From NCBI GenBank assembly GCA_032161105.1, contig JAVHTD010000023.1: DNA of 31,003 nt; one strand, written 5' to 3'. The DNA comes from Candidatus Thermosaccharophagus tengchongensis (GTDB lineage Bacteria > Armatimonadota > Fervidibacteria > Fervidibacterales > Thermosaccharophagaceae). This document shows positions 1-31,003 of the stretch, one piece after another. The position numbers and the translations under genes were made by a program. The notes under the pieces were generated by a model. The model did no database searches, had not been told where the DNA came from, and was given only the letters and a program-made list of their open reading frames with translations. Each line of letters begins with the position of its first letter. Position 1 is the first letter of the stretch.

Positions 1-35
1 CACTGCTGAAATCTGGCTTACGGGTCTACGCCACC
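1..35 (+). ncRNA. Possible 3' tail of RNase P RNA (rnpB), truncated by the window edge
   Basis: GAAATCTGGCTTA-CG-GGTC-TACGCC-ACC parallels the E. coli rnpB end GAACCCGGCTTA-TC-GGTC-AGTTTC-ACC (P4 3' strand then P1 3' strand). No convincing CDS here, and a G:U-rich hairpin follows at about 61-87. The bases before GGCTTA deviate from the usual ACAGAA. Confidence 0.4.
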
Positions 36-230
36 CCCTGGCTTACGTGATGCCCCCATTGCCCGAATTTTATTTGGGGTTTGGGCCCGCTTGCGGCCAC
101 AACGCCAATTCCATTGCTAACTTAGTCACACGGTCATCCCGATGGCTTTGCCTCCACTTGCAGCACAGCTCCTTTGCCCTCCTTAGCAGCTTGCCCGTTG
201 GAGATGGCTTTGTGGGTGTTGGCTTCTTAA

Positions 231-3200
231 ATGCCCATCAGCTTTGCAACGACGCTACATTCATTGCAACATTTCAATTTGGAGCCATCCATGCCGAGTC
301 AAGCGAGTGAGTGCAAGATGCAGCGTGCCAATGAAACTGCTGCTGACGCCTTTATGACTTCAGAAGTTAAGGAGCTATCTTGTCGGCTCAAATTGCCCGA
401 CACCTCATGCCGCCCGTTGCTCGCATTGAGCCATAAGTGCGTCACGGAGTTGGATGAGGGCAAGCTAAAGCGGCTTTTCAAAGAGCCCGAGTGGGGTGGC
501 GTTATCATACGCTGTTATGAAACAGAACGGCTGCACGAACACCTGAAACCGGCACTTGAGATTGCCCGAAGGAGCGCTGGCGACATTTCGGTGTTTGCTT
601 GCGTGCGCATTGAGGCAATAGCTAATGCGCTCGGCGAGTGCTTTTGGGAACACGAAAGTTTGAGGATGTCAGCTCATGATGGTTGGAAGAAGCTGCTACC
701 GCAGGGTGGATATGCATTTTCCCTATCGGTAGCCAGCCCATCGCATTGCATCACTCTGTGCACGCCGAACGCCCAATTGGATGAGCGCCTTTCACTCCCG
801 ACGGGCGAATACGAATTCCACATATGGCGCAAGCGCTGTGCAGATTCCGAAAGGCGATTTGCTCCAGATGCATTTGAGCGCAAAGAGCAGTTGATGTCGT
901 TCCTTGCGCCATTAAAACGGTTGGCAGATGGTTTGGTCGTTGATTGTTCAACCTTGGTCATGTCACGCCGCTTCGGCAGAGGGCGTATCTTCGTAAGGCG
1001 AATGCTTGAAAGCGTCTTTGAGGAATCGCTTAGCCAAGCGGCGGTTGAATGCGGTGCGTCTGAAGCTGCTATCCTGCGCTCGGTTTGCTACGACCCGTCA
1101 CTTGATGCCGACAGAATGCGCCTCAGCTTCTGGAGGTGGGTGGCGCAGGCTTATCGCAGGTTGTTCATCCTGCCAATGATGGATGCGCTCAATGAACTCA
1201 ACATGCGCTTTGCCATTGACTGCAGCGGTTGGCGCAACACGCTTTCTCCATTCCTCGCCTTCGGTGACATCGGGCAGGCGCTGAGGTATGAGCCGGTCAT
1301 CACATCTCATGACATGCTGCCGATGTTCATTGTGAGCTGCAACAGCATCACTCTGCGCCTCCTGAGGGCGCTGCTCGGCGGGGGTTGGATTGTGGCAGCC
1401 CAAACATCACCAGAAGAGGGCGATGAATTGAAGGCGGCTTTCACCGCTGCCAAGCATGGTGCAAGTGCATTTGTGAGCGATGTGTTTTTCAGTTCGGCGC
1501 TGCCGGAGTGGCTGCTGGCATCAACTTGCGCGAGCGCGCATTGGTGGTTTGCATCGCGCAGGGCAATTAACATGGACATTGCAAGGATGCTCTGCATTAG
1601 CAAGGTTGGGTTTGAGCATTCTCCCGCAGCTGTCGTCATTTCGGTGCGCCACATGCTATCAAAGCTCTGCATGACGAGGGTGCGCGACGAAGCCGCAAAC
1701 ATGATTTCGGCTTGGTCCGAACTGCTTGACCTGCTTGAGCGCTTCCACTTGAGCTGCAATTGGATCACTGATGATGATTTAGCGAGCGCAACCATCGTTG
1801 AGCGGTTGCCGCTACAGGTTGCGTTAGTTTCGGTTGAGCGCTCCGGATTGCGAGTCGGGAATGAGTATCACACGACTGTGCTGCTCCCGACGCCGAGCGG
1901 GCTTTCAAAGGCTGCATGGATGGTGCTCTCACAACTGCACGAAGCCGGCGGGAGCATTTTCTTGGTCGGGGCACCACCACCGTCATCTGAGGTCATTCCG
2001 GAGACGGGCTTGCTCAAGTGGGTGCAGTCGTGCTCACGAAGCTATGAGGCGAGGTTTATCTACGCAAGCGAACTTGACATGCCGCTTGATGACCTGAGCC
2101 CTGTGACATACCAAAGCGCAACCGGCGGTTGCCTCGGCATGTTTGACTGGCGCATTTGTCCCGATAGAACGGAAGGGGCGTTAATGCTGCATCGCATGCT
2201 CACGCTGTCCATCCGCCCGATGGCTGAGACACATCACCCGTGCATAAAACTCATGCTCAGATGGCTCATGGAAACGCCCATCGTGCTCGCATTGAATGAT
2301 TCGGATGAGTTAGCCGAGTTTCATGTCCGCATCAGGTGTGTTGGGAGAGCGGCAATTTGGCTCGCTGGGCAGGGCGGATATCCGGAGCGGTATTTGCACT
2401 ACGCCATCGTTGAGGACGAGACCGATGCCTGCGGTGCAATGTGCACGCTCATCCCTCTCAAGCTCCCGCCGGGGCAGTGGTGCGTCCTTTCAATACCGCC
2501 TGGTGTTGAAACGCACATCGGCGCTTCAAACTTCCATGTCACCGATGTGAGCGTCACCGATGAGATGGCTCACATCAAGGGCTACGCGAGGAGACCCAAC
2601 CTGCAAGCCACAATTTGCGTTGGGAGAAAGGCGCTTGAGTTTGACGCACATGCAGAATGCGTCCCGGAGGATGAGGCAAAGCTTGACGGTGTCGTTAGGG
2701 TCACCGGAGGGCGATTTGAAGCCGTATGCGTTGGTGAATTGAGCTTCACTTCGTGGAGGGCATCATTTCGTTTCCCATGGTCGTTGATTCACCGTCGCAC
2801 ATCGTGGCACACCATGTCCGGTGCGGAACGCTCAATGCGCATGGAGCATGGGGAGCGCTTCAGTGAGGTGCAACTTCGCTTGGATGTCGTGCGCCCTCCA
2901 TATTGTAAGGGGTTGAGGTTGAAACTCCAAAGCATGCCGGAGGAGTGGCTTGCCATCGCAATTGACGGGAAAATGGTCGCAGCGAATGCCGATGCGGATT
3001 TGAGACGCCTGAAGCGCCTGAGGCTTATTGAGCCGGAAAGCGGGTGCAAATTCATCAGCGGATGCGATACCGATTGGTTGAGCATTGAATGGCAATCCGA
3101 TAGGCATGAGCTCGTCCTGTGGACGACCATTCCCGAGGGTGGAGAAGTTAAGCTTCCGCATGTCTATGTGCTGCTTGAATTGAACTGCGAAGATCCCTCG

Positions 3201-3566
3201 CTGTTTGATGGCGCGATGCTTGTGCTCAACTCAATGAGCAATTGCAGGCGTTTGCATTTGATGCGCTGCTGTGAATGCCTTTTGAGCATCTTGCCGCCTC
3301 CGGATGTGAGCGAGTTGTTGTTGATGTTTGATTCACTGTGGGACAGCTCAACCTTGATCGGGAGCATTGGTGATGAGGTGATTGCTTCATCGCTGCGCCA
3401 CTTGCGCATTAAGCTCACATGTGATGGTGAAAGGTTATTGAGGGTGCAGGTTGGCGAGTTTTTGGCTGGCAAGCCGGATGAGGGAGCTAAGGCTCAGCTA
3501 ACGCCTTTGAGGTGGCGCGTTGCCTTCGGCGTCAACGCCGTGGCGAAAGTGAGGGTTGTGCAATGA
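231..3566 (+). CDS. Large hypothetical protein, distantly GH106/alpha-L-rhamnosidase-like multidomain architecture, possibly non-catalytic; true start may be somewhat downstream
   Basis: 1111-aa ORF coupled to the next gene by an ATGA overlap. RLSFWRWVAQAYRRLFILP resembles the GH106 barrel segment, and VLLPTPSGLSKAAWMVLSQLHEAGGSIFLVGAPP resembles the GATase-like middle domain. C-terminus is beta-rich. The CDS is confident; the family call is weak. Confidence 0.6.
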   Translation: MPISFATTLHSLQHFNLEPSMPSQASECKMQRANETAADAFMTSEVKELSCRLKLPDTSCRPLLALSHKCVTELDEGKLKRLFKEPEWGGVIIRCYETERLHEHLKPALEIARRSAGDISVFACVRIEAIANALGECFWEHESLRMSAHDGWKKLLPQGGYAFSLSVASPSHCITLCTPNAQLDERLSLPTGEYEFHIWRKRCADSERRFAPDAFERKEQLMSFLAPLKRLADGLVVDCSTLVMSRRFGRGRIFVRRMLESVFEESLSQAAVECGASEAAILRSVCYDPSLDADRMRLSFWRWVAQAYRRLFILPMMDALNELNMRFAIDCSGWRNTLSPFLAFGDIGQALRYEPVITSHDMLPMFIVSCNSITLRLLRALLGGGWIVAAQTSPEEGDELKAAFTAAKHGASAFVSDVFFSSALPEWLLASTCASAHWWFASRRAINMDIARMLCISKVGFEHSPAAVVISVRHMLSKLCMTRVRDEAANMISAWSELLDLLERFHLSCNWITDDDLASATIVERLPLQVALVSVERSGLRVGNEYHTTVLLPTPSGLSKAAWMVLSQLHEAGGSIFLVGAPPPSSEVIPETGLLKWVQSCSRSYEARFIYASELDMPLDDLSPVTYQSATGGCLGMFDWRICPDRTEGALMLHRMLTLSIRPMAETHHPCIKLMLRWLMETPIVLALNDSDELAEFHVRIRCVGRAAIWLAGQGGYPERYLHYAIVEDETDACGAMCTLIPLKLPPGQWCVLSIPPGVETHIGASNFHVTDVSVTDEMAHIKGYARRPNLQATICVGRKALEFDAHAECVPEDEAKLDGVVRVTGGRFEAVCVGELSFTSWRASFRFPWSLIHRRTSWHTMSGAERSMRMEHGERFSEVQLRLDVVRPPYCKGLRLKLQSMPEEWLAIAIDGKMVAANADADLRRLKRLRLIEPESGCKFISGCDTDWLSIEWQSDRHELVLWTTIPEGGEVKLPHVYVLLELNCEDPSLFDGAMLVLNSMSNCRRLHLMRCCECLLSILPPPDVSELLLMFDSLWDSSTLIGSIGDEVIASSLRHLRIKLTCDGERLLRVQVGEFLAGKPDEGAKAQLTPLRWRVAFGVNAVAKVRVVQ

Positions 3567-4546
3567 GCGCATTGAAAGCGGCGGTAATAGGTGCTCGCGG
3601 CATAGGGAAACATCACGCAAAGTGGTATGCTCTGTGCGGTTGTGAAGTTGTCGCAATCGTTGGGGCTAATGAAGCGCGCCTCGGTGAGACAGCGAAGATG
3701 CTACATCGTCTGTTTGGCTTTAACGGGAGGACATACACCGATTGCGCCGAGATGCTGCGCATGGAACGCCCTGATGCTGTTTCGGTGTGCACACCGCACA
3801 ACCTGCATTACGAGCATGTAATGCTCGCTTTATCTCACGGGGCACATGTGATGTGCGAAAAGCCAATCGTGTGGGATGAGAGGTTAAGCCACGATGAGCT
3901 TCTCCTACTGGCTCATAGGATGTCGGAGGAAGCGGAGGCTCGCAAACTGCTGTTAGCCGTGAACACACAGTATGCTGCCCTTGCCGAATGCTTGCGAGAA
4001 TTTTTCTCGGAATTGCACGGTGCTTGGAAGATGCCGGCTTCCTTTGAAATGCATATGGAAGCGAAGAGCATTGGGCGCGACGAAGCCGGCATGGGGCTTT
4101 GGATGGATTTGAGCGCCCACCCAATAAGCGTGCTGCTGCGCCTCTTTCCGGAGCACGAGATTGACGAAAGCAAGGTTGAGGCTATTGAGGTCAACAACTG
4201 CATCAGGGTGCGCTTTGAATTGCGAAAGCGCGATGCCATTGGCGAACCGATCAAGTGCCAGCTGACATTGCGGCGTGTCAGCGGGGACATTCAAAGGTTC
4301 GTTAGGTTAAATGGATTCACCGTCACCATCAGTGGAAGGGATGACGAGATGGGGATATATCGCTCCCGCCTCTCCCTCGGAGATGTTGAGCGCCTCTACG
4401 AGGACTTTATGCACACCTCAATACGCAGGTTCGTTGAAGCAATTAAGGGTGTCGGGCAGCCGCTCTGCACCGCTGGCGAGGGGATAAAGAACCTTGAATG
4501 GCAGTTAAGGCTCTCACGCCACATCTTTGGGGTTGATGCTGGATGA
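3563..4546 (+). CDS. Gfo/Idh/MocA family NAD(P)-dependent oxidoreductase
   Basis: Rossmann motif AAVIGARGIG, DAVSVCTPHNLH, HVMCEKP, and MDLSAHPI (DxxxH). Start ATG 3563 overlaps the upstream stop (ATGA). Confidence 0.93.
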   Translation: MSALKAAVIGARGIGKHHAKWYALCGCEVVAIVGANEARLGETAKMLHRLFGFNGRTYTDCAEMLRMERPDAVSVCTPHNLHYEHVMLALSHGAHVMCEKPIVWDERLSHDELLLLAHRMSEEAEARKLLLAVNTQYAALAECLREFFSELHGAWKMPASFEMHMEAKSIGRDEAGMGLWMDLSAHPISVLLRLFPEHEIDESKVEAIEVNNCIRVRFELRKRDAIGEPIKCQLTLRRVSGDIQRFVRLNGFTVTISGRDDEMGIYRSRLSLGDVERLYEDFMHTSIRRFVEAIKGVGQPLCTAGEGIKNLEWQLRLSRHIFGVDAG

Positions 4547-4782
4547 GCGAGACGAAGGAAATGGAGCAGGAAGAGTTGGTGGAAGTTTATCGTGGGCTTT
4601 ACATGGATGTCCTTGTTGTGCGTTCGTTGCTTGAATCATCGGGCATACAATGCATCGTCAAATCGCATGCCGCATTCAGCGTTCACACATTCACCGTGGA
4701 TGGCTTGGCGGAGGCGTGGATACTCGTCCGGAAAAGTGAAGCGGAGACGGCTTTGCAGCTGCTATCGCAGCATGGCAAGTAA
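4543..4782 (+). CDS. DUF2007 family small putative signal-transducing protein
   Basis: 79 aa with LVEVY...VVRSLLESSGI.C...ILVRKSEAETALQLL, the DUF2007 pattern; ATGA overlap with the upstream gene. Confidence 0.85.
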   Translation: MSETKEMEQEELVEVYRGLYMDVLVVRSLLESSGIQCIVKSHAAFSVHTFTVDGLAEAWILVRKSEAETALQLLSQHGK

Positions 4783-4822
4783 ATGCAGCAGTGAGATGGA
4801 AAATCAATCCCTCGCCTTAACC

Positions 4823-5518
4823 TCACCTTAGAGCGACCGAAACGGCGAGCACCGACAATGCAAAGCATGCCAGAATTAACCATTCAACCGGCTTGGGGCG
4901 CTCTGCGCTTAAAGACCTGAATTCGCCGTTGAAGCCGCGCGAGAGCATTGCCGTGAAGATTCTGTCAGCGCGCTCATGTGCGCGCAACAAGAGCGCTCCA
5001 ACGAGCATGCCGACATATCTTGCATCCTTCAAGGATAGCCTTCTTGGGCAGCGGCTTAAAAACGCCTGTTGCATGCGCCTTGCCTCCTCACCGAGCACAT
5101 AGGTATAGCGGTAAAGCAGCGCGAGCATCGTTACCATAAGGCTTGGCGTGCGCAGCATCCTCAACGCGCTCAGCAGCTCGGTGAATGGCGTCGTTAACGA
5201 GAGCCAAGTGGCAGCTGCAACGCAAAGTGTTGATTTGACGACAACTTGAATGAACCTCTCAACAGCCCCTCCGATGAGCAACCCGAGTGCGCACAGGATG
5301 ATAAACGGGACGATGGTAAGCAGCCTCTTAGCGAGAGCGCTTACTCTTACACCGCTGAGGGGAAGCAAAACCGCAATCAGAGCGCCAAGCGCAACCCATG
5401 CGGCGTATCCGCTTGCGGAAGATGCGAGCACGGCAACGATGTATGATAACGCCATCAGCAGTTTGATCTCGGCGTGAAGCCGTATCATGGGCTCTGCTGA
5501 AACACCGTTCACTGGCAT
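4823..5518 (-). CDS. ECF transporter transmembrane T component (EcfT, CbiQ/NikQ-like)
   Basis: Hydrophobic N-terminus; TTPFTELLSALRMLRTP, LLYRY...EEARRMQQAFLSR and RAHERADRIFTAMLSRGFNG (the two conserved xRx motifs). Confidence 0.92.
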   Translation of the reverse strand: MPVNGVSAEPMIRLHAEIKLLMALSYIVAVLASSASGYAAWVALGALIAVLLPLSGVRVSALAKRLLTIVPFIILCALGLLIGGAVERFIQVVVKSTLCVAAATWLSLTTPFTELLSALRMLRTPSLMVTMLALLYRYTYVLGEEARRMQQAFLSRCPRRLSLKDARYVGMLVGALLLRAHERADRIFTAMLSRGFNGEFRSLSAERPKPVEWLILACFALSVLAVSVALR

Positions 5519-5928
5519 CCCTCCCGAAGGAGTTGAAACAATTTCTCACCGCACGAGATTACCTTTCTCGCGGCGCCCTCGTCACCGAGCTCCTTTAACC
5601 ACTCCCGCATCTTGCCGATGGCATCCTCTCCGACAAGCATGCGCAGCTTCTCATTTGTATCGGTGTTCACGAAGTCAACGGCGATCTCGTCGGACGGAAC
5701 GAGCTCAATGTTCCCCTTCCCGTAGGTTGCGCCGGTTGAGATTTGAAGGCCGTCCACCATGCATGATTGCGGAGGCTTCGGTGGGCAGTGTATGGTGACT
5801 CGCACGCCGAAATATTTCCTCGCATTCAGAAGTTCCAATGCGTAACGCCCCATAAGCATGCCCAGAGCGAGGAATGGACCTAAGTGACCGTGAAATGATC
5901 TTGCAAACTCAAGCTCATTTTCGCTCAT
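5509..5928 (-). CDS. FmdE (formylmethanofuran dehydrogenase subunit E-like) family metal-binding protein
   Basis: FHGHLGPFLALG and SCMVDGLQISTGATYGKGNI motifs; AAGGAGG before ATG 5928; overlaps both neighbours. Confidence 0.92.
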   Translation of the reverse strand: MSENELEFARSFHGHLGPFLALGMLMGRYALELLNARKYFGVRVTIHCPPKPPQSCMVDGLQISTGATYGKGNIELVPSDEIAVDFVNTDTNEKLRMLVGEDAIGKMREWLKELGDEGAARKVISCGEKLFQLLREGCQ

Positions 5929-6436
5929 GCCATGCAACCCTCCTTGAATGCTCAATCAGCAGAACGATTGGTGGTGCTGCCACAATCTGCAGTATGATGC
6001 CGGGTGCCCCGGCGGCTATTGAGGCTGTCCCGAATACCCCCGGTGGGAGTTGTAGCAATGGCGCAATTGTGTATGCGAGAACGATGTCACAAAGGCACCG
6101 CGCAATGATGGCGCCTATAACGCATGCGAGCAAAGGCAAACAAAGCCGATGGCGAAGGAGTGACGCTGATGCACCGAGCGCCGGAAGTTCCACAGCCATG
6201 AGCAGTGCTGTAGGCATGGGCGGCATTCCGGTCAACAGCCACGATGCAAGCGGCGTGATGAAACCGCCACACGCAGCCACAATCGGTGAATGGGTGAGCA
6301 ACCCAAGCACCAGTATGGGAAGGTGCATTGGGAGGAAAAATTTTCCGAGCCCGATGGCGTGAAAAAGCATCGGCAACACAACGCCGACGGCACAAAATAG
6401 CCCACCTGTGACGACTTCCCTCGGCTCCGGACGCAT
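5915..6436 (-). CDS. ECF transporter substrate-binding S component
   Basis: About 173-aa multi-pass membrane protein with LPMLFH, FLPMHLPILV, ITPLAS.LLTGMPP, MAVEL and PGIILQI; GAGGTG RBS before ATG 6436. Confidence 0.88.
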   Translation of the reverse strand: MRPEPREVVTGGLFCAVGVVLPMLFHAIGLGKFFLPMHLPILVLGLLTHSPIVAACGGFITPLASWLLTGMPPMPTALLMAVELPALGASASLLRHRLCLPLLACVIGAIIARCLCDIVLAYTIAPLLQLPPGVFGTASIAAGAPGIILQIVAAPPIVLLIEHSRRVAWHERK

Positions 6437-6461
6437 CCGGATCACCTCTTAGCCTTGCCCT

Positions 6462-6490
6462 GTATCACATCAATTCGGAAATTGTAACAC
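6462..6490 (-). promoter_or_regulatory. Extended -10 promoter overlapped by a NikR-like operator candidate upstream of the ECF operon
   Basis: Plus strand GTATCAC-N15-GTAACAC; the minus strand reads TG-T-TACAAT (extended -10) across the GTAACAC half-site. The spacer is longer than in the 14205 site. Confidence 0.45.
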
Positions 6491-6737
6491 AAACTTTGAG
6501 GTTAACCCGCAGCAACATCGCTTCTGCTATGAGCCAAAGGTTGGCGACTCGGTTGGAACGCCAGTTGAATGCTTTTCGGCGCTAAGAGCTCATCGCCTGC
6601 AGGTCGCGCCATTTGGGCGCGTTTGACATGCAAATCATGCAAAGCACCGATGCGCACTCAGCATCATAATAAGCGTTTGAATTTGCGCTTCGGTGTCAGT
6701 GAGTTGCTATCGGCAAAATTCTGCAGCGGTGTGGTGA

Positions 6738-8348
6738 GTGAAGATGGGCTCAAAATATGGGGCATTTGTGAGCGCATGCACCGTTGCCATTCTCAATGTG
6801 TTGCTCTTCGCCGGCGGAGTGGCATCGGCTAAGGAGACCAAATCACCGGCGGTGAAGGAGCTTGAAGCCGGCTTGAGCGCATATCGCTCAAAGGATTACG
6901 ATACAGCCATTGAGAGATTCAAGGAAGCGCTCTCGTCCGATCCGAATTTGCTCTCAGCTCGCTTCTGGCTCGGCATGTGCCATTATCTCAAAGGCGACTT
7001 GAGCACCGCCGAAAGGCAATGGAAGATGGTGCTTTCCAAGAAGCCGAACTCAACCGAAACGAGAAAATGGCTTCAAAGGCTCCGTGCCGAGATGGCAAGG
7101 AAAAAGCTGCTCCCTGAAGGGTATGAGGAGGCTCTAAATGCATACAGGCAGAAGAGATACGAGGATGCTGCAAGACAGCTACAGTTGGTCGTGGATGCTA
7201 ACCCGAAGTTTTTGCCAGCGCTCTTCTGGCTCGGCGTGATGCATTTGCATCTCGGCAACACCGATGAGGCGCTTAAGGCATTCGCCGGCGTCCTCCAAAA
7301 GAAGCGCTCATCCGTTGAGACGATGGTCTGGCTCGGACGCCTTGAAGAAGAACTGGGAAGGTGGGAGGAAGCCCTCGGATGGTATCGTGGCGCATTGAAC
7401 ATCAATCCGAGGCACAAGGAGGCTCAAGAGCAGTATAAGCGTTTGCTCGGCATAGTGCTTGCGAAATATAAATCGGGTTTGAGCGCCCTTGCAAGGAGTG
7501 ACCGTGAGAGGGCACTTGAGGAGTTGAGCGAGATTGCGCCGAAGATGAGGTGGCGGTTTGACATCCAGTTTTGGTATGCGAGGGCGCTCATAGCTAACGG
7601 CAAATACGACGATGCGATAAAGCTGCTTTACAGCGTCCTGCAACACCGTCCCAATTGGACAAGTGCCATCTTCTGGCTTGCCGAAGCGCATCAAGGCATC
7701 GGCGATGTTGATGGGGCGGCATCAGTGCTCGCTATGGCATTGCGCACAAATCCAAACCAACCCGAGTTGAAGCGCAAGCTGATGCAACTCGCAAAGGAGT
7801 ATCCGCAGTCAGTTAAGTTGGAGGTTATAAGGCGGCATTCAAACAGCCCAAGCACGCTTGTGACATTTATTAACAGATGCCCCGATGAACTTGAAGTTCA
7901 ATTTGGCGAACACGAAATAAAGCTGCACAGCGGTGCGCAGCACACGATTGAAGTCTCTCCGGCGCTCTATCGGTATGTGGCAAAGCGGGCAAATGGATTG
8001 GCTGTCAGCGGTTCGTTGCTCATGCTCGGTTGGCATAGCTACACCGTTGAATTTGCTCCATATCCATCATCTGTTGCGCTCCTCAAAGTTCGCACCGATG
8101 TAACCGAATCGCTGAGCTCGCAGAAATTCACAAAGCTCGTGCTCACCAACGCTTCGGCATCTAAAGTCACTGTGAGGGTGGACTCACGCTTCATCACGCT
8201 CAAGCCGAAGAGGAGCACAACGATGCTCATTGAGCCGGGGAGTGTGAGCTACGCGATATGCGTTCACATTTCGGATGCTTTTACGCCGGGGGCAACCGGA
8301 GAAATGACATTGCCTGAGTGGCGCTCGCTGCACCTTACGATCAGGTGA
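6738..8348 (+). CDS. Secreted TPR-repeat protein with two C-terminal beta-sandwich-like domains
   Basis: Signal peptide ending ...GVASA; repeated TPR helices (ARFWLGMCHY, ALFWLGVMHL, MVWLGRL, IFWLAEAH); two similar C-terminal units (LVTFINRCPDELEV..., LVLTNASASKVTV...). Confidence 0.85.
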   Translation: MKMGSKYGAFVSACTVAILNVLLFAGGVASAKETKSPAVKELEAGLSAYRSKDYDTAIERFKEALSSDPNLLSARFWLGMCHYLKGDLSTAERQWKMVLSKKPNSTETRKWLQRLRAEMARKKLLPEGYEEALNAYRQKRYEDAARQLQLVVDANPKFLPALFWLGVMHLHLGNTDEALKAFAGVLQKKRSSVETMVWLGRLEEELGRWEEALGWYRGALNINPRHKEAQEQYKRLLGIVLAKYKSGLSALARSDRERALEELSEIAPKMRWRFDIQFWYARALIANGKYDDAIKLLYSVLQHRPNWTSAIFWLAEAHQGIGDVDGAASVLAMALRTNPNQPELKRKLMQLAKEYPQSVKLEVIRRHSNSPSTLVTFINRCPDELEVQFGEHEIKLHSGAQHTIEVSPALYRYVAKRANGLAVSGSLLMLGWHSYTVEFAPYPSSVALLKVRTDVTESLSSQKFTKLVLTNASASKVTVRVDSRFITLKPKRSTTMLIEPGSVSYAICVHISDAFTPGATGEMTLPEWRSLHLTIR

Positions 8349-8578
8349 GATTGAAGTCGCACCGTGATGTGCCGTTCAAGTTCACGCTGTCTCAACGGTT
8401 CGGTTTGTGGTGGTTGTATTGATCGGGTGCCATTTCCGGATCCGTCTAACTGAATGAATCCTCAATGGGTTGGGGCTGGTTGAGTTGGCTGCAGCTCGCG
8501 ATTCGGCTTTGGAGTTTTTGGCGCCACATGGGGTGGGATAAAGATGGCATCGGTGAGTTTTGTTGGGTGGTGTGAGAG

Positions 8579-9118
8579 ATGGCTCGCGTTGTCATCAAGA
8601 CAAGGTGGGGTTATGTCGGCATCGCGGCTACGCGCCTCGGAATCACAAGGGTTATTTTGCCGATGAGCTCAAGGGAGCATGTTGAGAAGTTGATAGGCGA
8701 TGCGCCCCATGATGGGAGTGAAGAAGCTCTGGCGTTGGCGCAAGAGGCGGCGCGAGCCCTGAGGAATTACTTTGACGGATTGCATGATGAAAGTTTGCGG
8801 CGTCTGCCGATTGACCTGCGATGCATAGGCAATGTGCACAGGCGGGCATTGCTTAAGGTGCGCGATGTGCACATTGGTGAGACAATAACTTATGGCGAGG
8901 TGGCTTCATCAATTGGGTTGCGCAATGGGGCAAGGGCGGTCGGAAGGGCGATGGCGCGCAATCCCGTTCCGATACTCATACCGTGCCATCGCGTTGTTCG
9001 CGCTGATGGCAGTGTTGGCGGTTTCAGTTTTGGAGTTGAGATGAAGATGAAGCTGTTGAGGCATGAGAGCAAAATGAAGTGCACGGGCAAGCGACACGAT
9101 GGGCATAAAGCGCATTGA
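8579..9118 (+). CDS. ogt: Methylated-DNA--protein-cysteine S-methyltransferase
   Basis: GETITYGEVA, ARAVGRAMARNP and active-site IPCHRVV. Confidence 0.95.
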   Translation: MARVVIKTRWGYVGIAATRLGITRVILPMSSREHVEKLIGDAPHDGSEEALALAQEAARALRNYFDGLHDESLRRLPIDLRCIGNVHRRALLKVRDVHIGETITYGEVASSIGLRNGARAVGRAMARNPVPILIPCHRVVRADGSVGGFSFGVEMKMKLLRHESKMKCTGKRHDGHKAH

Positions 9119-9149
9119 ATGTGTGGCACATCCCTTAGCCGATTGATGG

Positions 9150-10088
9150 TTGAGCGATGACGGGGTGAGGTTGGTGGAAGCTCAAACGGCATCCAATTTT
9201 AACTCGGCGTCAAATCTCGTCATAGTAACTGGAATGTCTGGTGCTGGGAAGACCCTCGCAAGCCGCTTCCTTGAGGACATGGGTTACTTTTGCATAGACA
9301 ACTTGCCACCGCAGCTTCTGGCGACGCTGTTGCAGCTTGCTGGCAAAGCGGCACCGCCGATTGAGCGTCTTGCGCTCGTCATTGACATACGGGGCGGTGA
9401 ATTCTTTGGCGAGCTTCACAAGTCGCTTGAGGAGCTCAGGAGCAAAGGCATCCGTTTCCAAATCCTCTTTCTTGATGCCGATGATGAAACGCTCATCAAC
9501 CGCTATAAGCAGACGAGGCGCCGTCACCCGCTAACTGATGGCGAGAAAGATTTGCGGCGGGCAATAGCTATTGAGCGAAAGATGCTTGAACCACTAAGGG
9601 CTATTGCTGACTTGGTAGTTGACACATCGCGCCTTTCACCGTGGGACTTAAAAGAAGAGTTGGCGAGGTTGATGATGAGGAGGGGCATGCTATTGATCAA
9701 GGTCATGTCATTCTCATACGCACATGGTGTCCCAACGGATGCGGACATCGTGTTTGATGTGCGCTTCCTGCCAAACCCAAATTACGAACCGAGTTTGAAG
9801 GATTTGAACGGATTGGATGAAGCGGTCAAGCAATTCATCTTTGATAGCGATGTGGGTAGGAGCTTCAAGTGCATGCTGTTTGAACTGATGGAGTTTTGCC
9901 TGCCGCACTATTTGCGCGAGGGCAAATCATACTTAGTGATTGCCATTGGATGCACAGGTGGAAGACACCGTTCGGTCGCTGTGGCGGATGAGTTGGCAAA
10001 CTGGTTGAAGCAACGCGGATGGGATTGCTTCGTGCAGCACCGTGAATTGCAAAGGGTTGGCATAGTGAACACAAATGCAAACCCATGA
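9150..10088 (+). CDS. rapZ: RNase adapter protein RapZ (YvcJ/YhbJ)
   Basis: VTGMSGAGKT P-loop, EDMGYFCIDNLP, DIRG, TRRRHPL, FDVRFLPNP and GCTGGRHRSV. Confidence 0.96.
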   Translation: MSDDGVRLVEAQTASNFNSASNLVIVTGMSGAGKTLASRFLEDMGYFCIDNLPPQLLATLLQLAGKAAPPIERLALVIDIRGGEFFGELHKSLEELRSKGIRFQILFLDADDETLINRYKQTRRRHPLTDGEKDLRRAIAIERKMLEPLRAIADLVVDTSRLSPWDLKEELARLMMRRGMLLIKVMSFSYAHGVPTDADIVFDVRFLPNPNYEPSLKDLNGLDEAVKQFIFDSDVGRSFKCMLFELMEFCLPHYLREGKSYLVIAIGCTGGRHRSVAVADELANWLKQRGWDCFVQHRELQRVGIVNTNANP

Positions 10089-10097
10089 TGGAGGTGA

Positions 10098-11159
<1,062 letters not shown>

Positions 11160-11269
11160 TGCCTTAAGTTGTTGGCAGTTGGTGTGTGCCCAGGTTGTGC
11201 ATTTGGTATCCTTCTGGACGGACGGTAACCTGCCTGTAAGCATTCCTTTGCGGCAGTTGAAAGCCTTTT

Positions 11270-11291
11270 GGGGCGGCTATCAAGCCGCCCC
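11270..11291. terminator. GC-rich hairpin between convergent gap and prepilin-like gene; possible terminator
   Basis: Perfect 9-bp stem GGGGCGGCT-ATCA-AGCCGCCCC; no classic downstream U-tract on either strand. Confidence 0.5.
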
Positions 11292-11347
11292 TGCATTCAA
11301 TTGCGCGCCTCTTTAGGATGCTGAGTGGGCAAGTGGATGCCATACAG

Positions 11348-12022
11348 TCACTTGTATGATGTGTCCCAGAACTTGCGCCAAATGTTTTCCGGCACAACAT
11401 GCACCTCGTTCTCTCCGGGCGGCGGGAGCGGATTGCCGTTTCCGTCCTCCTTCCATGTCGTGCTGTGAAATTGCTCTGGCTTCATCCATTTGACATGTCC
11501 GTCACCGAATAGAATGTTTGAGCCGTCATTGTGTATTCGGCAGACAGACCAAAAGCATGTTGAGCCACCATGGTATGCCCCAGTGGGTCCGTTAGGCGGT
11601 CCGGAGTTGCATCTATCCCACTCAACCGTGAGGATCTTATCAGCAGGGTTGGCAATCTGTGCCTCATGCCTTTCGGGAAAGCCGGGAGTGCCATCACAGC
11701 CGCTTATGCTTGATGGACATCCAAGATTGTATCCATGCCCATAATACCAAGGCAACTCTGGTCGGCTCGGGCATTTCCAAAGATCGCGGTTTTTCATGTA
11801 TGGGTCAAGGCGCGATTTCCACTGCGGGAACGGCGGGTAAACACCATCGTAGTCTGCCAGATACATCTGGAAGGCTAATCCATGTTGGCGCATGTTGCTT
11901 ATGCATGCACTTGCCCTCGCCTTCTCACGGGCACGGGCGAACACTGGGAACAGGATCGCCGCCAAGATGGCGATTATCGCTATAACGACCAAAAGCTCAA
12001 TCAGCGTGAATCCGCGGCGCAT
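11348..12022 (-). CDS. Prepilin-type N-terminal cleavage/methylation protein with C-terminal H-X9-DG motif (DUF1559-like)
   Basis: [36 protein letters not shown]...CISN; CPS motif; [29 protein letters not shown] before ATG 12022. Confidence 0.95.
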
Positions 12023-12023
12023 T

Positions 12024-13274
12024 TCAATGCACCTCCTTGCTTCCATCATCGGTCACAAAGAAAGTCAAGGTTGTTCTGGCATTGCCCTGTTGGCAAGCAA
12101 CCAACCAAACACCGGTTCGGTCAAGTTTGAGGTTCGCCAGACCGAAATCGGTCGTCATCAGTTTGATGGGAAATTCTTCGTTCTCTCCGGCAGGCTTTGC
12201 TTCGGGGTAAGTGGCGTAGATAATGGCGGGTGTGGGAAACCCCTCTGACATCACAAGAACAGGGGCAATTGAACCAATTTTCCGCCTTGCAGAACTGTCA
12301 AGCATCAGTAAGGAAAGCGATGGCGGTCGTCTCAAAGGGGTCATTGAAGGTTCCTCGACATCCACGAGCGCTAAACCCACCATCTGGAAGCCTTGGGCTT
12401 GATCTTGTTTCTCATCACCGAACAGCCTTCTGCTACCCACCACTGCATCAATGCCGAAGGAGAATGGCTTTATGTCAATGACTGGTGTTCCATCAAATGC
12501 ATCCAACCCTTTGACGAAGAGTGTGTTCCCTTTCCGCTCAAGCAATTCAACTATGCAAATACCGATCGGATTGGGTCGGCTGGGTGACCTCGTGGCAAAT
12601 ACGCCGAAGATCTCATCGCCCCAGGGAGTCCTTGATGCGAGGACATCGCGGCGTGCCCTGTCCAACCAATAAAGCACAATTAAGTGAGATGCATGCTCAA
12701 TTCCCCTGAGCGCCTCGGCAAACTCGTCTCGGATTTTAATTTGACAGATTTCATGCGAGTAGCGACCTTGATGAGGTGGTCGCTTGCCTTCGGGACTGTA
12801 GGGGGACGAAATGGCACCGATCGGGTAAACGGAGAAGCCCTCACCCTCCTTCACGGTGAGCGGTTTGATGAGCTGTTTCCACTCCTCCTGTTCCGCTCGC
12901 TTTTGGGGTGTTTCCTGCGGTTGTTGTGCTTGGCGGCGCCGCGCATAAAGCCAAGCATGGATGATATATGTTCCCTTTTGCTCTGCCACAAACTTACCCA
13001 CCCACTCCTTCGTCGCTTCGTCGGGGCTTAGCTCCACAGTAAAGGTTTGACCATTGGGCTTAACGATCTCCACAAACTGTTGAGCTGAAACCAGGATGTC
13101 GCTCTTTGGGAATTCATCACCGTGACCGAGTCCAATGCGGAAAGTGACGGTCTCGCCAACCTTTGGTTTGTAGTTATCAACCACCACCCAAAGGAAGTGC
13201 GAGCTGGCAAGATCAAAGCAAACAGCTGTTAAGGCTACACTGAGCAACATTTTGGTTGCGCTTTTCAGTTGCAT
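12024..13274 (-). CDS. Secreted DUF4198-like protein with an internal TsaA/TrmO-like SAM-binding domain
   Basis: Signal peptide ...[11 protein letters not shown]4198-like N-part ([27 protein letters not shown]); TsaA motifs at about 12447-12836 ([50 protein letters not shown]); DUF4198-like C-part ([19 protein letters not shown]...TTLTF). GAGGAGGTG RBS before ATG 13274. Confidence 0.85.
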
Positions 13275-13296
13275 CTCTTGATGCACCTCCTCTTGC

Positions 13297-13983
13297 TTAT
13301 TGGGGGTCATACCACCAGATCTCTGGTGGTTGCGCCGAGCAGATTTTGTCCTTACGCAGCGCCTTCACATGACCATCAATGAAGAGCGCACTCGCGCATT
13401 CAAAATGCCTGTCAGCCACATCTCCATCACAACTTGAGCGCCTCACAACATGTCCTGGGGAATCGCAAACCCACATGACTTCAGCGGGTCGGTCAATCCT
13501 GGCAAGAGGCGGTGGCGGGACAAGATCTGCATTGCCATTGGGAGCAATGACAAATCCGGAAACATTTCCATTGATGCCGTAAGAGACATAAGAGATTGCT
13601 TGTCCCATCATCATGCGTGACACTTCTTTTTGGCTCGGACACCAGAAGAGGTCTTCGTATTGGAAGACCGTCGTTCCAGACGGATCTGTTGTCCGCGTAT
13701 ATGTTCGGCTTGCGAGGTAAGGCTTAATCAATTCCTGCCAGCCGTAAGCACCGATTCGCCAAGCGCCTCGCTGAACATCCGGATACGACCAAGGCACAAG
13801 GCGTTCATCGTAGTCTTGGGAATACATTTGCAATGCCATTCCGATCTGCTTAAGGTTTGACGCGCATCGCGTTTTTCTCGCCGATTCTCGTGCCCTTGAT
13901 AGCACCGGAAGCAGCATCGCCGCCAAGATGGCGATTATCGCTATCACGACCAGAAGCTCAATCAGAGTGAATCCTCTCCTCAT
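13297..13983 (-). CDS. Prepilin-type N-terminal cleavage/methylation protein with C-terminal H-X9-DG motif (DUF1559-like)
   Basis: [36 protein letters not shown]...[44 protein letters not shown]. The frame stays open upstream to ATG 14187. Confidence 0.95.
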
Positions 13984-14204
13984 CTCAACACACCCCCTTC
14001 TGCATGCGCTCATCACCGACAATTCAACCGTTCGTTGTCCGGGGGCTCTTTTGAGCCGTGCGGCGCACAGATTTGCGTGTGGAGTTGTTGGGGCTTCATC
14101 TGGGGTAGGGTGATTCCCTTCCCCGAACAGCCTCACAGAGAGTGCACCATCAGCGCGTCCGCTCAACCATGCCCTCAAGCTCACCATTCAACTCCCCCTC
14201 CTCG

Positions 14205-14231
14205 CTATGACGAAATTAAAATTCGTAACAC
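14205..14231. promoter_or_regulatory. NikR-like operator candidate
   Basis: CTATGAC-GAAATTAAAATTC-GTAACAC (7-13-7, with inner ACGAA/TTCGT symmetry) closely resembles the E. coli nikA operator GTATGAC-N14-GTCATAC and sits just downstream of the predicted -10. Confidence 0.55.
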
Positions 14232-14289
14232 CACATCAGCAGTGTAGCGCGCTCCTCTCGGATGTAAAGTCAGCCTCGGTTTCAAAGCA
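14213..14289. repeat. Imperfect direct repeat, copy A
   Basis: First 29 nt match 19815-19843 at 27/29; shared GCTCC, ATGTAAAG and CAAAGCA blocks follow. Confidence 0.85.
14241..14268 (-). promoter_or_regulatory. Sigma70-type promoter candidate for the prepilin/TsaA-fusion operon
   Basis: Minus strand TTTACA-N16-TACACT. Confidence 0.5.
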
Positions 14290-14949
14290 AACGAATTGAG
14301 CCAGTTTAATTCGGATGCTCAGCGTGCATCCGCACTGGCAAGTTGGCGGGAAATTTCTTGTTAAGATTCCATAAAAGTTATTACCGAAGTCGGTGGGTTC
14401 AAGTCGCTTAAGTGGCGGATAAAGCTGCTCCTGCGGCTGGCATTGTTGCTGTTGCGGTGTTGGCGCGATGATGTTTTGTTTGTGACATGGTTCTGGCTTT
14501 AGGTTGATTGGATAAATCGCTTCGCTCGTTGCTCAGTTGACCATGCAATTCATCTGCTCGGTTCATCCTACCACAACGCGCTTGTTGGCGTGACGGGAAG
14601 GCTACAAACCGTTGGGGCGTTAACTTGAGGGCTTTGTTGAAAGCGGATCACATCGTCTCTCGGGAAAGCCAAACTAAGTTGACTATTGTGAGCTCGCTGA
14701 CTTGTGGTCGGCAGCTTGTCTGGAAAGAAGCGAAACATGCATACGCTGCAATCTATGGTGGCATAGCATTGAGTGATTGAGGAGTTGGAAGGGCGAAGGC
14801 ATTCAACAGGTGATGAATAGCCGAGGGAACACTGCTCATCAAAATTTTGGCTTGAGAGGAGTCAGCCCTACGATGTCGTCGGTTGAAAGCAGATGCTGCA
14901 CTTTTCCCAACTAACAAACTCGCGCTGATCGCAATGCGTCATTCATGCA

Positions 14950-15717
14950 TCATTCGTAAGCGAACGAAACTTCGGCGTGGACGGTTACTCTTATCGGTTG
15001 CCAAACAAATGTCCCGATTGAGTCTCGCCCTTCAGGTGTGATGGCATGTCGTTCGGGAAGAGTGCGAATGTCGTGGACGGTCAACCGAACCAACCTCAAA
15101 CTCACCTTGCCGATATGTTTGGCTGCTTGCTCTGCCAGCCTCTTTGCTCGGTTGAGCGCATCATCCATCGCTTGCTGAATCAACTTGTCTGGGTCATGAA
15201 TCATGAACTCAAACAGTGTATAAGGCATTCGCTCGGAATAGGAGCTATAGCGCTCCTCTGTGGTTACTGTAGGGCGAGCGCCTTGCTGAAGAACGGTGTC
15301 AGCAATTTGCAGTAATTTGTCGAGCGTCCCAACGCTGACTGGCATCGTGACTCCGTAACCCCCTTGCACGCGATAACCCAAAGGGCGGAGTGTAACTGGT
15401 GAGGGGACGCCTGACGAGATGTTGGGCTGAAGAGATATGACCGCAAACCGTTCAGTGTTAATTTGACCCCGTTGGATGCCGACCTTCTCAAGCTCTTTGA
15501 ACACGGATTGCTCAATCTGCTGGAGTTGTTCTTGAGCCTTGCTAAGTGTCTCGCCCTCACCAACAATCGTGAACCTCAAAACAACCGTCTCTGGAAAAGC
15601 TTGAGATTCACCTGTGACGCGAAAGACAAGTGGGGCTTGATTTTGGCTTTTGGGTTGAGCCAATGCCAACCCGACAAAGCCGATTAAGGTCGCAGCAACA
15701 AATGACCGCACCATCAT
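14950..15717 (-). CDS. Secreted SIMPL (DUF541) domain protein
   Basis: Signal peptide ...LALA; RVTGES.AFPETVVLRFTI, LEKVGI...INT, GYRV and QQAMDDALNRAKRLA; ends VTVHAEVSF. AGGAGGTG RBS before ATG 15717. Confidence 0.85.
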   Translation of the reverse strand: MMVRSFVAATLIGFVGLALAQPKSQNQAPLVFRVTGESQAFPETVVLRFTIVGEGETLSKAQEQLQQIEQSVFKELEKVGIQRGQINTERFAVISLQPNISSGVPSPVTLRPLGYRVQGGYGVTMPVSVGTLDKLLQIADTVLQQGARPTVTTEERYSSYSERMPYTLFEFMIHDPDKLIQQAMDDALNRAKRLAEQAAKHIGKVSLRLVRLTVHDIRTLPERHAITPEGRDSIGTFVWQPIRVTVHAEVSFAYE

Positions 15718-15817
15718 GATGCTCCACCTCCTGAAGATTGTAGCATTGCCCCTTTGCGGGCGGCTTGTTAAAAGCCATGTAGACATTACGCCACCAAAAA
15801 CTTTTGCCGAACAGACT

Positions 15818-15838
15818 GGGCGAGCCTCTGGCTTGCCC
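15818..15838. terminator. Small hairpin between the TPR and SIMPL genes
   Basis: GGGCGAGCC-TCT-GGCTTGCCC, about 15 nt after the TGA at 15853. Confidence 0.35.
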
Positions 15839-15852
15839 TTTGAGATGGCTCT

Positions 15853-18800
15853 TCACTCTGCCAACTTTTTTAACCGCTCAAACCAAGTCGTTTTACTGAA
15901 ATCGGTGTCGGGTCGTTCAATCCAAAGCTGGCGCAGCCATTGTTTCAGTGACTTTTCGTCACCAGAAGCCTTGACCGCTTTATGGAACGCAGCCTCAAAC
16001 AATCCCCACCAAGCATTAGCAACTTCGTCCAGTAACCGCTCCTACGAGAACTGCTTAGCAGTAATGGAGAAGCGTTTCACTTGCCAAAGTGTTTGCTCCA
16101 AAAAATCACGCGGGATAATGCCCTCCGCTGTTTCCAAACACTGCCGCAGTATTTGAGCAAGTTCAATCAAGCTGTCAGGCGCAGCATTAACGGTCAGTTG
16201 ACGAGTTTGCGGGTTGAACGAATAAAGCAAATTTAACTCCCGAACATTTCCAAGCTCCTCAGCGAGCACACTTGGCAAAATTTTTCGGCTTTGCAAGTAA
16301 CTACTCAGATGCTTTGCAATTTGCCGCCGCGCTTCCTCTGGAACATCAGCGCAAATCATCACGCCCATGACCTTACGCAAGATCCATTGAGGACCGTCCT
16401 TATCAAGCGTCTCACACAGGGTGGCGATGCCTCGCAAGTTATTTCCAGACCAGAAGTGAACCAAGGCGAGTTCGGAAAACATGTTAATCCTCATCCCCCT
16501 TGAAAAATTGCAAGCGGGCTCAAGCAATGGCGCAACTTTTGAAGCCAAATCCTTTCGCTCCTTAGCGATTTGGTAAAGCACATTGGAAAGGCATTGCAGA
16601 TGGTAGGGCGGGTCAGAGTGTGGTTCCGCCACAAGGAAGTTAGGCAACCGCTTTGAGACTTCCTCAAGGGCAAGTTCTGGGTCAACTTGTGCGAGAATTT
16701 TCAACGCTTTGGTTTGATCTTCAAGCGAAAGCCCTAACTCCAATGCTCGCTGTGCTGCTTGTTTTGCTTCGTCAAGCCTGTTTGCTTGCCACGCAGTTTG
16801 AGCCCACAGTAACAAAGCCTTCCCATCCTTGGCTTTATCGCCTTCATGTGGCTCGGGCAACTTTCCCGTCAATTCTGCCAATTGAGCCATCAGTTTGGGT
16901 TTATGCCCTTCGGGTGCATGTTTGAGGGCGATTTTTAGCAATGTGATGGCTTCCTCTCGGAAGCCTTTATGAGCAATTTTCTTCGGTAATTCCCCTCCAT
17001 AAAGGGGTGTTGTCAGTAGGTGCCAGTCAACGCCTCTCCAGTCGGCTTTTTCCAAAGAATTCAGCCACTCGTTGAGTTGCTCACGGGTTATAGTTGGCAT
17101 GCCCCTCTGAATTTGGGAAATAATTGCCTGTGCTGACCAAGTTTGCGTTTTTTGGATCTGCTCTAACCACTTTTGAAAGGCTTCTCGATTTGGGAAGTCC
17201 GCCATGTAGCCTTTAATGTGCATCAGGTCAAGCGCATGCTGGTTAAGCCGCTCTTTCGCCAGAATTTCCCCCAATTCCTCCCCATCCTCGGGCTTCAGAG
17301 ATGCCCACCATTTGCTGGTTGAAGTTTCAATCAAGTGCCAAACATCGTGCCAAACATCAGTGTTTCCAGTTTCAGCGAGCAAAACCGATGCAATCATAAA
17401 TGCCCCGTAAAGGGAGGTTTCTCCGAGATTCAAGATGGTGTTCCCAGTTGGTTCAACAGTTCGCAGCCATCCTGCAAATTGGTATTCGGGGGCTCTGCTT
17501 TGAACCCAACGGACAAAAGGCACCAATGCGCTGACGCGGTTCACAAACATGTTTACGGCGAGTAAGTAACCTTCACGCCAATTTGGTTGACCCGCCATCA
17601 ATTCATCAGCAATACGGTTTGCCTCGGGTGCTTTGCCCGCTTTGACTGTAGCGTAAGCGAGGCGAAGGAGCGCATCGTGGTCTGGAACGGCAAGTTTTTG
17701 CCATCTTTCCTTAACCCGTTCCAATTCGGTAGCCCAATTGATTACAGCGATTTGAGCCAACCCCTGAACTCGGTCCACAAACGGGTAATCAGGGTAGAGA
17801 CGTGTTGCCTCATCCAAAACCTGTTTTGCCTCCCCCTTTCTGCCCAGCTGCAAAAGGCATTTTAACTGCAACTCATAAGTTTCGGGGTGAAACAGCGCGC
17901 TCGTCCGAGCAACTTTTGCTCGCAGCTCTTGCGCCCGTTCAAAATCCTGCGGGTTGGGCGAGCGAAGCAAGTAGTAAACCAGCGCGTGAATTTCCGCATC
18001 TTTAAGCCAATCTCGCCCTTTCGCGATCGCGAGCGCCTCGTTAAGCCACTCAAGCGCTTCCTGCGGTTTATTTTGTCGCATCCACAAGCGAGCAACCTCA
18101 ACGAAATAGCCGAGCGGAATCGCATTTCGTTGCTCCTTCAGCCATTCCACCAATTGTGGAAGTTGTTGGTGTCGGGACGAGATGTCCCAAAGTCGTGATA
18201 ACAGGTTGCTTTCAATAATTCCCGCCTCAGCGTTTCGCTTCACCAGCTCTTTCAGCATTTCAATCGCTTGGTTCGGGTAGCCAGCATGCTCGTAGGCAAA
18301 AGCTAATAGTGCCAACAAACGGGGTTCGTTTGGAAAGATGAGCAAACCTTGTTTAAGCAGCCAAATGGCTCGCTCAGGTTCGCGGTTGCTGACATCGTGA
18401 GCGATTGCTTCCAGCAAATTCACGCCAGTTTCATGAGGGGTTCTGAAAGGTTTGCTCATGAACAGCTGCATCCAGTGTGAAAACCTCGCTGGATTGAAGG
18501 CAGCATCGCAAAGCAAAACTTGCTTTGTCTCGTAGGGCAGGCAAGGCACGATGTCAAGTTGAATCAATTCAACGACGAAATCGTGCGACCCATGAGCGAG
18601 CATCTTGCGGATGCTGTTAGCGCTAAGCACAATAGTGCAAAATTGGCGGGGAAAATCAACCAAAGCGCGGATAAGTGCTTTCACCTTTGTCAAGTCGCCT
18701 TCTTCAAGGGCGCGCTGAAAGTCCTTACTGATGGTGGCAGCGGTAACAGTTGGTTTCAACAACGGCGGGAGCAAAGCCAGAACCTGCTTGCGACCCTCTT

Positions 18801-19623
18801 CCCATTTCATCTGCTCGCACAAGTTTGCCAGTTCAAAAAGCAAATTTGGCTGGTCTTTCATTGTTTGCACCGCTTTTGCAAAACCTCTTTTGAATTCGTC
18901 TATCTGCTGTGTTCGCCAAAGCATCTGTAGCGCTGCGAACCACAAGAATGGGTTTTCAGTTTGCTCAGCATCGTGAAACCAAGATTGAGCGATTTGGGCT
19001 TGTTGTTCTCTTGTGACAAAACTTGAAGTGAGGATGTGAATGGCGGCGAAGACATCGCCTTTGATAACTGCCTCACGCAGCAATTTCAAACCCTGCTCGC
19101 GTTCGCCCGTGCTGAGCCAAAACCATGCCTCATTCGCTTTTGTCGGGAGTAGCCAATCCTTTGGGACAAGTTGCAAAATTCGCCTTTGTGTCTCGGCAGG
19201 CAAAGTAGCGAAAGGCGATGGATAAAGCCAACCTTCGTAATCGTAACCCAACTGCATCCTTCGCTGTCTCAACTCTTCTGGCAACCTCCCCATCAGCAAA
19301 TCGCAAACAAATCGCTTCAAATCAACGGACGCTTTGGGGTCTTTACTGAGAAGCTCCAACGCTTGAACGAGCTGGTGAGCAACTTCATTAGAGCGGTTAA
19401 GCAGGATGAGCATTTCGGCATATTTGATGCGAAGGAGCGGATTTTCTGGTTGAAGGTTAACAGCGCGAGCATAGGCTGAAGATGCTTCACCGATTCTATT
19501 CTCCAACTCCGCTTGCCACGCTTGGGTGAGCAAATCGCCGAGCAGCGGTTGTTGAGACGAAATTTCCTCAAGCGCCATAGCGAGCACCACAAAGCCCAAA
19601 ACTGCTTTGAGCCAGCCACGCAT
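15853..19623 (-). CDS. Very large secreted TPR/alpha-solenoid protein with an in-frame TAG at 16042-16044 (annotated stop); the frame continues 62 codons to TGA 15853
   Basis: Signal-like N-terminus MRGWLKAVLGFVVLAMA from ATG 19623; multiple TPR-like helices (AYARAVNLQPENP, LAFAYEHAGYPNQAIEML, AKQAAQRALELG). Confidence 0.8.
17335..17358. repeat. 12-bp perfect tandem duplication within the TPR gene
   Basis: GTGCCAAACATC twice, encoding DVWH-DVWH. Confidence 0.9.
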
Positions 19624-19814
19624 ATGAAACCACCATCCTTGCACAGGCTTCTCGGTTCTTGCCCCGACAACAATTATGCACCTTTATCGCTATCGCGACA
19701 AAAGGCTCAATCGGAGTGAACGCCATTTCTCATCCCTCAGTGCGCCTCCCCTTGAAATCACTTGTCGCCAACAACTCAATCAACCCGCCCCAGTGACTTA
19801 CCTCAATACACCTC

Positions 19815-19886
19815 AAATCAAAATTCGTAACACCACACCAGCATCGTGGTGCTCCCTCAATGTAAAGCCACTGCGATCGCAAAGCA
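19815..19886. repeat. Imperfect direct repeat, copy B (decayed promoter/operator copy)
   Basis: AAATCAAAATTCGTAACACCACACCAGCA...ATGTAAAG...CAAAGCA; lacks the CTATGAC half-site and is 4 nt shorter between the -35 and -10 equivalents. Confidence 0.85.
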
Positions 19887-19988
19887 GCGTAAGGGTTCAC
19901 AGCGCTCACCAACCAAAGTGCGATGCGCTAACCACAGCGAAGCCTTGATGCGTGGGGCTAAGCGCGGTCAACTGAATCATTGCTCCAA

Positions 19989-21086
19989 TCACTTGACGAT
20001 GGCTCTCTCAAGTTCCTCCGCCACCTCTTTCAACCTTTGTCTTATCGGCAAACCCGCTGGACATTTCTTCTCGCACTCACCACATTCAACGCATTCATTC
20101 GGCTTCACTTCAAGCGACATGAAAAGGTCAATCCCCATATGGCGCAGATTCTCGGGATAGCCATACCACATGTCATAGGCGAGGAAGACATCTGGTATGC
20201 GTATTCCCTGCGTGCATGGCAGGCAGTAACCGCACCTCAAGCACACCTGCCCATAGCGATAGCTCTTCCGCAACCTTCCTATCATCTCCATCAACTTGCG
20301 CCTTTCATCCTCGGTCATCGGTAGTGGCGCATCTCCAACCCATGCGTTCTCAATGACTTCCCTTGCGCATGTCATCCCAGGGATGACGGTGCTCACCATC
20401 TCGTTTGAGATGATGAAGCGCAGCGACTCAAACACGACCTCATCCTTTTGTGGAGGGTCATTCGGTGATGGATTGATTCTGCTGCGCAGCTGCCCACCTG
20501 AGAGCGGCTTCATGATGATGATGCCCATGTCGTGCTTATGCGCAAGCGGTATGATCTCCTTTCCGACGCCCTCTTGATCAAGCGGGCTGTAAGCGAGCAT
20601 GATCGTCTCAAAGCAGTTTGAAGTGATGGCTTGTTTCATCGTCTCAAGCGCCCTATGCATTGTCACACCTATGTGGCGCACCAACCCCTTTTCCTTTGCC
20701 CTCAGCAGCGCCTCATATGCGCCGCCCTTGGACATAACTTGGTCGTATGTCTCTTGGTCACTTACGCTATGCAGCTGGTATAGGTCAATGTAATCCGTCC
20801 CGAGTTCCTTTAAGCTTGTTTCAAGTTCACGCATTGCCTCGTTTGCCGTCCTCGCTGCCGTCTTGGTTGCAATGATGACGCTGTCACGGATGCCCTTAAT
20901 TGCCATGCCAATCTTTCTCTCGGAATCGCCGTAGCCGCGTGCTGTGTCAATGAAGTTAATGCCCAAGTCAACAGCTCGCCTTATTGCTTCAACTGCTGTT
21001 TCAGCGTCAACCTGCGGTAACTTTATTGCACCAAATCCTATTACGGAAACGCTCAGCTCCGTTTTCCCCAACCTCCTGTAACGCAT
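19989..21086 (-). CDS. Aldo/keto reductase with C-terminal 4Fe-4S dicluster domain
   Basis: YRRLGKT, GINFIDTARGYG.SE, IATK, DYIDLYQLH and MKPLSGG; CLRCGYCLPC and CVECGECEKKCP. Confidence 0.95.
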   Translation of the reverse strand: MRYRRLGKTELSVSVIGFGAIKLPQVDAETAVEAIRRAVDLGINFIDTARGYGDSERKIGMAIKGIRDSVIIATKTAARTANEAMRELETSLKELGTDYIDLYQLHSVSDQETYDQVMSKGGAYEALLRAKEKGLVRHIGVTMHRALETMKQAITSNCFETIMLAYSPLDQEGVGKEIIPLAHKHDMGIIIMKPLSGGQLRSRINPSPNDPPQKDEVVFESLRFIISNEMVSTVIPGMTCAREVIENAWVGDAPLPMTEDERRKLMEMIGRLRKSYRYGQVCLRCGYCLPCTQGIRIPDVFLAYDMWYGYPENLRHMGIDLFMSLEVKPNECVECGECEKKCPAGLPIRQRLKEVAEELERAIVK

Positions 21087-21142
21087 GATGGTTCACCCCC
21101 GCTCAAATAAATCATTGCAGCTACCATCCATAAACCAAATGA

Positions 21143-21237
21143 CGGGGGCGAATGGGAATCGAACCCACCCAGCGCTGCTCTCACAGCGCCGCACGGGATT
21201 TGAAGTCCCGGAGAGGCACCAGCCCCCAACCGCCCCC
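21143..21237 (-). tRNA. selC: tRNA-Sec (anticodon UCA); CCA not encoded
   Basis: 8-bp acceptor stem GGGGGCGG/TCGCCCCC plus discriminator G; 6-bp D stem with TGGT loop; CGGGA-CTTCAAA-TCCCG anticodon arm; 8-bp variable arm; 5-bp T stem with TTCGATT. This is the canonical bacterial 8/5 fold. Confidence 0.97.
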
Positions 21238-21261
21238 GTCCAAGCATTTTGCAGCAACTGC

Positions 21262-22827
21262 TCAACAGCTCTCATGCGTGGCTTTATGGTTTGGCTCAAT
21301 CACCTTGCCGCCATCGGATTGAAGTGAAACTGGCTGTGCTCCCTTAACCTTGCCCTCAAAGAGGAACTTTGTCAGGCGCAGCGATTTCGGTATCGGTATC
21401 GGATAGCGCCCATCAAAGCAGGCTGTGCAAAAGCATCTCTTGGGCAAGTCCACGGCTTTGATCAAGTTACTCAGGCTCAGGTAGCCCAAGCTGTCGGCGC
21501 CAACAAACTCTTTTATTTGCTCAATGTCCTTAACGCGTGCCGCAATTAACTCCTGGCGTGTCGGCGTATCTATGCCGTAGAAACATGGAAAGCGATACGG
21601 TGGCGAGCCAACCCTTAGGTGCACTTCCCTTGCGCCAACCTCCCTCAGCACTGATACGATGTTCCTTATCGTAGTGCCCCGAACTATTGAATCTTCAACA
21701 ACGACCACACGCTTTCCGGCGAGGACATCCCTTATCGGGGTTATCTTCAACCTCACACCCATCTCTCGCATCCTTTGGTCAGGCTGGATGAATGTCCTTT
21801 GGATGTAGCGGTTGTAAACGAAGCCCTCGGCGTAAGGTATTTTTGATACCTCAGCAAATCCAATTGCCGCCGGCACGCCGCTCAATGGGACTGGTATGAC
21901 TATATCGGCATCTGCCGGGTGCTCCTGTGCGAGCAAGTTGCCCATTCTCCTTCTCGTCATGTGAACTGTTCTTCCGAGAATGCAGCTGTCGGGGCGGGCG
22001 AGGTAAACGAACTCAAAAATGCAAAAAGCCTGTCTCGGTTCATTTCGGTAGCGCAACTCCTTTATCCCATTTTCGTCAACAACAACGAGCTCGCCTGGCT
22101 GTAAGTCGCGGACATATCTTGCGCCCACAATGTTGAACGCACACGATTCGGATGCCATGACATAGTGGCTTCCATTAAGGATGCCAAGGGATAAGGGTCT
22201 CACACCCCAAGGGTCTCTTGCAGCGAGCAATTTGTCCACCGTCATAATGATGAGTGAGAACGCCCCCCTCAATCTTGAGAGGGCGGTTACAACAGCCGAT
22301 TCAAAGTCAAGCTCCTCATAGCTCTCTATGAGCCTCACAATGACTTCGGTATCTGAAGTCGTTTCAAATGACAAGCCAATGCTCTCAAGTTCCTCTCGGA
22401 GCTCACAGGCGTTTACAATGTTGCCATTGTGAGCCAGTGCAAACTGCCTGCCTCGGTGCCTACCCTCAATAGGCTGAGCATTTGCTTCAATGCTTGCGCC
22501 GGTCGTTGAGTAGCGATTGTGACCGATGGCAATGTAACCCTTGAGCTTTGCGAGCACATCCTCTGTGAAGATTTGCGCCGCCAAGCCCATGCTCTTGTAT
22601 GTGAGCAGGCGCTCACCGTTTGATACGGTTATCCCGGCGCTCTCTTGCCCACGATGCTGAAGTGCAAACAAACCGAAGAAAGTTATGCGGGCGACATCTT
22701 CACCCGGCGCATAGATGCCAAATACGCCGCATTGCTCCGGAACAAATTCAAGGTGATCAATCATCTCGGCATCAATCGCTGCACCGCTTATGGCGAAGCC
22801 GCATTCACAGCTTCTGCCCCATTCCAT
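21262..22827 (-). CDS. purF: Amidophosphoribosyltransferase (Fe-S, propeptide type); alternative start 22764
   Basis: EQ|CGVFG, LQHRGQESAG, GHNRYST, AHNGN, CIFEFVY and VVEDSIVRGTT; Fe-S cysteines in PCFYG and CTAC. Confidence 0.98.
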   Translation of the reverse strand: MEWGRSCECGFAISGAAIDAEMIDHLEFVPEQCGVFGIYAPGEDVARITFFGLFALQHRGQESAGITVSNGERLLTYKSMGLAAQIFTEDVLAKLKGYIAIGHNRYSTTGASIEANAQPIEGRHRGRQFALAHNGNIVNACELREELESIGLSFETTSDTEVIVRLIESYEELDFESAVVTALSRLRGAFSLIIMTVDKLLAARDPWGVRPLSLGILNGSHYVMASESCAFNIVGARYVRDLQPGELVVVDENGIKELRYRNEPRQAFCIFEFVYLARPDSCILGRTVHMTRRRMGNLLAQEHPADADIVIPVPLSGVPAAIGFAEVSKIPYAEGFVYNRYIQRTFIQPDQRMREMGVRLKITPIRDVLAGKRVVVVEDSIVRGTTIRNIVSVLREVGAREVHLRVGSPPYRFPCFYGIDTPTRQELIAARVKDIEQIKEFVGADSLGYLSLSNLIKAVDLPKRCFCTACFDGRYPIPIPKSLRLTKFLFEGKVKGAQPVSLQSDGGKVIEPNHKATHESC

Positions 22828-22915
22828 TTTCGCTTCTCTCCCAACTCAGCATGTGCCATCAATGCGGAAGCTTTCCTCGCACAGTGGCTCACCATCACCT
22901 AAGTATGCCTCACAG

Positions 22916-22924
22916 TGCTATAAT
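22916..22924 (+). promoter_or_regulatory. Extended -10 promoter for ileS
   Basis: TG-C-TATAAT about 100 nt upstream of ileS; no good -35. Confidence 0.6.
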
Positions 22925-23021
22925 GCGATGAAGCTGAAGAGCAAAGGGCACACTAAAATGTGGCGGCAACGCTACGGCTACATCGCATCCACAAAACTCA
23001 AGCGAGAAGAGGAGTGATGAA

Positions 23022-25901
23022 GTGTTGAGTTCGCAAAGGCGCGACTACGAATGGACTTTGAACCTCCCGAGAACCTCATTCCCAATGAAGGCTGACTTAG
23101 CACGCCGTGAGCCGCTCATCCAGCGCTTTTGGCGCGAGCGCCAGATATACCGCAAGATGCTTGAGCGCAACAGCGGCGGCGAGCTGTTCATACTTCACGA
23201 TGGTCCGCCGTATTCAAATGGGGACATCCACATTGGGCACGCGCTTAACAAAGTCCTGAAGGACATCATCGTCAAATACAAGTCAATGCGCGGTTATCGC
23301 TCGCCGTTCGTGCCCGGTTGGGATAACCATGGGATGCCGATTGAGAAAGCAGTTGAAGAGCAGATGATAAAGGAAGGCAAGTGGGTGCGCGGGAAGACGA
23401 TACCGAGCGAGTTAAAAGCCGAATTGAGAAAGCGTTGCCGAGAGTATGCATTGCACTTTACCAAGGTTCAGAACGAGCAGTTTCAAAGGCTGGGTGTGTT
23501 TGGCGACTTTGACAACCCATACTTGACGATGAGTTATGAGTTTGAAGCGCGCGTCGTTGAGATATTCGGTGAGCTCTACCTTAACGGCTACATCTACCGT
23601 GACCTCAAGACCGTTCATTGGTGCAAGCACTGCGTGACGGCGCTCGCGGAGGCGGAGCTTGAGTATCATGAGAAGGAATCGCCCTCAATTTATGTCCGGT
23701 TCAAGCTGCTTGAAGACCCGAAGCGATTGTTTGATGGTTTGCCAATGGGCAAGTGCTATGCCGTCATCTGGACAACGACGCCGTGGACGATTCCGGGCAA
23801 CATGGCGATCGCCGTAAATGGCGAGTTCACATATGCCATTGCCGATGTGAAGGATGCAAGCGGTGACACTGTCTATTATCTCATCGCTGATGCGCTGCTT
23901 CCGGTTGTGGCGGATGCTTTGGGCTTTCAATCGTTTAAGGTCATTAAGGAGATTCAGGGTGAGGAGCTCAAAGGGACAACTTTTGCGCACCCACTTTATG
24001 GGCGTCCATCGCCAATCATACTCGGTGAACATGTCACACTTGAGCAGGGCACAGGGTTAGTCCACACAGCGCCCGGACACGGACCAGAAGACTTTGAAAT
24101 ATGCAGGCGAGAGGGGATTGAGATAATCAGCCCTGTTGATGAGCTTGGGCGCTTCACAGATGAGGCGGGTCAGAGGCTCTCTGGGATTGATGTTGAGGAA
24201 GGGAACGAACTTGTAACGGATTGGTTGAGCGAAGTTGGCGCATTGCTTAAGAGCGAGGTCATCACTCACTCATATCCACACTGTTGGCGTTGCAGAAAGC
24301 CAGTCATATTCCGAGCCACAATTCAGTGGTTCATGAGCGTTGAGCATAACGAGCACAGGAAGAGGTGTCTTGAGGAGATTGAAAAGGTCAAGTGGTTTCC
24401 GCCTGAGGGTTACAGGCGAATGAAGAGCACGCTTGAGGCGCGCCCGGATTGGTGCCTTTCAAGGCAAAGGGCATGGGGAGTCGGCATCCCGATCTTTTAC
24501 TGCCGAAACTGCAAAAGGGATATACTGACACCGCAGACGGTTAAGGCAGTTGCGGAGTTGATACGGAGGGAGGGTTCGGATGCGTGGTTCGTCAAACCGG
24601 CATCCGAGATATTGCCAAGCGGATTTAAGTGCCCAACATGCGGTTGTGAGGAGTTTGAGAAGGAGACGGACATACTTGATGTGTGGTTTGACTCAGGCTC
24701 AACTAATCGCGTTGTCCTTGAGGGGAGAAGCGAATTGCGCTTCCCTGCCGATGTTTACCTTGAGGGGAGTGACCAACATAGGGGTTGGTTCAATTCGTCA
24801 CTCATGATCTCGGTTGCGACGAAAGGCGCTGCACCGTATCGCACAGTTATAACTCATGGATTCGTTGTTGATGAGCAGGGGCGCGCAATGCACAAGTCGC
24901 TCGGGAATGTCATCTCGCCATTTGAGGTCATTGATAAGCACGGCGCTGATGTGCTCAGGCTCTGGGTTTGTTCATCAAGCTACTTTGAGGATGTGCGACT
25001 TGGCGAGGATATACTTGCGCGGCTCGTTGATGCATATCGGAGGTTGAGGAACACGCTTCGGTTTATGCTCAGCAACTTGTATGACTTCAACCCCGATGAA
25101 CACATGGTGCCCTACGAGAAACTCACCGAACTTGAGAAATACATCCTTCATCGCCTGCACAAACTGATCACCGGTGTGACAGAGCACTTTGAGAGGTTTG
25201 AGTTTTACCGAGCCTTCCAAGCACTCCAGCACTTCTGTGCATCCGAGCTATCCGCTTTCTACTTTGATGTGATCAAAGACAGGCTCTATGTGATGCCCAA
25301 GGATTCCCACCAGAGGCGCTCAGCTCAAACTGCGCTGTTTGAAATTGCCTCAGCGCTATGCAGGATTCTCTTCCCGATGATAAGCCACACTGCTGAAGAG
25401 GCATGGCAGCATTTACCGAGCTGGTATGGGAAAGAGGAGAGCATTGCGCTTGCATCTTGGGCAGCTGCGAAGTGGGAGTGGCTGGATGAACAGCTTGGCA
25501 ATCGGTATGAGCAATTGCTTCGTTTGAGGGATGATGTTCACAGGGCGCTTGAAATCGCAAAGAGGGATGGGATAGTCATCAATCCGCTTGAGGCGAGGGT
25601 GGACATCTACGCACCGGATGAGATGCTTAAGTTCTTGAGGTCATTTGAAGTCCCATTGACTGAACTCTTTATCGTCTCGCAAGTTGGGCTATATGAGCTA
25701 TCGTTGGCGCCAAAGGAAGCAATTTGCGGTGAGGAGTTTCCGGGCGTGCGGATTAAAGTGGCGATGGCGAGTGGAAATAAATGCGCAAGATGTTGGCAGC
25801 GCCAAGAGAGCGTGGGGAAGAATAAGACATACGACGACCTATGTGAGCGTTGCGCTTCAATAGTTGCCCAGCTTGAAGCCTCAAGTGCAATCCATGAATG
25901 A
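23022..25901 (+). CDS. ileS: Isoleucine--tRNA ligase, bacterial type 1
   Basis: LHDGPPY.NG.IHIGH, PGWD.HG.PIE, WTTTPWT, GTGLVHTAPGHG, EGSDQHRGWF, AMHKS at the KMSKS position, and C-terminal Zn site CARCW...LCERC. Confidence 0.98.
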   Translation: MLSSQRRDYEWTLNLPRTSFPMKADLARREPLIQRFWRERQIYRKMLERNSGGELFILHDGPPYSNGDIHIGHALNKVLKDIIVKYKSMRGYRSPFVPGWDNHGMPIEKAVEEQMIKEGKWVRGKTIPSELKAELRKRCREYALHFTKVQNEQFQRLGVFGDFDNPYLTMSYEFEARVVEIFGELYLNGYIYRDLKTVHWCKHCVTALAEAELEYHEKESPSIYVRFKLLEDPKRLFDGLPMGKCYAVIWTTTPWTIPGNMAIAVNGEFTYAIADVKDASGDTVYYLIADALLPVVADALGFQSFKVIKEIQGEELKGTTFAHPLYGRPSPIILGEHVTLEQGTGLVHTAPGHGPEDFEICRREGIEIISPVDELGRFTDEAGQRLSGIDVEEGNELVTDWLSEVGALLKSEVITHSYPHCWRCRKPVIFRATIQWFMSVEHNEHRKRCLEEIEKVKWFPPEGYRRMKSTLEARPDWCLSRQRAWGVGIPIFYCRNCKRDILTPQTVKAVAELIRREGSDAWFVKPASEILPSGFKCPTCGCEEFEKETDILDVWFDSGSTNRVVLEGRSELRFPADVYLEGSDQHRGWFNSSLMISVATKGAAPYRTVITHGFVVDEQGRAMHKSLGNVISPFEVIDKHGADVLRLWVCSSSYFEDVRLGEDILARLVDAYRRLRNTLRFMLSNLYDFNPDEHMVPYEKLTELEKYILHRLHKLITGVTEHFERFEFYRAFQALQHFCASELSAFYFDVIKDRLYVMPKDSHQRRSAQTALFEIASALCRILFPMISHTAEEAWQHLPSWYGKEESIALASWAAAKWEWLDEQLGNRYEQLLRLRDDVHRALEIAKRDGIVINPLEARVDIYAPDEMLKFLRSFEVPLTELFIVSQVGLYELSLAPKEAICGEEFPGVRIKVAMASGNKCARCWQRQESVGKNKTYDDLCERCASIVAQLEASSAIHE

Positions 25902-26015
25902 GGAAAGTGGGATTGGCATAATGGTTGGCGGCGTTCATGTCAGGTTGCCCCGGCTTTGAGAGTTGATAGGTTGCGGAAATTGGGAGTCACTCCGAATTCA
26001 CCCGAGGTGATGGCT

Positions 26016-27857
26016 ATGAAGCAGACAGCCCTTGCGCTCATAGCTGTTTTTGCCATGACTTTGAGCAATTCCGCCGCGCAATATGGTAGACCAAAGAAGA
26101 AACTCATTCAATACGGGTGGGGTGTTCCTTATACGGACTTTGTTCGGGAAAATGCGAATGAAATGGAGAAGAATTGCCCATTCTTTGATGGGATCGTTAT
26201 AAGGCTGAGAGGTGGATGGAAGGCATATCCAGCCCATATTTTCCGAAAATCAGCCGCGACTTTGGAAGAATATGGGGCTGATATGGCAAACCTAAAAGCG
26301 ACAAAATTTGAAAGATTTAGGGAAAATTTCGCCCTCGCATGGGGGACGGCTGAAAAGGGATGGGATTGGTTTGATGAGAACGATTGGCGTGCTGCCGAGC
26401 AAAATGCCAGGTTAATTGCGCATGTGGCAAAAGTTGGCGGTTTAATCGGAATATGCTTTGATCCGGAGCCATATGGTGAAAATCCATGGCATTACCCAAG
26501 TTTGCCAAACGCGAAAACTAAATCATTTTCTGACTACTATGCCAGAGTTCGTGAATGCGGGGCAAACTTTATGAGAGTCATCCAAGATGAGTTCCCAAAT
26601 TTGCGCATTTTGACCTTCTTTTGGGGGAGCATTTTGGGTGATTTGGTTGATGTAGAAGACCAAAAAGAAGTCATGACTCGTCTTTCAAAGCATGGCTATG
26701 GGCTGCTCCCGGCATTCTTAAACGGGATGTTGGATGCGGTAAGCGGAAAAACCATCATAATTGACGGTAATGAGCCGGCATATTACTACCGCTCGCCGGA
26801 GCAATATTTTCGTGCATATCATTTGATGCGCCAGAGGGCATTGTCAATCATATCGCCAGAAAATAGGGAAAAATACGCAATTCATGTTCAAGCCGGATTT
26901 GCCCTCTACATGGACTTTTATTTTGGGCTCGTCCCTTTTGAAGTGAAATGGGGCAGATTGAGCCATTACTTAACACCGCAGGAAAGAGCAAAGTGGTTTG
27001 AGCATAATGTCTATTGGGCACTTTATACAACGGATGAATATGTTTGGTGTTACAGTGAGAGGCTTGACTGGTGGGGGACACAGGAAAAGGCAAAATGGTT
27101 CAAATTTGTCCCAGAAGGTGCCCCTGAAGCGATCCGGTCAGCTCGCAGGAAGCTTGACGAGTCAAAACCACTTGGTTTTGATATTCGTGATATGCTGCAA
27201 GCAGCTGAACAAAAAATGAGAGAAAAGCAAGCTAAATCATTGATACGGCGTGAGGCGAGGGTTCAAAAGCTGCAGCCGGGCGAAGAACCGCCAAAAATTG
27301 ATGGAAGGATAGACGACATTATCTGGCAGAACTTAAAGCCGTTGGAGGAATTTGTCATGAATTTGGAGAGCGCAAAAACCAAACCGTCGGTCAAAACAGT
27401 AGCTTGGCTGACCTACGATGACCGTTACCTTTATGTCGCTTTCCAGTGTGAGGAATTATTCCCAGAAAAGATGAAAATAGTCGGAGAAAAGCTGGATGAT
27501 GAGATTTGGCTCGGTGATTGTGTGGAGTTGCTGATCAGCTTGGGAGACTCGCCAAAACCTTATCGCCATTTCATAGTGAACCCCAGAAATGTCAAATGGG
27601 ATGGTGCATCTGTTGATGGAGGTGATGACCCGTCATGGAATGCAGATTGGAAAAGCGCCACATTTATTGGGAAAAACGCATGGACATGCGAAATGGCAAT
27701 ACCTTGGGAGTCAGTCGGGAAAATGCCTAAAGTCGGGGAAAAGAGGCGAGTAAACCTATGTAGGCAGAGATGTGTTGACGGAGTTGAGTGGACTACTTGG
27801 TCGCAAGTCATTGACGGGTTTCTTGAGGCAGAAAACTTCGGAGTTATTTGGTTTTAA
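26016..27857 (+). CDS. Secreted putative glycoside hydrolase-like barrel protein with C-terminal CBM9-like sugar-binding domain
   Basis: Signal peptide from ATG 26016 (GAGGTG RBS); GICFDPEPY (DxE) and IIDGNE in the N-domain; CBM9-like PKIDGRIDD..W, YDDRYLYVAF, DCVELLI and WTCEMAIPW. Confidence 0.8.
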   Translation: MKQTALALIAVFAMTLSNSAAQYGRPKKKLIQYGWGVPYTDFVRENANEMEKNCPFFDGIVIRLRGGWKAYPAHIFRKSAATLEEYGADMANLKATKFERFRENFALAWGTAEKGWDWFDENDWRAAEQNARLIAHVAKVGGLIGICFDPEPYGENPWHYPSLPNAKTKSFSDYYARVRECGANFMRVIQDEFPNLRILTFFWGSILGDLVDVEDQKEVMTRLSKHGYGLLPAFLNGMLDAVSGKTIIIDGNEPAYYYRSPEQYFRAYHLMRQRALSIISPENREKYAIHVQAGFALYMDFYFGLVPFEVKWGRLSHYLTPQERAKWFEHNVYWALYTTDEYVWCYSERLDWWGTQEKAKWFKFVPEGAPEAIRSARRKLDESKPLGFDIRDMLQAAEQKMREKQAKSLIRREARVQKLQPGEEPPKIDGRIDDIIWQNLKPLEEFVMNLESAKTKPSVKTVAWLTYDDRYLYVAFQCEELFPEKMKIVGEKLDDEIWLGDCVELLISLGDSPKPYRHFIVNPRNVKWDGASVDGGDDPSWNADWKSATFIGKNAWTCEMAIPWESVGKMPKVGEKRRVNLCRQRCVDGVEWTTWSQVIDGFLEAENFGVIWF

Positions 27858-27882
27858 ACGCCAAAGTCGGGGGTGAAAAATT

Positions 27883-30800
27883 ATGAGATTTTGTGGGATA
27901 ATTTTGCCAATATTTGCGGCGCTACCCTTGGCTTTGCCACTCCAATCCAAACGAATTATCACAAATAACAAATTGATTTTGGAAAACAAAATGGCAAAAA
28001 TTTTGATTGATGAATCATTGAAAGTTGTGTCAATCATTGATAAAAAGCATCGGAAAGAGATTTGCGCCGATGCGAAGCCATTTATGGCGTTAAAGGCGGG
28101 AGGAAGGGAATTTCTCCCACTTTCATGGGTATTTTCTGGAAAAGGCGGCGAGTTGGGTGTTGAATTTGAAAAAGCGAGGATAAAGGTGAAGATTGAGGCA
28201 AAGGACCAGTATTTTGTCATAAAAATTTCCGATTTTGTCGGGGACGCCGATGAAATAACATTCGCCAACTTATCCGTAAAATCTTCAAAATATGTGAGCC
28301 ACATGGTTGGAATGGCAGCAGATGATGAATTCGGCATCTGCGTTCGTGCGCTGAACTTGCAAACGAATGTTGTCGTGAGGGGAAAGCCAGCCATAATCTC
28401 GGCAAATTGTTCCAAAAAATATGGGTTTGTTGGTGCCGGCATCGTATTGGTTGCAGCGCCAACGCAGCAAATCAGGGATGTGTTGAAGAAAGTTGTGAAA
28501 AATGAGGGCTTAATTCACTCGCAGCTTGGGGGTCCTTTTGCGCTTGATGCTAAGGAGAACAAGCTTTCGTATATATTCGCAACTGTCGGTGAACAAAATG
28601 TAGATGATTGGATTGCAATTGCTAAAATGTCTGGCATTGGTATCATTCATCTTATTGGTTGGGAGAGGTCTTTGGGGCATTATGAGCCAAGAAAAGACCT
28701 GTTTCCCAATGGTATGCTGGGGCTGAAAAAAGTTGTGGAAAAAATTCACAAAGCTGGCTTAAAAGCTGGATTGCATACGCTGACTGGCTGCATATCCCCT
28801 CATGACCCATATGTGACGCCTATCCCCGACAAAAGATTGGCAAAAAGGAGAACATTTACTCTTGCGAAAGAAATCAGCGAGAAAGACGATGTGATTTATG
28901 TTGAGGAACGACCGGAGGATATGGACACAATCTGGGCATATGCGAGTAAAGGAAATGTATTGCAAATTGGAGATGAACTTGTGCAATATTCCGGATATTC
29001 TCAGGAAATGCCTCATAGATTTTGGGGGTGCAAAAGAGGCGCTTTCGGGACGAAACCTTCACCACATCCATCCGGATCAAAAGTGCACTATCTTTATGCA
29101 TACTATGGCACTTTTTATCCAGAAGAGGATTCGGATCTTGTTGACGAAATTGCCCAAAGAATTGCCGATGTGGTGAATGAGTGTGAATTTGACATGATTT
29201 ATCAAGACGGTGCCGAAGGTATGCCCGGTGGATGGTATGGAATATCAAAAATGCGGAGAGAAATTGTCAAAAGATTCAAAAGACCGGTTAGGGTTGAAGC
29301 CAGTGAATGGGGCTATCATTCTTGGACATTTCATTCATGCATCGGAGCGTGGGATCACCCGTGTTGGGGCTTAAAACGCTTTGTGGATATACATTGCCAA
29401 GATTTGGAAAAATACGAGAAATTTCATCTTTTGCCAGGGCAACTTGGATGGTGGGTGATTCTTGGTCCGACCGAAAATTACGATGCAGAAACACCCGACG
29501 AAATGGAGTATCTTTGTTGTAAAGCCTTGGGCTACAATGTGCCCATCTCATTGCAAGGTGTAAGTGTGAGCAATCGTCCTTGGAATCTTCGTCAAGACGA
29601 ATACCTGATAATGTTAGGGCGCTATGAGAGGCTCCGCCTCGCCAATTACTTTTCGGAGGATGTGAAGGCTAAGTTAAGGGAATTTGGCAAAGAATTTAGG
29701 CTTGTTCAGGCTGAGGATGGTATGTGGGAGTTCTTGCCCACAAAGTATGTCACTCAAAAAGTCACAGATATGGCGGAAAGTGCCAAATTAGTCATAAATA
29801 ACCCATTTGATAAGCAATATGCCAAGTTTAGAATACAAGCACTCTACTCTGCAGCGCCGTATGATGCCCCCGAAAGCGTTGTGTTGACAGATTTCTCAGA
29901 AAATAGCGGATTTAAGGTAACTGGCACTGCAGAGGGGGTAACCTGTGAATTTAAGCCAATTCCGGAGCAATCAAAATTTGGCGGAGTATGTGGCTATATT
30001 TCCGCAAAAAATATTGGTGCCCCTCAAAATGGGGCATGGGTAAGAATAACAAGGGCATTTCTTCCACCGATTGACATGCGCAAATATGGAGCACTCGGAG
30101 TGTGGATTTATGGCGATGGTAAAGGGGAAGTGATCAATTTTCAACTTAGAGATATGCCACAATATTATCATGGCACTTATGATGACCATTATGTTGATGT
30201 GAATTTTGTTGGTTGGAAGTATTTTGAGCTGCTTTTGCGGGAAAGAGACGCAGAAAGGCATGTTGATTTTGTCTGGCCATACTTTGGAATTTATCAGATT
30301 TATCGTTCGCCGTTGGTTAAGCATGCGATTAACGAGTTAAACATTTATGTTAATAATGTGCCCCCAAACAGCTCCATAACTTGTTATATTTCTCCAATAA
30401 AGCTATTGCCAGTGAGAAAACTCAAATTTTCCGGTCCGAGTGTGTCAATTAATGGGGCGAAAATAGAGTTTCCAGCAATGATTGAAAGCGGGCAATACAT
30501 TGAGTTTGAATCAATGTCAAATTGCAGGCATTACAGAGAAAATGGGGAATTGATTGGTTACATCACGCCGCACGGCACGCTCCCCATGCTAAATCATGGC
30601 GAAAATATGGCTATTTTTTCCTGTAAGCCCGAAGGGAATGGGAAAGTGAGAGCAAAAATAACCTTCATTTGCACAAGTAAGCCAATAAGAGGTATGTCTT
30701 CAAAAAGAAACATCAATTGGGAAATATTGCGCATGGAGTATGACGATCCACGCATTATTTGCGCCTTGGATGGCAAGCAAAATGAATGGGATTTAATCTG

Positions 30801-31003
30801 CAGGCGTGATGTGAAAAAAGCTGCATTGGCATTTGAACTGATCGTTAATAAAGTTGAAGGAAAGGTCAAGAAATTGGGGAATTTTTCCATTTCAGTAAAT
30901 GGTCAAAAGATGCTATTTCCCGTGACGCTAACGGTGGGTGATAAGTTAGTGTATAGGTCGCCCCACGAGTGCGCGATTCGGACTAAGGATGGAGAAAAAC
31001 CGA
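27883..31003 (+). CDS. Partial (>1040 aa) secreted clan GH-D-like (GH27/31/36-like) glycoside hydrolase with CBM11/CIA30-like domain; runs off the window
   Basis: Not in the ORF track. I read it from ATG 27883 (GGGGGTGA RBS) and saw no stop to the window end. MRFCGIILPIFAALPLA signal; LFPNGMLGLKKVVEKIHKAGLKAGLH; FDMIYQDG (29188-29211); IGAWD; LGVWIYGDGKGEVINFQL...VNFVGWKYFEL. Confidence 0.85.
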   Translation, partial: MRFCGIILPIFAALPLALPLQSKRIITNNKLILENKMAKILIDESLKVVSIIDKKHRKEICADAKPFMALKAGGREFLPLSWVFSGKGGELGVEFEKARIKVKIEAKDQYFVIKISDFVGDADEITFANLSVKSSKYVSHMVGMAADDEFGICVRALNLQTNVVVRGKPAIISANCSKKYGFVGAGIVLVAAPTQQIRDVLKKVVKNEGLIHSQLGGPFALDAKENKLSYIFATVGEQNVDDWIAIAKMSGIGIIHLIGWERSLGHYEPRKDLFPNGMLGLKKVVEKIHKAGLKAGLHTLTGCISPHDPYVTPIPDKRLAKRRTFTLAKEISEKDDVIYVEERPEDMDTIWAYASKGNVLQIGDELVQYSGYSQEMPHRFWGCKRGAFGTKPSPHPSGSKVHYLYAYYGTFYPEEDSDLVDEIAQRIADVVNECEFDMIYQDGAEGMPGGWYGISKMRREIVKRFKRPVRVEASEWGYHSWTFHSCIGAWDHPCWGLKRFVDIHCQDLEKYEKFHLLPGQLGWWVILGPTENYDAETPDEMEYLCCKALGYNVPISLQGVSVSNRPWNLRQDEYLIMLGRYERLRLANYFSEDVKAKLREFGKEFRLVQAEDGMWEFLPTKYVTQKVTDMAESAKLVINNPFDKQYAKFRIQALYSAAPYDAPESVVLTDFSENSGFKVTGTAEGVTCEFKPIPEQSKFGGVCGYISAKNIGAPQNGAWVRITRAFLPPIDMRKYGALGVWIYGDGKGEVINFQLRDMPQYYHGTYDDHYVDVNFVGWKYFELLLRERDAERHVDFVWPYFGIYQIYRSPLVKHAINELNIYVNNVPPNSSITCYISPIKLLPVRKLKFSGPSVSINGAKIEFPAMIESGQYIEFESMSNCRHYRENGELIGYITPHGTLPMLNHGENMAIFSCKPEGNGKVRAKITFICTSKPIRGMSSKRNINWEILRMEYDDPRIICALDGKQNEWDLICRRDVKKAALAFELIVNKVEGKVKKLGNFSISVNGQKMLFPVTLTVGDKLVYRSPHECAIRTKDGEKP

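Follow-up and report, generated by a model that had tools for sequence, protein, structure and literature searches.

A DUF4198 protein with an inserted TrmO_N barrel and two pilin-like neighbours: a candidate metal-homeostasis cassette in Fervidibacter-type Armatimonadota

Introduction

A small gene cassette confined to hot-spring Armatimonadota of the Fervidibacter type encodes a DUF4198 protein, split by an inserted TrmO_N β-barrel, together with dedicated pilin-like proteins of the DUF1559 family behind a conserved 27-bp inverted repeat. Judged from the sequences, the best explanation, which we adopt tentatively, is that of a lineage-specific metal-homeostasis cassette, most likely nickel-responsive, whose DUF4198 protein would bind the metal and whose pilins would serve as its partners in the envelope. 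The explanation starts from what is observed: gene order, domain composition, the insertion, residue conservation, the shared distribution of the components and the conservation of the repeat.

Pilin-like proteins of the DUF1559/H-X9-DG family number from dozens to about 100 per genome in Planctomycetes and Armatimonadota, and the sparse literature available to us contains no tested function for the family. The cassette links two dedicated members to a partner family of known biochemistry and to a candidate metal-responsive operator, and thus offers a small, conserved case with a concrete hypothesis that can be tested on purified proteins. Metal binding by DUF4198 proteins is already known; the present protein departs from the known members in its TrmO_N insertion and its pilin-like gene neighbours. 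The predicted placement of a barrel with an AdoMet-type pocket outside the cytoplasm also raises the question of what this TrmO_N clade binds.

Organization of the operon

The window, the whole stretch of 31,003 nucleotides that was analysed, contains three minus-strand open reading frames at 13297..14187, 12024..13310 and 11348..12049, which hold closely spaced genes in the order pilin A, DUF4198 protein, pilin B. The genes and the features at their borders are as follows.

13297..13983, minus strand: pilin A, a prepilin-type DUF1559 protein with an H-X9-DG motif, 228 aa (Pfam and NCBIfam matches)
12024-13274, minus strand: middle gene, a DUF4198 protein with a signal peptide (DUF4198 45.7 bits, TrmO_N 112.5 bits)
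11348..12022, minus strand: pilin B, a prepilin-type DUF1559/H-X9-DG protein, 224 aa, rich in Cys and His (Pfam and TIGR04294 matches)
13984..14204, minus strand: leader, about 220 nt, untranslated or coding for an N-terminal extension (frame open from ATG 14187)
11270..11291, no strand assigned: GC-rich hairpin separating the end of the operon from the convergent gap gene (9-bp stem, -21.3 kcal/mol, z -3.38)

A sequence-only reading of this DNA had described a tight three-gene operon with gaps of 22 and 1 nt, and both the reading frames and the junction sequences bear this out. The 22-nt gap between pilin A and the middle gene, which starts with MQLKS at 13274, contains GAGGAGGTG; AAGGAGGTG lies within the 3' end of the middle gene, ahead of the 1-nt gap and of the pilin B start (MRRGF) at 12022; and AAGGGGGTG is found upstream of the likely pilin A start. 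This start is likely to be 13983, in agreement with the orthologues at four of the five related loci (L001, L002, L004 and L005), with 14187 as the alternative since the frame is open that far. The leader is poorly conserved relative to L003 and absent from the other four loci, where 8-35 nt separate the end of the repeat from the pilin start. Rfam yielded no match in the leader or the operon, the sole hit being a miRNA at chance level (E 0.21), which leaves a riboswitch in the 220-nt leader unsupported. The hairpin beyond the operon lacks a T-run and was for that reason not listed by the terminator scan. No assembly genes are found near the operon within the 31-kb window.

Distribution and conservation of the cassette

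No more than 17 protein clusters and 5 species-representative genomes were found to have the architecture of DUF4198 with TrmO_N, and all of them belong to the Fervidibacter-type Armatimonadota. Pilin A precedes the middle gene at all five loci and a pilin B-type gene follows it at four, the 1-nt gap after the middle-gene stop being retained in L002 and L003. The unit sits in flanking contexts of three kinds (TPR-SIMPL, PurF-AKR and another in L005). Since a GH76 gene with a prepilin N-terminus lies inside the cassette in L001 and pilin B is missing in L005, the cassette is neither fixed nor purely metal-themed.

DUF1559 genes are abundant enough that the neighbourhood might have arisen by chance, with flanking pilins functionally unrelated to the middle gene. 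In favour of this, the tables of the cultivated relative F. sacchari give about 50 term matches for DUF1559 and about 40 for prepilin-type proteins, and pilin-type genes have been gained at L001 and L003 and lost at L005. We nevertheless consider coincidence very improbable. The five pilin A orthologues are 80-90% identical, which exceeds the conservation of the middle protein, and they form a distinct group (6 clusters at 79-100% identity and one at 53%, all others being at or below 43%) confined to the same lineage as the fusion protein; the gaps of 22-45 nt and 1 nt contain ribosome-binding sites; and the unit has moved among the three contexts along with its operator. A tblastn search of pilin A against plasmids gave no match at E 1e-8. 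F. sacchari may itself lack the cassette, as no row of its PD1 tables names TrmO, UPF0066 or DUF4198.

The middle protein

The sequence-only reading had described the middle gene as a DUF4198::TsaA fusion. Both domains are indeed present, but they are not joined end to end: TrmO_N is inserted within DUF4198, so that the protein is composed of the following segments.

13200..13274, minus strand: Sec-type signal peptide, ending ASS before His26 (hydrophobic N-terminus, AxA/ASS followed by H)
12939..13199, minus strand: DUF4198 N-terminal half, residues 26-112, with motifs HFLW and GLGHGDEFP (PF10670 positions 1-101)
12441..12833, minus strand: inserted TrmO_N (UPF0066) β-barrel, residues 148-278 (Pfam PF01980 112.5 bits, TIGR00104 144 bits)
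12051..12392, minus strand: DUF4198 C-terminal half, residues 295-408 (PF10670 positions 140-206, 6/6 members)

The cut-off for DUF4198 is 34 bits, and the N-terminal half reaches 45.7. In six of six members the DUF4198 profile also matches the C-terminal 126 aa (best E 2.2e-8; E 0.0033 for the window copy alone), which align with the C-termini of stand-alone DUF4198 proteins. A signal peptide, its cleavage site read by eye, is followed by an N-terminal histidine in all 15 aligned members, in which H26, H51 and E54, as well as the GLGH motif, are invariant. A word-based search with residues 22-135 brought up nothing beyond 10 family members, and stand-alone DUF4198 proteins made up only about 10 of the 62 hits of an exhaustive profile search, the nearest ten having the same signal peptide, AH.LW and GH.FP motifs and the same histidine layout. 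The Protein Atlas places clusters of plain DUF4198 nearest, at 0.76, which we take as no more than a lead, and none of its large clusters has the fused architecture.

A profile search of the PDB with the DUF4198 halves identified no solved structure by sequence, the N-terminal half giving chance-level hits only. Structure was compared through an AlphaFold2 model built from a 44-row composite alignment (mean pLDDT 80.5); a model from the 15-row family alignment, with a mean pLDDT of 47.3, was discarded. The N-terminal half is mostly predicted at pLDDT above 90, and the barrel is flanked by low-confidence linkers at residues 115-141 and 277-293. Foldseek matches to chains of Zcp from Neisseria gonorrhoeae, the top DUF4198 structural match, cover both halves (E 2.6e-11 to 9e-10, target TM 0.64-0.70), while 9GCB, the Ideonella entry, is absent among the listed matches.

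That the middle protein is a putative metal binder, as had been proposed, agrees with published experiments on the DUF4198 family, whose members act as periplasmic binders of Zn, Ni, Co and Cu (PMC12663993, PMC12537917). Zcp (PDB 9MHI-9MHO) has submicromolar affinity for Zn and also coordinates Co, Ni and Cu; it is Zur-regulated, dispensable for uptake and acts as a buffer (PMC12663993), so that the presence of DUF4198 does not imply import. IsDUF4198 from Ideonella sakaiensis (PDB 9GCB) binds Ni with a Kd of 18 nM through its N-terminal His and His18, and the gene neighbourhoods described for it include NikR_C regulators (PMC12537917).

The inserted barrel resembles chain 2nv4_A both by sequence (E 1.9e-37) and by fold (Foldseek TM 0.87, rmsd 1.9 Å, 52% identity). 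Q169, R229, D258 and K269 are the counterparts of the AdoMet ligands of AF0241, and all four are invariant. TrmO_N is also the best conserved segment of the protein, with 79% identity to the distant clade, compared with 63% and 52% for the two DUF4198 halves. Its closest relatives outside the family are FmdE::TrmO_N fusions, which account for 31 of the 33 best non-family hits at 50-60% identity; the FmdE core domain binds Zn/Ni, and the FmdE::UPF0066 architecture has been noted before (PMC2954224). Since these fusions dominate the best non-family hits, the TrmO_N clade recurs beside metal-binding domains.

This conservation of the barrel and of its amino/carboxyl ligands, and the prevalence of the FmdE fusions, would also be expected if the pocket were the working part of the protein, an exported receptor, scaffolded by DUF4198, for a small molecule that resembles AdoMet or an amino acid (AdoMet, SAH, an amino acid or a metallophore). 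The metal motifs of DUF4198 are, however, equally invariant, and to our knowledge no exported AdoMet-binding protein of the TrmO_N fold has been described; we regard a receptor of this kind as unlikely.

Two family members are named TrmO by NCBI, and were the name correct the protein would be a cytoplasmic tRNA m6t6A methyltransferase, in keeping with a TIGR00104 score over the cut-off and with the intact AdoMet ligands. Such a role is scarcely credible, and the public name is likely a misannotation: the domain is embedded in DUF4198 behind a predicted signal peptide, Pfam reports only TrmO_N from TrmO, and the DPRxxY motif was not seen in the translation by eye. Absence of the TrmO C-terminal tRNA-binding domain makes a tRNA substrate implausible. 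TrmO activity needs the DPRxxY motif, and the barrel falls within the short archaeal-type branch, where m6t6A has not been found (PMC4132733).

The pilin-like proteins

Both pilins carry the prepilin motif G|FTLIELL with Glu at +5 and match PF07963 and TIGR02532. Pilin A scores 34.2 bits for N_methyl and 43.7 bits for DUF1559, and pilin B 34.8 and 30.3 bits, so that the Pfam hits, like those of the middle protein, exceed their cut-offs (23.3 bits for DUF1559, PF07596). The H-X9-DG model TIGR04294 matches pilin B at 28 bits and was not reported for pilin A, where the motif is visible in the sequence. Pilin B orthologues, present at four of the five loci, are 70-88% identical.

The distal pilin had been singled out as Cys/His-rich, and the strings quoted for it were located in the pilin B translation, which has 7 Cys and several His. 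From this had come the proposal that the DUF1559 pilins, pilin B in particular, are Ni/Co-capturing subunits of a pilus-like fibre that replaces a TonB-dependent receptor or a solute-binding protein. Some observations are compatible with it: YGHG, DRC and VCRIH are retained in the pilin B orthologues; in the H-X9-DG region, H, D and H do not vary; one F. sacchari supplementary table, searched by term, contained no ExbD or TonB-receptor annotation; and the archaeal bindosome establishes that binding proteins with pilin signals exist (PMC3047682). The proposal is not supported by the alignments. GCPSSISGC, which stands out most among the Cys/His strings of pilin B, is missing from three of four orthologues, and this lack of conservation makes the idea weak; the STC cysteine is replaced by Gly in L003. 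The conserved residues, on the other hand, are common property: C40, C84, H164, D174, G175 and H176 are kept across all 44-45 aligned DUF1559 proteins, from many contexts, and are on this alignment family-wide rather than operon-specific. L005 dispenses with pilin B altogether, the cysteines of an exported protein in an aerobe would more likely be disulfide-bonded, and the operon already holds a bona fide member of a metal-binding family. Metal capture by the pilins themselves thus seems to us improbable. A complex prediction with custom alignments, for residues 30-228 of pilin A, 30-224 of pilin B and 26-416 of the middle protein in its mature form, gave 0.00 in two runs without controls and speaks neither for nor against a contact.

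The promoter and the inverted repeat

Two features precede the leader.

14241..14268, minus strand: promoter-like site TTTACA-N16-TACACT (9/12 consensus positions)
14205..14231, minus strand: 27-bp inverted repeat, candidate repressor operator (gene strand reads GTGTTACGAATTTTAATTTCGTCATAG)

With the pilin A start at 13983, the promoter-like site lies 258 nt upstream of it. Such sites are not above chance by themselves (5 found in the scan, 3.6 expected), and L003 keeps the same -35 element and spacing, with TATACT as its -10, amid an otherwise poorly conserved region. The palindrome ACGAA-N7-TTCGT occurs exactly once in the window (14210-14226), with 0.87 occurrences expected at up to one mismatch, and alone is likewise not significant. 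The earlier description of a NikR-like palindrome behind a promoter holds with corrections: palindrome and promoter taken singly are at chance level, but the palindrome is the core of a longer, 27-bp repeat. This repeat precedes the operon both in the window and at all five related loci, in flanking DNA only about 45% identical.

The repeat has the layout 7-N13-7, and its half-site GTGTTAC is identical in the window to that of the NikR signal predicted for the delta-proteobacteria, GTGTTAC-[N13/14]-GTAACAC (PMC545781), a computational prediction from a distant phylum. The window repeat agrees with this signal at 11 of 14 positions and the orthologous repeats of L001-L005 at 12, 12, 12, 12 and 13. 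A single site at 11/14 is common by chance (4.74 per shuffled window); at 12/14 or better, shuffling yields 0.42 sites per 31 kb and no other site exists anywhere in L001-L005. The match to the E. coli-type (enterobacterial) NikR box is just 7-9/14. The most conserved bases are those of the inner core, CGAATTTTAATTTCG, which lies outside the NikR consensus, and the outer half-sites vary among loci. As RNA, the window repeat forms a weak hairpin (-6.7 kcal/mol, z -1.45) and that of L002 a strong one (-15.7 kcal/mol); a DNA operator is favoured over an RNA hairpin. On the strength of the half-sites the repeat is possibly a NikR operator. No NikR gene was found in the window or among the scanned reading frames of the related loci; F. 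sacchari encodes NikR (WP_259097846.1) together with the Ni-pincer proteins LarA/B/C, Hyp proteins and CbiM/CbiQ.

These comparisons bear on whether the DUF4198 protein might instead, like Zcp, buffer zinc or another metal in the periplasm, under a regulator other than NikR, and so supply envelope metalloproteins without importing nickel. The best characterised DUF4198 protein and top structural match is just such a Zur-regulated zinc binder, dispensable for uptake, and the conserved inner core falls outside the NikR consensus. Nickel is nonetheless preferred, in that the repeat, compared by eye, is unlike the Zur, Fur and PerR boxes of PMC545781, the half-sites fit the predicted NikR signal at 11-13/14, and the N-terminal His with a second His is the layout of the nickel-binding IsDUF4198. 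We rate the zinc buffer as rather unlikely, though it deserves more weight than the other alternatives.

A proposed mechanism

In the preferred reading, that of a nickel-responsive homeostasis cassette, we infer beyond these observations the export of the middle protein, the identity of the metal and of the repressor, the contact with the pilins and the direction of metal flow. A repressor, possibly NikR, would sit on the 27-bp repeat at the promoter. Upon derepression, the DUF4198 protein would be exported and its signal peptide cut right before the invariant histidine, which would then become the N-terminal residue and, probably together with the invariant His of GLGH, chelate the metal as in the nickel-binding Ideonella protein. 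The TrmO_N barrel, with its AdoMet-type pocket intact, would occupy a loop of DUF4198 on flexible linkers and most likely bind a small amino-acid-like ligand, provide dimerisation, or both, without methylating tRNA. The two dedicated DUF1559 pseudopilins would be processed by prepilin peptidase and, rather than acting as metal ligands, may anchor, present or shuttle the binding protein by means of the type IV filament machinery; F. sacchari expresses its pilus ATPases and prepilin-type genes at very high levels.

A bolder version, which we think unlikely, is that the cassette encodes a nickelophore receptor coupled to type IV filaments, with Ni gripped by the N-terminal His brace of DUF4198 on one side and by a chelator in the TrmO_N pocket on the other, and with the pseudopilins as the bacterial counterpart of the bindosome. 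The chelator would then resemble an amino acid or derive from AdoMet, as do compounds of the histidine or nicotianamine/opine type, and the pseudopilins would ferry the loaded protein through a wide periplasm, a term search of one F. sacchari table having turned up no TonB system. If this is generalised, the members of the huge DUF1559 family would be pilin-anchored adaptors, each working for an exported binding protein encoded next to it.

Comparison with known systems

As in Zcp and IsDUF4198, both halves of the middle protein match PF10670 and the fold is that of Zcp; with IsDUF4198 it further shares the signal peptide, the N-terminal His and a second conserved His of the nickel site, the equivalence of H51 and His18 being putative. 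Unlike these proteins, its domain is split by a 131-residue TrmO_N insert on flexible linkers, its sequence is very divergent, and its gene neighbours are pilin-like genes rather than those for TonB receptors or ABC systems.

The insert itself is like the short archaeal-type TrmO_N/UPF0066 protein AF_0241 (PDB 2NV4, crystallised with AdoMet), the equivalents of Gln22, Arg82, Asp111 and Lys122 being invariant, but it is an internal part of a protein with predicted export. The FmdE::UPF0066 fusions differ in having no visible signal peptide (in the two aligned, P0018 and P0020) and a different metal-binding partner domain.

The NikR-controlled nikKMLQO operons and stand-alone nikK genes of delta-proteobacteria, whose product NikK we take to be a DUF4198 protein, likewise have a 27-28-bp repeat upstream of a gene for a periplasmic component, although the compared sites are predictions from another phylum and the present operon contains no nikMLQO genes.

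Minor-pilin operons may encode a non-pilin tip protein, as with PilY1 in Pseudomonas and ComZ in Thermus, and the cassette resembles them in that a non-pilin exported protein is encoded between pilin-like genes; it differs in that no sequence relationship exists and no assembly genes lie near the operon in the window. In Tuwongella, the neighbours of genes with N_methyl and SBP_bac_10 domains often encode type I or II signal peptides (PMC8567305). A further parallel is the Sulfolobus bindosome, whose sugar-binding proteins have class III (prepilin-type) signal peptides (PMC3047682). There the system is archaeal, the ligands are sugars and the pilin signal is on the binding protein itself, whereas in the cassette a Sec signal is predicted for the binding protein and the pilin signals are on separate neighbours; common to both would be that binding proteins, coupled to type IV filament machinery, capture nutrients at the envelope.

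Operon Organization and Distribution

The genes under study form a head-to-tail array of three ORFs on the minus strand of the window, with the following features in and around it:

14205–14231: 27-bp inverted repeat upstream of the operon
13297–13983, minus strand: pilin A, a DUF1559 / H-X9-DG prepilin-type protein
12024–13274, minus strand: middle protein, a predicted exported DUF4198 protein carrying a TrmO_N barrel
11348–12022, minus strand: pilin B, a second DUF1559 / H-X9-DG prepilin-type protein
11270–11291: GC hairpin (9-bp stem, −21.3 kcal/mol, z −3.38), between the operon 3' end and a convergent glyceraldehyde-3-phosphate dehydrogenase gene

The sequence-only reading described a tight three-gene operon with gaps of 22 and 1 nt, and the junction sequences bear this out. 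The pilin A stop codon (TAA) is followed 22 bases on by the ATG of MQLKS at 13274, which is preceded by GAGGAGGTG; the middle gene stops at TGA, one base before the ATG of pilin B at 12022, and AAGGAGGTG lies within its 3' end, ahead of that ATG. The pilin A frame is open further upstream to an ATG at 14187, the start adopted by gene callers (cluster P0182, containing window pilin A, is 296 aa). The true start is most likely at 13983, the position at which the orthologues in the related loci L001, L002, L004 and L005 begin. A decayed PMT_2-type glycosyltransferase gene explains why 966 nt upstream of the operon are free of ORFs. Only fragments of it persist at 14435–14771 (tblastn 41% identity over 54 aa, E 5e-6; blastn pieces up to 77%); in L001 and L002 the gene survives intact, divergent from the cassette.

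Pfam families PF10670 and PF01980 were found combined in only 17 protein clusters (P0001–P0017), the named ones among them belonging to Armatimonadota or Fervidibacterota, and 31 of the 33 next-best hits were FmdE::TrmO_N fusions aligned over the barrel only. A scan of species-representative genomes yielded five full-length loci (L001–L005), all in Armatimonadota/Fervidibacter-type MAGs, and additionally one short archaeal barrel fragment. What flanks the cassette varies: TPR-SIMPL genes in L001, L002 and the window, PurF-AKR genes in L003 and L004, and others in L005. It therefore travels as a unit.

Elsewhere in the window, a tRNA-Sec gene (21144–21237, minus strand; 75.9 bits in Rfam) is flanked by genes for an aldo/keto reductase-ferredoxin and a PurF-like protein. 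G+C content falls from ~0.52 to 0.41–0.46 over 26001–31003, which holds a CBM9-containing protein and an open-ended 1040-aa ORF without a Pfam match; an 1111-aa ORF at 231–3566 likewise has none.

The Middle Protein

In the middle protein, Pfam finds DUF4198 (profile positions 1–101) and then TrmO_N, and TIGR00104 scores 144 bits on it. Its last 126 residues match DUF4198 profile positions 140–206, a match seen in six of six family members (best E 2.2e-8), and can be aligned to the C-terminal ends of stand-alone DUF4198 proteins. Both domains of the fusion proposed earlier, DUF4198::TsaA, are thus present, but with DUF4198 matched on either side the barrel is inserted inside that domain. A first AF2 model built from 15 rows was unusable (pLDDT 47.3). 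The model from a 44-row composite alignment (mean pLDDT 80.5) comprises three blocks of high confidence and two linkers of low confidence (115–141, 277–293). With this model, Foldseek retrieved the archaeal short TrmO_N protein AF0241 with AdoMet (2nv4_A; TM 0.87, rmsd 1.9 Å, 52% identity), followed by chains of Zcp, the Neisseria gonorrhoeae DUF4198 protein, across both DUF4198 halves (E 2.6e-11, target TM 0.64–0.70).

A hydrophobic N-terminus ending in AxA/ASS immediately before an invariant His was present in all 15 aligned members, as was an invariant GLGH..EFP C-terminal of that His. Ten stand-alone DUF4198 proteins show the same layout; they came from an exhaustive profile search whose 62 hits were otherwise long repetitive proteins. 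Alignment to 2nv4_A places Q169, R229, D258 and K269 at the AdoMet ligands Gln22, Arg82, Asp111 and Lys122 (PMC4132733), and all four are invariant in the family alignment. Identity to the distant clade is 79% for the barrel, 63% for the DUF4198 N half and 52% for the C half. The barrel may have kept a pocket for a small ligand, may serve for dimerisation, or may do both; the Lys that contacts AdoMet in AF0241 is contributed by the second subunit (PMC4132733).

Two family members are named 'tRNA (N6-threonylcarbamoyladenosine(37)-N6)-methyltransferase TrmO' by NCBI. Pfam detected no TrmO C-terminal domain in the middle protein, and its translation, read by eye, contains no DPRxxY, a motif required for TrmO activity (PMC4132733). 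These absences, together with the signal peptide and the DUF4198 frame, indicate that the name is probably a misannotation.

The Pilins

In Pfam, both pilins score above the cut-offs for the prepilin cleavage/methylation motif and for DUF1559; the H-X9-DG model matches pilin B, and in pilin A the motif is visible in the sequence. Pilin A lies directly upstream of the middle gene in all five loci (80–90% identical). Four of them also have an orthologue of pilin B downstream of that gene (70–88% identity); L005 has none. The pilin A orthologue group comprises six clusters at 79–100% identity and one at 53%, followed by generic DUF1559 proteins at 43% or less.

The proposal that the pilins, among them the Cys/His-rich pilin B, are themselves metal-capture subunits is not supported by comparison. 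Three of four pilin B orthologues lack GCPSSISGC, and another Cys is also not conserved. The H-X9-DG region's invariant H, D and H occur in every one of the 44–45 DUF1559 proteins aligned. Because the Cys string is not conserved and the H/D/H set is generic to DUF1559, the pilins would be better read as envelope partners dedicated to an exported protein that captures metal, and for a metal-binding role the middle protein appears a far better fit than either.

In L001, a GH76 glycoside hydrolase gene with a prepilin-type N-terminal motif (5391–6650) stands directly 3' of the DUF4198::TrmO_N gene, ahead of the pilin B-like gene; in the Fervidibacter-type lineage, enzymes too seem to carry the prepilin signal.

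The Upstream Element

A promoter-like site matches the consensus at 9 of 12 positions; sites of this kind are no more numerous in the window than expected by chance. Upstream alignment altered this picture: the window and L003 have in common TTTACA-N16-TAYACT and, 13 nt on, GGTGTTACGAATTTTAATTTCGTCA, after which ~200 nt are poorly conserved between the two. In L001, L002 and L005 the repeat lies 33–35 nt before the pilin A start and, read by eye, abuts a TGnTACAAT-like (extended −10) sequence. In L003 an extra DUF1559 gene (6371–7276) separates pilin A from the conserved promoter and repeat, and it has a 64-codon open extension before the pilin motif; window pilin A likewise has a long open extension there, and in both the extension begins 17 nt past the repeat.

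The NikR signal predicted for delta-proteobacteria is GTGTTAC-[N13/14]-GTAACAC, also occurring with half-sites reversed, one site preceding a stand-alone nikK (PMC545781). In every sequence the best match to it was at the operon promoter (11/14 in the window, 12/14 in L001–L004, 13/14 in L005; homologous and hence not independent sites), and no other site of at least 12/14 was found within the five loci. Shuffled windows gave 0.42 sites of at least 12/14 per 31 kb and 4.74 of at least 11/14. The enterobacterial NikR box matched the repeat at only 7–9/14. The inner core of the repeat is fixed across loci and the outer half-sites drift. The short NikR-like palindrome seen earlier, not significant alone, is the core of this conserved repeat. 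Given the homology of the six sites, the drifting half-sites and a reference that is itself a prediction from delta-proteobacteria, we regard the repeat as a conserved candidate operator whose layout resembles that of NikR sites, not as a NikR site.

The window also holds another apparent operon (4823–6488, minus strand):

5915–6445, minus strand: ECF S-component-like membrane protein (PF12822, E 1.3e-6, below cut-off)
5509–5955, minus strand: stand-alone FmdE
4823–5518, minus strand: CbiQ

An imperfect repeat beginning GTGTTAC (6462–6488) lies 17 nt upstream and matches the NikR signal at 11/14, a score reached by ~4.7 sites per window by chance.

Comparison with Known Systems

In the cultivated relative F. 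sacchari, term searches of the available supplementary tables (PMC11535203, supplementary file 3) recovered NikR, two Ni-dependent lactate racemases, LarB/LarC, Hyp proteins and CbiM/CbiQ adjoining an FmdE protein. The near-consecutive accessions of FmdE, CbiM and CbiQ (WP_259095287, WP_259095288, WP_259095292) suggest a common locus. The same tables gave ~50 DUF1559 and ~40 prepilin-type term matches, and a GspE/PulE ATPase, PilT and a prepilin-type protein occupy rows 6, 7 and 9, where baseMean is very high. Within the searched tables there was no ExbD, 'TonB' occurred only in eggNOG phrases on unrelated proteins, and no row named TrmO, UPF0066 or DUF4198. The main text describes a diderm envelope whose periplasm measures 55 nm (PMC11535203). 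In Tuwongella, genes combining N_methyl and SBP_bac_10 are reported, often flanked by type I/II signal-peptide genes (PMC8567305).

The DUF4198 papers describe two characterised proteins. Zcp is periplasmic, homodimeric, Zur-regulated and dispensable for uptake; each of its subunits binds a single Zn, with an affinity in the submicromolar range, and it also coordinates Co, Ni and Cu (PMC12663993). IsDUF4198 of Ideonella sakaiensis binds Ni via its N-terminal His and His18 (Kd 18 nM), and TonB receptors and NikR_C regulators are reported as DUF4198 gene neighbours (PMC12537917). Zn/Ni are bound by the core domain of FmdE, for which a combined FmdE+UPF0066 architecture is on record (PMC2954224).

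The loop past the AdoMet-binding Gln (residues 172–175; window 12749–12760) reads RYSHE(I/V)CQ in all middle-protein family members, with His174, Glu175 and Cys177 invariant, whereas AF0241 has RFSDAVSE and an FmdE-fused relative (P0018) SFSKEICE. The loop is possibly an added ligand site beside the pocket, which we offer as a lead only.

Judged from the search listing, none of the DUF4198 literature found concerned the Fervidibacter-type lineage or TrmO fusions, and the Protein Atlas returned plain DUF4198 clusters only. Each component of the cassette is from a known family; as far as our searches reach, it is the combination of an exported DUF4198 protein with an inserted barrel, two dedicated DUF1559 pilins and a NikR-like repeat that is new.

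Follow-up and report, generated by a model that had tools for sequence, protein, structure and literature searches.

The closest described relatives of the protein analysed here are two exported DUF4198 proteins on the one hand and a set of AdoMet-binding barrels on the other. The DUF4198 protein IsDUF4198/NikK of Ideonella sakaiensis (PDB 9GCB) binds Ni(II) at 18 nM through a three-nitrogen site, as described in PMC12537917, the metal in 9GCB being held by His1 and His18 with water and malonate filling the open coordination positions; the same source gives 79% as the fraction of DUF4198 proteins that have an N-terminal His once cleaved. The periplasmic zinc capture protein Zcp of Neisseria gonorrhoeae (PDB 9MHI-9MHO) is an exported DUF4198 homodimer (PMC12663993). 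Among the barrels, TrmO of E. coli (YaeB/TsaA) is the class VIII tRNA m6t6A37 methyltransferase, and its C-terminal DPRxxY domain is required for m6t6A formation according to the account in PMC4132733. By that account, m6t6A has never been detected in archaea, where the short barrel type is common. It also names Gln, Arg82, Asp111 and Lys122' as the AdoMet contacts of AF0241, a short UPF0066/TsaA-like protein of Archaeoglobus fulgidus (2NV4) crystallised with endogenous AdoMet, and reports that the E. coli equivalents (Gln25, Arg92, Asp125 and Lys136) are needed for activity. Barrels of this kind also occur fused to FmdE, whose N-terminal domain is described as binding Zn/Ni through FHGHxC (PMC2954224).

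We analysed a stretch of 31,003 nucleotides (the window) in which a single gene, at positions 12024-13274 on the minus strand, encodes a 416-aa protein made of these two kinds of domain. The enclosing ORF, 12024-13310(-), has 428 aa, stop codon not counted, and all residue numbers below (e.g. His38, Q181) count along it. The likely start codon, in agreement with the first-pass annotation, is the ATG at 13274, favoured because the ribosome-binding site GGAGGTG lies 9 nt 5' of it and because homologues measure 407-427 aa, mostly 409-416. The parts of the gene are as follows.

13200..13274, minus strand: signal peptide, residues 13-37, with ribosome-binding site and start codon; conserved core and A-x-A↓H; predicted cleavage after A-S-S
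12939..13199, minus strand: DUF4198 N-terminal half, residues 38-124, with His38 and His63 (GHG); PF10670 profile 1-101, hhalign
12837..12938, minus strand: linker 1, residues 125-158, Q/E/K/R/P-rich
12441..12836, minus strand: TrmO_N/TsaA-like AdoMet-binding barrel of the AF0241 type, residues 159-290; PF01980, TIGR00104, 2nv4
12390..12440, minus strand: linker 2, residues 291-307
12024..12389, minus strand: DUF4198 C-terminal half and stop codon, residues 308-428; PF10670 profile 139-206, hhalign, structural match

The window belongs to a metagenome-assembled genome (44 contigs, 97% complete) from hot springs, and nothing beyond this origin speaks for a chimeric assembly or a decaying pseudogene. 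In four runs from four studies, one contig each spans the window from 12367 or 12442 to 13925 and covers both domain junctions unbroken, with 2-4 letters differing; since independent hot-spring contigs bridge both junctions, the fusion is not the misassembly that the first-pass annotation had named as a risk. The same architecture is common to 17 protein clusters from NCBI, JGI, ENA and Logan, the reading frame is intact in all five related loci examined, and dN/dS reveals purifying selection on all folded parts of the protein. Together, contigs, homologues, open frames and selection refute the artefact. All 17 clusters, the outcome of the search for the same architecture elsewhere, come from the window's own order (Fervidibacter group, Armatimonadota), and the fusion gene occurs in six of its 24 genomes. 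A word-based search with the N-terminal half returned 10 proteins, family members only; in an exhaustive search of representatives it retrieved one family representative (E 5.7e-44), followed by ordinary DUF4198 proteins (E 1e-10 to 1e-3) and Ig-repeat giants. Of the 62 N-half matches, 11 were checked and none showed another inserted architecture; a PDB search with the narrow N-half profile gave nothing useful, and the ESM Atlas offered weak DUF4198 look-alikes only (score 0.76).

The nested arrangement proposed from the letters alone, a DUF4198 protein split around an intact TsaA domain, is borne out by Pfam, hhalign and VIA-align. Pfam DUF4198 (PF10670) matches residues 35-140 with positions 1-101 of its 209-position profile (whole-protein E 1.1e-11, 45.7 bits against a cut-off of 34), and the C-terminal piece alone, in a separate Pfam scan, matches positions 139-206 (E 0.0033), so that the two profile segments flank the TrmO_N match (PF01980, residues 179-288, E 1.7e-32). 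NCBIfam TIGR00104 covers residues 160-290 with 144 bits against a cut-off of 93, and the domain placed by the first reading at about 12447-12836 corresponds exactly to residues 159-288. In a profile-profile comparison (hhalign) of the fusion family with 12 ordinary DUF4198 proteins (probability 99.8, E 6e-29), both halves align, with the barrel standing out as a single large insertion; the C-terminal half is matched from the strand after the variable loop through to where the family profile ends. The insertion site is where ordinary DUF4198 proteins vary by ~35 residues; it also corresponds to the disordered loop 108-125 of Zcp, just ahead of the Zn ligand H142. The two linkers seen at the outset are real and poorly conserved: linker 1 has a mean pairwise identity of 0.51 with four of 34 columns invariant, linker 2 of 0.45 with one of 17, and both evolve fast while the barrel stays constrained.

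The AlphaFold model that we used was built from the family plus 110 short barrels and has a mean pLDDT of 75.9 and a pTM of 0.54; an earlier one from the 17-sequence family alignment (pLDDT 50.7, pTM 0.38) was discarded. Note that MAFFT put added ordinary DUF4198 proteins, whole or halved, onto barrel columns, and such alignments were excluded from folding. The model resembles the known DUF4198 structures around an AF0241-like barrel: VIA-align superposes it on Zcp 9MHJ with Z 22.0 (206 of 246 residues aligned, model range 1-384), on IsDUF4198/NikK 9GCB with Z 17.4 (182 of 213, model 1-383) and on AF0241 2NV4 with Z 17.2 (130 of 133, model 122-255), the barrel fold scoring Z 12.5-17.2 against 2NV4, 3OKX, 7BU1 and 1XQB. 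The complete three-layer beta-sandwich of the DUF4198 family is present according to Pfam, hhalign and the fold match over model 1-384, and model residue 1 superposes on residue 1 of the Ni-bound 9GCB chain. The pLDDT falls below 50 at model residues 88-96 and 110-112 of linker 1, which also contains a predicted helix (99-110), and at 253-269 of linker 2.

The N-terminus carries a basic n-region and a hydrophobic core, whose strongest 11-mer was located, and A-x-A↓H or A-S-S↓H precedes an invariant His in all 15 aligned sequences. Core and cleavage motif keep their position over these 15 sequences, with a peptide identity of only 37% on average. From n-region, core and motif we infer that cleavage exposes His38 at the N-terminus, in line with the first-pass annotation. 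His63, the histidine of the GHG motif singled out there, is likewise invariant in 15 of 15 sequences (as GHG or GHE), and this GH motif aligns with that of ordinary DUF4198 members. The DUF4198 part thus appears to keep a nickel-type site, composed of the N-terminal His after the predicted cleavage and the GH histidine; dN/dS is 0.03-0.18 for the N-terminal half and 0.03-0.22 for the two halves together. A lipoprotein was considered and rejected, as the signal-peptide Cys is not conserved and there is no lipobox; an internal start giving a cytoplasmic barrel was rejected too, no conserved internal start codon preceding the barrel. On the side of nickel demand, the genome itself encodes a [NiFe]-hydrogenase large subunit. 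Over the 24 genomes of the order, which are related to one another, the hydrogenase occurs in three of six fusion holders and three of 18 non-holders, i.e. with no clear co-occurrence. The 97%-complete genome has no match to the nicotianamine-synthase family, and no metallophore biosynthesis gene was found in it.

The barrel is the best conserved part of the protein, with a mean identity of 0.86, 84 of 132 columns invariant and a dN/dS of 0.03-0.06. It matches PDB 2nv4 at E 2e-37 over residues 162-290, and the AF0241 alignment maps the AdoMet contacts to Q181, R241, D270 and K281. All four are invariant in the 17 family members, so the ligand pocket is retained; among 110 short relatives, Q181, R241 and K281 are kept in every one and D270 in 109. 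Eleven further barrel residues are invariant in the family and rare in relatives, e.g. H186, R177, P178 and Q190 around the loop beside Q181. The barrel lacks the C-terminal DPRxxY domain, as do the short archaeal barrels of the AF0241 type, to which it belongs. In a 140-row tree it groups with this short archaeal type, apart from the free-standing TrmO-like genes of its own phylum, and its sister group (SH-aLRT 80) includes FmdE-fused, OsmC-fused and methanogen stand-alone forms. FmdE is carried by 23 of the 103 non-family matches listed, the FHGHxC motif being present in the FmdE fusions retrieved, and in one more listed match the barrel is fused to a cation-diffusion-facilitator transporter via a His-rich linker. 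At 10 methanogen loci of the nearest stand-alone barrels, no nickel transporter lies within 1.5 kb; the neighbours there are Mrp/NUBPL-type ATPases (5), aldehyde:ferredoxin oxidoreductase (3) and FmdE (1). None of the nearest 120 stand-alone barrels has an export signal, hence export would be a recent development for what was a cytoplasmic domain. Literature searches for TrmO or YaeB with nickel gave incidental mentions only, those on UPF0066, TsaA-like, YaeB-like and TrmO-like proteins gave no exported form, and those linking TrmO/TsaA to the periplasm gave nothing relevant.

The fusion gene lies between two pilin-like genes, behind a candidate regulatory region.

14241..14268, minus strand: promoter-like site TTTACA-16-TACACT, from a consensus scan (9/12 matches; pattern match only)
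14209..14227, no strand: operator-like inverted repeat, arms CACGAA / TTCGTG with a 7-nt A+T spacer; two arm mismatches in the window copy
13297..13983, minus strand: upstream prepilin-type DUF1559 (H-X9-DG-like) pseudopilin gene, 228 aa; Pfam N_methyl and SBP_bac_10/DUF1559, NCBIfam prepilin cleavage/methylation domain
11348..12022, minus strand: downstream prepilin-type DUF1559 / H-X9-DG pseudopilin gene; TIGR04294 H-X9-DG, Pfam

The three-gene cassette is conserved in all five related loci. The upstream pseudopilin gene is 79-89% identical in each of them; its longer ORF (to 14187) crosses the promoter/operator region and is probably untranslated. The downstream gene starts 2 nt past the fusion stop, with its ribosome-binding site within the last codons of the fusion, and was recovered at four of the five loci (68-87% identity) but not in L007 with the window gene as query. 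The inverted repeat sits directly downstream of the -10-like hexamer. In the related loci L003 and L004, exact copies precede the first pilin gene by 56-58 nt; L005 has a copy with two mismatches ahead of an extra first pilin gene, and L006 and L007 have degenerate variants. No second promoter-side copy was seen among the three examined of seven other matches (≤2 mismatches) in the window's own genome, and none in the 16 loci with ordinary DUF4198 genes. Thirteen of these 16 genes, from other Armatimonadota, have a same-strand prepilin-type gene within 1.8 kb, a pairing that was not found in the retrieved papers mentioning DUF4198 or DUF1559. Many DUF4198 members are linked to Ni/Co ECF transporters, TonB receptors or NikR, an association that is frequent and not defining. 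The Ni/Co ECF link given for the family by the first-pass annotation finds no support at this locus: no Ni/Co transporter, TonB receptor or NikR gene adjoins the fusion gene, whose neighbours are the two prepilin-type DUF1559 genes. The CbiM of the genome is on another contig (contig 17), and a CbiQ-like gene in the window lies 6.5 kb off in a different transcription unit.

We propose, with a probability of about one half, that the gene product is a Sec-exported, probably dimeric, two-site binding protein acting outside the cytoplasm within a three-gene pseudopilin cassette, and not a tRNA methyltransferase. After signal-peptide cleavage, the N-terminal His and the GH histidine would form a three-nitrogen site of the IsDUF4198/NikK type, through which the sandwich would capture a divalent transition metal, most likely nickel, with cobalt or zinc possible. 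The barrel preserves the pocket in which AF0241 binds the amino-acid end of S-adenosylmethionine, down to the lysine donated by the second subunit, and for this reason would dimerise and bind a small molecule with an alpha-amino-carboxylate, be it AdoMet, one of its breakdown products, or a metal chelator of the AdoMet-derived or amino-acid type. As the barrel is inserted where Zcp has its large flexible loop, right before the strand with the Zn ligand His142, the ligand pocket is probably tethered near the metal cleft; the species recognised or assembled by the protein may then be a complex of metal and chelator rather than the bare ion. Note that the relative placement of metal site and pocket is deduced from the insertion point only, the linkers of the model having a pLDDT below 50 and the pTM being 0.54. 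The protein would have the DUF1559 pseudopilins on either side as partners, an association that the phylum's ordinary DUF4198 proteins also appear to have, and the cassette would be under its own putative repressor site. Counting against the two-site reading, AdoMet is not known to occur as a metabolite of the periplasm, nor can it cross the membrane aboard a Sec substrate. Further points against it are that no metallophore biosynthesis gene was found, that no Ni/Co transporter, TonB receptor or NikR gene adjoins the fusion gene, that the [NiFe]-hydrogenase does not follow the fusion within the order, and that the 10 methanogen loci showed no nickel transporter.

The database name points instead to a cytoplasmic TrmO that methylates t6A37 of tRNA, its hydrophobic N-terminus being no working signal peptide. 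In keeping with this, the TIGR00104 equivalog cut-off is passed (144 vs 93 bits), NCBI names two homologues TrmO, and the gene is the sole TrmO_N match in the 97%-complete genome. We nevertheless regard it as highly improbable: TrmO_C (PF18389) has no match at E ≤ 1 in the fusion protein and the DPRxxY motif is absent from the family alignment, where the barrel is followed by the linker and the DUF4198 C-half; both are required in E. coli by the account of PMC4132733. The barrel clusters with the short archaeal type rather than with the free-standing TrmO-like genes of its phylum, the host DUF4198 family is periplasmic wherever studied, and just six of the 24 genomes of the order have the gene. 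Judged from the sequences, the conserved signal peptide with A-x-A↓H and the lack of a conserved internal start, from which a cytoplasmic barrel could be made, contradict a cytoplasmic location, and the cleavage site and N-terminal His would make sense only after export. The first-pass statement that the barrel cannot serve tRNA is therefore supported, and more strongly than it was put, by the short AF0241 type without a DPRxxY domain. Together with the sister clade fused to FmdE, this also makes the label "TrmO tRNA methyltransferase" probably an annotation error.

A purely structural barrel, i.e. a ligand-free stable dimer or spacer that replaces a floppy loop in a hot habitat and leaves a Zcp-like metal buffer, seems possible but unlikely to us. 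Both parents are homodimers (Zcp, PMC12663993; TrmO-type barrels, as described in PMC4132733), the insert stands where Zcp has a disordered loop, and the organism lives in hot springs. However, an intact ligand tetrad is more than a dimerisation scaffold requires, every one of the four AdoMet contacts is invariant, and the barrel, with 84 of 132 columns invariant, is under stronger purifying selection than its host domain (dN/dS 0.03-0.06 vs 0.03-0.22). We consider it doubtful that the barrel is an active AdoMet-dependent methyltransferase outside the cytoplasm, modifying an envelope component, a pilin or a small molecule. The intact AdoMet pocket would allow this and the eleven family-specific invariant residues would fit a changed substrate, but AdoMet has no known source outside the cytoplasm, the cassette contains no AdoMet exporter or related gene, and the context suggests no methyl acceptor. 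Besides, AdoMet is heat-labile, which sits badly with a hot-spring habitat. A broader version of our two-site reading is speculative, and rather improbable as it stands: the short AF0241-type barrels in general would be receptors or handlers of an aminocarboxylate metal chelator and not RNA methyltransferases, and the exported form, built into the loop beside a nickel-type His site, would join with this site in trapping the chelated metal, for delivery to an uptake device based on the DUF1559 pseudopilins at its flanks. The chelators named under it are AdoMet-derived, nicotianamine-like, or an amino-acid complex such as Ni-histidine.

On the sequence evidence, the protein appears to be a clear example from nature of an AdoMet-binding fold of the cytoplasm that was moved outside the cell with its pocket intact and under strong selection. 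This leaves two options: ligands resembling AdoMet play a part beyond the cytoplasm of these thermophiles, or methyl transfer was never the task of this clade's pocket; the role of many archaeal YaeB/TrmO paralogues is a question left by PMC4132733 in its discussion of them. Since the partner domain of the barrel comes from a family whose nickel site has been characterised, and the nearest relatives have FmdE, another metal-binding domain, as partner, one can test which ligand it binds and whether it cooperates with the metal site. The phylum-wide pairing of DUF4198 with prepilin-type DUF1559 genes offers an initial clue to the function of the DUF1559 families. If the chelator-receptor idea were true, it would explain what a large orphan barrel family in archaea and anaerobes does, and likewise the very large families of DUF1559 pseudopilins. 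In practice, the TrmO name that the NCBI equivalog model gives to these proteins is very probably erroneous.

Compared with IsDUF4198/NikK (PMC12537917, for the features described there), the fusion shares the signal peptide, the mature N-terminal His, a second conserved His, the beta-sandwich and PF10670, at a sequence identity of only 17%; His63 would correspond to His18 of 9GCB, an equivalence taken from the family motif and not from residue-level superposition. Unlike it, the fusion has a 132-residue barrel and two linkers in place of a surface loop, and pseudopilin neighbours instead of a nearby TonB receptor, NikR or ECF gene. Zcp is the best structural match to the model, and its largest loop (108-125) is flexible and lies at the place corresponding to the barrel insertion. 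Its zinc triad H29/H31/H142 is absent from the fusion, which has no His at the corresponding positions and in which the segment just before the H142-bearing strand is replaced by the insert; conversely, Zcp lacks the N-terminal His and GH motif that the fusion has. No Zur-type box was identified upstream of the fusion cassette, where a different palindrome lies. AF0241 shares 48% identity, the same four AdoMet contacts and the lack of a C-terminal domain with the barrel; it differs as a free-standing protein of 147 aa without an export signal, the fusion barrel being nested and predicted to be exported, with eleven family-specific invariant residues that differ from most relatives. To E. coli TrmO the fusion is linked by a homologous N-terminal barrel with AdoMet-binding residues (as described in PMC4132733), whence the database name, but it has no DPRxxY domain, branches away from bacterial TrmO-type sequences and, carrying an export signal, would have no access to tRNA. 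The FmdE-TrmO_N-zinc-ribbon fusions of thermophilic archaea and anaerobes (PF02663 + PF01980) are cytoplasmic, end-to-end rather than nested, and have a different partner fold; they contain the closest listed barrels (55-61% identity, sister clade), and their barrel likewise has a metal-binding partner, with an FHGHxC Zn/Ni site as described in PMC2954224.

The fusion gene is the middle of three head-to-tail genes:

13297-13983, minus strand: prepilin-type DUF1559 gene, upstream (Pfam / NCBIfam)
12024-13274, minus strand: fusion gene
11348-12022, minus strand: prepilin-type DUF1559 / H-X9-DG gene, downstream (Pfam / NCBIfam)

Its reading frame is open from 13310, and the ATG at 13274 is the likely start, as the first-pass annotation had it, since GGAGGTG lies 9 nt upstream and the length matches those of the homologues. 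The downstream pilin starts 2 nt past the fusion stop, with its ribosome-binding site inside the fusion's last codons. Misassembly, the caveat attached to the fusion when it was proposed, is ruled out, and any other artefact has a negligible probability: four runs, each from a separate study, yielded Logan contigs with a single piece that spans window positions 12367 or 12442 to 13925. With 2 to 4 letters differing, this piece takes in the N-terminal half together with linker 1 and the complete barrel, and in three runs it continues for 68 nt after the barrel. Over 11918-12012 and 13913-14007, which code for the prepilin N-terminal helix, the depth of metagenome contigs rises abruptly, 10- to 30-fold, because this helix belongs to a large paralogous family; six-frame translation of the genome gives 37 such motifs.

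If a TsaA domain is nested in a DUF4198-like protein, as had been claimed, a DUF4198 match split around TrmO is expected, and this is what we obtained. Pfam aligns DUF4198 profile positions 1-101 with fusion residues 35-140 and TrmO_N with residues 179-288 (E = 1.7e-32), and positions 139-206 match the C-terminal piece when it is scanned alone. When the family profile is compared with a profile of 12 uninterrupted DUF4198 proteins (probability 99.8, E = 6e-29), both DUF4198 halves are paired and the barrel stands out as one insertion. A first AlphaFold model, built from 17 sequences, was too poor for use (pLDDT 50.7); a second, with 110 short barrel sequences added to the alignment, has a mean pLDDT of 75.9, and only the tail and the two linkers, predicted at low confidence, fall below 50. 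This second model aligns with the periplasmic zinc capture protein Zcp (Z = 22.0, 206 of 246 residues, model range 1-384), with Ni-bound IsDUF4198/NikK (9GCB; Z = 17.4, 182 of 213 residues, chain and model aligned from residue 1 of each) and, over model residues 122-255, with the archaeal barrel AF0241 carrying AdoMet (Z = 17.2, 130 of 133 residues); the top Foldseek families are the same. By searches and fold matches, the protein is thus a complete DUF4198 sandwich from one loop of which an entire TrmO_N barrel grows, which bears out the proposed nesting.

The fusion family is narrow. Among the best 120 of 1306 matches, 17 protein clusters (59-100% identical, 407-427 aa) carry both Pfam families, with source names pointing to Armatimonadota and Candidatus Fervidibacter(ota). 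A search for the architecture in other genomes had been suggested as a check; across 301 genomes sampled from the phylum, full-length matches occur in six, all within the 24 genomes of the window's own order. One further genome of the order holds a terminal fragment, and matches elsewhere cover the barrel only. When 1.84 billion representatives were searched exhaustively by HMMER with the N-terminal half as query, a single family representative came up (E = 5.7e-44); the next true relatives were DUF4198 proteins without the insert, at E = 1e-10 or weaker.

The annotation had also predicted a signal peptide whose cleavage exposes an N-terminal His, and the family alignment agrees: in 15 of 15 aligned sequences, a basic n-region and a hydrophobic core are followed by A-N-A, A-S-A or A-S-S immediately before an invariant His, with a mean identity of only 37% over the signal region. 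According to excerpts of PMC12537917, 79% of DUF4198 proteins expose such a His, and IsDUF4198 binds Ni with a Kd of 18 nM through its N-terminal His and His18, water and malonate taking the remaining positions. The fusion family shares the N-terminal His (H38) with IsDUF4198, also keeps a GH histidine (H63), and differs from Zcp in that the zinc triad H29/H31/H142 is missing; by these residues we therefore class it as nickel-type, with nickel as the putative metal.

Within the protein, constraint is strongest on the barrel (mean pairwise identity 0.86, 84 of 132 columns invariant, dN/dS 0.03-0.06), the mean identity elsewhere being 0.73 and 0.63 in the DUF4198 halves and 0.45-0.51 in the linkers. 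The AdoMet-contacting residues shown in PMC4132733 map, via the AF0241 alignment, to Q181, R241, D270 and K281, which are invariant in all 17 family members; Q181, R241 and K281 are present in all 110 short relatives and D270 in 109 of them. A barrel tree from a quick search (140 rows, 137 columns), whose deeper nodes are uncertain, unites the 18 fusion sequences in one clade (SH-aLRT 100), with FmdE-fused, two OsmC-fused and stand-alone methanogen forms as sister group (support 80); free-standing Armatimonadota TrmO-like genes, including one from the window's order, branch elsewhere. Among stand-alone barrels, the nearest 120, which are 132-173 aa long and 51-63% identical, all lack a signal-peptide-like N-terminus; their source names include Dictyoglomus, Geoglobus, Archaeoglobales and Thermococcus.

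The upstream pilin is kept in all five related loci (79-89% identity) and the downstream one in four. Of 16 ordinary DUF4198 genes in other Armatimonadota, 12 likewise lie downstream of a same-strand prepilin-type gene no more than 1.8 kb away, and one more has such a gene downstream only (13 of 16 in all); therefore, the barrel was inserted into a member of a pre-existing pseudopilin-DUF4198 module. The pilin partners at these ordinary loci (L009-L014, L037-L046) are of the DUF1559 / H-X9-DG type. Two candidate control signals precede the cassette:

14268-14241, minus strand: promoter-like site upstream of the first pilin gene (pattern match)
14209-14227: operator-like inverted repeat of CACGAA-N7-TTCGTG type, just downstream of the -10-like hexamer

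The repeat is exact in related loci L003 and L004, the window and L005 each show two mismatches, and L006 and L007 have degenerate forms. It is absent from the 16 ordinary loci; no second promoter-side copy was found among the matches examined in the genome. The upstream pilin frame (296 aa) runs 68 codons past the [11 protein letters not shown] start (13984-14187), through the promoter/operator region. This extension is not conserved in L003, L005, L006 and L007 and is probably not translated, which leaves a leader of ~225 nt. Farther along the window, the final 5 kb (26001-31003) have a G+C of 0.41-0.46, down from about 0.52; they hold a CBM9-containing 633-aa ORF and an open-ended 1040-aa ORF without Pfam match and may be acquired DNA.

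The suggested link to a Ni/Co ECF locus was not seen here: the genome's CbiM is on contig 17, and a CbiQ/EcfT-like gene at 4826-5518 (minus strand) belongs to another transcription unit, with no CbiM, CbiN or CbiO gene among the window ORFs scanned. The fusion gene is the only DUF4198 match in its genome, which encodes a [NiFe]-hydrogenase and in which no nicotianamine-synthase-like gene was found; within the order, this hydrogenase occurs in three of six fusion holders versus three of 18 non-holders, without clear joint occurrence. Among the matches listed, 23 of 103 non-family proteins pair the barrel with FmdE, whose N-terminal domain binds Zn/Ni via FHGHxC (excerpt of PMC2954224), a motif present in the FmdE-barrel fusions fetched. 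In P0075 and P0112 the barrel has transporter partners: in one match a His-rich linker joins it to a cation-diffusion-facilitator transporter, and it also occurs at the C-terminal end of an MFS transporter, which suggests a ligand-sensing role in these proteins. Methanomicrobia loci L016-L025 come from genomes with 1-7 short TrmO-like paralogues; the best-matching copy neighbours an Mrp/NUBPL-type ATPase in five of the ten, an aldehyde:ferredoxin oxidoreductase in three and FmdE, together with a zinc-finger gene, in one, and a Cas4-like nuclease gene adjoins it in three. No nickel transporter was seen within 1.5 kb at these ten loci, so the barrel clade has a theme of metal or metallocluster handling rather than of nickel in particular. 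In the searched literature we found no paper linking TrmO or YaeB with nickel.

The most economical reading, to which we give a probability of about one half, is an exported two-site binding protein, with a nickel-type His site on the sandwich and an AdoMet-type pocket on the tethered, probably dimeric barrel, that would work together with the flanking pseudopilins. Its main rival, a barrel serving only as a structural or dimerising module, is unlikely given the invariant ligand tetrad. We regard an extracytoplasmic methyltransferase as more doubtful still, as no AdoMet supply is plausible.

The database reading, a cytoplasmic TrmO, appears very improbable. The 97%-complete genome has no TrmO_N match besides this gene, whose TIGR00104 score of 144 bits exceeds the cut-off of 93; it is because the barrel alone passes this equivalog threshold that family members are called TrmO, probably a systematic misannotation, and P0005 and P0007 are publicly named 'tRNA (N6-threonylcarbamoyladenosine(37)-N6)-methyltransferase TrmO'. 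By sequence, however, two defining features are lacking, the C-terminal DPRxxY domain and a cytoplasmic location. Neither a TrmO_C domain nor a DPRxxY motif was found by Pfam or in the family alignment, and the fusion gene has no conserved internal start codon that would yield a cytoplasmic barrel. The fusion thus differs from E. coli TrmO, in which the C-terminal DPRxxY is required; the same excerpt of PMC4132733 describes archaeal homologues without it, and m6t6A as never detected in archaeal tRNA.

Both domain families and their folds are already known. What appears new, judged from sequence, is the nested architecture, the predicted exported setting of a strongly constrained AdoMet barrel and the pseudopilin pairing. 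The searched literature contained none of these three, in line with the earlier statement that no such domain-within-domain fusion was known to have been described, nor any paper on an exported TrmO-like form or mentioning both DUF4198 and DUF1559. For experiments on an orphan barrel family, the fusion provides a concrete point of entry. Ordinary DUF4198 proteins differ by ~35 residues at the exact insertion point, between a strand ending in G-x-Y-x-hydrophobic residues and the next, A-K-A strand, with which the fusion resumes after the insert. The insertion point corresponds to loop 108-125 of Zcp, the largest and most flexible one according to its authors, with the Zn-ligand H142 on the next strand (PMC12663993), so that the barrel takes the place of a loop that varies naturally and lies, by this correspondence, close to where metal is bound.
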